From positions 32,426,001-32,490,000 of the forward strand of contig OX638153.1 in NCBI GenBank assembly GCA_951804945.1: 64,000 nt of DNA. Reading direction: 5' to 3'. The stretch is from Podarcis cretensis (Eukaryota). Shown piece by piece: positions 1 to 64,000 of this stretch. How positions within the stretch are numbered: the first letter of the stretch is position 1; every line of letters begins with the position of its first letter. The notes beneath the pieces are model-generated. The model made no database searches, was not told the DNA's origin, and worked only from the letters and a program-made list of their open reading frames with translations. The position numbers and the translations under genes are program-made.

Positions 1-1364
1 AGATGGGTATATTGAACAGACATTAAACAAAAACTAAAGAGTGAGTTTTTAACATCACGTGAGTTAGCCAAAGAAGAAGAAGCCAGGACATAGTAATACG
101 ATATGTGATTATTTCCATGGATCAGATGAAGAGTCATTCCAAAATGTGATGGGGGAAGCTGAAATTTAGAAATCCCGTTATTGATATATGGAAATAATCA
201 GAGACCATTAAAAAGTTATTGTTTGGCTGTCTCCTAGCCAGGGTGGGGGTGGGGGGAGTATTCCTATGAGGCCCAGGCAACGTGACAAATAGCATGGGAT
301 GTTGTTGTCTCCATGTTGTCCCTGTTACTCAGATAATTTAAAAAATAAAGAAAAAAACCCAGCCCAATACTGTAAATATATAGCAGGACAAAGTTTCCAA
401 ATGTCTATTATTATTATTTTATTTTGATTGAATTTATATACCGCCCTATACCTGGAGGTCTCAGCTATTTCCTTCCTGCCTGTCACTAGTATAACATATT
501 TAAGAAGAAACTGTCATTGCAGGTTAGAGGGGAGCCTTCAAGATAACAGAGAAAATGATGGTTCTGGTTGCACCAATTGTGCTAAGTCAGAGATAGTGCT
601 AAATGCTCATTCCCCAAAGATATCTACATTGTAGCTAATCTATCACACATGAGTAAAAGATCCTTATTTCTTGAACCCAGTTTCTTGAACCCTTTTCAGT
701 ATCATATGCCAAATGTAAAGTAGCTTTTAAGTGGACCAGTCTTATTCCCCACCCCACAATCTCCATCCCTATTATAGAGAGAGAGAGAGAGAGAGATTTA
801 AATGGAAAACACTCTGTCCTAAGAGTCCCTATCTGGAGTAGTGCCGCCCAGACAGAGGTTTAGCACCTCACTGAGTACTAGACCCATGCAATTAGTAAAT
901 GAAGTGCAGAATTAGTACCTTGGCGGATTCAACCTTGGTTGCCTGATTTATGAATAAGCCACATGTGGCTATAAGTTTGCAGACAATGCCTTTGCGGCAC
1001 TACGTTCATTACAGAAATGCTTCAGCCATCTGTTCTGCTGGCAAGAGAGGCACGATTAAGTATCATGTGACACATTGCTAGCCGTGCAACTTAACATGGT
1101 TTAAGATGCTGCTATTTACACAGAGAGTGGACTGCTGAGGGTCTTAAATGGAGCCAAAGCTTGTTGGCTCCAAAGTCATAATCTATAAACCGGGCACCAC
1201 TCTCTGACGCGGTTTTGCAAATATGCAGGATTATGAACTAGAAAAGAACGGTTTTCTGTCGAAGCCAACAAATGCAGTGATGTGATCTGAACTATTTCAC
1301 AACATCCGTTCATTATAGCCATAGCTTGCAGTTGTTTGCATACAAAACTTCAATTATGCAGGGG

Positions 1365-1492
1365 NNNNNNNNNNNNNNNNNNNNNNNNNNNNNNNNNNNN
1401 NNNNNNNNNNNNNNNNNNNNNNNNNNNNNNNNNNNNNNNNNNNNNNNNNNNNNNNNNNNNNNNNNNNNNNNNNNNNNNNNNNNNNNNNNNNN
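1365..1492. other. Assembly gap (128 N)
   Basis: Run of N. Confidence 1.
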
Positions 1493-1639
1493 GAAATAGA
1501 GCTAAAACCCTATGCAGACTAACTTGGAAGGAAGACCCATATACCGGTAACTCACCCAAAATAAGGAATCATACATAAGATCAGGCTACACATATAAAGG
1601 GCCAGGGTGCCTTAAAACATACAAAAGATTCAGTACCGT

Positions 1640-1842
1640 ATAGTGACCATGAGTGTTAGACTGAAGAACTAAGTTCAAATCGCCATTTAGCCAAGAAGCT
1701 CACTGGGTGACCTTGGGCCAATCACTCTCGCTCAACCTAGCCTACCTCACAGGGTTGTTGTAAAGGTAGAATGGCATGGGAGGTGTGTGTGTGCTACCTT
1801 GAGCTCCTTGGAGGAAAGGCAGAATATAAACGTAATAAAGAA
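1640..1842 (+). mobile_element. CORE-type tRNA-derived SINE (MIR-like), degenerate
   Basis: B-box-like gttcaaatc, CORE-like ctgggtgaccttgggccaatcact...cctacctcacagggttgttgt, A-rich end. Confidence 0.7.
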
Positions 1843-3827
1843 ATCCTGGTTTCTTGCAGTCCTAGGTATTTGTGCCACGATTACAGTCAGAAAGCATTTT
1901 GTTGATGAATGCAAAAAGGCACTCCTAAAATCCTGAGAGCTGCCTTTGTATTAGGAAACTCAGCCACCGCTGGTCACATGTTTTTTCCACTTGCCAGTCA
2001 TATTTGTTCTGTGAGGCATACAGAGGCTTGATCTACTAAAAGCCACACATAATCTGATCAAACACAGCCCATCCTAAACTGCTCCATCTATCTTATTTAT
2101 TGTCTGCATGCAGATGGCACATCATGTAACCTTCTTTTAAGCAACGTGTATTACAGACAGGAACTCAGATGGCAACAGGATTCAGAAGGGTCCAGGTCTA
2201 TGCAGCAAGGGTTTCTACCCCCCTCCCAACCCTGTCTCCAGTAACAAATCATAGGAAGAGCCATCTAGACACAGTTCATGCACATAGCTTTTGTGTGTGT
2301 TTTGAGATTTAGCAAAAGCAAAGATAAAATAAAACCAGAAAATTCAAGCAGTAGTTATCTCCAGCTCAGACACCATTGTTGGCAAAGCTTCCTTCTATTC
2401 CAGATAGGGAGAAAGAGATAGAAAAAGTACGCAGCAGGCATTTTTCACGAGCTGGTCCTGAATGTTTGGGGCCTGAGATGCAAAAAATATGCAATCTTGG
2501 GCACACACAGTATCATTTTCAAGTCAGGGATGCAATTTCAAAGTGGCTATCAAGATGAAAGGCTTTACGGTAAGAATAACCCTGTAATTTCCAGCTAGAA
2601 TCACAAGGGATGGATAAAGCAGGGCAACATGAGCAGCAGAATCAATTCAGCTGTATTGCTCTGCAAAAGATGGTGCTTTGTCAAAGCGCAGTGCCAAGCT
2701 GTCTGTCAGGGGGGGAAGAAGTCAAAATGCTGTGCTCAGAAATTTCAGCCAGAGCCAGTTGCAAGCAGAGACAGAGGTGTGCTTAGATTGCCTGCATCTA
2801 ACACACTTGTCAGATGTCAAGTGGCTGTGCGACTACAACCTGATGAGCCCAGTTCTTAATGTTTCTAAAGTGTTGACCCTGTCAGCTGGGCTTGTCTTTT
2901 GTGCAGGGCACAAATCAATTGCTACAGTCAGCTAATGCTACAGTGCTCAACACAATGACTCAGAAATAAGGACTGCTTAGAACACAATGCAGTGATTTTG
3001 AAACTGCCTTGGGCAGCAGATCCAGTGGTTACAGAGCAATGTTGTGATCTGCTTGCTCCTTGTAGATTTTTGTGCAGTGTCTCACAAAACCCTGTGGCTG
3101 CCAGAAAGGTTTGTTAATTAAGGCTCGTATACTTCTGTACCCTGATACATCTGTACGGTGTGCTCCGACTAAAATATATATTAATGTAGCATCTTCAATG
3201 TATACTTTGCATAAGAGGACATGCCCCTGCCCAACTGGAGACAGGAGAGATGACAGAGGAAACAGAGGCAAATGGAGGTGCATGTTCCATGTCGCTGTCT
3301 TGATCCTGTTATTCAGGGCTTTTGATGGTATACCTTGTGAGGTCACCTTGCTTAGACATCTTTGACACAGGGTTCTCTTCTCTCTCCACCCCCTCCCTTT
3401 GGGATGTCTTGCACCCCTTGTCAGTACCTATTTGAGGTGTGCTAATGTCCAGAACCTCACATTTTTAGATAATTTTAATTTTAAAAGGCCCTTAAAGTGT
3501 CCATTGTGCACCAGCTCCATTAAGCTCAAATAAGACTGGACTTTGTGCTTGTGTTTCTTTCAGTGCTGTTACATGTTACAACAGTCAAGACAGATCCTCA
3601 TTTTTGCACCTCACAATTTTTAAAGGATGCTTACGTCTGTAAACATATGACGGACGATTTCCCAGCTACCACAATTGGCCAAAGTTCCCAGGGATATATT
3701 CATTCCTTGCTTTGAAATATGTGAATGTCCTTCAAATATTTAACAAAAGCATAGTCAATCCAGTAGAAATGCAAGGATTTGTTTTCGTTGCAAAATGTAA
3801 GCCACTTCTCTCTCACTGCAATAATAT

Positions 3828-4319
3828 GCATCTTAAAAAGCAGAGACATCACCTTGCCGACAAAGGTCTATATAGTTAAAGCTATGGTTTTCCCAGTAGT
3901 GATGTATGGAAGTGAGAGCTGGACCATAAAGAAGGCTGATCGCCGAAGAATTGATGCTTTTGAATTATGGTGCTGGAGGAGACTCTTGAGAGTCCCATGG
4001 ACTGCAAGAAGATCAAACCTATCCATTCTTAAGGAAATCAGCCCTGAGTGCTCACTGGAAGGACAGATCCTGAAGCTGAGGCTCCAATACCTTGGCCACC
4101 TCATAAGAGAAGACTCTCTGGAAAAGACACTGATGTTGGGAAAGATGGAGGGCACAAGGAGAAGGGAACGGCAGAGGACAAGATGGTTGGATAGTGCTCT
4201 TGAAGCTACCAGCATGAGTCTGACCAAACTGTGGGAGGCAGTGGAAGACAGGAGTGCCTGGCGTGCTCTGGTCCATGGGGTCACAAAGAGTCGGACATGA
4301 CTAAACGACTAAACAACAA
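3828..4319 (+). mobile_element. BovB (RTE clade) LINE, 5'-truncated 3' fragment
   Basis: ORF 3779..4300 carries the BovB C-terminus (KSRDITLPTKV..VKAMVFPVVMYG.ESWTIKKA..RRIDAFELWCWRRLLRVPW...AWRALVHGVTKSRT), followed by a ctaaacaacaa tail. Confidence 0.95.
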
Positions 4320-6067
4320 TGTGTAAGTTTGCATACTGTACTAACCAGCAGATTTTTGGGGGGCGGCGGGGGGGGGGGGGGACACGGACATTTCCCAAAT
4401 CTTAAGACTTAAGCCAGCATCAAGAAACACAAGCTTCTGTAGTCACTGAACACTGACAATGCTCTGCCACCAGCTCTTGTGATCACAATTTGCCTTCACC
4501 AACAGCATAGACCAGGTTTGCTCAACTTGGTGTCCCAGATGTGTTGGACTGCCACAGTGCTGCACCAATTATCCCCAGCTAACACAGCTGGAAGGAAGGC
4601 TGGAATAGATTGAATGTCCATTTATTTAAGGTGGGTTAGAGTTAGATGGCTATTTGGATAGACTTCCCAGTCGTCTTCAGAAAGAGGTATCCAGCGATGC
4701 TGGTACGTAGTCATTATCTTTGTGATGTGCTGAGTCCAAACGTTTGTATTAGAACACCTACCTGCAATGTAAGAATTTTGATAGGACTTGTGATGAGGCA
4801 CCTGAGGTATCCCCAGTGCTAAGCATTTATAAGCTGTGTGTATTGTATTAGCTAACTGCCAAGGTTCTGCTGAGGACAGCTTTCAAAACAGATGTATCTA
4901 AAATAACTCGCTATAAAACAAAAATATATTTATTAATTAGCTTGCCCTTAAACATGTCCATATGAGGTATTGGACTACTACTCAGCTTCATAGAAATTAA
5001 TTCCAGATCTACTTCTCTCTGCTGTGAATTTTATGTACCAACTTAATCCAGCATTGCTGAATTAATTATACTTCATACATTATAAAGGAACAAACTTATT
5101 AAATATATATATATTCAAAAACGAAAAAGAAAGTACATACAATTAAAATAAACCCTTTCCAATCTCATTTAAAATAAATTGTGTTCTCTGAGTTCAGACC
5201 TTGACCTACTAAGTAATTAACTATATTATAGTGGGTTTGCACTGAAATTCAGTGCTATACTACTTAATCTGTAGCACTGAAAAAGATGTGTCAAGCTTCA
5301 GGTTGGCCCATTTGGTATAGTTGGTAGTACCCAGAAAGAACTACTCTCATGAACAATGAGAATGGCAGAATCTGGCCCTGCATAATCAAACCCAGCCATA
5401 TTAATGTCAACCTCAATAACCAACAAGCAGCTAGGGGAAAAATCAATGCTAGACGATAAAGGACAAAACTGGTCAGGAAAGAAAAATTATTGGAAAAGCT
5501 TCTACGAGGGAACTGCAGACAAAGAAGAATAAAAATAGTCCTCGTCTCCTTTTCGGGCTCTAATATGCAGCATGAAGTGCATTGCTAAGTGCATAAACAG
5601 CTTCTTGGTTACTGTTGTTAAAAATAAAAATATGTCAAGAAGCTTTCTGATGTACTTCTTTTCTTTCTGCTGCAGAAGAGATGCCTGGCTTTTGTGAGCA
5701 AGTGGAACAACAACAAAAACCCACCCCCCTCTGCCTTTGCTCTGGGTAAAGGAAGAACCAAAGGGGCCTGTATTTGGGCAAGCAGAGTACCTCTCAAAAG
5801 GTGCTGAAAATTGCTGTGTGGAGGAGAAGAGCACTCAGGATCAGACCTCCAATGAACTATCTGTGCTCTTCGAGGTGACTGGCAAAGTCAAGCCTTAAGA
5901 GCCTCAGAAGAGACTCTTGATAGCTGAAGAACGAAAGTGATGACATTAGCCAGCTAAGGAGTGAATAGGGAACGCAGGGGTTGCATATTTTAAGAGTAAT
6001 CATTAAAATGGTTCGTAGTTATTCATATGCCACAAAAAGAGTTTCACTCTGCCTGCCTTTGGGAGAA

Positions 6068-6283
6068 AGGCCATAATGCATGCAAAAGATCCTAGCTTCA
6101 ATCCCCATCTCCAGGTAGGGATGGTAAGGAATCGTTGAGAATAGTCCTGTAAGTCTGCTTTACCTGTGAAAGGTCCCAGCTCCAGGCAGGGCTGGAAGAG
6201 AGTCCTGTCTGAAATCATGGAAAGCCACCGCCAGCCGGTGTCGATGGACCAATGGTAGGACTCTAGGGCAGCTTCCTATGTTG
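6068..6283 (+). mobile_element. Squam3-like tRNA SINE fragments
   Basis: tgcatgcaaaagatcc..ttcaatcccc..ctccaggtaggg...gatggaccaatgg...gcagcttcctatgt; the body is partly duplicated. Confidence 0.65.
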
Positions 6284-6737
6284 CTATATACTGAAGATCC
6301 ACTGGCAGTGAGAGAAGATAATACTTAGATAGACTGACATAGTATAAGGCAGGCTACTGTGTTCCCATATGCCACTGGGTTGTTTTTTTTTTTTAAAAAA
6401 AAGCCACGACAGGACATCCTAATGCAAGGAAACAGGTGTTGGTTGAGTTGGTAAACAAAAAAGCCCAGCCCACCCTCAGAAAACAATTGTGCTGCTAGTA
6501 TAACTGGATGTGGACAGTGAGGATGATCCCCCAAGTGACAAACAGGAAAATGTATGCCATAGCTCCTGCATTCTAAAAATTGGCAGGTGTACATTTATTC
6601 ACTTTAGCAGAATTTCTAGAAAACTGTTTTGTAACATTCAAGGGACAGGGATATGGATGCGAATTGGACATTTCTTGCCAGTACTAAAATAAGCAGCATG
6701 ATTCAGTCCCATATCAAATACTGTCAACCAAATAAAC

Positions 6738-6800
6738 AATAGAATTGTAGAGTTGGAAGGGACCACGAGGGGCATCTTGTCCAACCCGCTTCAGTGCAGG
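6738..6800 (-). mobile_element. CR1 3' tail fragment
   Basis: atagaattgtagagttggaagggacc is the reverse complement of the tail type seen at 57890-57950. Confidence 0.65.
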
Positions 6801-7486
6801 CATCCCTTGCCCAGTGTATTGCTATCAGTCATTAAGAAAGACTGGGTTAGATCTTCCAGAATTTACTCCAAGCATTCAGTAATATGGGGAATAATATTTC
6901 AGATATTACCAGAATTCTTGTATTTGCTTTTGCCTTACCTTCCATCTACCGTTTCACTTCTCACTGTTTCTCCTTATATACTCTTGTTCCCTTCTTTTTG
7001 TTATGAGATGAAATAATTCTAGAACTCATATACAATAGCTTGTAGATGTTTTTTAAGATACGGGTCACCACACTGTGAGCCGTAGTAAATGCTCAGAGCT
7101 GCACACAAGCGAACACATCATGCCTACTGCCTTTGGGGCTACACAAGGAAATAGGCAAGCATTATCACACTGCTGGGTGTGATTTTTCACTACCATGTAA
7201 GCAGAATCATCCAGGGTGTTGTCCACGTGGCAAAACCTGGCCCCTCGTACGGAAAAATGTTGCTTTGCATGGATTGTGCTCCATGGACAATGACCATTTC
7301 AGAGATGAAAAGAGTTACTTGCAGCCCACCTGGACATGCAGTAAGAACCCCTTCTAGGCAACTGAAGATGGGAGCTTTTGTAAACTGAAAGCATCGATTC
7401 TTAGGGCAATCCATGAGTAATAACTAGCATTAGATATGTGTTCAAAGGTAAGCTAGTAAAAAAAATGGATTGGTAACCTTGATTAA

Positions 7487-7492
7487 TTTATT
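7487..7492 (-). terminator. Candidate ASCC1 polyadenylation signal AATAAA
   Basis: tgtaAATAAA on the minus strand, about 325 nt past the stop codon, in AT-rich context. Confidence 0.55.
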
Positions 7493-7695
7493 TACAACTA
7501 ACTGAAAGCCTGTTACACGCAGAATGTATTATTTTATCTGTAACCAGCACCTATTCTTCAATAAAAGAACCAACAAACTAAAATATCTTATTTGAACAAG
7601 TAATTGTTTTCACTGTGTTCAGACCAAGGTGAATTTGCAAATTTAGAAGGAGGACAGAATGACGCTGGCCCATCAACAGGATCCATTTAAATCAT

Positions 7696-7771
7696 CATCT
7701 TCTTCTTCCTCTCCCTCTTCTTCTTCTTCTTCTTCTTCTTCTTCTTCTTCTTCTTCTTCTTCTTCTTCTTC
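7696..7771. repeat. (TCT)n microsatellite ((GAA)n in the ASCC1 3' UTR sense)
   Basis: Trinucleotide run visible directly; it produces the poly-Ser ORF 7659..7850. Confidence 0.95.
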
Positions 7772-7816
7772 ATTGTGCAGTTCTGATGTCATTCTGTTGG
7801 GGCATTGGTCTCTACT

Positions 7817-7933
7817 TCAGGAGAAATTTAACTGCCCAGATGTCGCATAGTAACCAGAGCTATCTGAGGAGAATCTCTGAGAGAGGTAGACTGAATTCAG
7901 CTGCACTTCTCCGAAGCAGAAGTTCTCAAAGAG
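7817..7933 (-). CDS. ASCC1: ASCC1 last coding exon including TGA stop
   Basis: tttcag acceptor. LFENFCFGEVQLNSVYLSQRFSSDSSGYYATSGQLNFS*, matching the human C-terminus LFENFYFGSLKLNSIHISQRF...GQIDFS as recalled. Confidence 0.94.
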   Translation of the reverse strand, partial: LFENFCFGEVQLNSVYLSQRFSSDSSGYYATSGQLNFS

Positions 7934-9515
7934 CTGAAAGAAATGAGATGGAAATAATGAAAGATCCCTAAAAGCGTGTGCTCATATTTCTTATGAGTGA
8001 AACTACAAACAATATTTTTTAAACACTTTGATTTTGTTGGACAGTAAGAAGCCAGATGTAATAGCATCACAGATTATATCTGGCCTCTGGCCCAACCGTT
8101 GGCCATCTCTGTTCCTGACATTTCACAATTCTTGTTTACACTTGCCTCAGTAAAACACAAAGGGAAACATAAAAGTGGAATCAGCCCTTCAGACAAACTT
8201 TTGCTTGCTTCCCTGGGCTCCCCACAGATTGGAATGTGAGTACTGCTCCTTCATCAGCCAAAATGAGCTCAGTGACCAAGTTCCCAGTAGATTTCATAAA
8301 AGATGTTACTGCCTCTCTTTGTTGGTATGTAGTGGTATCAGAGAAGATATGGATTGTGGCTCAAGGAAGAGGTAAAATTATAGTTTAACCCTGAGTCTTC
8401 ATTCTTCTGTTAGGCCTGAATATAATATAGGCGACGACCATTTTAGGTGCATCTGACTGACATGTGATCGCCAGTGCCACAGGTCCTTTTGGACCTGGAA
8501 GAATGGCAGAACAGGGGTGGGCTGGGGTGTAATGGAGCGGGGGATGTGGGGTAGGGGGATCAGGAACAACAGTCCCACACAAAATGGTCATCGCCAGTAG
8601 TTAATGAACTAGGTTAAACAAGGCTTTCTTTGGTGAGAGCTAGTTTGTAACGTCCATGATAAATAAACTGAGTTCATTTAATTAATGCAGGTTATCAAAC
8701 TGCATACTGAAAGGAGACACCCTCGGGTGCTTTTGTTCAAGATAAGAAGAGTGAACCGGAACAAAAGGCTCTTTGACCCAATTCCTTCAATGAAGTCTTT
8801 CAAGGGCACTTAAACCACACACACACCACTACTGAAACCTAGTTCAGGAGAAAGCTGCTCCAGTGATTAACACTGTACAGGAGACAGATGAAATGATTAC
8901 ATCAGAATATATTACAAAGGGAAGCCAGTAATATTGCTTTGAAGAAACATCACATTCAAGTGCTTTTCTCCATTCCATTAAGAAGCAGGAAATTGCTCTG
9001 CCTTTAAAATGCCTTTGGAAAACCTTTCAACAAATACACTAATTTCAAACTCGATTTAATGCTGCTGTGCCAAGGGTCAACAAGGGCTGAGTAGCTTAGC
9101 TTCCCCATCATGGAGGCCTTAAAAACCCACACTCCATCTGACTTCTGTCCCTACAGACCTCAGCTCAACATGGGCACATACAACTCTTCTGGCCATTAAA
9201 GACTCCCAGCGGCTTTGAAAAAATCTACAGCTTCATTAAGCCCTGCTCATCCAGAGCTGACAATGCATTGATTCTTCTGTGTGAAACCACTAAAATTCAA
9301 AAATTTACTTGGCAGGCATAATGTAATATATTTCACTTCTTTCCAGAAATGTACTGAACTCTCCCTGGTACGGTTTATCTTAAACCACTTCTTCACTGAT
9401 GTTGGCCATTTATTTTATGTTCCATGACCCTCTTATGTAAATCAGGATTTGCCCAAGTGGGTGGGGCATCTGACACCGTAAGAGTTTGCTAGGGGAGCCT
9501 GAGGGAGAGACATAC

Positions 9516-10342
9516 TGTCAGAGCTGCCCGAGGTCCCAGCTCACAAAGGACCAAAGCCAGTTCGTTGTTATATACAAAAGTCTTTATTGAAGTTCAGTTT
9601 CGATTTCAAAGCCGCGGCACGCAGCTCTACATCTCAAACTCTAGACCGCTGAAGCTCCGTCTGAATCTCCTCCCCCCAGACACCAGTTTAAGACTCTAGC
9701 CTTGCTCCACCTCTTCCTTTGCTCTTTCCTCCTCTGGGTCCGCCTGTCCGCTGGGGTCTTGCCCTTTCTAGACTCTTCTGACGCTGAGTCCCCTGAGTCT
9801 TCCCCCTCCCCCTGGCGGGCTTTAGGACCTGGCTCCCAATCCGTGCTTCCTGCTGTCCCGCGCGCCTGTACATTCGAACTTGGCGCTCGCGCCCAGCCGG
9901 CAACCTTTCTCCTGACCGTTACACTGCTCCTGTCACTGCTTCCCCCTTCGGGGAGGCTAGCTGGACCTGACTTCCCCTCCGTTCCCTCACTCTCCGATAG
10001 AGGCATGGTCAGTCCTGACTCATCTTCTCTCCCTGCTGGAGGAGACGCTGGCCCTGATACATGGGACTCTTCCCCCCCCCGCTACGCTCTGGTGGGGGAG
10101 CTGGTCCTGATCTCCCGCTGCTGCTTTGGGAGTCCCCGCTGGCCCCTTGCTTCTGGTGCATCCCCCCTGGGACCCCCCTTGCCCTGGCCCTCGGCGCCCC
10201 CCTCTGGGAATCTTCTGATTCGCTGGAGAAGCTCATGGAATCTCTCGTGCCACTGTCATACTCCCCTACGCTGCCCTCAGATTCTTCCCCTTCGCTCTCC
10301 ATTTCCTCTCTCCCCTGTGCCTCTGCTCCTGAGCCCCTGACA
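9516..10342 (-). mobile_element. Solo-LTR-like element, copy A (827 bp)
   Basis: TGTCAG...CTGACA termini. 5-bp flanks CATAC/CATAT (TSD with one mismatch). AATAAA at 9583-9588 (-). Colinear with copy B. Confidence 0.85.
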
Positions 10343-11974
10343 CATATACTGTACTGCTCAAAGATGAAGACACTTCAAGGCAAGCTGCAGCTGACTGGGC
10401 TGTACTGTCAATCTCGCTGCAAATATATGGATGGGGAAGAGCAGAAGCAAAGACAGGGACTTAAAATGATCTGGTTGGCTGGGCAGAATACATTATGGGA
10501 TCTAATAGGGTGGTAGGTAAAAGGAATTTCAAAATCTTGAGTCTCTAAGTATGGAGCCTTGGAAACAAACAAAAGGTTCTTAAACTATAAATCTAGCTTT
10601 TATTTTCAGATCCTTCTTCCTCCCAAGAGCTTCAGAGAATAAAGTAGCAAAGGAGAATTGCAATAAACCTCACTGTCCCTACTTTGGCCCCTCCTTGACT
10701 ATTTTTCTGGTTGCCTGGATGGAGGACAGAGTGGAGTGTCAGTGTAGAAAGTCACCTACTGTGTAATGAGTAGAATTTACATTTGTTGCTCCAACCCTTT
10801 TTGGTTCTGGCCCCGCCCACCATTGGCATGTGGCCCCTTGAAGCATGCCAAGAAGGGAATGTGGCCCTCACTGTCCTCCGCCCTTGTTCTGGAAGCTGGT
10901 CCTGAAAACCTGACTTACTAAAAGATTGCCCCAACAACTGCTGGAAGTGCAGTTACATTTTGAAAAGGACATGAAACTACACAGGAGGAGGCCAAAAATT
11001 ACTTTGAAATAATATTCTAGGAAAATCAATATTTGGATAATAAGACCTATCCTTTTATTGCTTCTTGTTAAGCCTAGCGAGAATACAGTTTATCGAAAAC
11101 TTTTAAAAATAAGTTTTGATTTCATATTTAAAGCACAGGGTAAAAAAAGGAGAATTGAAAAGCCCTATGCAATTATAAACATGAATCCATAATGAGGCTC
11201 CAAAATCTTATGTTCCTGCAATCAAGATATACATTTCTCATATATTAGAACTAATAATGGTGTGTGTAGGGGGTTGTTTTTAAATTAAAATCCAGTTTGA
11301 CTGAGCACAGTATTTAGAGAATATTTTTTGAAGACTGCAGCAATTTTGACAGGGCATAGGCTCTGAGCTTAGTGGCCAGAAGTGGGATTTTAAGACTACA
11401 CCTGTTTTTTATTTTCCATATATTTTAAATAAGTAGCTCTCACAGGTCCTCATAATCCTACCTTTTTGCTTACTCAGCAAACAGGATGCTCCCTGCACTG
11501 CCTACACAACAGGAAATTGTTACTGTCAGATTGTTTGTGAGCCTGAAGATGTTTTTAAAGTGAGGAATATTGAAGTATTTATTTGCAGTGGCGGGGGCGG
11601 AATGTTGAAGTTTTAACTTCTAAGGGGATTATTTGCCTCAAGACAAGCTAGCACAGGAAGCAAAATGCATTTACAGGATATTGCAAATATCTGTTTGAGA
11701 TAACAAAAGCAAGCTCTCTCTTACCATATAGGCAGTTCTTATTTGAAAATAAGCTCATGCACACACACACACAAACACTTTTCAGGGGGTACTCAAGAAT
11801 ACGCAGTACCAGCACCTCTTCTTGTTGTTGTTAAAAAGTGTAGCACTTACTGTAACAATTCATGGTGTGTACCAGCACCTATTTTTCTAGAAAAAAAGCA
11901 CTATATACCGGTATATGTATACACTCACACAAACACACTTTGTGTACACAGACACAAACACAGATATAGTAACT

Positions 11975-12290
11975 AAGTGCAAGAGCATTCTCCCCTCCTG
12001 TGGTTTACAGCAACTGGTATTCCGAAGCATATTGCCTTTGACAATGGAGACAGGAAATAGCCAATAGTAACCACTGAAAGTCCCATCGTCCATGAATTTG
12101 TCGAACCCTCTTTCAAAGTCATCCAAGTTGGTAGCCATCACTGCCTCATGTGGGACTGAATTCCATAGCTTCACTAAGCATCACTGGGTGTCTGCAAGTT
12201 TTAATGTTATGATCCACTTTCTCCATGCCATGCTATGATTTTACAAATTTCTATAAAGTCACCTTTTGTCTAAACTAAAAAGCCCCACAG
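11975..12290 (-). mobile_element. CR1 3' fragment (older family)
   Basis: ORF 11887..12174 KLWNSVPHEAVMATNLDDFERGFDKFM resembles the CR1 ORF2 C-terminus. Confidence 0.75.
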
Positions 12291-12326
12291 CAGCCCTATT
12301 GCTCAAGAAAGGGTAAGGGAAAACAT

Positions 12327-12460
12327 GAAGCAGCTTAGTCATGCTGGCAACATGCTGTCTGCAGACAAATGCTGGCTCCCTCAGCTTATAGAGCAAGATG
12401 AGCGCCACAACCTCAGAGTCGTTCACGAATGGACCTAACGGTCAGGGGTACCTTTACACT
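12327..12460 (+). mobile_element. Sauria SINE 3' half (diverged subfamily)
   Basis: gtcatgctggc..gatgagcgccacaacctcagagtcg..ggtcaggggtacctttac tail. Confidence 0.7.
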
Positions 12461-13011
12461 TATTTAAAATACCTTTTACACTTATTTAAAAAGGATACAC
12501 TTATTTAAAATAGCCACCTGTTCCCAGAGTGGGGTGTGACCTCAACATGTAAAAAAAAGAAGAGAGAAAATAGCACTTTCCCACAGTGAACTTTACTAGA
12601 ACAATTGATTTTTCTGGAAAGGTACCAGCCGTACATTAATCATGAGCATAGCGCAAGATTTAAAGAACAGCCCCAGCCTTTTCTCTTCCCGCTTTCACAT
12701 CAAGCCTCCTACTTTTATTACCTCACTTTATTCCCTCAGGTGACCGAAGCTGCTGGATACCAAGAGTAGGCAGATGAGGGCAATAGCGTAGTCCAAAGGG
12801 CATAAGCTCCCTCTCAAAGCACAGCTAGGAAAGAGGCTCTTGGGAGCACAGATGGTAGCAAAAGGTCTCTGATATTGCAATGTTAATTTCTTGCTTTGAA
12901 AAAGGGGTCCCGTGACCCTTCCTCCTGAGCTTTGTTTTAATAGAGCTGCTTTCTACTTCACATCTGATGAAGTTGACTCTGGGCCACGGAAACCTATGAC
13001 ATAATCAGTTA

Positions 13012-13270
13012 TAGTGGTACCTTGGGTTAAGTACTTAATTCGTTCCGGAGGTCTGTTCTTAACCTGAAACTGTTCTTAACCTGAAACTGTTCTTAACCTG
13101 AAGCACTACTTTAGCTAATGGGACCTCCCATTGCCGCTGCACCGCCAGAGCACGATTTCTGTTCTCATCCTCAAGCAAAGTTCTTAACCTGAGGTACTAT
13201 TTCTGGGTTAGCGGAGTCTGTAACCTGAAGCGTATGTAACCTGAAGCGTATGTAACCCGAGGTACCACTG
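13012..13270. mobile_element. Tc1/mariner (Tigger/pogo-like) MITE
   Basis: TIR (c)agtggtacct...aggtaccactg with TA TSD. Confidence 0.88.
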
Positions 13271-14500
13271 TAGTTTTCAAAAGGTGCCACACCTGTCCTG
13301 ATTTTGCTTACATTATTTCAGATTAAGGGGAGTTAACAGCAAGTAAAAAAACATTAGCAAGTTGGATGATCTTTTGTTTGCCCTCCTTTGTTTTCTCAAG
13401 CCACTCAAACTTTACTTATGATTGTAGGTCTTTTGAAGACAGAGATGAAACTGCTGTAGGCCACCCTGAACCCATGGTCTTGAGTGGGTTAAACATAGGA
13501 TTAATAAAATTAAAATTTTCAAAAACATTTTAACTATAGTTTTAAGAATACTTTAAAGTGAGGCTTCCATAAATGTGCACAATATATTTTGCTTTGGGCA
13601 GCATGAGTGGAACACCCCCTTTCTTGTCTGCTCGGTTCCTGCAGTTTCCTTTCGGCTACCTTCCCCCAAAATGTGATGCACCACTTCTGTTTTCAAACCT
13701 GGCAATAGCTACAATCAATCACAGGGCTAATATATACCAGGCTACCAGCAGAGCAGCACGGCAGCTCCATTTATGATTTTTCTGGAAAGGTACCAGACAT
13801 GCCAGCACAAACTACTGCTTTTAAATCACCTGTCATGAACACAGCAAGCATGAGAAACATTAATAGATTTGGCTGAAAAGGTGCTGGGCAGCAGGACGAC
13901 AAATATAACCAGAAGAGAGGAAGGGGAAGCAGAGGTATTTAAGACTTCCTTCACGTAATCTCTCTGCTCTGCGCTTTGGGCAGGCTGGCCTGGATTTCAC
14001 TGCTACTGTCACAGGTATTGATCAGTTCCAAAAGCTTTGCTCTTGCCTAAAGTGGCAAGGCCAAAAGGACCATTTGGAATTAATTAAAAAAAAGAAAAGA
14101 AAAAGAAAACCTAGCAGTTCTGCAGAGAATTTCAATACTTCAATACCATGGGAACAACTCACTGCAATGCTCTGCAGTTAAAAATCTACTAACAAAGAGA
14201 AGCAGTATCAGAGGATAAGATGCACACATTCACCCGGAAATGAATACACACATGCAGTCAGTCTGTAGGGAATCCATTCACTGAAAAGTATCAACCATAT
14301 AAAGCACTGGCTAAGGATAAGGAGATTAATGGTGCAAAACTGTCCTTTGTGAAGCCGCACAAGAAGGCTGGCAAGAGAAATAGCATGTCCATAGCCGCCC
14401 GTACAGTTTATTCACAAAACCAGATACTCCCAGCCACGGGTGTGGGAGGCTAAGGACTCAGCCTGAAGGTAAGAATGTTTTAAGCATCAGAAGATGGAGG

Positions 14501-14636
14501 GGGGCCTTTCTCAACCTTGGGTCCCCAGATATTGTTGAACTACAACTCCCATCATCCCTCGCTAGCAAGGCCAGAGATCAGGGATGATGGGAGTTGTAGT
14601 CCAACAACATCTGGGGACCCAAGGTTAAGAAACACT
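14501..14636. mobile_element. Palindromic hAT-type MITE
   Basis: actacaactcccatcatccct...agggatgatgggagttgtagt hairpin family. Confidence 0.75.
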
Positions 14637-16574
14637 GTGTTAAGGAATCAGATGCCTTGTTGGTGATACAAAGCAGCTACGCTGTGTGGTATCACTCCCA
14701 AAACTAAATATACCCCTAAGGGTGATAGTTCTTAGACTTGGATACAAGATCAGATAGGATATACAGTAAGAGCAACCAGGGACATAGTCAGACTTCTTGT
14801 GCCGGTGGAGCAGAGAGAGACAACACACCCATACCCACCCCTCAGTTTCCTCCTCAGGCAAGCTAAGCTGCCTAAACTGGTCCCATCATGACCCGCCCAC
14901 AGAAAAGGACCTAAAAATATGATTACATCAGCTTAACTCCAAGGATAGATGTTTCTAAGGGCACTCCATCAACAGAAAATGTTTGTGGTGACTGCCCTTT
15001 CCTTTATCGCATCTGCAGCACCCAGTTTTCCCAAGAGGAGATAAAAAAATCCCCACCAAAAGATTCCATTGGGATTGTTTTCATGTCCACTCTTTTCTGA
15101 AGGCAAAACTCACACTTATTTCGAAGCAGCGAGGTTCACTACATCATTTTTAGCAGGGAAAGTGGTCGCCTACCATCTCACTCTCCCACAAATGAAAAGC
15201 ACCAAAGTGTACACTTAAAATAAGGGGGCAAATTCACCATACACATATTAATTAGCTCTCAGCCACACTGATGAAGAAGTGGGAGGACTTGACTTCAGCT
15301 ACATTCAAATAGGTACAGACTGGTAGAGAGTTTGGGATTTCACTCAAGATTACATTATTTGACTACAGTCTTAAAGAGCAATACATGCTCTGCATCTATC
15401 ATGCAGATAATATTAGAAAGTAACTTTGCTCAGTTCTTGACTTACATATCATAACTCTCCCTAGTTTTCTACCTGGAGACTTTGAAATTTTCAGTGACTA
15501 CAACTAAATATACACTTTAAAACAGGCATTCCAGAGCCCTTGGCTTCACAAACTTTTATCTACTCAAGTGCTTAGTCTATATTGCAAAATACAGGAGAGT
15601 ACCAAGCCCTCAGCCAGCTTCTCTTGAAATTATCCATGAAAAATTTAATAATCCTACCCTAAACAAGTATAAATTAACCTAAATTGAAAATATATTGGTC
15701 CCGTGGCTTAGAAGAACTAGCTAGTTAAACCCATGCTCTTTATAGCCTGTCTTTGTGGAAAATATTACTTAAAGTGCAAATTATTATAATTTTTCAGACT
15801 TTGACTAAATCAGAATCTTAATACCTGCACAAGCTAGAGGGAAATAAGCTGTAAGTAGGTCACCCATCAAGCATACAATAATTTATCAAAGAAGACAATG
15901 TTTGTTGTATTGGCCTGCAGCTCTTGTTCAGTCTTTTTTGGCAGAAATGAGTATCTACTACAAGGTCTCTGACAAGGAGAAGATTGGTTTAAAACCAACG
16001 AGGGGTCTGCAAGTATAAATAAAGAACCTCTACTGCAGTCCTCTGGGAACCACATGGATTTAGAAACACATGCTATCCTGAGATGGCAGATATGGATACT
16101 GTGGGAGAGAGAAAGGGGGAGGAGGAATGCTTGTAGGGATAAGAAATAAATCAAAGTGATTGATAGGACAAAGGAGACTGATTGATACAAATGGGGTGAA
16201 TTTCACAGTTCATGAATATGTGGAATGGATCTCAGTTGGCTAGCAGACAGATGGGAACTATGGACGCAGGATGCTTTGGCCATCTGTCCCACACAACTCT
16301 CGTTAATGAGCCTCCATTGCGACATGGAATGAATCTGATATTTTAGTTCCTAGAAGGCATGAAGCTGGAAGGAATCTAAAAATCACCTAAATCCAGCTTC
16401 TACACATCATCATACTTTCTCTTTCTCTCACACACACTGATTTACACAGGTGATCCAGATTGCAATGCCTCACCAAACAGGAAACAGGAAGGAATAAGAA
16501 CATGCAGTCAATGAACATGCAGTAAAACAATGAGTTAAGAGCCTGTCCGTCCCTCCTGCCCCGGCACATCAGTA

Positions 16575-16800
16575 CAGTGGTACCTTGGGTTACAAACACT
16601 TCAGGTTACAAACTCTGCTAACCCAGAAGTAGTACCTCGGGTTGCGAACTTTGCCTCAGGATGAGAACGGAAATCGTGTGCCAGCAGCGTGGCAGCAGCC
16701 GGGGGGCCCCATTAGCGAAAGAGCACCTCAGGTCAAGAACCGTTTCGGGTTAAGAACAGACCTCCGGAAAGAATTAAGTCCGTAACCCGAGGTACCACTG
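16575..16800. mobile_element. Tc1/mariner MITE
   Basis: TA|cagtggtacct...ggtaccactg|TA. Confidence 0.88.
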
Positions 16801-18865
16801 TATTATAAAAATACTAATGATAAAAAGGGTTCTGGCCAGAAAATGTCTAAAAGTGCATGTTGTTATAGTTCTGAAATGATCAGATATGAATCTAATCAAT
16901 AGCATTCCATACACACTTCAGAAAAGAGCCTAACCATTCCCACATTACATAGATGAAAAATAACATGAAAAATGTATTTCAGTCTCTGTTACGTAACAAG
17001 AACCACAAACTTACAGCACTTCAGTGATTTATGTTCCAAGATCGTTCAACTGTTTCTAACAAAAGGGCCTCTTTGCTACATTTCCAAAGCAAAGCCTACT
17101 TCAGGTCACGGGCGTCAATAAAATCGATAAAAATACTTAACTAATTGAGGTTCTGCCCTCCCCCAACATAAAGCCTGACCCCCCCCCCAAATGAATCTTG
17201 GCTACACCCATGCTTCAGGAGGCAAGTTGTTGTTTGGATGAGTAGCAGTGAACCATAGATATGTTTCTTGAGTCAGATCTTTTACTGGATCAGGAGACAG
17301 AAGTTTACATACAACTAGCCATCACAACAAAGGAACAAATATGGAGGGTTAATTAGTTGATTCAGATCTTTTCATTCCACATTTGAAATATGTTTTCAAT
17401 AACGTTTTGGTCACGTACAAAAAGCATATATCTGACTGTGTGCGACTCCAGACTCTGCAAGCCTAGTAATTACCTTGCACCATTTAATGGCACCTAGAAG
17501 CTTTCCAGCACTACAACCATTAAAAGAGCAGGTAGGCTGGTGCTGTTCCAGAGCGAAAGACCCTACCTTCTGCTCCAGAGTGAAATGAATGCTACCTTCT
17601 GTCAAAATGAGCCTGCTGCTCCTTTCTAATGGCTTTTTAAAGGCATGCTAGCCAGATGAAGAACAAAAACTTCTGTTATGGCACAGGTGCTTTGTGATTA
17701 AGATGTGCTGCAGAGTTTCACAAAAAGCATGGGGGGGGGGAATGAAAAGAAGAAAATGACGGCCTGGCATTCTTTCCTTACTTCCCATAGCAGGGCTTCC
17801 AAAACAACCCACAGGTTATCAAGGCCTTCCACCTTGAAAATACAGCTTGACAGATTTCTGGAACAGTCTCCCTAGAATAGCAAAGGGAGCAAATAATGTC
17901 ATCAAGTCCCAAAGGAATAATTTGTAAGAGTATTTTATTCTTTTTCTTTAAAATCTGGTGTACTACTCAGAATCTGTTGCGTTCAGCTTTTCTCTCCCCC
18001 CCCCCACCCCTCAATCTTGTGTGTTTTTTTCTGGGTCCAATTGCATCTCCAGTCACTACAAAACTTTGGAAGACAGCATATGCCAAAATTCTCCCTTATA
18101 TGAAACAAAAGGCACAGAAGCCTTCTCAGGGCCAGGCTGGGAAATCCTAGCTTTTTCCTGCACTTCTGGAGCAAGACAGGTTGTCACACTGAGAATGCTG
18201 ACTGGGATGATGCTGTGATAAGAATGCCTTTTATTTGAATAGCTTGTGCTTCATCCTCAAGAGGCTACCAGTTTTTTTCTCCTGATTCAACAGGCTAGCT
18301 ATCCAGCGACCTTTTTCCCCTCCTACTGCAGCATTTGGCTTGGCTCAGACAGATTGTTCCACTAAATAATAAGACAGTGGTTCTTCCATAAGTGAGTGTG
18401 CATGAAAAGTGTTCCATGAACATTGGAGGAGACTATTGATCTGGATAAGGTTTTACGAAGGACTTTGCCTTCAAGAATGAAGTGGTCTATCCAGTCCACT
18501 TCCCTTCCCATTCTTTTTTTTAAAAAATGTATTCTGCATTGTATTAATATTTTAAAGAGCTATGATCTGGAGATGTAGGATTATAAAGGATTAATGGGGT
18601 CTCCTTAGTATTCCATAAAAACACCTTCAAAGCTCCCCAAATGTTGTGTCTTATTCTGCAAAACTAACATGTCAAGCAATTTATAGAAGCCTCTGTTTTA
18701 TCAGCAAGCGCAATATTCTTTTTGTTCAGTTCTCATTTTGATTAACTGTTTCCACAAGAACTTTAATATAATGAAGCTTATTAAAAAGTCTCATGCTAGG
18801 GTTAAAAAAAACCCAAGATTTGAGAACAAAATTAGATAGTGTTTGAATTATGAAGGCAATTCACA

Positions 18866-19023
18866 GAATCATAGAATTGTAGAGTTGGAAGGGACCCCAA
18901 GGGTCATCTAGTCCAACCCTCTGGAATGCAGGAGTTTCAACTAAAGTCCATGACAGATGGCCATCCAACCTCTGCTTAAAAACCTCCGATGAAGGAGAGT
19001 CCCTCACCTCCCAAGGGAGACCG
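18866..19023 (-). mobile_element. CR1 3' end fragment
   Basis: cagaatcatagaattgtagagttggaagggacc...gcttaaaaacctcc..gaaggagagtcc. Confidence 0.8.
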
Positions 19024-20224
19024 TTGTTCTTCCCTTCATCCGAGCATCACAGAGCGGTTTACAATACAAAAACACAAAAATACATACCTCAGTAACAAAT
19101 AAAAACAATACCCCCCTAAAACAGTTTAAAAGGCCATAGATTGTTTAATTAGCCAAAGGCCTGTTATACTTAAATGATCATGCAACAGAGTCACTCTTGG
19201 TACAAGACCTAATTACAATACCTGGAAATACCCACATTTGCTGCATTTTATGCTCCATTATTTTCAATACCCACTGCTAACAAACTACTAGCCCACCCAC
19301 AGGACCGCACTCAAATTAGTAACAGATCATACTCTTGAGTAACTAGCTGCACACAGAGACAAGCACATACAGAGTTCCCTCTCCTTTAATCGGTGTTACA
19401 AGAGAGTTAAGCAAGCAGTAATGGCACCTGCTGAAAAATAATGAATTAAAGATACATCTGCACAGAGCAATCCGGCACATTTTAGTGATGCTCCATTAAC
19501 TTTAATGCACTTTGAATGAAGCCATGTAGGCCTCTGAGAGTCTAATGTGTTAATGAGGTACTGATGGCTTTAGAAGTAGTTAGGCTGCAAAATGGGCCTT
19601 ACTGGTTGCTTCCCAAGAAGCCTCACAGCTAAACAAAGACTACTTGAAACAGAAGCAAACATTTCGCTATGTCTCTCCATATTGCAAAACTTGGGCACGT
19701 TACAATATTCCATTCACACCTTCAGCAGACCCTGTTGCCTTGGTACCAGTGCTACTTCCGTGAAGCAGTATCTTGCTGTTATGTGACCTCTTTCTACTAC
19801 CTTAAGCGGAACTATCACATTCTTTGGCAACCAATTTGTGTGCCCCATCTCTCCGTTTGTGTTTTGCTGAGGGAAGGATTGAACACTGAGATGTTCACAA
19901 GAGTGTAAGGAATCTAGACATTCGTCTTCAGATGAAGAGCTATTTCCTCCTTAGGGCAATACCAAAGATTCATATATGTTAATATGCCACAAGTAGGTCC
20001 CCCAAGAGTCTGTTCTCAGGCAAAAACATCTGAATTACTCTTACAATAAACCTAAAGATTGAGACTGGAACATCTCTTTCTATACATATGCTTGCCTCTG
20101 GGCATTTTCTCCATGCTTTTTGGAAAGGTTACTCAAGGTCAGTAGCAGAGAATAATCAAGTAAGTTAGTACTTACAGATGACAACAATACCCGACTCCCA
20201 GTATATTGTGAAGTGCAAACTGGA

Positions 20225-20365
20225 GTGCTTTGTTTTAAGGGAGGGAATAGATTTAGCGGGCAGTCATGGGATAAGAGGACAGGTCCTCTTATGGATCAGG
20301 CACTGGTTAAAGAACAGGAAGCAGGAGCTGTAATAAATGGATAGCTCTCCCAATGGAAGGATGTA
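20225..20365 (+). mobile_element. CR1 RT fragment, degenerate
   Basis: catgggataagaggacaggtcctcttatggatc...tggttaaagaacaggaagcag encodes HGIRGQVLLWI..WL..RKQ, typical of CR1 RT. Confidence 0.7.
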
Positions 20366-22881
20366 CTTTTAAGTATAGGAGTGAGAGTGTGCTCAATGAT
20401 ACTTATCGCCTTGTAGCTGTGTTTGGAATTGCACACATACTCTGGAAAGTCTAACATAAAGGGGATACAGAATTTCCAAAATCAATCACATACTTTCTCC
20501 CATAAAGTTTCTGTCTCGTAAGATACATAATGCATTGGGTCAGTGTGGTCTACTGGCCACTGTAAATCAAGTGTAGGACTTTCAACTCACCTACTAGAAA
20601 GGAGGCAGAGCTAATTGCTGCTATACTGATCGAAGAGAACCTAAGATTGAAAGGAATGCCCATTGAAAGGAGTATGAGGGAAAGGGAAAGATTCAAAAAT
20701 ATCACAAATTCCCTATACTGTATTACATTTCTTATTCACTTCTTCCTAGAATTGTTTCTCCAGTGGATTGCCTTTTTTTCTTTTTCTTTTTTGCTGTATT
20801 CGAGTTACTCCAACAAAATAAATTTTCTTCCCAGTCTCTCTTCTGAATGTTCTCATATTCTCTCTTAGATCACTAGCTTAAGGATTGCCCATATTCAGAG
20901 GATGTAAAAAAGCTTTTCCCCCTCAAATATTAGATTTCTATTAATGTATTTATACACTCATCCAGCCCCTTTAATCTTCCTTTCTCCAGACAATGCAAAA
21001 GTTGATTTTGAATCTCTCTTTAGCCCTGCGGTCTCCCTACCACAGCATCATTCTAATTGTGTGTTCTTGAATTTTCTCTAGTATATCAGAATCCTTTAAT
21101 AATGCAGGGATCAGAAATAGATGCAATGTTCTGCAGTGTGCAAAGTGGCATTATGTGTTTCCAATTCTCCTTTCAATTTTTCTACCTAGCCACTCCAATA
21201 TTAAAAAACCACTCTTTACCAAATATTCTATCCAAAAATGCTACAAAACATATATTTGTTTTCTTTCATCAACTTCTTAGTTTTATCTTCTGGTGTTTAC
21301 GAAGCATGCCAGTAGTGTGTTATAGTCATCTTGCTTTTATTAATTTACTTGTGAAATGCCTGTCATTATGAAGGGTGGAAGGAGAGCACATATACTACAG
21401 GGACTCACAAGTGTGAGTATAATATTATTTATTTGGAAACTTTATAAACAGCTTGACTAAAAAAGTATCTCCAACTGGTGTACATTTAGCATGCAACAGT
21501 GTCAGTGGAGACTGGATCTCCTAATTTCAGAAGAAAGAAGCAGGCTTCAGAACAGTGTACCCAAGTACAGTACTTTTACCTATAAGACCAGACAGCAGCT
21601 ACTCGTTTTAAAATAAAAAGATGCATGTGGGAACACTGCTGGGATGAGAGCTGAACCCACTCCTGCACCAAGTGACCCAAGTAGTTGCAATACAAGACAT
21701 GTTCCACTCCCATCCCTACTGACACACCATCTTTCAATTCATTTATTTGTCACAGGAAGCAACTGACTTATAGCCAATGAGCTGCACCAGGATACACTCA
21801 TGAGCCCCATGTCCAGAGCACAGGTAGATTTTCCTAGTCCCTTGCAATCCAGTCCCAGTTTGCATCTTAGCTTACTTTACCCACTAGGACTCTATGGAAG
21901 CCTTTAAGAACTAAGTCCATTCCTATATGCATATCCCCACCCTTGGCTTTATAGACTAGTCTCTCATTTTGTGTGACAAAACAAGAGAATCCAGGAGCTA
22001 GCTCTTATAAGAATATGATTGTGGGTTCATCCAAGTCACGCAGATTGCAACCAGACCCCCTCAATATGGCCTGTACAAACTCAACAATGCCTTAGCACTT
22101 CTTTCTCGTATTGTAATTAAATAAAATAACCAAACTGATTTTCAGTGTTCAGCACTAGTGGAGATGGGGCTGTAGCCTGGGAGGGTCATTATTAAGAAAG
22201 TTAAGCTCTGTCAGTTTCTCAATAATGGCTGTTGTGGAATGCCATAAAACCCTTCTCTATCAGGATGTAATTAACTCTGCTCAGCATTATGTAGGCAACT
22301 GTTACTCTAGGCTATTTTTTAAAAAAATCCAGGCAGTTTCCCCTCTATTTCACTTTAAATATATGACATTACAAAGTTAAGGGTCATACTAAAAATCTGT
22401 GTCCTGCATCTAGGTTATATCTATTTACCGACATGAGGATTACAAGCATACTCAAAGATCATACCCCATTATCACTTTATTATCTTTTGCTAAATCTCCC
22501 TTACTTTTCCTAATCACAGAGAGATGCAAAGACACCAAATGATCTTCGCTTCATTACAGGAGCAGAGTACCTCAAGGCCTGGACATTCTAATGGATTGGA
22601 AGTGAAGTAAGTGTGAGGTTTACGCCATAGGATGAAAGGGAAACCTTAGTGGGCCAGTGCAGTGCAAAGAATTGTTAAGGAAATGTATGATAAGACCTTG
22701 CTTGCTGTGTCATGCATTCAATTGGCAAGAGAACCTTCGGCATGAGTGTACCAGTTGTAAGGAACTCTGTTTCCTTGATGATTGGACAAACCTACTACTC
22801 TGTCCTTTTTACTCAGGCCTTCTCCAGCATTGCTTTTCAGTTGATATGATCTATGATGAAGGCTTTTCTTATTATGGAAAA

Positions 22882-23296
22882 GGGGCTTATAGCTCAGTGG
22901 CACAGCATCTGCTTTGCATGCAGAAGGTCCCACCTCATTCTCTGGCAGGTAGGGCTGGGAACGTCTGAAACCCTGAAACCCTGTCAGTATAGACAATACA
23001 GTGGTACCTCATTTTTCAAATGTCTCAGAAGTCGAACGTTTTGGTTTTCGAACGCCAAAAACCCAGAAGTAACTGCTTCGGTTTTCGAATGCTTTTCGGA
23101 AGTCAAACATTCCACGCGGCTTCCGTATTGAGTTTTCCGTAAGTAAATGCTTCTGGAAGTAAATGCTTCAGTTTTTGAACGTTTCAGAAGTCAAATGGTC
23201 TTCCGGAACGGATTACGTTGGAAAACCGAGGTACCACTGTACTGTGTTAGATGGATCAATGATCTAACTCAATATAAGGTACATTCCTACATTCCA
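22882..23296 (+). mobile_element. Squam3-like tRNA SINE interrupted by a TcMar MITE
   Basis: A box tagctcagtgg, then gcatctgctttgcatgcagaaggtccca. The body resumes after the MITE with tagatggatcaatg...tataagg..ttcct. Confidence 0.8.
22999..23239. mobile_element. Tc1/mariner MITE (second subfamily) nested in the SINE
   Basis: TA|cagtggtacctc...gaggtaccactg|TA. Confidence 0.88.
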
Positions 23297-23741
23297 ACTA
23301 TACTTTATAGTTTTGTTTTATGATGGATTTTATTTTATGCATTTTTATGCACTCTTGTTCACCACTTAGAGGTTTTATGTTAAGATCTTTATACATCCTT
23401 AAAATAAACAAGAGTTAAGTGTATGCAGGAATATTATGAAGGGATAGATTATTGCCGAGCACTGTCAGTTAAAGCCTCTGGAAATCTGTAAACCTGGGGA
23501 TATACACTGCAATAGCCCCCATATTTTATCAGTCTACAACTCCCATCAGCTTTAGCCTGCACAGAGAATTGTGAGAGATTATGGAAATTGGGAGTCCAAC
23601 ATCCGTAATATGTTGACTACTCCTGCTTTAAACAAAAGGGGACTCTATGTCACTGGGATCCCATTATACTGACTTTGCATATGAAGGAAGAGATATCTTC
23701 TTTCAGAACATACAGTCAATAATGGCTTAGACTCATTAGAG

Positions 23742-23869
23742 CAGAGTTTCCCAAACTGGGGTCTCCAGTTGTTTTTGGACTACAACTCCCACCATTCCTA
23801 GCTAGCAGCATGAGTGATGATGGGAATTGTAGTTCAAAAGCAGCTGGAGACCCAAGTTTGGGAAACCCT
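23742..23869. mobile_element. Palindromic hAT-type MITE
   Basis: gtttcccaaact...aagtttgggaaac TIR with internal hairpin. Confidence 0.75.
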
Positions 23870-25236
23870 TCCTTAAAGCCTTCCTCTCACATGTTTCTTC
23901 ATGATTTCTAAGATCAGCTAGGAGTGCCCTCTTCAGGATCACACTCCTAGGTTGTTCTGGTGACAACGGCACATAGAAAAGAACTACCAGCAGCTGTCCA
24001 AACACAGAATCCACAAGCCTGCCCCAAATTTTCCAAAATTTAAACATTGTTGGAAGCAAGAAAACATTTCTGTTTACGTTGGCATTTGGTAGCAGTCATA
24101 AGCAGGCAAAAAGTTATTTTATGTTCTCATCCATTTGAAAACATGCGACATCTGCTGAGCCCTTTCTATCAGATTACTTTCTACTATATATTTATTACAG
24201 TCAGTATGGTGTTGTCTACAGGAAGGTACCAGCCGACTTTAATCTCAAAATTCTCCCAGCCTCATGTATTCTGGCTTCTTACAGACTTATTACCTCTTGA
24301 GCCCCTACTGTTGCATCCTAATGCCTAACTTCTGGCTTTTTCAGTAGTAGTAGGAGTAATTATTCTCAATGCATTTATATTCTGCCTTCCTGCCTTAATA
24401 TGAGGCACTCAAGGTAACTCACAGCGTGGTAAATACACACATACACCACAAATCACTTTTAAAAAACTCACCTAAAAAGGGGGGGGGGATAGCAGAAAAT
24501 ACAAATCAAATACATGCAAAAGAGAAGGCCAAAAAGGAGAAACAAACTGCTGGAACAAAATAATAAATAAATCTGCCAGGCAGAGTAATCCAAAGCCTAG
24601 ACACAATAGGGGAGAATGCTCTATTGAACATTCCCACCAGCCCACTCTCAGATATCAGTGGGATACACAAACAGGCTTCTCCAAATGACCTCACAGAACA
24701 GGCAGGCTCATAAGGTAGGAGGAGCCAGCGTATTTGATATACTGATTCCTAAGGTGTTTATGAATTTAAAGGTAATGGCCAGTACTCAAGTCCCAAACAA
24801 ACCAGAATGAATACTGTAAATAGAGTGAGAGGGAGAGTTGACTAAATCCAAGAGGAGGAGGTGGGAGGTTTGGCTACTCAAGGTTTCCAAATGCCCCCAC
24901 CCCACATTTCTCATTCAAACCTCCACAGGGGGTGGCATGGGGGGCTACACTGGAAGGCATGAACCCACCTGCCTATCAGCTTCTCCAGCACCCACCGCCC
25001 AGAAACTTCTCCCTTCAAACCTCAGTTCATTTTGATGTCCCAGCACAGCTTCAAAAAAATCACTTTGGCCCACTAGGGGTAAGGGAGATAAAGATTGAGC
25101 CTGATCTAATGGGGAGGAGTTTGGCAAGCTGTAAGGGGGGAGGTGGCTTTGGCAAGGAAGGGGATAGGGTGGTTTAGGCGGGGTGGGGGTAAATGAGGTT
25201 GGTGAGTTAAGCCAGCAGGGGTGGAAGCCCCTAGTA

Positions 25237-25359
25237 CAGGGTTCCCCAAAATTGGGTCTCCAGCTGTTGTTGGACTACAACTCACATCATTCCTAGCTAG
25301 CAGGACCAATGGTCAGGGATGATAGGAACTGTAGTCCAAAAACAGTTTGAGAAACCCTG
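25237..25359. mobile_element. Palindromic hAT-type MITE
   Basis: caggg...ccctg termini with 8-bp TSD CCCTAGTA on both sides. Confidence 0.88.
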
Positions 25360-25974
25360 CCCTAGTACATTGACAAGAGCAAAATGACTGATCAAAGTGT
25401 GGCAGTAATCCTAAACATACTTGGCATAACACACTTAAAGCTGCAATCCAACTCCCCAATCTGTCACAGCCTCTCCTCAGAGTTCTGCTAGCATCACTCC
25501 TCCAGCCTGGAGCTTCTTGTTCTGCTCACTGAAAGTGTAGGTTGGAAGTATCGCTAGCAGGAACTCGCAGAAAGCCCCTAAATGGGGAATGCTGGGAGGA
25601 GAGGTTGCACTGGCCCTAGATTCACTGAATCCCAAACTAACCCCACTGCAGTCACTTGATGGTATTGGGCCTGATCCAGGAACAGTCACCACATCAGTTC
25701 CACATCAGCATGGAACAGGGTTTTATCTGCCCCAGGCAACGTTGAGTAGCAAGGCTGTGGATGCAGTAGTGGCCACCCCATCCATTCATGCCCCTCGGCT
25801 GCCCAGCCAGTGTCATGATTGCTCTGTGATTCAGTGGGTTTAATTCTGAGTAAATATGCACAGGATTGTGCTGTAATGGATCTTCTGTTTGTCTAACAGG
25901 GCTGTTGCTGGAAAACGTCTGGATGCACAGAAGTCTAAGGTTTGTTTTTTGTTTTTAATATGCATATTGCTTAG

Positions 25975-26380
25975 TAAGGTAAAGGTAAAGGTAAAGGTAA
26001 AGGTAAAGGTAAAGGTAAAGGTAAAGGTACCCCTGCCCGTACGGGCCAGTCGTGTCTGACTCTAGGGTTGTGCGCTCATCTCGCTCAAGAGGCCGTGAGC
26101 CGGCACCGTCCGAAGACACTTCCGGGTCACATGGCCATTGTGACGAAGCTGCAGCTGGCGAGCCAGCACCAGCGCAGCACACGGAAACGCCGTTTACCTT
26201 CCCGCTATAAAGCGCTCCCTATTTATCTACTTGCACTTAGGGGTGCTTTCGAACTGCTAGGTGGGCAGGAGCTGGGACCAAACAACGGGAGCTTACCCCG
26301 CCGTGGGGATTCGAACCGCCAACCTTACGATCAGCAAGTCCTAGGCACTGAGGTTTTACCCACAGCGCCACCCGCATCCC
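25975..26380 (-). mobile_element. Sauria SINE, full length
   Basis: tRNA-like head, (ACCTTT)n tail, 13-bp TSD TGCATATTGCTTA (25961 and 26381). Confidence 0.95.
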
Positions 26381-27862
26381 TGCATATTGCTTATTGTGAA
26401 GCATTAAATAATTGTTGGAAGATACTGGCAGATGTGCTGATGTGGATGAAATTAATTCAAGGTGAGTTAATAGATCTCAAAGATCTACACTGGCATGTAA
26501 TGACCGCAAAATAAAAAAAAATCTACATTTATAACAGAAAAGGTTATTGGAAAGGCTATCTGCAGTGGCATATTTTGGAAGAAAATGCCACTGGAGGTGT
26601 ATCGGTGGCTGAAACGGTGCCAGTCCAGTATCACAGCAGAACAAAAACGAAAAAGAGTTTTAAAAAATAGGCCTCTGCCTAACTTGCTGCAGGAAGTTCA
26701 TCAGCTTGTGCCTGAGCTGTGCACTTTCTTTTGGCTGTTCCCACTTGAAGTTTGCAAATATACTTTAATTACTACTTCCAAATGAGATTTCTTTATACTA
26801 CTGCTCAACCTCTTTTGGTTTTGCTCTATAAAAAGGGGCTTGCTCTTACCTGGCATGCTCTCATTTTCAGTTATCAAACCAATCTGAAAGTTATCCGACT
26901 GGGAGAATTAACCCCAATCACTGAGCTGGTTGCATAAGCATCCACAAAGCAAATAACAAGTCAACAATACGTAATTTGGACTGGAAGTAAAAAAAAATGA
27001 AAGACTACGATTTAAGGAGTAAGGGAGAATGGGTGAGTTTGTAAAGCACATTGCATTTAGATGGCAGGATGCAGCTGGTATGCTGTGACAGTCGCTGCAG
27101 CTGCATTTGTAACCAATCTGACATTTGGGCTTCTGTCTCTAAACCTAAGGAAACTACTTTGCAAGGAGAATTAGCAGAAGAATGTAACTAATATAAAATG
27201 GCAGGGGCAAGAGTGCCTATCAGAGCAAAATTCAAAAGAATGCATCACTGATCAATGGTCGGGCTGTCAGGGCTCTACTGCCAGTTATGAGTCATACTTA
27301 ATTAGTGCCAGTGGGTGTTCCTCTGGGCAGTTGGCAACGAGGAGGGAAATGCCAAATGAGTGGCGAAAGAATGGGGGGGTGCTGGAGAAAGATGGTGTTT
27401 CTTAAAAGAAGGCGTGCTTGGGGGAAATTAGCAGAATTCTTTCATGCATCAAACAGCCAAGGTTCTGTTGGCTGGAAAAGTAAAAAAAAAATAAAAAAAT
27501 AAACCCCACAATTAATGCTTCTAAAAAACAACTGGTCTGTCTCACATTTCACAGAACTGTGGTATGAATAATAGACATGGGTGATCAAATGTAATGTATT
27601 TTTCCACTTAGAAACTCCATACATCAGCATGCCAAGTCAAGACACAGAAGTGCAAATGACACAATCTTTAACTTGTTGCCAAGCAGGAAGATGGGACAGG
27701 TGGGAGATGAATGAACTACTTGAATGTATGCTTCTTTTAAAAATCTAAGTATTTGGGAAATGTTCAAGGAATGAAGGACTCAAAAGTAGCTTAAGGTAGA
27801 CCTAATGACAGCTTATATTCTTTTCTGCTGTGTTGCAATTAAGTATTATTGTATGTTTTTGC

Positions 27863-27916
<54 letters not shown>

Positions 27917-28495
27917 ATAACTATGCTTGGATAATACTACCTGGGTTTGACATGCCAAGATATGAACAACTCTTTTGGCTGCATAGACAGCAACTTATTG
28001 CCACCTTTATCATTGCATGCTTGAATGAAATGCAGGCATTTCTAACTAAACAGAGTTTCCCATTTTGTTCCCACTGGTAAACTATGGCTACCTGCTTTGG
28101 ACTACAGTTTCAATATCTGTATATGTGTGCCCCACCCCATTCTGCCCCCATTCCACCTTCTTCTGGGTCCAAAAGGACCCATGCATTGGCAATCACATAT
28201 CTAATAGCTATATTAGGATCTCACTTAGTCCAGTCAATGTGCCTCCACATGTCAGTGTCATTTATACATTTCGCACATGTTAGACATGCCAACAGCATTT
28301 CAGACTGAATTCCTTTCCTTTTAGTACATACATTCTTTTTAAGTACATACATACATAGTACATACAATAGTCCATCCTCTCTCCCGCCAATTTGGATATC
28401 ATAGATACAATATACAGCTGCAAGTTTGCAATTTATTTTTAATTTCACCTGGGATGTCATTTAACATAAGCTAAACAAGCCTACTTCACACTGAC

Positions 28496-28572
28496 CTTCA
28501 ATATATTTCGTCCATCAAATGACTCCCTTTCCTTGAAAAATTTGCCTGCAGATCTATTACTTTGCTCCTCAG
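28496..28572 (-). CDS. ASCC1: ASCC1 penultimate coding exon (77 bp)
   Basis: ttgcag acceptor and gtcagt donor. AEEQSNRSAGKFFKERESFDGRNILK; the KERESFDGRNILK block matches human as recalled. Confidence 0.92.
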
Positions 28573-30163
28573 CTGCAAAATAAATATATCAAATTACAGC
28601 TCATCCTAAAATGGTTTTTTCACACATGGAATACAACTCTGCACTCACCTTTTATACAAGAAAGAAAACCTGCAAATTATTTCCCAAAGTATCATGTCAA
28701 AATTCCTACAGTCATCAATATTGTTGCAAGGATTATGCAGGGCTGACAGTTCAGTGTAATAGAATCATCCAAGGGGAAACTAGAGTGTAATACTCAGTGC
28801 TCTGTCAAAGCACATTTCAGCAATAAAGCATTCTCTCATCTCTTGAATTACCAAGTCCAGCATCAAATATCTGATCACTCTGCATAGTATATATTTAAAA
28901 CCAATGAGGAAAAGTAAGCACTTGGGCAATGCATCCTTGTTCACAAGGTGTCTCTAATCTCTCACTGCCAGTATCTTGAGAACAAACTCAAGAAGATGAA
29001 TTACCCCTTAGCTAGGGTTCTGTTACTCTGCAATCTACATATTCTCCTCACAAGCATATAACCACCAATATGATTTCTGAGATGTTCATGTTTCATTAAA
29101 AACCCCTCAAAATTCTAGCTGTTGCATTGCACTGAGCTAAGCCAAGGTGTAGCTTAGCATATCATATGAACTGGAAACAGCGGTTCTCTCCTCACTAACC
29201 ACAAGCTACAATCAATAAAAAACTTCAGTGCTATCTCACTAAGCCATAGTTTGGCTTACTATGTTGTGCAAACCAGCTATCTGAAAGTACGACTTTCAGA
29301 AGTTGTCTATTTGTTATAAATAAACATGAGCAGTAGTTTGTAATTCAGGCTTGTAAGCAGCAAGCTACCTGTTCACCTGTGAGAACTGCTTCCAGGAAAG
29401 ATAGTAAAAACCGTGGTGGACTAAGAATTTTTATAATTTTTAATTTGCAGCTCAGGCACAAGATTTGAGATTGTGTGGACTCTTTGATAGAAAGTCTGAA
29501 TTTTCAGATGCAGACATCACACAAACACATCTATTAAGTGTCCTATTTGTTCCATCAGCTAAAATCAAAGACAAAATCTTGATATACAGTTAGTTGGATG
29601 AACTTAGCATGGTAGTTCTTATGGCCTTAAAATATGCAATGCACAGAGTGACTTAAGGAAATGTCCTTGTCATAGTTTGCTGTAAGCAGTATGTTAGAAT
29701 TAGTGCAAGGCATGTTCAGTTCAATTACTCAGTTACTATTCTATTTACTGATATAGTCATTCTCACTAAAACAAAACAAAACAATACAGGAGCCTGGAAG
29801 TACATAGCATTAACCAAATCCATTTTTTAGATACAGGAAATACGAATGAAGACAGTAAGAGTCTGGTCTAAAAAGCAATACACTACCCTAACTTTCATCA
29901 GACATAAGGGGAAGAAAGAGCCAATTTCTGCCAGATATAAACAGTGTGTTTAATGTTTTAACAAAAGATTTCTTCTCTGCTCTGTACTGTGTAACCTTAA
30001 TGAAGGAACCCTACTCCTTTTGAGAGTCATGAACCAATTATCTTCTGCCTAAAGGTCACAAAACAATAACAAATGAGCAACACCAAACACAGGAATCATA
30101 TAACAATTTCAGAGATCAAAGTGGTAGCTATATTTCCTCAAGGAGACCTTAACAAATGCTCAC

Positions 30164-30288
30164 CACTAGGATCTTTCCGGAAGATTGTGTTCATGACTGT
30201 GGCATGGAGTTTCACCCGATCCCACTCTTTCATCATTAGTCCAGAGGTCACAAACCGATCTGTCAGTCTATCTGCTATGAGTTGGAGC
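30164..30288 (-). CDS. ASCC1: ASCC1 coding exon (125 bp), second HxT motif (HAT)
   Basis: catag acceptor and gtgagc donor. LQLIADRLTDRFVTSGLMMKEWDRVKLHATVMNTIFRKDPS (inside ORF 30138..30560). Confidence 0.95.
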
Positions 30289-32823
30289 CTATGGAAAGGG
30301 AAAGGAAGTAAGGAAAGCCACAATTTTTTCATTACCGTAATGGGATACATAATTGTATGTTCATAACCCTGCGAGGAAAAATACATAAAATTGTTGTTAC
30401 TAAAACAACAGATGTTGCATTTACAGCCTGTCATTGCTTCAAGGTAGGGAGATATCAGTGGTGAAAGTTGGAATTGGCAGGTCTGGAGTACAGAAAAAAA
30501 TGTTTCAGTCACATTTGTCACTGGGCTTAGAATACAAGGCAAGCCTAGATAAGGGATCAATCATGGGATGAGATGGCAAAACTATGTTCTTAAGACCAAA
30601 AATATACTGACCCCACCTGAAGATGGCTTGATATCATGCTAAAAACAATTTATCTTGTTCCATGTACAACTTTGTAGTGTGGAAATCAGAAACTTGGCCA
30701 AGGATGCTTGTCTGAGATAAAGAAATCACCTCTGAATCACAAGCACTTCTTCAAGTCATGCTGGTACCTGTCACTAATCGTGTCTAGTGACAGAGGTGAT
30801 AAAACAATGTAGCTGGGAACTGACGATACCTTGCTTAACCCTAGCAATACAACACCTTCCCCTACCCTACAATGCAGACATTCCTAGGACAATGTAGTGC
30901 ACAGGCAGGTCATCATACAGGATCGTTTTATTTGGGTGTGCACATCACATTCATTTTGGAATTAACCTGCAGCACACAGCCACAGGGTGGAGCTTTATTT
31001 GGACATGTTTGTTTTCTGAAGATTGCCAGAATAACCCAAAACATTTACAGTCAAGTGTTAAGATGTATTTAGAGACAAGTCAGATGGATCGTTTTTTGTT
31101 TATTCACTGCCAAGCATAATTGAACCCATTTGGTTTAATCTGCTGCGGTACAACTCAGCTGCATGGTTTATCTGGGAATGCTTTCCAAGGCTGGTGCTTA
31201 TGAATGAATTATTCTGCCTTACGCTATTTAAAGCACAGAGTGATGGAATCCAGACAGAAGTAAAACATGAGGTCACCATATACAGCAGCTTTCCTCACCA
31301 TTTCAGCTCCGGCTTGAGATAATGGTTCTCCACAGGAAAAGTGGAAGGACAGAAAGTGATAGAAAAGAGGCAAAGCAATGCTCTCAGCTTAGAGCGCCTT
31401 CCCAAAAATGAGCAGTTGACCAAAGCAGCTAGAACTGTATAGAGCTGCCATGAGATTTTAGCTGTCTCTGATGACATCGATCATGTTGCTTCTATAAGTG
31501 GAAATATATATATATATACGCACATATATATGGCAGGGGGACTGGAGCAGATATATAACCAATGCCTGAGCCAAAAATCCACCTATATCTGTAAGCAATA
31601 AAGTTGTGTCCATTTCTAATCCAGATCATTGTCTGCTTGAGTTTATTAAATACATCTTACATTTAGCCACTGCCCATGGGGGCGGTGGCACTATGACTGG
31701 GCCCGCAATAAACAAACAAACAAACAAATAAACAAACTTTGTGGCGAGTTCCCCACTTTTTTTCCAAAAAGAAAGCACTGGTTCTACATCATCTTAAAGG
31801 CATCAGTTTAATTCCAGTTTACAACTGAATGTTTCTGAAAGGTCAAATACGGGAATCAGGAAGTTCGCTAAGTGTACAGGAACTTGTCCCTGCTAGAACA
31901 TACAAGTAATCTCCCCACACAAAAGTGTGATGATTCATATTTGTGCTAACTGCAAGCTAAATGTGTGCACTAGGGGATGAACACATTTCTAAAGCCCCGT
32001 AGCTCTTCAGTATGTTTTCTTCCTTGAAAGGACTGAGCAAGATTCATAGCACCATGGACAGAGAACATTCATTAAAACCAAACATTCCTGCTCATTAAAA
32101 TGGGAAATCATCACACAAATGGGAAGTCTTATACAATCTTGTCACCAACTCCATTAGCAACATAATTTGCCAGATAGCTCATCCCTTTCCAGCTATAAAT
32201 TGCCACCTTGGCCCTTTAGGTCTTACTCAGAGATGGAACAGTAATAAGGTTATTCCCTCTCCCTCTCTGGTCACCATTTGCTTGACAATCCTTGATGAGC
32301 TAACGCTACAGCCTGCTAGCTTTGAGCTGTCCCTTTGAAGCAGTTACTGGCCAATTTCTAGTCTTACTGATTGAATCTTATGTTTTGCCCCTCATCATTT
32401 TATTTCTGGTGATACATCAGTGACTTTTAAAATTAGCGATGACAAATGAAAGAAGTATCATCACAGATGATACTAAAACAAATTAACAAAATAGCTCAAG
32501 TGAAAATGGTGCTTTATTATGTTATAAAATTAATCAAAGAAATGAGACAAATTAAAATGAATTACAAAGTCTTTGCTACATGGGAACCATCAGAGCATAA
32601 CCTTATTTCACTGTCTCCACCCACTCCACCCCACACAGTCTAAACACAGTCTCCAGCATCACCAAGGCAAAGGAGGGAAATGGGAACTCTTATGCTTTGA
32701 GAAATCAACTATTCAGAAGCAAACAAAAATCAGAAAGGATATTTGCTTCTCACATTGCCATATAAAGGATGGATCAAGAACTTATTTTATAATCCTAAGT
32801 GTTGAAAGAGTCAGTCACTTTTC

Positions 32824-34676
32824 GAACTTCCGGGTTAGCGCGATCCGAGTAATGGCGGATTCCCTCCGAGCTCCGGAGGGAATCGGCTCCATTGCAAACG
32901 GGTCTCACCGCGACGGCGACGCGGGGACCCTTAGAAACCGCAGGCGTGGAAGCCTGCGGACCTGGTGACTCGGCGGGCACCTAAAGCGCCCCCCCGACCC
33001 ACGAAGAGCCTTTTTAAAGGCTGCGGAGAGGGTACGGGGAGTGGCGTGGTGCTGTGAGTAGACCGCTACTGCAGTGGAGCGAAGCCGCGAGCCATGGCCG
33101 GAGACCGCTGACTTTCTTCCCTGAAATTTGGACTCTAATTAATCCGTGAGTAGATTGGAATTTGGACTCTAAAAAGCTTATCCTTGAATTCGGCACGATC
33201 GGGGGATGTGCTAAAGGGAAGTCCGCACCCCCCTTGCCTACAGAAAATTTAAAGCAAAGATCGGAGAACTAAGGTGGAGAGTTCTTTCCTTGGTGTTCTG
33301 TAAAAGATAAGATTTGCATGAATTTGGCAGAAGAAGATGTGTGCTGGAGAGTAAGAGTGATTTTTTAGAAGTTTTTGTTTGAACCCCCCCAGACCCGGGG
33401 GTGTCCTTTTATGTGAGCTGGAGAATAAGGAACGAGGAGTTTGACAGCTGTCAAAGGAGCTGTCAAACGGGCAGCGAAAGTGAAAAACTCTATTATTTAA
33501 CACTTTTTGGACTTAATTTGTTATATTCGAACTAAAGTGGTTGGAAACAAAGTAGGGAAATAACAAAGTAAAGGACTATTGGAAAAGATTACTAAGTAAC
33601 TAGAATCCCCCTAGGGGAAACATTGAAACATTGCAATGGCTGCAGATGGAAAACTACAGGCAGAGCTAGAAAGAATGTTTTTTCTTGTGGGAAAACTGGA
33701 GGAGCAGACTATGGTCATGAGTAAACAACTCATAACCTTGAACTCTAAAATAAATGACTCTGCTGAAGGTACAATGGATTTGACTGGGGAAAAATCTGCG
33801 GCTGAATCAGAAGAGATAACTTTGGAACAGGGGGAGAGCGAGCAAGGGCTAGTACAGATGGAGACTACCAACCACAAGCCTTCATTGTTAGAATACAAAG
33901 AAGAAGACCCTTGGATTACAAATCTGCGAAAGATGTGAAAGAGGAGGGAGGAAGCCCCTGGAACATTTGGAACACCTGATTTTAAAAGATATAAGAAATA
34001 TGACCGGGGCTTCCTATTTGAGTATGGACTGGTTGATCTTCTGCAGCAGCTGGTGTCAAGTACTTTGGATGGAAGAAATTTTGATGAGACTGAGCTGAAA
34101 TTTCCCCGAAACCTGAGGACCAATGAGGAGGGTTACCAACAAGATCGGCAAAGAGAGACTGATAAGGACTTAAAGGCCTCAGATGTGAGGAACCCAGGCT
34201 AAAAACTGTTGTTATGGATGGGGGGACATTTGGAAGGGACAGAAACCGGGGCTGGGGGGGGGGAAAGAGAACTTGTTTTTAAATCTTTATGACTTTTGTG
34301 CTTGACTATTATGACCTATTTTTAAGATTAAAGGGAAATTCATGGAAGGAACTCGAGACGACCTTAGAAAAGGTTTTAATGTTTTATAAGAAAATTGGAT
34401 AAGTAAAATCTGGCCAAGTAAATGGTCTTTTTTATAAAAAAAAAAAAAAAACATATATTTATAGATATAGTAATAATATGTAATGGATGAGAGATTTGAA
34501 TTTGCTGAGTTAATGTAATTGAACTAGGATGTATGAAGGGGGGGTGGGGGGAGGTCAAGAACTGGGGTTAGGAAAGTAAGGTTATGAAATTTTATACGTG
34601 TTGTCTTTGTCTTTGTGTGTGTATGTTTGTCTTTATAAAATGTGAAAATTTAATAAAAATATTATAAAAAAAGAAA
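32824..34676 (+). mobile_element. Non-autonomous L1-type (HAL1-like) retroelement, copy 1, ~1.85 kb
   Basis: 20-bp TSD GAAAGAGTCAGTCACTTTTC (32804 and 34677). CpG-rich 5' end starting ACTTCCGG..ATGGCGG. AATAAA plus A-tail. One ORF, no RT. Confidence 0.85.
33636..34202 (+). pseudogene. ORF of element copy 1 (188 codons, one in-frame TGA at 33936)
   Basis: Reading through the TGA gives KRREEAPG...DGRNFDETELKFPRNLRTNEEGYQQDRQRETDKDLKASDVRNPG*, homologous to the copy 2 ORF. Confidence 0.7.
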
Positions 34677-35792
34677 GAAAGAGTCAGTCACTTTTCTTAA
34701 GGTATCAGAGTAACTAATACTGTATGTTACTATTAGTTATTAAACTCATGGAATCTACTGAGTATATCTATTAAATCCAAGTGCCTTAGCTTTTATATCA
34801 TCCCAAGTATGTATGTCCTGGTAGCACAGAATCCAGTTAATGGGTAGTGAGAGAGCTATGAAGCAATGGACACTTGGTCTTTGAAACTGTAAAATCCCAA
34901 AGTAATTAGGATCTGTTTCCACCACTGATCCTACGGATCAGATTCCTTGTAAGGCAGAGGGCTAAAGCAAATAAAAACACGGTAGTCCTTATTTTAACAA
35001 AAGCTGAGGATTAATTTGAAATGATACATTTAAATCTTGTTTTTTTAATTTTGCTGTAACTATTTACTCTGATGCTTCTTTTCAGGAAACCACAGATACA
35101 TTTCAAAGGGAAGAAAGAAGGAAATTGAAACATTCAATATACATTTGAAAAGAAAACAAAAGGAAAGGCCTGGTCTATATTTAAACTGGTTTCTTAGGGA
35201 AGGTAGTGACAACACTGAATACAAAATAAATGAACATTCATACTTTGCAAGTAGGCAAAGTAAAGAGCATTACAAAATTGTGATAACAATGTGACTTAGC
35301 AGTCAGTTGAAAAGACAGGGGCCACATTCTCGCAGGTTAGCCATCTAGACAAGTCTGAACGGGTCCAAGCAAAGTTTTCAGCTTCCATGCTCCCCCTTCC
35401 TTTCTCTGCCTTCCATGGGGCCAGGACTTCAGCAGCATTTAGTTTCATTTTAAAAGAATTTTGGCTCAGCACCACCATGTGCATCAGAGATCCTGGTTTT
35501 AAAAAGCCTATGGCTAGCCACATAGCAAACAAACTCCAAACCATGGGTTATGAAAGTGGGTTTTAAAATGAACCAAGGTTTGTTTTAAATCAGAATCTGT
35601 GGTTCAAACCTAACACTTTAAAAGTGAAACAAAACTCTGCTGAAGTCATCTTGCTCCTGACTGCATGGAAAGAGAAGATGGGAGGGAGGAGTGCACAAGC
35701 CTGATGCACTGTTTGGGCACTTTCAGGTTCACCCACATATGTGCGAACGCAGCCACTAGCTAGCAGTGGTAAGAATTTCAACCACATATTTA

Positions 35793-36467
35793 CCGTATTT
35801 TTCGCCCTATAGGACGCACTTTTTCTCCTCCAAAAATGAAGGGGAAATGTGTGTGCGTCCTATGGGGTGAATGCAGGCTTTCGCTGAAGCCTGGAGAGCG
35901 AGAGGGGTCGGTACGCACCAACCCCTCTCGCTCTCCAGGCTTCAGGAAGCTATCCGCAAGCCTTGCAAGCCCGGCGGGAGGTCCCGCGGGCTCGCAAGGC
36001 TTGTGGACAGCAACCTGCAGCCCACAAGCTCGGGGGACAGCGGGGAGGTGGCACGCCGCCACCCTGCTATTCCCGGACCTGATCTGGAGGCTGGCGGGGG
36101 GGGGGGAGAAGCAAACTTGCTTCTCCCCCCCCCCGCCAGCCCCACAAGTTCGGGGGATAGCGGGGAGGCGGAGCACCGCCACCCCGCTATTCCCGGACCT
36201 GATCTGGAGGCTGGCGGGGGGGGAGAAGCAAGCTTGCTTCTCCCCATCGCCAGCCCCACAAGCTCAGGGGACAGTAGGAGAAGCTGCTGCCCCATGGAGG
36301 CTGTCCCTGAAGACAGAAGAGGGAGACGGAGCGCTCCGTCTCCCTCTTCTAGCTTGGGGATGGCTGCGCAAACCTGGGGGGGAAATAAAAAAATTTTCCT
36401 TGATTCCCCCCCCAAAAAACTAGGTGCGTCCTATGGGCCGGTGCGTCCTATAGGGTGAAAAATACGG
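35793..36467. mobile_element. TcMar-Tc2-like non-autonomous DNA transposon with internal hairpin tandem repeats
   Basis: TA|CCGTATTTTTCGCCCTATAGGACGCAC...GTGCGTCCTATAGGGTGAAAAATACGG|TA, with ~120-bp GC-rich units inside. Confidence 0.88.
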
Positions 36468-36806
36468 TAAATTAGAACTAACGAGAGTGGAAACAGTTTC
36501 TAGTTTTCAGAAGTATCAACATTAAGCAGAAACTGCACGGGTGGATACTCCATAATTATCTCTCTCAGTAATACTACTTGTTATCAGCCCAAGGGCAAAC
36601 TCATTACAGACCCTTCTTTACCTACAAAGAGGTTGCAATAACCTTATCTCCTGGATATCTTGCGGTATATTTTCTGGCAGAAACAATCAAACTCAGAGGT
36701 TGAGAGCCTTCTCAAGAGTCATTATATTACTTTTGCAAATTCATATATAATCACTTTGTGGAATTAAAATGATTTTTTTAAATTAGAAAAGCAGGGGGAA
36801 ACTTAC

Positions 36807-36926
36807 TTGTTAGAGCCATCCTTCATGTGAACTTTTGCATAGAGAACATCCATCATGGCTGGATCATCATTCATGTACTCTACACCTGCTACTTCTACAG
36901 TTAGTGGTTTGCCTCCAGCAATTGAG
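36807..36926 (-). CDS. ASCC1: ASCC1 coding exon (120 bp)
   Basis: aaacag acceptor and gtaagt donor. DSIAGGKPLTVEVAGVEYMNDDPAMMDVLYAKVHMKDGSNK. Confidence 0.95.
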
Positions 36927-36960
36927 CTGTTTGAAAGAGGGGGAAAACACCAAACACAGT

Positions 36961-37785
36961 TGTCAGGGGCTCAGGAGCAGAAGCACAGGGAAGAGGGGAG
37001 ATGGAGAGCGAAGGGGAAGAATCTGAGGGCAGCGTAGGAGAAGATGACAGTGGCCTGAGAGATTCCATGAGCCTCTCCAGCGAATCGGAAGATTCACAGA
37101 AGGGGGCGCCGGTGGCCAGGGCAAGGGGGGTCCCAAGGGGGACACTCCAGAAGCAAGGGGCCAGCGGGGACTCCCAGAGCAGCAGTTGGAGATCAGGACC
37201 AGCTTCCCCACCTGAGCATAGTGGGGGGGAAGAGTCCCAGGTATCGGGGGTAGCGTCTCCCCCAGCAGGGAGAGAAGAGGAGTCAGGGCTGACCACGCCT
37301 CCATCGGAGAGTCAGGCAACGGAGGGGAGGTCAGGTCCAGCTAGCATCCCGGAAGAGGGAAGCAGTGACAGAAGCAGTGTAATGGTCAGGAGGAAGGTCA
37401 CTGGGTTGGCGCGAGAGCCAAGTTCAAAAGTACAGGCGCGCAGGGCAGCAGAGAACGAGGATTGGGAACCGGGTCCTAAAGCCTGCCGGAGGCAGGGGGA
37501 GGAGTCAGGGGACTCAGCGTCAGAAGAGTCCAGAAAGGGGAATGCCTCAGCGGACAGGAGGACCCAGAGGAGAAGAGAGCAGAGGAAGAGGTGGAGCAGG
37601 GCTAGAATCTTAAACTGGTGTCAGGGGGGAGGAGATTCAGACGGAACTTCGGCGGTCTAGGGTTTAAGACGTAGAGCTGCGCGCTACGGCTTTAGAATGG
37701 AAACTGAACTTCAATAAAGACTTTTGTATATAACGACGACCTGGCGTTGGTCCTCTGTGAGCTGGGACCTTGGGCAGCTCTGACA
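36961..37785 (+). mobile_element. Solo-LTR-like element, copy B (825 bp)
   Basis: TGTCAG...CTGACA termini. Perfect 5-bp TSD ACAGT (36956-36960 and 37786-37790). AATAAA near 37713. Confidence 0.88.
37001..37660 (+). CDS. Putative 219-aa protein encoded inside the LTR-like element (Ser/Glu-rich, Arg-rich C-terminal motif)
   Basis: ATG-to-TAG ORF. The same start and stop occur in copy A (10302 to 9641, -), where a +2 G-homopolymer slip splits it. Function unknown. Confidence 0.4.
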   Translation: MESEGEESEGSVGEDDSGLRDSMSLSSESEDSQKGAPVARARGVPRGTLQKQGASGDSQSSSWRSGPASPPEHSGGEESQVSGVASPPAGREEESGLTTPPSESQATEGRSGPASIPEEGSSDRSSVMVRRKVTGLAREPSSKVQARRAAENEDWEPGPKACRRQGEESGDSASEESRKGNASADRRTQRRREQRKRWSRARILNWCQGGGDSDGTSAV

Positions 37786-39980
37786 ACAGTTCATATTTAA
37801 GATTTGGCAACTGCATAATTCACTTGGTCAGCTGCACTAGGCTACACCAATTCACCAACACAGTTTCTCCCCCACTTTTTAATGGAGGTTTATGGATTAC
37901 TTCAATTAAATTTATATATTTTAGTGCGGCTGTTATTTCAGTAGTTTGATGCATATTTAATTTTTTATTTTCATTATTTTCTTTTAAGCCTTTGTATGCT
38001 GCTTGAAAATACTTTTTTGAACAGAATATCATACAAAATAAAATGATCATCAGCAGAATTCACAACTATATCCTGTCCCCAGCAAATTCCCCAGAATACC
38101 TACCCTTTCTTCCCTAGAAGACAGAATGGATTGTTCATCACTATTGACTTTTGCCCTTGTTTCTGCTGTTTCTAGAATCATATAAACCTAACTTAGTTCA
38201 ATTAATTTCAGTGCGTCTGCTCTGAGCACGTTAGCCGACTACAACCCAATGGATTCAGCTCACAACAATTTTACACTATAGAACATTGAATCATACAGAG
38301 CAATGCCTCCAGGCCTCCTAAGCCCCAACAGATTATTGTCCCATTGTGAAACTTATAATGAAGACATTCAGATTATTTTGCCACATAGAGTGTCACAGGC
38401 TGTATTAATGGTCCCATCAAATGGAATGTTGTATGATCATATGAGGGTCAGTTCATATGAGGTCATCACAGGGATTCACTGAGATAGAGGAAAATTAAAT
38501 CCTGTCATTATTAATGTAGATTGCAAGCTTTACATGCAGCAACTTCTAGATACTATACAGCACAGTGCTAGTAATATTTAACTGTTAAAGAGTACAAACA
38601 ACTGTAGCATATTTCCCATACATAATAAACTGCCAAATACTGTCAAATATTAAAGCAAAGGATGAGAATTTTATCTATTTCTGTGGATAGTATCAGAATC
38701 TATGCAGCTAGCTGCTCCCTGAATAACACAGACAAAGGCCTTTTCTCTGACAATTTAAACAAACAATCTAGAAAAGCATGTTGCTCATTGTGCTGCCAAG
38801 TCCTCATCACACACTAATGTCAACTTGGTGACACACACACAAGCATCCTGCGATGCAAAACTGGGTCCAGAAGTCCTCAACTTTGAGCTGGCCTCAATAA
38901 ACCAAGTCAATTTTGTGACTGCCACCAATCCTCCTGCTATGGATAAAATCTTTGTCGTTGCACTTGGAGGCACTGAGCAGTGAGAAATTTTGCTGCATTA
39001 GAGTGACTCTGAAGCTCAGCAAAGCAGGGCCAAGCCCTCTCCATCAACCCCCTTTTCCTTAGGAGAGAGTGGTGGGAGGCTCAAGCCTGCAGTCACAAAA
39101 GGAATGTAAAGTAAGAGATGGGCAGGGGCTCATCTCTGACCTCTCTTTGGTCTTCAGGGGCACAGTAAGGCTTCTTGCCACTTCTGAGCACCTCACTGAT
39201 TTCAAGTGCCTCTGAAGCCCAAAGCAAGGTCAGAGACAAGCCCCTGGCCATAACTCACTTTGCATTTGCCACCAATGTGCTTACCTGCTAAAAAAATATG
39301 CTCATCATTTGCAAGCTCATCTGCGGGTCTCACCCTGCAAGCTAGGGATCATTCTGCTAAAAGGTCCTTGCAAAAAGATTGGAAGTGAAAAAAATATCGG
39401 GGGGGGGGGGGGAGATTCATAGTTTCACAGCTTGCTAATTCTACAGCTCAAAGACAATGGGTTTGTGTAGTAGATTATGACAACTCCTGCACTGTAGAAT
39501 CACTGATCTACTGTATTAGAGCTTATTTTTTTAATACAGTTCAATACTCTCTACCTTCGACTTGTTTCGGAAATTAATCTCAGGGATATACGACCATTGA
39601 GTGGGGGGAGCTATTTGCCAAAGGCTCTGCTAGTGAAAAAGTGCCAAGGCAATCCCATTTTTCATGCACTTCCAGGAGGGGAGAATCAATCTTTGTTCAT
39701 GTACAAATAAAACCAGCTACTGTAAGAGAGAGAAATGCTAGGTTATAATAAGATTGCAAGCAAAGAGATGCTTCTAAATGGTTTATATCAAGAACAAAGT
39801 GCAATTAGGTCCTTGTATTGTTTTGTGTAGGCTTTTCATTTACTCCTAATAATGGTTTGCTGAACTGCTGCAAGCTGGGATACCCCACACCCCTCTAAGT
39901 TACCCTGGCCCTAGAACCAGTACTTCTTTTTGAGTGCTGCAGCTGGATTATGGCATCCCAAGTGCTTTCAATTTACTCAC

Positions 39981-40117
39981 TCAACAAAGTCTTCTTTACA
40001 CCTCTGTAGGAGTTCTTGGGCCTTCTGGATTTCCTGTTCATTCAGGAGTACCAGTGTCCCAATAGTCAGATGGAGCTTGGCAGGGTTCTGGAACAGGCTA
40101 CTACTGACACCATAGTC
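39981..40117 (-). CDS. ASCC1: ASCC1 coding exon (137 bp), first HxT motif (HLT)
   Basis: ctacag acceptor and gtgagt donor. DYGVSSSLFQNPAKLHLTIGTLVLLNEQEIQKAQELLQRCKEDFV. Confidence 0.95.
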
Positions 40118-40321
40118 CTGTAGAAACATTGAGAAATTCATTGAGTGACATCAGAAATTCATGTTTTCATTACTTTTGCATATCTAGGAATCTGTGTCGC
40201 TTTTAAGGTATAGAGCAGATCTCTATTACAAGCGAGGCTTTATGTTCTAAAAAATGTGGAGCAGCTATTGGTTCTTTATTCCAATCTCACATATTTGTAA
40301 CCAGGTACCTGTAGCATCTGT

Positions 40322-41090
40322 GGGACGCAGGTGGCGCTGTGGGTTAAAGCCTCAGCGCCTAGGACTTGCCGATCGAAAGGTCGGCGGTTCGAATCCCTGC
40401 GGCGGCTTGTTTGTGCAGAGTGGGTGGGGGCGTCTACTATGTTCCATGGTATAAGCGTGCTAACACTGCCAGGGTAGATGACTGCAATGCGTTATACATG
40501 GGGCTGCCTCTGGTTCGGAAACTTCAGCTGGTGCAGAATTCAGTGCCCAGGTTGCTCACCAGGGCAAGATGCTTTGAGCATATTACACCAATCCTGGCCC
40601 AACTGCACTGGCTGCCAAATAAGTTTCCGGGCCCAATTCAAAGTGCTGGTTTTGACCTATAAAGCCTTAAATGGCTCAGGACTGCAATACCTCAAGGACT
40701 GCCTCTCCCCATATGAACTGACCCAAATAAAACTGATTGTTTTATTTTATTTAATACCATCCATCTGATCATCATCTAAGGTCCTTCTTTGTTTGCCTCT
40801 TCCACGAGAGGTCCGGAAGGTGGCAACACAAGAATGGTCCTTTTCCGTGGTGGCTCCGTTTGTGAATGTTCTCTCCCTGGGAGGCTCACCTGGCACCTTT
40901 GTTACATATCCTTAGGCACCAGGCAAAAGCATGCCTTTCGCTGGCCAGAGCAGCGATGTCACGCTGGCCACGTGACCCGGAAGTGTCTCCGGACAGCGCT
41001 GGCCCCTGGCCTCTTAAGTGAGATGGGCGCACAACCCCAGAGTCTGTCAAGACTGGCCCGTACGGGCAGGGGTACCTTTACCTTTACCTT
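40322..41090 (+). mobile_element. Chimeric Sauria SINE (head + L2 fragment + tail)
   Basis: SINE head 40322-~40405, L2-like 3' ORF2 fragment ~40470-40930, SINE 3' part ~40938-41090. One TSD TACCTGTAGCATCT (40306 and 41091) flanks the whole unit. Confidence 0.85.
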
Positions 41091-42694
41091 TACCTGTAGC
41101 ATCTTAGGGAGACTTATTCAACTGCTATCTCCATCTTGTAACTGAGTCTTCAAGGTAACCTCATAGCTAAACATCCAGCCCAATTTACTTTATTTCTTTT
41201 TCCTTCTCTCCCAATCCCCTATTTTGTGTAACATCTTGCCTAATTGAAGAATTCTCGAGAACTCAATAACTTTTTGTAATGTTTTGCTTTCTTCTGAGAA
41301 AGGTATTAACCAACTCCATATTTTTGAAGTAGAACGTCTGATGATCAGAATTCAAAATGGGTGACATGCAAAATTAAAGTCATATAATAACATGGCAATA
41401 GCAACAAATAGGAAATATTATTTTTTAAAAAAACAGCAAACTAAAAAATGCCCAGATAAATGTATTCAAATTACATTACATAATTTCCTACATTTTGCTG
41501 GCTCCTGCATTTTAAAATCAGTTAGCTCTTATCTTCATAGCTGCTTTAGAAAAGGTAATTTCCCTACAGGTAATTGTCTTGTCTCCATTCAACCACATTG
41601 TTAATTTTTACATTTCAGAAACCCAAGTGATGCTGCACAGCAGGGGGCCAGCTAATGACTCCCTTTCTTATATGCAAGTCTTATTTGAAGGAGCAAAGTG
41701 GCAGATCATTTGCTACTCCTCGGCCACATATACAGTGATGCAGGCTGTAGAATCAACACACCCTTACTCTCATCTTGTTTGATGCCTGCCTATGCGCTGC
41801 ACACATGGGAGATGCTAGCAATATGTATCACACTGTAATAGCTATATGCCGTGGCTAGGCGTGGCACCAGCAAGGCTGGGGCGCATGTGTGTCAGATGAC
41901 AGTGCATGGCAGGAGACACCGGGTGATGCAGGAAGCGTTGGAGTAGCAGGGGGCTCTGCCACACAAGGACCCTGGAATTATGATGACTAAATGTATTACC
42001 AACCCTTCATCAGCAGGTCCCACAACAGTAACAACAATTTAAAATTTGGTATTAAAAATGTTAAAAAGAAATAATAGTCACAGAATTTCAGGTGCCAAAG
42101 GCCGGGGTGAATTGGCGTGTCATCAGCATTCACTGAAAGCTGTATAGTGAAGTCACCAGATGTATCTCTGTGAAGAGGGAATTCCACACCTTAGGGGTTG
42201 CCACGGAGAGAATGCCCTTTCCCCAGGCCACTGCCCCCTGAATTTCTGAGGGTGGCAGAACTACCAGCCCCCCCCCCCGATCTTAACACCTGAGAGGGTC
42301 TGTAGAGAAGGAGGCAGTCTTTCAGCTATTTGGGGCCTAAGTCGTTTAGGGCTTTAAACACTATCTACATAGGGAAATTAATTTTCAACAGTGAATGAAC
42401 TGTACCAACTGGAAGAAATATACCAACTGGAAGAAAGACCAAGAACATTGATTTAGGGCCCTACATCCTCCAAGAGTCAGGAATCACTATAGCATATCTA
42501 TTCAGTGTAAAAATAGATCCAAGTATGAGGAACGCAGAGGTCTTGATCCCTGAATAGTAGAAGTTTGACAAAGGCTTTTTCTTGTTTCTAAGCTTTTAGA
42601 AAGACTGCTCCAATTTGAGTTTTGTCAGCCACCTTTATACACAGAAACTTTTAAATCATTCGCTGAAATCTTCCAGAAACAGAAAGTTCCACAG

Positions 42695-42832
42695 CAGTCT
42701 ATGCCAACCTGGTGTCCCCGAGATGTTTTGGACTATAATTCCCATCAACCTCCGACAGCAAGGCGATAATGGACAGGCCTGATGGGAGTTACAGTCCAAA
42801 ATATCTGAACAGAACCAGGTTGGCAAAGACTG
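42695..42832. mobile_element. Palindromic hAT-type MITE (target of element copy 2)
   Basis: cagtctatgccaacctgg...ccaggttggcaaagactg. Confidence 0.75.
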
Positions 42833-42833
42833 C

Positions 42834-44710
42834 TTTTTTTAAAAAAAGTAATATTTATTAAAATTTCAAAAAATACATAATCTGAAAAAAAAGAAAAAAG
42901 AAAAAGAAAATTTCAACATTTACAATCCAAATTTTCAACACCTTCTTTCCAGGACTTCCCCTCGCCTCCCCTTCTTGTATTCCCTGTCCAGAAATTTGTT
43001 CAACAAGTTCTTCTTCTTAAGTTCTTAACCTTAAATTGTTATTATATTAACTTCACTTTATATATCAACTTTTAGCATATATACATCAATCATTATACTT
43101 AAAAACTTTTTCTAAGGTCGACCCAATTCTCCTTCCACGAATTCCCCATATCAATACTAGTAACAACATAGAAAGAAAAAAAGATATAATAAATCAGAAT
43201 ATTTTGGTACGCCTTTTGGATTTCCAAAACCCCACCCTCCCTTCCCCGGTTTCGATCCCCAAGCCACTGTCCATTAGTCCATCTGTTATCAGCCCGGCAG
43301 TCTCACATCTGAGGCCCTTAAATCTCTCTCAGTCCCTCTCTGCCAGTTTCTTTGAAAGTCTTTTATATTAAACACCAAGTCTCGGAGGGGCACTATCCCT
43401 ATAATATCCATGTTTCTTCCAGCTGGATCTCCATATTTAAAATCTTGATTCTCAATCCTTCTAAGTCCAAATAGCCAGAAAATTCCATCTTCCACCTTGA
43501 TCAAATTTGTAAAACATAAGTCTTCAGATCCCTGCTCAAGGAGATCCTTCCATTCCTGATTTTCCAAATTAAACCCAGTTTTTATCAACCAATTCTTACT
43601 TTCTTTTATATTCATCTTGACAGACCTCCGGCTCTCCTTTATCTTCTGCAACATTACAGCCCCTCCTTCCTGCTCCTCTTGCTCAAATTTTTTTCCCTGT
43701 TCAGCTGCCTGGGTTTTGTAGATCAAATCCTTTTCCAGCTCAGTAGGTTCCATTACTGTTGGCTTCAAAGTTGTGGCACTTGTAGACAAAACATGGCCTT
43801 GTTCATGTAACTTACACAACTTTCTCACGAGAAACCTAACCTCCTCCAGGCCAGCTAGTATTTTTTGGCCTATTTCCATTTTTGTAATGTCCCTGAACCC
43901 CCACTAGAGGGGTTCTGGTTATTTCAGTATTCCTTTCACAAAAGCCAAGTCAGTTTGTTTCAATTCTTCTTTATTTTCAACAGTTAACTATATTGTATCA
44001 AATGTAACCAGCAAAGACAACGGAAACAAAGTTCTCTACTTTCCCCGACTTTGACAGCTAGTTTGACAGCTGTCAAAATCTTCTATGTCTCTTCCGCAGG
44101 CTCCTCTCGCAGATCGCTCCCGGTCCCGGGATGAGTGGCACCTTAATTCAAAAAATAACTCTTCTCCTCCAGCCCAATCACTTATACAGTCAATCCGTGG
44201 AATTAATAACTTTTATCAAATAAAAAAAAGACTCCTCCTTCGACCTTAGTAGTTAAAATCCTTGCTTTATATTGTTATACAATAGGGGGGAGGCGGACTT
44301 CCTTTTTGCACCTCCCCCGCTCGTGCCAAACCAAAAAAGAAAAAAAAGTTTTAAGTCCAATTTCCAAGTTACTCACGGGTTGTTGTTTTTAGATTTAGTC
44401 CCAATTCTCCAAAGAAGAAGTTAGCGCTCTCCGTCGAATGGCATGCGGCTTCGCTCGGTAGGGGAAGCAGAAGACTCTCAGCACTGCGCCGCTCCCCGTC
44501 CTCCGCTCCGTAGCCTTTAAAAAGGCTCCTTCGTGGTCGGGGAGGACGCAAACGGTGCCCGCCGAGTCACCAGGTCCACGGGCTTCTGCGCCCGTGGTTT
44601 TTGAGGGTCCCCGCGTCGCCGGCGCGGCAGGACCCGACCCCTTTCGAGCCAATTCCCTCCGGAGCTCGGAGGGAATCCGCCATTCGGCTATGGCGCCAAC
44701 CCGGAAGTCC
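42834..44710 (-). mobile_element. Non-autonomous L1-type (HAL1-like) retroelement, copy 2, ~1.88 kb
   Basis: 12-bp TSD GGCAAAGACTGC (42822 and 44711). Same 5' head (gacttccgggtt...aatggcggattccctccgagctccggagggaat). AATAAA plus A-rich tail. Confidence 0.85.
43289..43879 (-). CDS. Intact 196-aa ORF of element copy 2, unknown function
   Basis: ATG in aaaATGG context, open to TGA, homologous to the copy 1 ORF at the N-terminus, middle and C-terminus. Confidence 0.6.
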   Translation of the reverse strand: MEIGQKILAGLEEVRFLVRKLCKLHEQGHVLSTSATTLKPTVMEPTELEKDLIYKTQAAEQGKKFEQEEQEGGAVMLQKIKESRRSVKMNIKESKNWLIKTGFNLENQEWKDLLEQGSEDLCFTNLIKVEDGIFWLFGLRRIENQDFKYGDPAGRNMDIIGIVPLRDLVFNIKDFQRNWQRGTERDLRASDVRLPG

Positions 44711-45633
44711 GGCAAAGACTGCCTTAAACAAACCATTGTATTGTTCCATATCTTATGACTCCAGTTATGATCCTGCAGACTCCAAGACTCACTGAACATG
44801 GGCAATAATCTGCAGACAGAGCTAGGAATCCCTTATCAATGCTGCCCATGTTATTGGGAAAGCGTTACTACCGTCACTGCTACCTTCCAGGCCCTCACAG
44901 ACAAAGGAGGCCAAATTGATAATATTCAATTCAATTCAGTTAATGACAATTCCACCTTTCAACGGGAATGCTCAAAGCAGCTGAGAACAAAAGCTCTCTC
45001 TCTCTCCCATTCTTTCCATTCTGCCAACTAGTACAAAAACAAAGCTGAAAAAGGTCCTCATTCTCTTCTGCATGAAAGCTTATTTAGGATATACTGCAAA
45101 GACAAAGTGGTTGTACTTATGAGCTTTCTCTTCAAATATGGGACAAGCCCCAGAAGCCATTTAGTCCATAATGAACACAGGGAGCCTCAGAAGCTGGGGA
45201 GGCAGCAGGGGGCAGGTTTGTTATGTTCCAACTGTTGACAGCAGTTCATTTTAATTTCTGTAATGCTCACAGAGATGATGTGCACAAAATATATTAACAC
45301 AATAAATAAGCAGCTTTTAGGAAAAGAGGCATATTCAATCTAATCCCATGGGGGAGGGGAAAGGAGATTTCATGTTATAATTACCAGCAACCTAATCAGC
45401 TGAATTTCTTCTCTACAGCTTTCCAGGAATCAGTGGTATCTTACATGCTCTGACAGCTTCCTATTCTGATGCTGCACATCACTAGGAAACACCTGAACTA
45501 GCTTCGCAGGAGGAAGCCCCATTAATAGCAGAGAAGATCCATAACTCCTTCCTATAAATTATCTGCAAATATCAAACCAACTGCTTCTCATCTTTTACTA
45601 CATTTTCAGAGCTCTAGTGATTGTGGTCTAAAT

Positions 45634-45769
45634 TGGGCATAGGCAAACTCGGCCCTCCAGATGTTTTGGGACTACAACTCCCATCAACCCTGACCACTGG
45701 TTCTGTTAGCTAGGGATGATGGGAGTTGTAGTCCCAAAGCATCTAGAGGACCGAGTTTGGGGATGCCTG
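45634..45769. mobile_element. Palindromic hAT-type MITE
   Basis: Same family as 61396-61532; imperfect 8-bp TSD gtctaaat/gtataaac. Confidence 0.8.
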
Positions 45770-46690
45770 GTATAAACAGAACAATCCTAAGTAGGTTTAC
45801 CCAGAAGTAAGACCTACTGAGTTCAATGGATCTTACTCCTTACCTGAAGGCGCAATCTTAATTCCTGGCAAGGGAACAGCAGGCTGAACAGAGAAGGAGA
45901 GCTGCCACCACATCTGAAGCTCTTCTGCTCACACTGGCCATGGAGGAAAGGGAAGGAGTATTTCACCTAATTTATGCTGTGCCAGCTTCATGTGACAACA
46001 GCAGAGAGACCTGGATCAAGTCCCTCCCTAGCTGCAGGACCAGTTCAGGGTCCAGCAAATTCATGGCTGGTCCAACTTCTCTCCACTGCCATTCCACCCC
46101 ATACTGAGCCCTTAAACTGACTATTACCAATGGGAACACCACTAGCCATAGCATGTCAACAACTCACATTGTTGATGGTCAGAGACAAACAGAAGGGAAA
46201 TCCTCCCCATACCCTAAATGCATCCCAGCAGTGGAGGTTGGGGGTTAGGATTGTTCTGCAAATGTGTTTTAATCTTAACAGTTTAGCCCCATGACGCTTC
46301 TGAGTGGACTTTTCCCAAGAAAAGCCTGCAGCAAAGTTGCAACAGGCTGCTCTAGCTTGCTGAGCCCTTGCTGTTTTGCTTAGATGCTTGCCTGCTTTAA
46401 GACAAAGAGCCTTTAAATTACTTGTTCAAACTCCCAGTTCATAATTTACTATTTAGTAATCAATGCAGTGCCATTGAATTGCATTGATTTTTCCTTTACA
46501 TCTGCACCCAGCAATATCTTCAAACAACCCCTGTTGTACTTGAGCATCCTAACAGCAGCAGAAACATCAATAATAATAAAAAAGCAAGTCAGAAGCATAT
46601 CTAGAACAACTCTTAAGTAAAGCAAAGTTAGAGAAGAAAGTTTGCTCACAAAAATCTGGACTAAACCAGACTTACAAGCTGTATACAGTG

Positions 46691-47070
46691 GTAAAGGTAA
46701 AGGTAAAGGTACCCCTGCCCGTACGGGCCAGTCTTGACAGACTCTGGGGTTGTGCGCCCATCTCACTTAAGAGGCCAGGGGCCAGCGCTGTCCGGAGACA
46801 CTTCCGGGTCACGTGGCCAGCGTGACATCGCTGCTCTGGCCAGAGCCAGAGCCAGAGCCAGAGCCGCACACGGAAACGCCGTTTACCTTCCCGCTGGTAA
46901 GCGGTCCCTATTTATCTACTTGCACCCGGAGGTGCTTTCGAACTGCTAGGTTGGCAGGCGCTGGAACCGAGCAGCGGGAGCGCACCCCGCCGCAGGGATT
47001 CGAACCGCCGACCTTTCGATCGGCAAGCCCTAGGCGCTGAGGCTTTAACCCACAGCGCCACCTGCGTCCC
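46691..47070 (-). mobile_element. Sauria SINE, full length
   Basis: Near-identical to 58187-58544. TSD GTATACAGTGGTA (46681 and 47071). Confidence 0.95.
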
Positions 47071-47075
47071 GTATA

Positions 47076-47317
47076 CAGTGGTACCTCGGGTTAAGTACTT
47101 AATTCGTTCCGGAGGTCCGTTCTTAACCTGAAACTGTTCTTAACCTGAAGCACCACTTTAGCTAATGGGGCCTCCCGCTGCCACCGTGCCGCCAGAGCCC
47201 GATTTCTGTTCTTATCCTGAAGCAAAGTTCTTAACCTGAAGTACTATTTCTGGGTTAGCGGAGTGTGTAACCTGAAGCATATGTAACCTGAAGCGTATGT
47301 AACCCAAGGTACCACTG
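47076..47317. mobile_element. Tc1/mariner MITE
   Basis: cagtggtacctc...ggtaccactg|TA. Confidence 0.88.
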
Positions 47318-48136
47318 TATCTAAATTCTATTTTCTTTCACCATTTAACTTGACACAAACTAATTTGGAGCCTCCACATTAGAATAATGGAAAGCTACCA
47401 TTAACACTAGATTACTTCTCAGATACTTGTCACAATTTTTTTCTAAGCTTTCTTAGATGTAAGTTTCTAGCAGTAAATGCATCAGTTATATTGTGATAAA
47501 GCAACAAAGGGATATAAAGTGATTGGAATGGTTCAGAGCCACATGTGTACAATGACTTTCTATTACTATCTATGGGATTGTGCCTTGTGTGTGCATAAAC
47601 CCAATGAAATCTTTGATGGCCACCAAACAGTTAAAGCAGTCCTCTTGTATTCCATAAAATGCAATGTATAATGTTGGTACCATACTATCACTGTTATTAT
47701 TAATGCCTCAGAGAAGACGAACATTCAATTCAGCTGGACACATTGGTGCAAACTCAGCTTGCTTCATGTAACAGAAGGACAATGTAATTAGATATTATTA
47801 TCTATGCAAATAGTGGTTAGATTTCATTTAAAAAGCAATTGTCTGTAATAGTTCTGCACATATGGTAGAAACAGAACACAATGTATCCATAAGTACAATC
47901 AAATTACTAAAGTATGAAGTAACCAGTAGTCCAGTGCATTCTGCCTCTTCTCAATGTGTGTACTTAGGGTCACAGTTTTTATATTGTTGTAGCATGAGTT
48001 GTACTCTGGGGCTCACTCTTAAAATGCTAAATTGAATTTAGAACTCCACTAGAAGCTAAAAAGATGCTCTAGCTTTTACAGCCCTTATAATTTGGCTTAG
48101 ATACTTGCCTGCTCTGAAAAAAAAACCTCTTAACTA

Positions 48137-48205
48137 TAATAATAATAATAATAATAATAAAGTGATAATAATAATAAAGTGAATAAATAAATAAATAATA
48201 ATAAA
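48137..48205. repeat. (AAT)n/(AAAT)n microsatellite, probably a LINE tail on the minus strand
   Basis: Repeat visible directly, adjacent to L2-like gccttcagatgtcttcttaaa. Confidence 0.75.
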
Positions 48206-48275
48206 GTGATAAAACAGCAAACATTAAAAACTTCCCTAACAGGGCTGCCTTCAGATGTCTTCTTAAAGTCGGATA

Positions 48276-48493
48276 CAGTGGTACCTCGGGATGCGAGCAG
48301 AGCGTTTCGCCGCGACAGCGCATCTGTGTGTCGCGTTTCGCCGCTTCTGCGCATGCGTGTGATGTCATTTTGACCATCTGTGCATGTGTGAGCGGCGAAA
48401 CCCGGAAGTAACGCGCTCTGTTACTTCCGGGTCGCCGTGGAGCACAACCCGAAAGCGCTCAACCTGAAGCGTATTTATCCCAAGATATGACTG
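48276..48493. mobile_element. Tc1/mariner MITE (third subfamily)
   Basis: TA|cagtggtacctcggga...gatatgactg|TA with internal inverted repeats. Confidence 0.75.
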
Positions 48494-49718
48494 TAGTTGT
48501 TTATTTCCTGCCCGCCCACAAGCCATTTCCAATTCAATTTTAAGTTCAATTATTTATTTTTGATGTGGGATAACTACTCATGTTTGCCAAGGAATAATTT
48601 GCCCAGAATCATGAGAAATGTTCCAGAATCAAAGTCAGCCTAAAAGTTCATCAGAACTATGGAGCTAAGTAAATGCACTGAGAAGAGACAGCGTGTGCTG
48701 ACGGGTTGCATCCAACAATGGCAGAAAGCATTTTTGCTCATGCAAGTCTGGGTAGCCAATTCTTGTCGAGCCACTTAAGTCTCACATTTTCCCTCCTCAA
48801 AGCTGTTGAGGAACTCCCTGGAGAGGCTGGTAACGGCAGTATATTCAAAACTGAACATACTTTCCAACATCTAAGAAACTTTTTTTTTTTTTTAATGGAA
48901 GTACATTCCACTTAAACCAATATCATTTGTTTCACATTTATGTTTAGGAGTCGCGCATCAGACTCTTAAAATATTGAGTTTCAGATATCCACTACTGCTG
49001 CCTTCCTAGCACTGCCCTCTGCTGGACACAAAGTAATAGCAAGCCTTTATAACCCTATAAATAACCATAATTGTTCCATATAGTGGGAAATACTAAAGGT
49101 TGAAGGCTTAGAAGCAGATGAAGGAAATTAAAATTTGAAGGAAAGAGAAAATTGAAAATAAGGCTGCTGAGGCTTTCCCCGACAATGGTTTCTTCATACT
49201 TACATTACAGGAAAAAATAACTACAAATAAAAATGTTAGTTTCATGAACATTCTTATTTCAACATGGAAGTTACATTTAAAACAGCCAAAATAGCTCATG
49301 GTCAGGGATGGTGATAGTTGTAGTCCAACCAAATCTGGAGAACCACCAATTCCTCACTCATGATTTAAAAGAACTCGGGAGACCATAGTAACCTTATCAT
49401 CATAGTAGCTTATATAATCTATGGCATGGAAGGTACCTCTGCTGATTTTGGGATTCCCCCTTCCACTCTCAGCCCTCCATTCCACATCCTCCTCCATTGA
49501 TCAAGGCCCATAAGCCCTTGAAAGAGGTTTAGGGAGAGATGCCAGGAAGACTACCTTTTCCATCCAACAAGTGACCAAGAACTTCCACCCAGTCAGTCAG
49601 TTGGAAGTGCCATTTTTACAATCTGTTAACAATCTATAACAGGACCTACTTTCACTTATGGCAGTCTCATGCGATTTAGGAACTGTCAGATGCCATCTAC
49701 CAGAAACTGTACTTAGTA

Positions 49719-49933
49719 CAGTGGTACCTCGGGTTACAAACGTTTCAGGTTACAGACTCCGCTAACCCGGAAGTAGTACCTCGGGTTAAGAACTTTACTT
49801 CAGGATGAGAACAGAAATCGTGCGGCGGCAGTGGGAGGCCCCATTAGCTAAAGTGGTACCTCAGATTAAGAACAGTTTCAGGTTAAGAACGGACCTCCAG
49901 AACAAATTAAGTTCTTAACCAGAGGTACCACTG
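49719..49933. mobile_element. Tc1/mariner MITE
   Basis: TIR cagtggtacctc and TA TSD. Confidence 0.88.
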
Positions 49934-51379
49934 TATTTCAAACCTAACCCCATGTGCACAGTAAGCTCATCTATTGTATATAAAGGAAACCCTGTCTCAG
50001 TAAACTCATTTTAAAGGTGATTTCTCCAAAGGCAGAAAGATTGGAAAGATCTGATTCCTAATTTAAAATAACCACAGTTTGTTGTTATGGCCCAAATTAC
50101 TAACTGCTGTGAGTTTAAACTATGGTTTATTAATTGCAGCAAGACACTTTCAAATCAGTTTGTGATGATGTCTCATTTCATTGAACCACAGTTTAAACTA
50201 ACTAGAGTTCCTATTTCAGATAAAATGAAAGACTCTTATTAGTTTAAACCAGTAAGTGGATACCACTAAGCTCTTCCTCACAACTGCACCGACAAAAGAG
50301 GGATGGAGTAGGTCACAAACCCAACACTCACTTCTGACCATTCACATAATGCTAAATAAATCATGGGGCAGTGTTACATAGAATCTATGGCTTGATTAGA
50401 TAAATGATCCTTCTGCCTATTTAATTTTTTTATTTTATTTGCCCTGGTCTGGGCTCCATTTACTTAGATTCTGGGAACCAATATTAAATATCTGCATTTT
50501 AGGTTTGTACTTCGATCTACAGCTATTTCCAGATTTATCCTTTTCCCCTCAGGAAATATTTTCTTGGTAATGTGTTTTTATCCATTTCGAAATTTACAGC
50601 AATAGATAAAAAAATGGCATTATAAAAACTTCAGGCATAAATCCTGTCTCTATCCAATGCATACTGCCAATGTATCAGGAGAGTACTAAGTACAGAACTT
50701 TTGAAAATTGTGGCCAAGATTATTTCCAGTTCTTCTATCACCATCAAACCCCAGATCTTAGCTTCCTCATATATACTTCAACAGATGAGATTTTCTTTTA
50801 CTTTTAACAAAAGAAAGGATAACGTGTGGAGATATCAAGGCATTTTTAACACTCTTAAAGGTGAGTACTTGATAGAACACTTAAACAGGCAGTTGATCCT
50901 GACAAGCGGCGGAGGCACATCATGAAAAGCTACGAATGGTTGTGTTTTTTGTATATTTAGTACCGTATATCTGCTAATTGGGTGATTTAGTACAAAACAC
51001 TGATCATTCTCTTTCCTGAACACCACCGGCTCTTTTGAAATTATGTTGTTTAAATTGGCCCAATCTTGCAACTTACTGGTAAAGAAACTGGTGGAGCCTT
51101 GAGCTGTTGTCTGTCTAACAGGCTGATAGGACAGCAATTGTTCCAATCAGATTTATTGCCTTCTTTGAGCACCAGAACTTCAATATTCATCCCCCAACCA
51201 TTAAGCAGTCTTTTCATAGAAGTTTACATATGACAATTTGCTATGGTATGTCCACCTGGTGGTCATTATTCAGAAACATTTCAGAAGGCAATAATCAATT
51301 GTTGCAATACAGTCAATGGAATAGTCATGGCTTTGTTTGTTCTAATTTGGAAATTTAATTTGAGGATATAATACAAGTA

Positions 51380-51597
51380 CAGTGGTACCTCAGGTTAAGA
51401 ACTTAATTTGTTCTGGAGGTCCATTCTTAACCTGAAACTGTTCTTAACTTGAGATAACAGTTTAGCTAATGGGGCCTCCTGCTGCCGCCACCGTGCAATT
51501 TCTGTTCTCATCCTGAAGCAAAGTTCTTAACCCAAGGTACTATTTCTGGGTTAGCGGAGTCTGTAACCTGAAGCGTCTGTAACCTGAGGTACCACTG
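51380..51597. mobile_element. Tc1/mariner MITE
   Basis: TIR cagtggtacctc and TA TSD. Confidence 0.88.
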
Positions 51598-52556
51598 TAC
51601 TGTATTTGATTTACTCAATAATTAAAGCCTTGATCAAATTGCGCTTTCCATCTTTCTGACTTTATTTGGGCATATATCATTACATTCACTGCTTTTGATT
51701 TATATGCTACTAGAATTATATGCTCCTTTGTTCACAGCAACTTCCATTAGTTTGTAGTTGTCTTAAACATGCTTCGTCCTCCCTGCTTTAACAGTTTGAG
51801 GAACCTAATGGAAATCAGCCTGCAACTTAACCTAAATATGTGAAACCAACACAATCACACATTGCCTCCTTGCTCATCCCTATTTCTCCTGCCCTGTCTT
51901 CCACTGAACTTTATATTGTAAGCTCGTCAGAGAAGGAACCTGCCTCATCTGTTCTGTAAAGTGTTAGGCACTCTGATTGTGCTATATAAAAATACTGACA
52001 CTAACAAAGGGACAAAGCCACAAGCTGCAAGTAGCAGAAGCTACTTGAGAAATAAAATCAGTAAGGGCAAGGTCCTTTTTTGCTGTGATGCTTTGATGAG
52101 AAAACTTAGTCCCCTGAGACATCTGCCAGGGCAAATTAAACTTGTACACTTGTATTCAAACTTTTATTCTTTCAGAAGGCAAGCTATATATTTTCTGTTC
52201 AAGCAGGCATCTTGATTTCAACTTATTTGTGTTAGATTTATTTTCCATGTTATCTGGCATGATATTTTTATGAATTTTGATTATAATTGCTGTTATTCTG
52301 ATGTTGTTAAGGCAACCATAGCTTTCCTCTGAGAAAGAAATCTGTGGTTTGTATAAAAATAACTTATAATAAATATAAATGTTCCTTGACCTTCAGTACA
52401 AGTTGTCTGCTCAGTGTAAAAGCTTAGATGGACAATGCTTATTCATTTTCACATTTTAATACACCCTTAATTTTCTAATGAAGCAAAAAAGAGGAAGAGT
52501 TATCTGCAGCATATACAGACGCATGAGACTACAGCAATATAAATGATGGATGTTCG

Positions 52557-52570
52557 GTTGCCATGGTAAC
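52557..52570. promoter_or_regulatory. RFX X-box GTTGCCATGGTAAC
   Basis: Matches the GTNRCC-N(0-3)-RGYAAC consensus, near-palindromic, in non-repetitive intron. Confidence 0.5.
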
Positions 52571-53933
52571 TATTATCGTGAGAGGGAAAGATTCCGTACC
52601 ATTGCTCAACAACCAGCAGAAATGTTAATCTCAACACCTGATATTATTCCATTTTTTAAATAACATGGCTGTTAATCAGCCTCATTTGAATAGAGACATC
52701 ATTAACTGACTGCTCTATTTTGAAGCTGAAAAAAGCAGCAAGAACAAACACATACAGCTTCCATAACTAGCACCATATTCAGGTTCTAAGCATCCTAAAA
52801 GCTCACCCGCTGCTTTGCACAGCTGTATATACTTCCATATCGTGCTACAAAGCATAGGTTTGCAAATATTGCTTTCTGGCACATCCCACTGTGAGATAAA
52901 GTGACATAAGGGTGGGATAACTGACCATGAAATGAATGAGAGACATATGCGAAAGCAGTATGTTTTTTTCCTACTAACTAGCAGCTGTGTATTTTATACA
53001 ACAGAGTTTAGAGAAAAGTGTGGAAAAAATAATGTACCTCACAGACTCCACTCTCTCTTGCAGTGACTTAATTCTAGGTTTTTAAAATGTGAAGACTATG
53101 AATTTTGACAAAGGGGATTATGTTGTCAGATTTCAAGGAATCCAATTAAACCCTCATAAAATACTGGAGTCACACATTCTGATGCACTATCAAATTATTT
53201 TCTCAGAATAGAGTATCAGTAGTTTGAAGTTGTTTTTTATCTGGCTGCACACAGAATTTCACCAGAAAGGTGCCAATACTATTCAACATGAAATGAAAAT
53301 AGTGTGCCATAAATATATTGTGAGACTTACTGATCTCCAGATATATAGATAAATAATAGATAATAGATAATAAAAGGACTACCTTGTCTGTAACTTTTAG
53401 GGATTTTCTTAAAATTTAGTTATATATAGAGTATAAGTCTGTTTTTCCAGGAATACCAACATTTGAGGAACACTACACAGTTTCTGAAAGTGACTCCATG
53501 TAAACTGGACGCACTTCTGACCCCTTCTGCACAGACAGGCCACAGAACTTAGCTTAGAGGTCCTGGAAGTAGCAAGGTGCCAGTGCTGGGGAAATACTTG
53601 CTTTAGTAAGGGAAACATCTTGCAGGGCAGCAGCTGAAGAAGGAGCAAAAAGGGTTTTCTGGTGTGTGTGTTTCTTTGTGGCTGATTAGCTGCTCTCCCT
53701 GTGCAAGGGTCAGAGGGGGCAGGGTTTCTGTTGAGGCAGGTGATTAGCTGTGGGAGGAGCTTACCAGAGCTTGCAGGCGCGCGCAGTTTGATCCATCTTT
53801 TAGATTTAGGGGAGCTAGTCTCAAACGTTTGTTGGGGGAGACCTAGGTTTTTTTGGGGGGAGTTATTTGTCCTGTCTTCACGCTTTTTATGATGGAGGAC
53901 CGCTGTAGACACCCCCAATGACATGTTCTCAAG

Positions 53934-54962
53934 ATGGAGGGTGAGGGAACAGCTGCAGTCGCCTGCGGTTCCTGCGCAATGTTTGCCATCTTGCCAAAGG
54001 TTGCAGGCAGCTTTACCTGCAGCAATTGCATGTTGACTGCCCTCTTAAAAGACAAAGTCCAGCAACTGGAGGAACGTGTAGCTACGCTCCAAAGAATTAG
54101 AGAGCTGGAGCTCTTCTTGGAAGCAACAGAGCACACCGTCTCCACCAAGGAGGAGACAGGGGACTCCCCTGAGAAGGAGGCTAGTTCACCAACACAGGAG
54201 CCAGATATATGGAGAAACGTGACTCAAAGAAGTAGGAGGCCCAGGGTTCGCTCTGATTGTTTAGAAATACACAATTGCTTTGAGGTCCTCTCCCCTAGCA
54301 TGGAAGACGAAGAGCAGACTCCATTTGAGTATCTCTCCCTCATTACAGTCGATCAGGTATATGAAGACGAGCAGCAAAGTCAGTCCTCAGGGAATGTGCA
54401 GGCAACCTTGGAACGGACAGCTCACGGAAGAACCCCGACCAAACCTAAAAGGAGGCGTGTAGTGGTGATAGAGGATTCCCTACTGAGGGGAACAGAAGCA
54501 GTGATCTGTGGGCCTGACAAGATGTCTCGGGAAGTGTGCTGTCTCCCCGGGGCTAAGATCCAAGATGTAACTGAACGACTGCAAGGAATCATAAAACCCA
54601 CTGACAAATACCCCTTCCTCTTGGTTCATGTGGGAACCAATGACACTGCAAGCAATAGCCTCCAGAAGATCAAAAGAGACTACGAGGCTCTGGGCAGGAA
54701 ATTGAAGCAATTAAATGCACAAACTGTCATCTCATCTGTCCTCCCAGTTGAACTACGTGGCCCAGGGAGAGAGGGAAAAATAGTGGAAGTGAACAGCTGG
54801 CTTCGCAAATGGTGTAAACAGGAACAGTTTGGATTCTTAGATCACGGACTGCAGTTTCTTGAAGATGGACTTCTGGCAAGCGATGGGCTGCACCTCACAA
54901 CGGTTGGGAGGAATGTTTTTGCCAAAAATCTCAGAAACCTCATCAGGAGGGCTTTAAACTGA
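53934..54962 (+). CDS. CR1 ORF1p (Zn finger/leucine zipper + SGNH esterase-like domain), 342 aa
   Basis: CxxC..CxxC, coiled coil, VVIEDSLLRG (GDS-like), HVGTND, DGLHL. Confidence 0.9.
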   Translation: MEGEGTAAVACGSCAMFAILPKVAGSFTCSNCMLTALLKDKVQQLEERVATLQRIRELELFLEATEHTVSTKEETGDSPEKEASSPTQEPDIWRNVTQRSRRPRVRSDCLEIHNCFEVLSPSMEDEEQTPFEYLSLITVDQVYEDEQQSQSSGNVQATLERTAHGRTPTKPKRRRVVVIEDSLLRGTEAVICGPDKMSREVCCLPGAKIQDVTERLQGIIKPTDKYPFLLVHVGTNDTASNSLQKIKRDYEALGRKLKQLNAQTVISSVLPVELRGPGREGKIVEVNSWLRKWCKQEQFGFLDHGLQFLEDGLLASDGLHLTTVGRNVFAKNLRNLIRRALN

Positions 54963-54967
54963 CTAAT

Positions 54968-57877
54968 GTGGGGGAGGGAGACAGTGCTCCTGAAGGTAGG
55001 AGTCTATCAATTGATGAAGATGATCATCCAAATGTCATAGACCAAATGGAGCAAACAGCACGCAGACCTAGTGGTGGGAGGAAAAAATCCTTAAATAAGA
55101 GACACGGGGGAATGATTAATGGACTTCAATGTCTGTACACTAATGCGCAAAGCATGGGAAATAAACAAGATGAGCTTGAGCTCTTGGTACAGCAAACTAA
55201 ATATGACATAATAGGCATCACTGAAACCTGGTGGGATAAGTCCCACGATTGGAATGTAATAATGGAGGGATACAATCTATTTCAGAGAAACAGACCAGAC
55301 AAAAAAGGAGGAGGAGTGGCGTTATATGTCAGGGATGTGTATACCTGTGAAGAGATCCAAGATTTAGAACCTCAAAGCCAAAGTGAGAGCATATGGGTCA
55401 AAATTAAGGGAGAGAAGAATAACAGTGACCTCATTGTGGGAGTTTACTATAGATCCCCAAGCCAAACGGAGGACATAGATGATGCCTTCCTGCAACAGAT
55501 GGCCAAGCATGCAAAAGGAAGGGAGATAGCAGTAATGGGGGACTTAAATTACTCGGATATTTGTTGGATGTCACACTCAGCCAAGAGCATAAGGTTAAAC
55601 AGATTCCTCACTGACCTTGAAGACAACTTCATTGTCCAGAAAGTGGGAGAAGCAACAAGAGGAGCACCATTTTAGATCTGGTCCTAACCAATGTTGATGA
55701 CCTGGGAAGTGGAAGGATCATTAGGTGTGAGTGATCATGCTCTTCTGAAGTTTACTATACAGCGGAAAGGAGCAGCCAAGCATACTAGGACTCAATTTCT
55801 TGACTTTAAGAAAGCCGACTTCATAAAACTTAGGGAAGTGCTGGGTGAGATCCCATGGACAGTAATACTAAAAGGAAAGGGAGTTCATGATGGCTGGGAG
55901 TTTGTTAAGAGGGAGATAGTAAAAGCACAACTTCAGGCAATACCAATGAGACGGAAACATGGAAGGTGCCTAAAGAAGCCAGGGTGGCTATCTAAAGAAC
56001 TTTTAACTGAGTTAAGATTAAAAAAGGATGTGTACAAAAAATGGAAAAGGGGGGAAACCACCAAAGAGGAATTCAAACAAATAGCCAGCACGTGTAGACA
56101 CAAAGTCAGAAAAGCTAAAGCACGGAATGAACTCAGGCTTGCTAGAGAGGTTAAAAGCAACAAAAAAGGCTTTTATGGGTATGTTTGTAGCAAAAGGAAG
56201 AACAAAGAAACAGTGGGGTCACTCAGAGGAGAAGATGGTGAAATGCAAACAGGGGACACAGAAAGGGCTGAACTCCTCAATGCTTTCTTTGCCTCAGTCT
56301 TCTCCGATAAAGAAAACAATGCCCAACCTGAAGAATTTGGAGCAAATGATTCAGCAGAGGAAACACAGCCCAGAATAACTAAGGAGATAGTACAAGAATA
56401 CTTGGCTAGTTTAGATGTATTCAAGTCTCCAGGGCCAGATGAACTGCATCCAAGAGTATTAAAAGAACTGGCAGATGTGATCTCAGAACCACTGGCAGTC
56501 ATCTTTGAGAATTCCTGGAGAACAGGCGAAGTCCCGGCAGACTGGAGGAGGGCAAATGTTGTCCCTATTTTCAAAAAGGGGAAAAGAGAGGACCCAAATA
56601 ATTACCGCCCAGTCAGTCTGACATCAATACCAGGGAAGATTCTGGAGCAGATCATTAAGCAAACAGTCTGTGAGCACCTAGAAAGGAATGCTGTGATCAC
56701 CAATAGTCAGCATGGATTTCTGAAAAATAAGTCATGTCAGACTAACCTGATCTCGTTTTTTGACAGAATTACAAGCCTGGTAGATGAAGGGAACGCAGTG
56801 GATGTAGCCTACCTTGATTTCAGCAAGGCATTTGACAAGGTGCCCCATGATATTCTTGTAAAGAAGCTGGTAAAATGCGGTCTTGACTATGCTACCACTC
56901 AGTGGATTTGTAACTGGCTAACTGACCGAACCCAAAGGGTGCTCATCAATGGTTCCTCTTCATCCTGGAGAAGAGTGACTAGTGGGGTGCCACAGGGTTC
57001 TGCCTTGGGCCCGGTCTTATTCAACATCTTTATCAACGACTTGGATGATGGACTCAAGGGCATCCTGATCAAATTGCAGATGACACCAAACTGGGAGGGG
57101 TGGCTAACACCCCAGAGGACAGGATCACACTTCAAAACGACCTTGACAGATTAGAGAACTGGGCCAAAACAAACAAGATGAATTTGAACAGGGAGAAATG
57201 TAAAGTATTGCACTTGGGCAAAAAAAAATGAGAGGCACAAATACAAGATGGATGACACCTGGCTTGAGAGCAGTACATGTGAAAAGGATCTAGGAGTCTT
57301 GGTTGACCACAAACTTGACATGAGCCAACAGTGTGACGCGGCAGCTAAAAAAGCCAATGCAATTCTGGGCTGCATCAATAGGAGTATAGCATCTAGATCA
57401 AGGGAAGTAATAGTGCCACTGTATTCTGCTCTGGTCAGACCTCACCTGGAGTACTGTGTCCAGTTCTGGGCACCACAGTTCAAGAAGGACACTCACAAAC
57501 TGGAACGTGTCCAGAGGAGGGCAACCAAAATGGTCAAAGGCCTGGAAACGATGCCTTATGAGGAATGGCTAAGGGAGCTGGGCATGTTTAGCCTGGAGAA
57601 GAGGAGGTTAAGGGGTGATATGATAGCCATGTTCAAATATATAAAAGGATGTCACATAGAGGAGGGAGAAAGGTTGTTTTCTGCTGCTCCAGAGAAGCGG
57701 ACACGGAGCAATGGTTCCAAACTACAAGAAAGAAGATTCCACCTAAACATTAGGAAGAACTTCCTGACAGTAAGAGCTGTTCGACAGTGGAATTTGCTGC
57801 CAAGGAGTGTGGTGGAGTCTCCTTCTTTGGAGGTCTTTAAGCAGAGGCTTGACAACCATATGTCAGGAGTGCTCTGA
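54968..57877 (+). pseudogene. CR1 ORF2 (APE endonuclease + RT), disrupted
   Basis: [39 protein letters not shown]. Frame breaks near 55670-55700, at the FADD codons (~57073) and in the A-run near 57225. Confidence 0.92.
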
Positions 57878-58186
57878 TGGTGTTTCCTGCTTGGCAGGGG
57901 GTTGGACTCGATGGCCCTTGTGGTCTCTTCCAACTCTATGATTCTATGATCTTTCACTTCTTCATCACTAAAGGATGTGGGCAGCTTCAATGGGGAAATC
58001 CTGGATTTTATCTTTATAATGTGCGAATTCCAGGGACAAAATACAAATTATATTTCTATGATCTCTCATGGCTTATCATCATACTTATTATCCCACCATA
58101 TTGCTAACGTTGAGTATATCATCTCAGGTAATAGTGTTTTTACATATTTTTATGTAAAAAAATTAAAAAAAAATTATGTATTTTAT

Positions 58187-58544
58187 GGGACGCAGGTGGC
58201 GCTGTGGGTTAAAGCCTCAGCGCCTAGGGCTTGCCGATCGAAAGGTCGGCGGTTCGAATCCCTGCGGCGGGGTGCGCTCCCGCTGCTCGGTCCCAGCGCC
58301 TGCCAACCTAGCAGTTCGAAAGCACCTCCGGGTGCAAGTAGATAAATAGGGACCGCTTACCAGCGGGAAGGTAAACGGCGTTTCCGTGTGCGGCTCTGGC
58401 TCGCCAGAGCAGCGATGTCACGCTGGCCACGTGACCCGGAAGTGTCTCCGGACAGCGCTGGCCCCTGGCCTCTTAAGTGAGATGGGCGCACAACCCCAGA
58501 GTCTGTCAAGACTGGCCCGTACGGGCAGGGGTACCTTTACCTTT
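58187..58544 (+). mobile_element. Sauria SINE, full length
   Basis: gggacgcaggtggcgctgtgg head, ggttcgaatcc B box, acctttaccttt tail. Confidence 0.95.
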
Positions 58545-58647
58545 TTAATGTGTCTCCCGATCTAGACAAGCTCATGTAGCATTTTGCAACATTCTCTACT
58601 TATTTTTTAAATTCAGATTATTTATGAGTATTATCATGGCAACTTAC

Positions 58648-58826
58648 GTTTGAGCACTTCTCCAACACCTCCTCTTTGAACTGTAGAAACTTTTCCTGGA
58701 TTGCAAGTTGGTTGAGTGCAAATGACAGAAAGTGTGTGAAGGGTTGCTTCTTGCGGAAGCTCTCCACAAGAACATCAATTCGCGTTCGAGCTGAAATAAT
58801 ACCATTCCGGTGTTGTCCTGTGATCA
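58648..58826 (-). CDS. ASCC1: ASCC1 coding exon (179 bp)
   Basis: ccag acceptor and gtaagt donor. VITGQHRNGIISARTRIDVLVESFRKKQPFTHFLSFALNQLAIQEKFLQFKEEVLEKCSN (inside ORF 58618..58836). Confidence 0.96.
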
Positions 58827-60827
58827 CTGGAAACAAGCAAAACAGAAGACAGGATTTATGACAGCTTGCTACATGTGCTCACAAAAGTTTAGAATTAATA
58901 ATAAGATTTTCCACTGTACCAGAAAGCCACTTCCTAACAAGGTGAGAGCTATCTCAGATGAATACACAGGTCAGTGTTACTATCAAACTAGTGTTTTTAA
59001 AGTGTGAGATGAAGCTCCCTGGTTTTAATATATTAATATTTATGTATTACTAGAATCTAACCATTAAAATATTTCTGTCCTTTAGTTCATACAATTTTTA
59101 TTTCTCCTGATACAGGTTTGTATTTATTTATGTATACCTATTGATATTGCCAGGACTTTCTCTCTTATCAAAGTAGACTATTTTTGAGTCTCTTTGTTAT
59201 AATAACTGATTCTACTTCCTCTGGAAACATTTGAGGTTTTCAGTTCACATTATTGGTGCACTGCAGAGTTTTGTCACTCGTTTTAGCCAAAGAGATTTTC
59301 GTGTGTGTTACTGTTATTACTGTGCAATGATTTGTGTAAAAGCAGTCCATACACTTTATGAATAAAGTGTATTGTGTGGAAAATAAATATCTAATGTTAC
59401 ATGCAGAAAGTATACCGGTAATTAAGGGAAGGGAAATAAATAAATGGATAGCAAGCATTCAATCATGTCTGGTTCTTAAAAAAAAAAAGTCATGCTAACC
59501 ATGGTACCTGACTCTGCACAATTATGCAAAGCATAAATATGAAGAGAAAAATGTAGTTCCCCCTTTTTGAATAACAGGATGCAACCAACAATGATAGCCT
59601 TAACATTAGATCCACAAGATTACTTTTTGGCAATACCATAAGTGGAATTAAAGAATTTGACCCTCTTCAGTCTGTTTAAAATGTGTTCACACTGTGTTTC
59701 TACATTCCTTATTTTCAGCCAAAATGACAGTAGGTGGGCCAACTGCAGTGAAGATTCAGTTACTGAAAGTCTTCAAATCAACACCAAAACAGTAATACAA
59801 ACAAACCTAATACAAACATGCTCAAAACCCGTTTTTGTGCATCCTGTTCTGGGTGTGCATGAAAGAGCTTGGAATGCGGAAAGAAAGCAATTGTCTGGAG
59901 GTGTAGCAAAGGAGAAGGCAAGTACAGAAAGACTATTCCCAGAAGCCTCAGGAGAAAGATAAACAGACAGATAATATATGGAGGAGGCAGCAAATGCCAG
60001 GAAGGCAGTAAGTGAAACAAGGACTAGAATAAAAGAGTAAAGAGCCCATAGTTCTAAAAGGTGGCTTAATTTTTCCTATACCCAGAAAAGGTGTAGGAGA
60101 TAGTGAGGGGATAAGCAGCTATTTGGACACAAAAAAGAATACATGAGTGGCCTCAACCAAGACTTAAATAGACAAAATCACCTGGGGGAGAGCAAAAATG
60201 AGTTGCGATAGGCAATAATTGGTGTAATACAGTAGGCGTTTATTAGGGAATTTCACAGCATGGAAGGACATGCTCACTACTAGATACTTTCAGTGGCTTG
60301 GACCTAGCCTTTCCTATGTGCAGGAGGGTCTTTAATTAGGCAGGGGTTTCTGATGGCAGAAGAGAGGGAGGCAATTTTTGTCTATATCCACTTCAACTCC
60401 CATGCTACTTCCTACACTCTTCTAGTGGATTTGTCAACACCACAGAACAGATTTTCAAGGGTTGTAGGTAGAATCAGCCAAAATCGCCTCCTTCCTCTTT
60501 CATCAGGGCAGAATCCACTGAGCATGGACCTGCCCACGGGATCTCGGGATCCAAGCCAAGATCCCATGGGCATCTCGGGATTGTAATAATTGCCACCCTT
60601 CAGTCATAGTCACACAAATTACTTTGACATTCTGCACTGAAGACATATTACCTTTCCTATACTGAATTCAGTATTATAGAGGCAGCTAATTTCATTCTTC
60701 ATGACAGTTTTTACATTTATTTTCCAAGAAGTACCAGGATGCCTTTATCATCTCTAAGTTTCACACCATGTCAGACCTGTGCATAAAAATTAAAGGCCTT
60801 TAAATTTTTCCAAAACCCAGAGCTCAC

Positions 60828-60925
60828 CAATTTCTCCTTCAACTCCAGGCTTAGGAATAATGATAGAGGTTCGGGTTTCTGTTTCTATTTTCTTCTTTGT
60901 TTCTCCTTTTTTGCCTATTATATAT
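60828..60925 (-). CDS. ASCC1: ASCC1 coding exon (98 bp), KH domain GxxG loop
   Basis: tag acceptor and gtgagc donor. YIIGKKGETKKKIETETRTSIIIPKPGVEGEI. Phase is compatible with both neighbouring exons. Confidence 0.95.
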
Positions 60926-61256
60926 CTATATAAGCATACAGTGGGAAAACAGAAAAGGGAATCAGTGATAATTTTTTTAAAAAGAAATGATTAAGTAGTT
61001 CCAAACTTTAACAGCTTAAACATCCTACCCATTTTGGAATCCTAAATGCTAATACAAGCACCAGTTTCCTGGTGATCGAGGCATAGGACAGTCCCCACAA
61101 TGTGAGGCTATGGCAACTAATTTATCCCAAATTTCCCATTAGTAGTTGTCAAATGCTATTTGTAAAATCAATAATAAAGACTGAGAACACCTGACTTTCC
61201 CCTCTGTTGTTCTAGCTGCACGCTTAGCAATTCTGAATATGCACACACAGACTTAC

Positions 61257-61356
61257 TTGTATAGTGGGCTGGGAATGTCCACGGCACATTGGTAGCCTCT
61301 TTCTGTCTCTTCCACTACAAAGGCATCACAGGGTTCATCTACACAATCCTCAGGAC
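61257..61356 (-). CDS. ASCC1: ASCC1 coding exon (100 bp), upstream of and entering the KH domain
   Basis: ttgcag acceptor and gtaagt donor. Translates GPEDCVDEPCDAFVVEETERGYQCAVDIPSPLYK, matching human GSMECADEPCDAYEVEQTPQGFRSTLRAPSLLYK as recalled. Confidence 0.93.
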
Positions 61357-61395
61357 CTGCAAGGTATGGAGTGATTAGAAACTATTCATCTAAAG

Positions 61396-61532
61396 CAGGC
61401 ATTCCCAAACTCGGCCCTCCAGATGTTTTGGGACTACAATTCCCATCATCCCTGACCACTGATCATGTTAGCTAGGGATGATGGGAGTTGTAGTCCCAAA
61501 AACATATGGAGGGCCGAGTTTGGGGGTGCCTG
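61396..61532. mobile_element. Palindromic hAT-type MITE
   Basis: caggca...tgcctg termini with perfect 8-bp TSD ATCTAAAG, 39 bp from an ASCC1 acceptor. Confidence 0.9.
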
Positions 61533-62489
61533 ATCTAAAGGGTAAATAGCAAACAGACTTCTGTTTGCAAAATGTGACTTGACCACCACCCTTTAGCACC
61601 TCACAAACCAAAGGTTTTGGGATCCTCTAGATCTGGAGGCCTATGAGGGGGCTGGCAGGAGGAGGAAAGGAAGTTAAATCCAATTACATAAGCAGAAGTC
61701 CACTCACACTACAATGGCTTCCACCCATTATGCTAACTTTTAAGTCTTCCTGACATCGTCAGGAAGCAGTTGCTGCTGTCAACTGGAGGGCTTTCTTTCT
61801 TCTTTTATATTCTCATTGAAAATAATCTACAGAATAGCCCTGTGGAAATCTATTTTTCTCCAAGATGTAGGAGAAAATTTTCTCCTAGATGTTGAATTTT
61901 TGGCCTCATACTAATGCTTATTTAAGAAAACACTGAACAGCAGTGGATACAGATGCAGGACCCAAAAGCTGAAAATTGAGGCAAAGTGATATTGACTTCT
62001 ATTCTCAACAGCAGTGACTGTAATATGTTGGAAAATGGGATATTTTTAGCTCAGTAAGAAAACACCGCAACTATTTTTCAGCTAACCAGAAATATAATTT
62101 CAAAAGATGTCACAAACCTCTGTGTTATCCCACTCTCACCATCATCGGATTTGTTAAGGTGGAATAAAATTTCATTGTATGAAGCAGCATTTTAAAGTGC
62201 CTTAAATTTAATTTACAGTATGTTACTGATTTGATAAACACTGTGGTTTGTCAAAGAAAGAACTATAGCTAAGGCTAATAACTGTGAGTAATTTGCTGAA
62301 AGGGTGTTCAAGATGCAGGCAAAAATGAGGCAAATATATTATAAACTGATTGTTTATAGCAAACCAAAATATACAGCCTGAAATGTGTGTCTGTACATGT
62401 GCAGTGTTGCACAGTGACATTTGCATACTCATAGTGCAATACACACATAGAAATTTTAGATAGTTGTGCATGCACATGTACACTCTGCT

Positions 62490-63110
62490 TCCTGCTGCTT
62501 ATCCAATTCCTTGTCTATAAGAGGACCTTTCCTCTTACTCCATAACTGATAAACTTACTCAGGAATCTTTTGTGAAGTACCTTGTTGGAAGCTTTTTGAA
62601 AGTCCAACAACACTATGTCAAATGTCAAATGGATCACACCAATCTGTATGCTTGTTGACACTCTCAAAGAACTCTAAAAGGTGAGATTTCTGGCTCTGTT
62701 CAGCAAGGCTTATTATTCTATATGCCAAGTTATTTTTTCTTTGTCAATACTTGCCACCAGTGGCTTGTAATTTTTGGATCCCCCTCCCCCACCAGATTTC
62801 TTTTAAAAAATTGGTATTACATTGGCAGCTTTCCAGATGTGGAGGCTGGTCTAAGGGATAGAAGATCTACAACTTCACAGCATAGCTGTAAACCTTTCCC
62901 TTTTCTTGCGAGGAATCCTATTCGGAATAAGGGAATTTCCCTTAAAAAAAGGGAAAAGTTCACATCTATGCTTCACAGTGTTAGAAGATCTACAACTTCA
63001 CATTTGAGTTCCTTGAGAACTCTCAGGTGAATGCCGTCCAGACCCAGCAATTTGTCACTTTTTATTTTTTCTATTAGGTCTGGAATTTAATCTCGTTACC
63101 ACTACCTGCC
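62490..63110 (-). mobile_element. Old CR1 ORF2 fragments
   Basis: gaagctttttgaaagtccaa (LDFQKA on the minus strand) and agttccttgagaactctcaggtgaatgccgtccagaccc (G.DGIHLRVLKEL). Confidence 0.7.
62881..62970. mobile_element. 90-bp hAT-type MITE
   Basis: catagctgtaaacctttccc...gggaaaagttcacatctatg TIR with 8-bp TSD CTTCACAG. Confidence 0.8.
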
Positions 63111-64000
63111 TCAGACACTCTTTGTCCTAAGGGTTATCCTCTAAAGAACACAACATGAAACACAAGGAAAAGGGATTGTGAAGCAAGATGCAAAAAGTAT
63201 GATAGCAGCTGGTTCAGTTGCCTAGGTGCATGGGAATATATCCATTCTGGATCCAAGTGTACACATTATAAAGATCAGGTGTGCACTGCATCGATTCTTC
63301 TGACCTGGCATGATATTTACCACCCTGTTCCCCTTTTCTTTTTCCTTTTCTGCTGTTTCTCTTCTCCTTGTGCTTTCTGCTCATGAATTCATGCCTAAGC
63401 TTTTTATTCTGCCCACCCAAACCTTCAGGGCAGGATGGCTCCTCAGAAGCCCATCTGGTGCTTCCGTTAAAGTGACTACAACAGTAGTTTCGAATGCAAG
63501 CAAACTTCGGCACAAAAACAAGTGTTGCCTCTTGACAATAGAGCTTTAACTCCCACTCCATAACAGAATGTGAAATATTTAGCAATTCAACACAACTTAC
63601 TAATGTTGGCATTTTTCAGCAGTGTGCTGAATTCCACTCCAAACTGTGAGTTAAGACTGTGATATCAATGGTGACAATTGCCTTTTGGTAAAAGTCTGAC
63701 TAATTGCATACACTTCCAGAAAAGCAGAGGCAAGCTCTTGCTTTCAAAGTTAAAGGAACAAATAATCACAGGCATAGAGAGCTCTGTGTTTCCTATGAAT
63801 AAAACAGAGTAGCAAGAGATGAAGTCCCCTTGTATGAAGACATATCATCACCATAAACTTTGTTGCACTAGCCAAAGGCCATGGCATCATTCACAAAGGG
63901 AACAAAAAAGAAAAGCAACAATAACCATAAAACAAGACATATCAATAGTCCCCCAGGCCTAGTATGGCCAGACCCACAAATGGGGAATCTGTGGCCCTCA

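What the first reader, a model, noticed from the sequence alone, without database searches (positions are those of the whole stretch)
32824..44710. RT-less ~1.85-kb retroelement family carrying a fast-evolving ~190-aa orphan ORF (two full-length copies)
Seen: two complete elements (32824-34676 +, 42834-44710 -), each with a long TSD (20 and 12 bp), AATAAA plus A-tail, and a shared CpG-rich head. Each has one ORF at the same position: 196 aa intact, and 188 codons with a single TGA. The proteins are very divergent but align in blocks: KLQAELERMFFLVGKL/KILAGLEEVRFLVRKL, LLEYKEEDPWITNL/LLEQGSEDLCFTNL, and GRNxD......RxL..N....Q...QRxTxxDL[KR]ASDVRxPG-stop. No RT or endonuclease is present, and I see no L1 ORF1p RRM signature such as RRNN[IL]RI.G[IL]PE. 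Known: long TSD plus poly(A) is the L1 TPRT signature, and HAL1 elements are mammalian L1 derivatives encoding only ORF1p. Inference: frames kept open across this much divergence imply selection on the protein in active master copies. This looks like a squamate L1-parasitic element encoding its own rapidly evolving protein, possibly a coiled-coil ORF1p mimic or an anti-silencing factor.
Basis: partly seen in the sequence, partly recalled or inferred. Interest (0 to 1): 0.85.

Follow-up and report, generated by a model that had tools for sequence, protein, structure and literature searches.

The report
Half-L1 parasites with eroded ORF1 protein
These are two copies of an abundant jumping-DNA family that arose when a LINE-1 element lost its copying enzyme; its small protein is a worn-down LINE-1 ORF1 protein, not an orphan, which keeps a predicted self-assembling coil and likely helps the element borrow LINE-1's machinery, although one young branch spreads with no protein at all.

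Summary
In detail: two full-length elements (TSDs 20 and 12 bp, poly-A), from a family of likely thousands of copies. The 'orphan' reading does not. A 2.25-kb sister subfamily (type C) is a plain internal deletion of a full-length L1 in the same genome: 5'UTR + ORF1 joined to the last ~40 codons of ORF2 and the 3'UTR. Its 261-aa protein is 52% identical to that L1's ORF1p. The window's 188/196-aa proteins descend from it (profile match, probability 97.7%) through further deletions that remove the basic N-terminus and most of the RRM and CTD. So this is a HAL1-type (ORF1-only) L1 parasite in a probable lizard. The frame is under weak purifying selection (dN/dS 0.52; shifted frames 1.0; true L1 ORF1 0.02-0.06), strongest at the N-terminal heptad coil and the C-terminus. 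The coil is predicted to trimerise. Against an essential role: a young ORF-less subfamily (99% identical copies) nests inside the coding ones. What is new is an erosion series in one genome, L1 to HAL1 to RRM-less HAL1 to non-coding, not a new kind of element.

The parts
32804..32823 (+). copy 1 left target-site duplication (20 bp)
   Evidence: exact repeat at 34677-34696
32824..34676 (+). copy 1, full-length HAL1-type element, subfamily A (1853 bp)
32824..33635 (+). copy 1 5'UTR, L1-derived; internal promoter inferred
   Evidence: 67% over nt 3-437 to the 5'UTR of full-length L1 L316; colinear with the L187 5'UTR
33144..33151 (+). conserved splice-donor-like motif in the 5'UTR (use not shown)
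   Evidence: present in 26 of 26 5'UTRs including the parent L1s; position
33608..33614 (+). conserved splice-acceptor-like motif ~20 nt before the ATG (use not shown)
   Evidence: 25 of 26 5'UTRs; position
33636..34202 (+). eroded ORF1p, 188 codons; stop at 33936-33938 is private to this copy
33654..33752 (+). heptad coiled coil, residues 7-39, predicted parallel trimer
   Evidence: sequence (a/d pattern 7,11,14,18,21,25,28,32,35,39); dN/dS 0.36 over residues 1-30
34203..34676 (+). 3'UTR: decayed ORF2 C-terminal remnant, L1 3'UTR, AATAAA (34652) and A-tail
   Evidence: 65% over element nt 1619-1811 to the L316 3' end
34677..34696 (+). copy 1 right target-site duplication
42822..42833 (-). copy 2 3' target-site duplication (12 bp)
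42834..44710 (-). copy 2, full-length HAL1-type element, subfamily B (1877 bp)
42834..43288 (-). copy 2 3'UTR with AATAAA (42859) and A-tail
   Evidence: 62-83% to the L316 3' end
43289..43879 (-). eroded ORF1p, 196 aa, intact
43880..44710 (-). copy 2 5'UTR, L1-derived, with donor-like (44378) and acceptor-like (43910) motifs
   Evidence: 69% over nt 2-458 to the L316 5'UTR
44711..44722 (-). copy 2 5' target-site duplication

Best explanation
These elements are HAL1-type non-autonomous L1 derivatives made by one internal deletion of ORF2, and their small protein is an eroded ORF1p whose retained N-terminal coiled coil is predicted to trimerise and likely co-assembles with L1 ORF1p, which would help the element's RNA gain access to L1 ORF2p. 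Shown: origin by deletion from a specific L1 lineage; L1-type insertions (16-19 bp TSD, T/AAA target, A-tail); loss of the basic N-terminus and most of the RRM and CTD; weak purifying selection concentrated at both protein ends; and an ORF-less offshoot that still amplifies. Inferred: transcription from the inherited L1 promoter, and copying by L1 ORF2p in trans. Also inferred: the nascent coil joins L1 ORF1p trimers during translation, giving a modest cis advantage that is helpful but not essential. Odds: about 0.95 for the ORF1p origin, about 0.45 for the co-assembly step.
For: Type C vs full-length L1 L316 (blastn): 5'UTR 72%, ORF1 67% up to L316 nt 3258, then a jump to ORF2 nt 6938, and the 3' end 65%. 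Protein 52% over residues 1-260, E 2e-80. The shared C-terminal motif aligns in frame with L316 ORF1's own end, and the final Gly-stop sits at the junction. Profile of 26 short proteins vs type C: probability 97.7, E 2.4e-12; 48.2 bits without the tail against a best shuffle of 7.3. The same profile scores ORF1 of the two related L1 families at 20.9 and 23.2 bits (best of 200 shuffles of the first: 9.5) and 11 other L1 ORF1s below zero. Lizard ORF1 profile vs human ORF1p structure 2ykp: E 7.7e-11. TSDs were found for 83 of 107 heads, 59 of the 83 being 16-19 bp; A at +1 to +3 in 59-61 of 83. dN/dS on 17 copies is 0.52 in frame (lnL -4245 vs -4276 at 1), against 1.05 and 1.00 in the shifted sense frames; by segment 0.36 (residues 1-30), 1.11 (31-70), 0.31 (176-196). 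Neutral simulation leaves 12 of 1000 frames open at 0.2 substitutions per site and 0 of 1000 at 0.5. Homotrimer model of residues 1-55: 0.39 against best control 0.00, contacts at the a/d positions, runs agree 76%, pLDDT at least 69. That mark was reached by 21 of 30 solved microbial homo-pairs and 0 of 23 monomers, and in eukaryotes by 17 of 29 and 0 of 30. Kojima 2018 (PMC5786205, section 23 read) proposes the same multimerisation role for HAL1, HeT-A and Ag-Sponge proteins.
Against: Type N (1.62 kb): 40 listed hits at 98-100%, mean pairwise identity 98.9%. No ATG ORF reaches 30 codons in the old ORF region in 30 of 30 copies, and a shared frameshift was scored in 26 of 30. It nests among B-type 5'UTRs (support 94/95), so the protein is dispensable. 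Selection is weak: 9 of 18 pairwise tests reach p<0.05, and none of the 7 within lineage B (dN/dS 0.52-0.89). Type C vs E gives 0.98. Singleton pN/pS is 0.69 against 0.44 for shared variants, Fisher p=0.052. The window proteins do not match L1 ORF1p directly: hhalign probability 2.5-4.2; single-sequence scores were beaten by 165 and 7 of 500 shuffles. The link runs through type C. The trimer pass may be from memory of solved coiled coils, and binding to L1 ORF1p was not tested. Without an RRM, and with acidic pI 4.9-6.2, how the protein would favour its own RNA is unexplained apart from co-translational assembly. Expression is not shown.
Confidence: 0.55

Rival explanations
1. Translation matters, the protein does not: an open frame ending near the 3' end keeps the RNA on ribosomes and away from nonsense-mediated decay, near newly made L1 ORF2p.
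For: All surviving length changes are in frame (187-215 aa); residues 31-110 evolve near neutrally (dN/dS 1.11 and 0.76); lineage B pairs are not significantly below 1.
Against: dN/dS is 0.31-0.47 in four of six segments, each with a large likelihood gain; the last 14 codons show many silent changes and few replacements; the heptad register is kept; type N spreads without any frame.
Confidence: 0.17
2. The protein is a dominant-negative decoy: it poisons L1 ORF1p trimers, lowering L1's own mobilisation and freeing ORF2p for parasites, or benefiting the host.
For: Human ORF1p truncated after the coiled coil forms heterodimers and cuts L1 retrotransposition to as low as 4%, more strongly without the RRM (PMC5605252, abstract and section 18 read). 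The lizard proteins have the matching anatomy: coil kept, RRM lost. A trans-acting protein would also explain ORF-less cheaters such as type N.
Against: In that paper the coil without the N-terminus did not suppress, and these proteins lack the ORF1p N-terminal ~48 residues. A trans benefit is hard to select for in individual source copies. Young L1 families remain abundant.
Confidence: 0.18
3. The ORF is a neutral vestige in slow decay.
For: Type N is dead yet active; 1 of 3 elements in the random 400 kb is intact; dN/dS is about ten times that of true ORF1.
Against: In-frame 0.52 against about 1.0 in shifted frames on the same alignment; gap-free pairs give 0.52 (p=0.007); the frame survives in subfamilies separated by dS 0.4-1.2, where neutral survival is near zero.
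Confidence: 0.07
4. One reading: an orphan or anti-silencing protein unrelated to ORF1p, or an extra ORF in the 5'UTR of three-ORF L1s.
For: No Pfam, Atlas or structural match for the short proteins; loci L103 and L110 show the element directly upstream of ORF1 and ORF2.
Against: Stepwise homology to ORF1p. L103 and L110 are nested insertions: a 5'-truncated L1 with its own TSD inside the element's 3'UTR, the outer TSD intact, and no second copy of the L103 junction among 44 matches.
Confidence: 0.03

Closest known systems
HAL1 (half-L1) elements of mammals (Smit 1999; Bao and Jurka 2010, known here only through passages in PMC5753468, PMC3627910, PMC5786205, PMC4859970)
   Same: Non-autonomous L1 derivative with 5'UTR, ORF1 only, 3' end and poly-A; coding capacity kept over long times; faster ORF1p evolution than L1 (that last point recalled from the Bao and Jurka abstract, not read here).
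   Different: Independent origin from a non-mammalian L1 lineage. In the window's subfamilies the protein is cut to about 55% of ORF1p, without the basic N-terminus and most of the RRM and CTD. An ORF-less daughter subfamily is active, which conflicts with the view that cis ORF1p is required (PMC3627910 passage).
HeT-A (Jockey clade) and Ag-Sponge (CR1 clade), ORF1-only non-autonomous LINEs
   Same: One protein, proposed to multimerise with the autonomous partner's protein (PMC5786205 section 23).
   Different: Different LINE clades; no telomeric role; dispersed insertions with L1-type TSDs.
ORF-absent bipartite non-autonomous LINEs (RIME, NARTc, Bov-A, Vingi and R2 derivatives)
   Same: Type N keeps only non-coding 5' and 3' LINE parts and is amplifying.
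   Different: PMC5786205 (2018) lists only RTE, Ingi, Vingi and R2 as sources; type N comes from L1, by way of a HAL1 stage, and is 1.6 kb long.
L1 ORF1p (human structures 2ykp, 2yko)
   Same: Descent, and an N-terminal heptad coil predicted to trimerise.
   Different: No positively charged N-terminus (required in human L1, PMC5940361 abstract), RRM and CTD broken by deletions, acidic pI.

Membership tests
HAL1-type (ORF1-only non-autonomous L1) | 5' and 3' ends derived from an L1 | tested here: met
   both window copies match the L316 5'UTR (67-69%) and 3' end (62-83%)
HAL1-type (ORF1-only non-autonomous L1) | ORF2 absent through internal deletion | tested here: met
   type C junction L316 nt 3258 to 6938; vestige of the ORF2 end after the stop
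HAL1-type (ORF1-only non-autonomous L1) | single ORF homologous to ORF1p | tested here: met
   direct for type C (52%); via profile and type C for the window proteins; direct pairwise match not significant
HAL1-type (ORF1-only non-autonomous L1) | amplifies as a unit by TPRT (TSD, poly-A, many copies) | tested here: met
HAL1-type (ORF1-only non-autonomous L1) | coding capacity maintained by selection | tested here: met
   dN/dS 0.52 vs 1.0 in shifted frames; weak, and lost in type N
HAL1-type (ORF1-only non-autonomous L1) | ORF1p required in cis for mobility (proposed for mammalian HAL1) | tested here: not met
   ORF-less type N amplifies, 30 of 30 copies; genomic inference only
Named mammalian HAL1 families (Repbase) | sequence descent from mammalian L1 / listed entry | not testable with these tools
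   no Repbase or Dfam here; descent is from a local L1 lineage, so membership is of the class, not of those families
Canonical L1 ORF1p | coiled coil able to trimerise | tested here: inconclusive
   heptads present; model passes at 0.39 vs 0.00, but may be from memory
Canonical L1 ORF1p | intact RRM and CTD | tested here: not met
   deletions in alignment A9; AF2 pLDDT below 50 there even for type C
Canonical L1 ORF1p | basic N-terminus | tested here: not met
   first 48 residues of L316 ORF1 are missing
Autonomous three-ORF L1 | extra ORF upstream of ORF1 in a replicating family | tested here: not met
   L103 and L110 are nested insertions
LTR element or provirus | terminal repeats and 4-6 bp TSD | tested here: not met
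   no terminal repeats; TSDs of 9-21 bp and an A-tail

The most novel reading that the evidence does not exclude
A lizard L1 parasite has remodelled ORF1p into a minimal, RRM-less coiled-coil adaptor or decoy that hijacks or poisons L1 particles, made from a spliced transcript while the unspliced RNA is copied. ORF-less cheaters then exploit it. The genome would hold a complete, datable path from LINE to HAL1 to a non-coding SINE-like element.
Probability: 0.3. Interest if true: 0.75.

Novelty: new variant of a known kind. Interest (0 to 1): 0.5.

Why it matters
HAL1 elements are described from mammals, and their ORF1p was argued to be needed in cis. Here one genome holds every stage at once: the parent L1, a near-full ORF1p HAL1, several subfamilies whose ORF1p has lost its RNA-binding domains yet stays under selection at the coil and tail, and an active ORF-less daughter. 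That makes two open questions directly testable with natural alleles: what ORF1p does for a non-autonomous element, and whether truncated ORF1p regulates L1 in nature. It also shows that 'orphan' proteins in repeats can be ORF1p eroded beyond the reach of Pfam, HMM and structure searches.

Tried and rejected
Three-ORF L1 (L103, L110): rejected as nested insertions. Pfam on the short proteins: nothing above cut-off; a PF02994 genome search rang nowhere, controls included, so it is uninformative. ESM Atlas: no usable hit. Database searches found only 3 and 11 unnamed Logan proteins, all of this family. AlphaFold2: mean pLDDT 44.5 (window protein) and 54.3 (type C), only the N-terminal helix confident; Foldseek on type C gave no match at E<=0.001. 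Direct profile comparison of the short proteins with ORF1p was not significant. Expression: no RNA holder listed; two guessed-RNA contig sets cover parts of the ORF but may be DNA, and show no splice joint, so no evidence either way. Summed DNA depth is not a copy number and was not used. Splicing: donor- and acceptor-like motifs are conserved, but none of 110 genomic heads showed the spliced form. Two pairwise dN/dS fits were saturated and set aside (type C vs L197 ORF1; L094 vs L098 ORF1). Earlier scan findings: none. Bao and Jurka 2010 could not be read. Literature searches listed no paper whose title or abstract start describes HAL1-type elements in lizards; Repbase, Dfam and subscription journals were not searched, so the family may already be catalogued.
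Full report
OBSERVATION. Both elements are as described. Copy 1 spans 32824-34676 (+) between exact 20-bp repeats, and copy 2 spans 42834-44710 (-) between exact 12-bp repeats. Each has AATAAA and an A-rich tail. Their heads are 71% identical over 696 nt. The ORFs are 188 codons with one internal stop and 196 aa intact. DNA searches of the 1.5-Gb own genome gave 996 and 841 first-look candidates, 40 scored each. Of the top 30 fetched for copy 1, 29 carry the intact 188-aa frame; the stop is private to the window copy. Of the 30 for copy 2, 16 carry a full frame of 187-212 aa. These are best hits, so they overstate intactness. In a 400-kb sample of eight regions chosen without regard to the family there were 3 elements, 1 intact; that is roughly 11,000 per genome, with a wide interval (about 2,000-33,000; my arithmetic). 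Among 107 heads in the fetched loci, 83 had a TSD of at least 9 bp, 59 of them 16-19 bp, with T at -1 in 41 and A at +1 to +3 in 59-61. This is L1-type insertion (established knowledge). The host looks like a lizard; that rests on recalled repeat types and was not tested.

A FALSE LEAD. Among 20 loci fetched around endonuclease hits (16 of them L1), L103 and L110 had the element directly upstream of ORF1 and ORF2, suggesting a three-ORF L1. In both, a 5'-truncated L1 with its own short duplication sits inside the element's 3'UTR, and the element's tail and outer TSD resume after it. No second copy of the L103 junction appeared among 44 matches. Rejected.

ORIGIN. The random sample yielded a longer relative (L149). 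A search with it found a 2.25-kb subfamily, type C; 16 of 30 fetched copies encode a 260-261-aa protein ending in the same motif as the window proteins. Following the family's 3' end led to two related L1 families. Against full-length L316, type C aligns in order: 5'UTR 72%, ORF1 67% up to nt 3258, then ORF2 from nt 6938 and the 3'UTR at 65%. That is one 3.7-kb deletion. The protein is 52% identical to L316 ORF1p over residues 1-260 (E 2e-80) and 36% to the sister family (E 8e-43). The conserved tail is ORF1p's own C-terminus, cut at the junction. A profile of eight ORF1s from this genome matches the human ORF1p structure at E 7.7e-11. The window copies match L316 directly in both UTRs (62-83%), but their proteins match only stepwise. 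The profile of 26 short proteins hits type C at probability 97.7, and at 48.2 bits without the tail against a best shuffle of 7.3. It hits the two related ORF1s at 20.9 and 23.2 bits (best of 200 shuffles of the first: 9.5) and scores 11 other L1 ORF1s below zero. Against this, hhalign to ORF1p gives probability 2.5-4.2, and single-sequence scores for copy 2 and for an intact sibling of copy 1 were matched by 165 and 7 of 500 shuffles. Pfam, the Atlas and folding see nothing, but Pfam also misses genuine ORF1s here.

EROSION SERIES. In alignment A9, type C has lost the first 48 residues, three heptads and part of the RRM. Types E, D and B (187-215 aa) have further lost the second half of the RRM and 17 residues of the CTD. 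Type A (copy 1) has also lost the first RRM strand and helix. The pI falls from 8.8-9.0 to 4.9-6.2. On a 5'UTR tree of 26 copies the elements lie apart from the two L1s (100/100), with C+E on one side and D, A, B, N on the other (82/86) (L316 was not in this tree). Type N is a 1.62-kb subfamily with 40 listed hits at 98-100%. In 30 of 30 copies no ATG ORF in the old ORF region reaches 30 codons, a shared frameshift was scored in 26 of 30, mean identity is 98.9%, and TSDs were found in 16 of 30. It nests among B copies (94/95). The frame was therefore lost in a lineage that kept amplifying.

SELECTION. Pairwise maximum-likelihood dN/dS among short ORFs is 0.42-0.89, with 9 of 18 pairs at p<0.05 and none of the 7 within lineage B. 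Type C vs E gives 0.98. True L1 ORF1 gives 0.02-0.06 (3 pairs, high dS) and ORF2 0.05-0.06. On a tree of 17 natural copies (167 of 239 codon columns kept) dN/dS is 0.52, lnL -4245 against -4276 at 1; the other five frames give 1.05, 1.00, 1.47, 0.88 and 1.37. By segment: 0.36 (residues 1-30), 1.11, 0.76, 0.47, 0.41 and 0.31 (176-196). Within subfamilies, singletons give pN/pS 0.69 and shared variants 0.44 (p=0.052; four of the five sets were ranked by protein score, which biases them down). Neutral point mutation leaves 12 of 1000 frames open at 0.2 substitutions per site, while subfamilies differ by dS up to 1.2. So selection on the protein is real, weak and concentrated at the ends. Only intact copies entered these fits.

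MECHANISM. Residues 7-39 of type A form an uninterrupted heptad repeat. A three-copy model of residues 1-55 scored 0.39 against a best control of 0.00, with contacts at those a/d positions, 76% agreement between runs and pLDDT at least 69. The mark was reached by 21 of 30 solved microbial homo-pairs and 0 of 23 monomers, and in eukaryotes by 17 of 29 and 0 of 30. A pass may come from memory of solved coils, and binding to L1 ORF1p was not modelled. I commit to this reading: the RNA is made from the inherited L1 promoter and copied by L1 ORF2p in trans (inferred from the TSDs and tails), and the coil co-assembles with L1 ORF1p during translation, giving a modest, dispensable advantage (inferred, about 0.45). 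The rivals are a dominant-negative decoy (0.18), translation for RNA stability alone (0.17), a neutral vestige (0.07) and a true orphan (0.03). A donor-like motif near nt 320 and an acceptor-like motif near nt 790 are conserved in 26 and 25 of 26 5'UTRs, parent L1s included. Splicing them would remove upstream ATGs (2-9 per UTR), but none of 110 genomic heads showed the spliced form, and expression could not be tested.

KNOWN CONTEXT. Kojima 2018 (PMC5753468, passages) defines HAL1 as a non-autonomous L1 derivative encoding only ORF1p, arising several times in mammals. PMC5786205 (passages and section 23) groups HAL1, HeT-A and Ag-Sponge, proposes multimerisation with the partner's protein, and lists only RTE, Ingi, Vingi and R2 as sources of ORF-absent bipartite LINEs. 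PMC3627910 (passage) reports long-kept HAL1 coding capacity as implying a cis need. PMC5605252 (abstract and section 18) shows that truncated human ORF1p suppresses L1 in trans, but not the coil alone. PMC5940361 (abstract) shows that human L1 needs a basic N-terminus. PMC5203782 (passages) has no HAL1 mention. Bao and Jurka 2010 was not readable. Seven searches (listings only) showed no lizard HAL1 paper; Repbase and Dfam were not checked.

VERDICT. A real family, and a member of the HAL1 class by structure and origin, not an orphan-protein element. It is a new variant because the ORF1p has lost its RNA-binding domains yet stays under selection, and because an ORF-less daughter is active. Interest 0.5.

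Noticed in passing
window 36961-37785 (+) and 9516-10342 (-): 825-bp element with TG...CA ends and 5-bp TSDs, solo-LTR-like, 3526 first-look candidates, top hits 98-99% identical. It holds a 219-220-aa Ser/Gly/Arg-rich ORF intact in the first window copy and in 6 of 7 siblings; split in the second window copy; no Pfam match.
   Followed up: partly
window 53934-57877 (+): Near full-length CR1-type LINE: 342-aa ORF1 with a GDSL esterase domain (E 2e-8) and an ORF2 in three pieces.
   Followed up: no
L103, L110, L092: In 3 of 16 L1 loci fetched around endonuclease hits, the L1 sits inside a copy of this element family; possibly a preferred target.
   Followed up: partly
L183:3066-3162 and L192:5059-5137: 2 of 20 copies of the L197 family join an 80-97-nt L1 head directly to a 3' part: fresh internal deletions of the kind that founded this family.
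   Followed up: partly
window 33441-33454 and 44063-44076: Palindromic motif TTGACAGCTGTCAA conserved in the 5'UTR of both copies, with a similar motif in the L1 5'UTR; possible factor-binding site.
   Followed up: no
L091-L105, L110: Many distinct L1 families with intact 1242-1264-aa ORF2 frames coexist; their ORF1s escape Pfam Transposase_22.
   Followed up: partly
L145:8193-9835 (-): Broken element intermediate between types C and E (RRM deletion present, CTD still complete); its subfamily was not searched.
   Followed up: no
L149:4850-5560: An LTR-like element with tandem repeats inserted in the 5'UTR of a type C copy.
   Followed up: no
window 35788-36472: Cluster of short palindromic and duplicated GC-rich segments; not identified.
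   Followed up: no

Follow-up and report, generated by a model that had tools for sequence, protein, structure and literature searches.

The open reading frame of a solo LTR in the window (the whole 64,000-nucleotide stretch of Podarcis cretensis DNA that was analysed) most probably represents the last 232 codons of a retrotransposon pol frame. As this frame runs from the integrase through the polypurine tract (PPT) into the 3' LTR, it is likely translated only as a tail of the integrase, predicted to be disordered, and not as a separate Rev-like protein. This reading corrects what is likely a common annotation error, the 'ORFs' of such solo LTRs being pol tails, and UniRef already contains these tails as mis-named host 'integrase-like' proteins. 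It also provides a vertebrate parallel to the layout of plant CRM elements, in which some 230 codons lie in U3 and overlap the promoter; our literature search, which extended neither to Repbase nor to most subscription journals, returned pol-into-LTR layouts for plants only. The relevant features of the window are as follows.

36961..37785, + strand: solo LTR of 825 bp (TGTC..GACA), assigned to a Ty3/Gypsy, Tf1/sushi-type element; 98-99% matches flank gag/pol (L032, L098 and others)
36956..36960, + strand: left 5-bp target site duplication (TSD), ACAGT
37786..37790, + strand: right 5-bp TSD, ACAGT
36962..37660, + strand: open frame of 232 codons plus TAG, probable C-terminal Pol/integrase tail within U3, in frame with the integrase (IN) through the PPT in full-length copies
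37001..37660, + strand: ATG-started ORF of 219 aa, the ATG being an internal Met of the tail
37553..37606, + strand: basic Arg/Lys patch with RxxW, candidate NLS or tether; within the most conserved block of the tail, overlapping its only predicted helix
37608..37614, + strand: putative TATA-like element TCTTAAA, ~25-31 nt upstream of the predicted start; the sister family has it as well
37639..37649, + strand: 11-nt self-priming motif complementary to the primer-binding site (PBS), predicted RNA 5' end and U3/R border; four covarying motif/PBS variants
37713..37718, + strand: AATAAA, likely polyadenylation signal, 52 nt after the stop
9516..10342, - strand: second solo LTR (copy A, subfamily A) with 88% identity; TSD 4/5, frame interrupted at a G run

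Both ends of the window element were confirmed, i.e. an 825-bp TG..CA unit flanked by ACAGT on either side, as were the coordinates of the 219-aa ORF described in the original prediction, which runs from +41 to ~52 nt before AATAAA (37001-37660; AATAAA at 37713). The frame is open already from base 2 of the LTR, which yields 232 codons, beyond the 219 aa counted from the ATG. Copy A indeed has the same ATG and TAG, with a G9 run against G7 in the window element, and its frame from the ATG encodes 97 aa only, being interrupted at the G run. A recount of the last 53 codons of the two copies gave exactly the 7 synonymous and 9 non-synonymous differing codons previously noted, and the non-synonymous changes in the basic patch are limited to R/K exchanges, as had been claimed.

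Other repeats are present in the window. A GC-rich 120-bp repeat in two copies with overlapping 195-aa frames is located at 35836-36458, 500 bp upstream of the LTR; no Pfam match was obtained in the one frame scanned. A near-full-length non-LTR element, presumably CR1, occupies positions 53934-57877 (+ strand), with an ORF1 that harbours a GDSL/SGNH esterase domain and an ORF2 in pieces that corresponds to an endonuclease and a reverse transcriptase (RT). Short repeats that are 98-100% identical are found at 40321-41098, 46690-47073 and 58184-58544, and we take them to be a young SINE family, 'Sauria SINE'.

We searched the genome of origin (1.5 Gb, 19 large contigs) with the LTR, which yielded 3189 first-look candidates, 40 of which were scored. 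Among the 30 closest loci fetched, 26 have a perfect TSD, 26 retain a 219-220-aa ATG ORF, and two are 3' LTRs behind a PPT. The original prediction had left the classification of the element to full-length copies. These are ~6.7 kb long and consist of an LTR, gag, an overlapping pol and a second LTR. Their gag frame comprises 377 codons with the Pfam signatures Retrotrans_gag and zf-CCHC, and the Pfam domains of pol are found in the order RVP_2, RVT_1, RNase H, Integrase_H2C2, rve and SH3_Tf2-1. The best match of the RT/RNase H (RH) of a related full copy is the Ty3 RT 4ol8 (E 7e-73), with retroviral RTs at 1e-22 or weaker, according to a ranking by E-value rather than a tree. The gag/pol order PR-RT-RH-IN (PR corresponding to RVP_2) and the Ty3-type RT thus place the element in Ty3/Gypsy; the self-priming PBS described below is that of the Tf1/sushi type. 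An endogenous retrovirus was rejected, as there is no env slot, because pol runs into the 3' LTR, and as the PBS pairs with the LTR itself instead of a tRNA.

The chromo-like domain that follows SH3_Tf2-1 is weak. Its Pfam Chromo E-values are 0.001 and 0.025, below the gathering score, and HP1/CBX proteins represent 9 of its 10 PDB matches, with E-values of 0.13-0.73. The Trp and Tyr residues of the HP1 cage align to Arg and Ala, the ESM Atlas lead is 0.77 (a search with the tail gave chromo leads only, all <0.9), and the AlphaFold2 (AF2) model did not fold it.

Several observations relate to the insertions themselves. The 5' LTR is truncated in 5 of the 22 fetched elements (L031, L094, L095, L103 and L109), breaking off after 30-450 nt, where pol follows immediately. 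All five keep their TSDs (4 perfect, 1 with 4/5), which suggests aberrant plus-strand transfer before integration. Half of the internal-bearing copies (20/40) and 13 of 36 copies of the 759-bp subfamily are located within 2 Mb of a chromosome end, for 5% expected; sets dominated by solo LTRs show no such enrichment, with 3 of 40 copies this close to an end in B and in A alike (5% expected). The flanks of 84 LTRs whose TSD is perfect display a weak palindromic target preference, with T rare at position 1, A/T favoured in the centre and A rare at position 5. GTTAG/CTAAC is compatible with this preference but not singled out by it.

Full-length copies connect the LTR frame with pol. In the first two 3' LTRs examined, the frame extends upstream into the SH3 region of the integrase, for totals of 612 and 563 codons. 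One B-like copy has a single 1591-codon frame in the order PR-RT-RH-IN-SH3-chromo-like-tail, terminating at the LTR stop. A sister family, described below, has a longest frame of 1550-1556 codons in 23 of 23 full copies examined, and the long pol frame terminates at the LTR stop in the 4 full copies inspected. The same integrase-tail fusion is found in a Podarcis muralis UniRef homologue (P0008, 1498 aa), and all five longer database homologues collected by profile search harbour integrase domains.

We also surveyed the junctions of 37 3'-LTR loci (older B-like subfamilies and one sister copy), 32 of which have the chromo motif in range. From this motif to the LTR, 12 loci are in frame and free of stops, 5 contain a stop and 15 are out of frame, many of the latter junctions falling at G runs. 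The common chromo-LTR spacings of 620, 617, 602 and 599 are all in frame; that of 619 (7 copies) is not. Broken junctions are expected of dead copies, yet the junction is slippage-prone.

Within the family, the frame is open in 13 of 14 clusters, and the other two sense frames contain 3-11 stops; one two-LTR cluster was without an intact copy. The original prediction had proposed to test whether indels are multiples of three. Between subfamilies they are, with frames of 210, 213, 218, 220, 232 and 233 codons; a 1-bp difference between subfamilies is located after the stop (125 vs 126 nt). The dN/dS test proposed there gave values well below 1 (pairwise median 0.44, 0.23-0.80, for 65 pairs of 12 representative subfamily copies). 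Relative to the sister family, dN/dS of the tail is 0.34-0.44. Shared changes at codon positions 1, 2 and 3 number 43, 40 and 82, respectively, and a CpG-aware dN/dS amounts to 0.46-0.50 (CI ~0.37-0.63; p ~1e-8 vs 1, the sites being not fully independent). For private changes, dN/dS is 0.78 (0.60-1.03), with 0.99 (CI 0.64-1.55) in the oldest solo-LTR cluster and 0.66 and 0.70 in the youngest clusters. The neutral baseline is uncertain, because private changes yield values <1 also in the youngest clusters.

Along the element (47 cross-group pairs, 12 copies), dN/dS is 0.08 for RT, 0.16 for IN, 0.21 for the chromo region, 0.49 for the pre-PPT tail and 0.41 for the LTR part, and the shifted frames gave 1.58 and 1.20. 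These comparisons indicate that the window frame is real and under purifying selection, which is weak relative to that on RT and IN. The idea that the LTR is coding thus stands, given this selection and the frame-preserving indels. The most constrained parts of the tail are its first 40 codons (dN/dS 0.25) and its last ~37 codons, i.e. the block of the basic patch (0.28), and the middle, at 0.53-0.59, tolerates deletions of 12-22 codons. In the terminal blocks, pS is 0.23-0.26 vs 0.07-0.09 for non-synonymous change; constraint at the DNA level would not produce this pattern of high synonymous and low non-synonymous change.

The encoded protein had been described as acidic and Ser-rich, probably disordered, and Rev-like. 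The former part agrees with the AF2 prediction, in which the tail is coil with one low-confidence helix at 200-210 over the basic patch (pLDDT ~55); the model of the sister tail has a mean pLDDT of 36. The Rev-like identity found no such agreement. No Pfam match to a Rev family was obtained at E<=10 for the 219-aa ORF or the tail, the latter having no Pfam match whatsoever, and no NES-like pattern was found in the 219-aa ORF, which contains 6 Leu residues in total. An ESM Atlas search with the same ORF gave no usable match. The amino-acid blocks SSESEDSQ.GAP, PASPP, EPG.KA and R..W...L.WC are retained in the sister family and the database homologues, at a protein identity of 51-66%. Myb and SAM helices, which the basic patch was presumed to resemble, were dropped as a comparison for lack of database support.

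The tail would be made as part of Gag-Pol. Its acidic/Ser-rich linker, which ends in a conserved basic helix, probably serves to bring the integration complex into the nucleus and to tether it to chromatin, adjoining a chromodomain devoid of aromatic-cage residues; plant CRM group A and the targeting domains of Ty1 and Ty5 integrases, discussed below, are precedents. Alternatively, the tail could be functionless read-through: pol would have lost its stop long ago, stops would rarely arise in a T-poor, purine-rich U3, and the low dN/dS would reflect nothing but selection against stops, frameshifts and promoter changes at the DNA level. The sense strand of the ORF part contains 12% T (82/700), the middle of the tail is relaxed and tolerates deletions, and the tail has neither a fold nor a Pfam or Atlas match, all consistent with this view. 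We consider it unlikely, however, given the amino-acid blocks that persist down to 51% identity and the high synonymous but low non-synonymous change in the terminal blocks.

We next consider how the integrase tail relates to the transcript. The PBS is not a tRNA site: an 11-nt motif situated 146-148 nt from the LTR end recurs there, behind the 5' LTR, as its reverse complement. Among 19 5' LTRs, motif and PBS pair perfectly in 13 and with one mismatch in 6, and three covarying variants were identified; the sister family has a fourth variant, which pairs at 10/11 positions. The predicted leader fold of one natural copy pairs the motif with the PBS (a single fold, without shuffle control). In the self-priming described for Tf1/sushi elements, the RNA 5' end serves as the primer (PMC4600332; PMC6317226). 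Given the complementarity of the PBS with the LTR motif at +679, the transcription start is predicted at position 37639 of the window, after the ATG, and we infer that the element RNA begins at ~LTR +679 and serves as the primer of its own reverse transcription. With the start downstream of it, the ATG would lie in U3 together with nearly all the ORF and reach the RNA only at its 3' end, so that a solo LTR would not express the ORF from its own promoter.

This bears on the proposal of a stand-alone Rev-like accessory protein expressible from every solo LTR, which is not borne out: the frame is continuous with that of the integrase, and the ATG is located ~640 nt upstream of the predicted start. 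On this proposal, the +41 ATG would start, in addition, an independent Rev-like or transactivator protein via read-through or spliced RNA, available from solo LTRs. In its favour, Met at +41 is retained in 12 of 14 clusters (153 LTRs) in a strong-looking context, the ATG ORF is intact in most of the closest copies (26/30, as given above), and the basic patch contains a Trp residue. In addition, a splice-donor-like GTAAG(T/C) sequence begins exactly at the LTR end in all 5' LTR/PBS junctions (e.g. L032:5038-5043), which makes a subgenomic RNA conceivable. Two sequencing runs guessed to be RNA (contigs only, without start or strand information) cover parts of the element, and no joints leaving the 5' LTR end were found among 15 listed of 44 in these runs, which counts neither way. 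Against such a protein, all 31 LTR instances of the young sister family have Thr in place of Met at +41, and among the 6 database homologues inspected that cover the site, the Met is kept in P0001, with Thr, Ile or Leu in P0002, P0004, P0005, P0007 and P0008; the ATG at +41 is thus apparently dispensable. Moreover, the codons before the ATG also belong to the open and conserved frame, as does the PPT, the private changes of the oldest solo-LTR cluster are neutral, and the Rev signature and NES are missing from the searches reported above. We regard this reading as very improbable.

The original prediction had also cautioned that long ORFs arise easily on a T-poor strand. Stop-free frames of >=232 codons were obtained in 5 of 5000 mononucleotide, 13 of 3000 dinucleotide and 2 of 1000 trinucleotide shuffles of the whole LTR. 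When the ORF part alone was shuffled, it was fully open (>=231 codons) in 3/5000, 36/3000 and 7/1000 cases, respectively. Although the low T content was borne out, an artefact or chance ORF in a T-poor repeat is hardly credible, considering the shuffles (p <=0.012), the same frame being open in nearly all clusters and its continuity with pol.

The integrase tail also occurs in a sister family of the same layout, with a 784-bp LTR 63% identical to that of the window and with near-identical copies; this sister family is very young. We are highly confident that this family has a tropism for telomeres. Using a family-neutral pattern, we found 226 LTR ends that directly abut the telomeric repeat in a fixed phase, in both orientations (reversed-pattern control, 0). 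The 100 telomere junctions listed fall at chromosome ends (C1, C3-C15) or at interstitial sites (C2, C3, C9). LTR ends of the window-family type number at least 849, yet only 2 of the 226 junctions are of this type, both from the 759-bp subfamily, and 28 of the 30 telomere junctions fetched belong to the sister family. The exact sister LTR end occurs 729 times, 363 of which are before a PBS, leaving 366 insertion ends. It follows that ~224 of 366 sister insertions (61%) are directly in (TTAGGG)n; as a rough yardstick, the terminal 100 kb make up 0.25% of the sequence in large contigs. The family to which the window LTR belongs is not telomeric.

Five chromosome ends (C3 start, C7 end, C8 start, C19 end and C1 end) read as arrays in which 6.5-kb elements of either orientation alternate with ~0.1-2.7 kb of repeat. 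We compared 20 telomeric copies, all of which differ from each other. Sharing a chromosome end does not make copies more similar (medians of 19 differences within and 18 between ends; permutation p 0.74), and for 9 of the 20 the closest copy is an interior one. The two LTRs of one element differ at 0-1 sites, for a mean of 3.5 between different elements (22 elements; one that has an indel was omitted). On these grounds, we rejected the idea that the arrays arose by tandem or ectopic duplication. The telomeric sister copies thus appear to be independent insertions. Insertions in degenerate interstitial repeats carry their own TSDs (CTTAC, ATAAC, CTCAC, CTCAA and CTACC), and the sister family accounts for 37 of 40 LTRs in two interstitial regions of 60-140 kb (C3:121.83-121.96 Mb and C9:78.82-78.87 Mb). 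LTR ends that run into the telomeric repeat were also found in 6 contigs of one public run, which may come from the assembled individual. Targeted insertion is the likely explanation. Older families may likewise have inserted into terminal arrays and since been lost by erosion, although they are also few in interstitial arrays.

At the junctions where the G-strand runs into the element, the first T of the LTR reads G in 8 of 40 cases, vs 0 of 32 on the C-strand side (one-sided Fisher p ~0.006). This change could stem from telomerase or from slippage on a free G-strand end during gap repair.

Between the window family and its sister, identity is 51-53% for the tail, 76% for the chromodomain and 84% for the IN core. 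The determinant of tropism could be any of the three; a greater divergence is expected of any disordered region and thus does not single out the tail. The motif [FYH]xLxP, which we take to be of TRFH type, was rejected as an explanation, as the telomeric and the non-telomeric pol contain it once each, at about chance level. We tentatively suggest, as a possibility that we rate below even chances, that the U3-coded integrase tail is a swappable targeting domain, which in the youngest sister family would tether integration to the chromatin of telomeres. If true, the chromosome ends would consist of intact Gypsy elements in alternation with short (TTAGGG)n tracts, the work of an integrase-driven telomere invader convergent with the centromere targeting of plant CRM and with yeast Ty5. 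The two families, one ~60% telomeric and the other almost never so with the same architecture, represent a natural pair for mapping the gain of an integrase target. Arrays of elements at chromosome ends also bear on telomere protection, telomerase and the measurement of telomere length. In our search of the literature, which covered neither Repbase nor most subscription journals, no LTR element was described as inserting into the telomere repeats of a vertebrate; the invaders of telomere repeats that it returned were all non-LTR elements.

Known systems resemble the window element in part. HIV-1 Rev also has a basic patch with Trp; unlike Rev, the window tail has no Rev Pfam match and no NES, and it is fused to pol. 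MMTV sag and lentiviral nef share the presence of coding sequence in U3. However, nef and sag are separate proteins made from spliced RNA, whereas the window frame is fused to pol and is not a separate gene. The vertebrate Tf1/sushi elements were reportedly first described by Butler et al. in 2001. The chromoviruses of this type (Tf1, Tj1, Sushi-ichi) are similar to the window family in their gag, PR-RT-RH-IN order, SH3_Tf2-1, chromo-like domain and lack of env. As described, they also share a PBS complementary to the element's own 5' end (PMC4600332, PMC6317226). In contrast, pol of the window family passes the PPT and continues for ~230 codons through almost all of U3, and its chromodomain is without cage residues.

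In plant CRM group A, the polyprotein is described as running on into the 3' LTR, and the portion encoded there contains the CR motif, a putative targeting domain unrelated to chromodomains (PMC3059260, PMC3605345, PMC6317226). The extension of pol into the 3' LTR is common to both; CRM elements differ by tRNA-Met priming, centromere targeting, clade and host, whereas the window family has a self-complementary PBS and keeps a degenerate chromodomain upstream. The window family is thus CRM-like in layout and not a CRM member, the tail having been compared with the CR motif by description and Pfam only.

Short integrase motifs that tether integration to host chromatin have been described in yeast: that of Ty5 binds Sir4 at telomeric silent chromatin (PMC4700185), and the targeting domain of Ty1 integrase, located in the NLS linker, binds AC40 (PMC7459421). 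Both are Ty1/copia elements whose targeting domain is not LTR-encoded, and Ty5 is described as inserting near telomeres in heterochromatin, with no report there of insertion inside the repeat array (PMC4700185). Finally, TRAS/SART, MoTeR1, Zepp1, GilM/GilT and Tx1-1_ACar of the anole are inserters into telomere repeats that form element/repeat arrays at chromosome ends; those listed in a 2023 survey, including the anole Tx1, are non-LTR elements only (PMC10088271). The sister family differs from all of these as an integrase-using LTR element, with 5-bp TSDs and insertions in both orientations.
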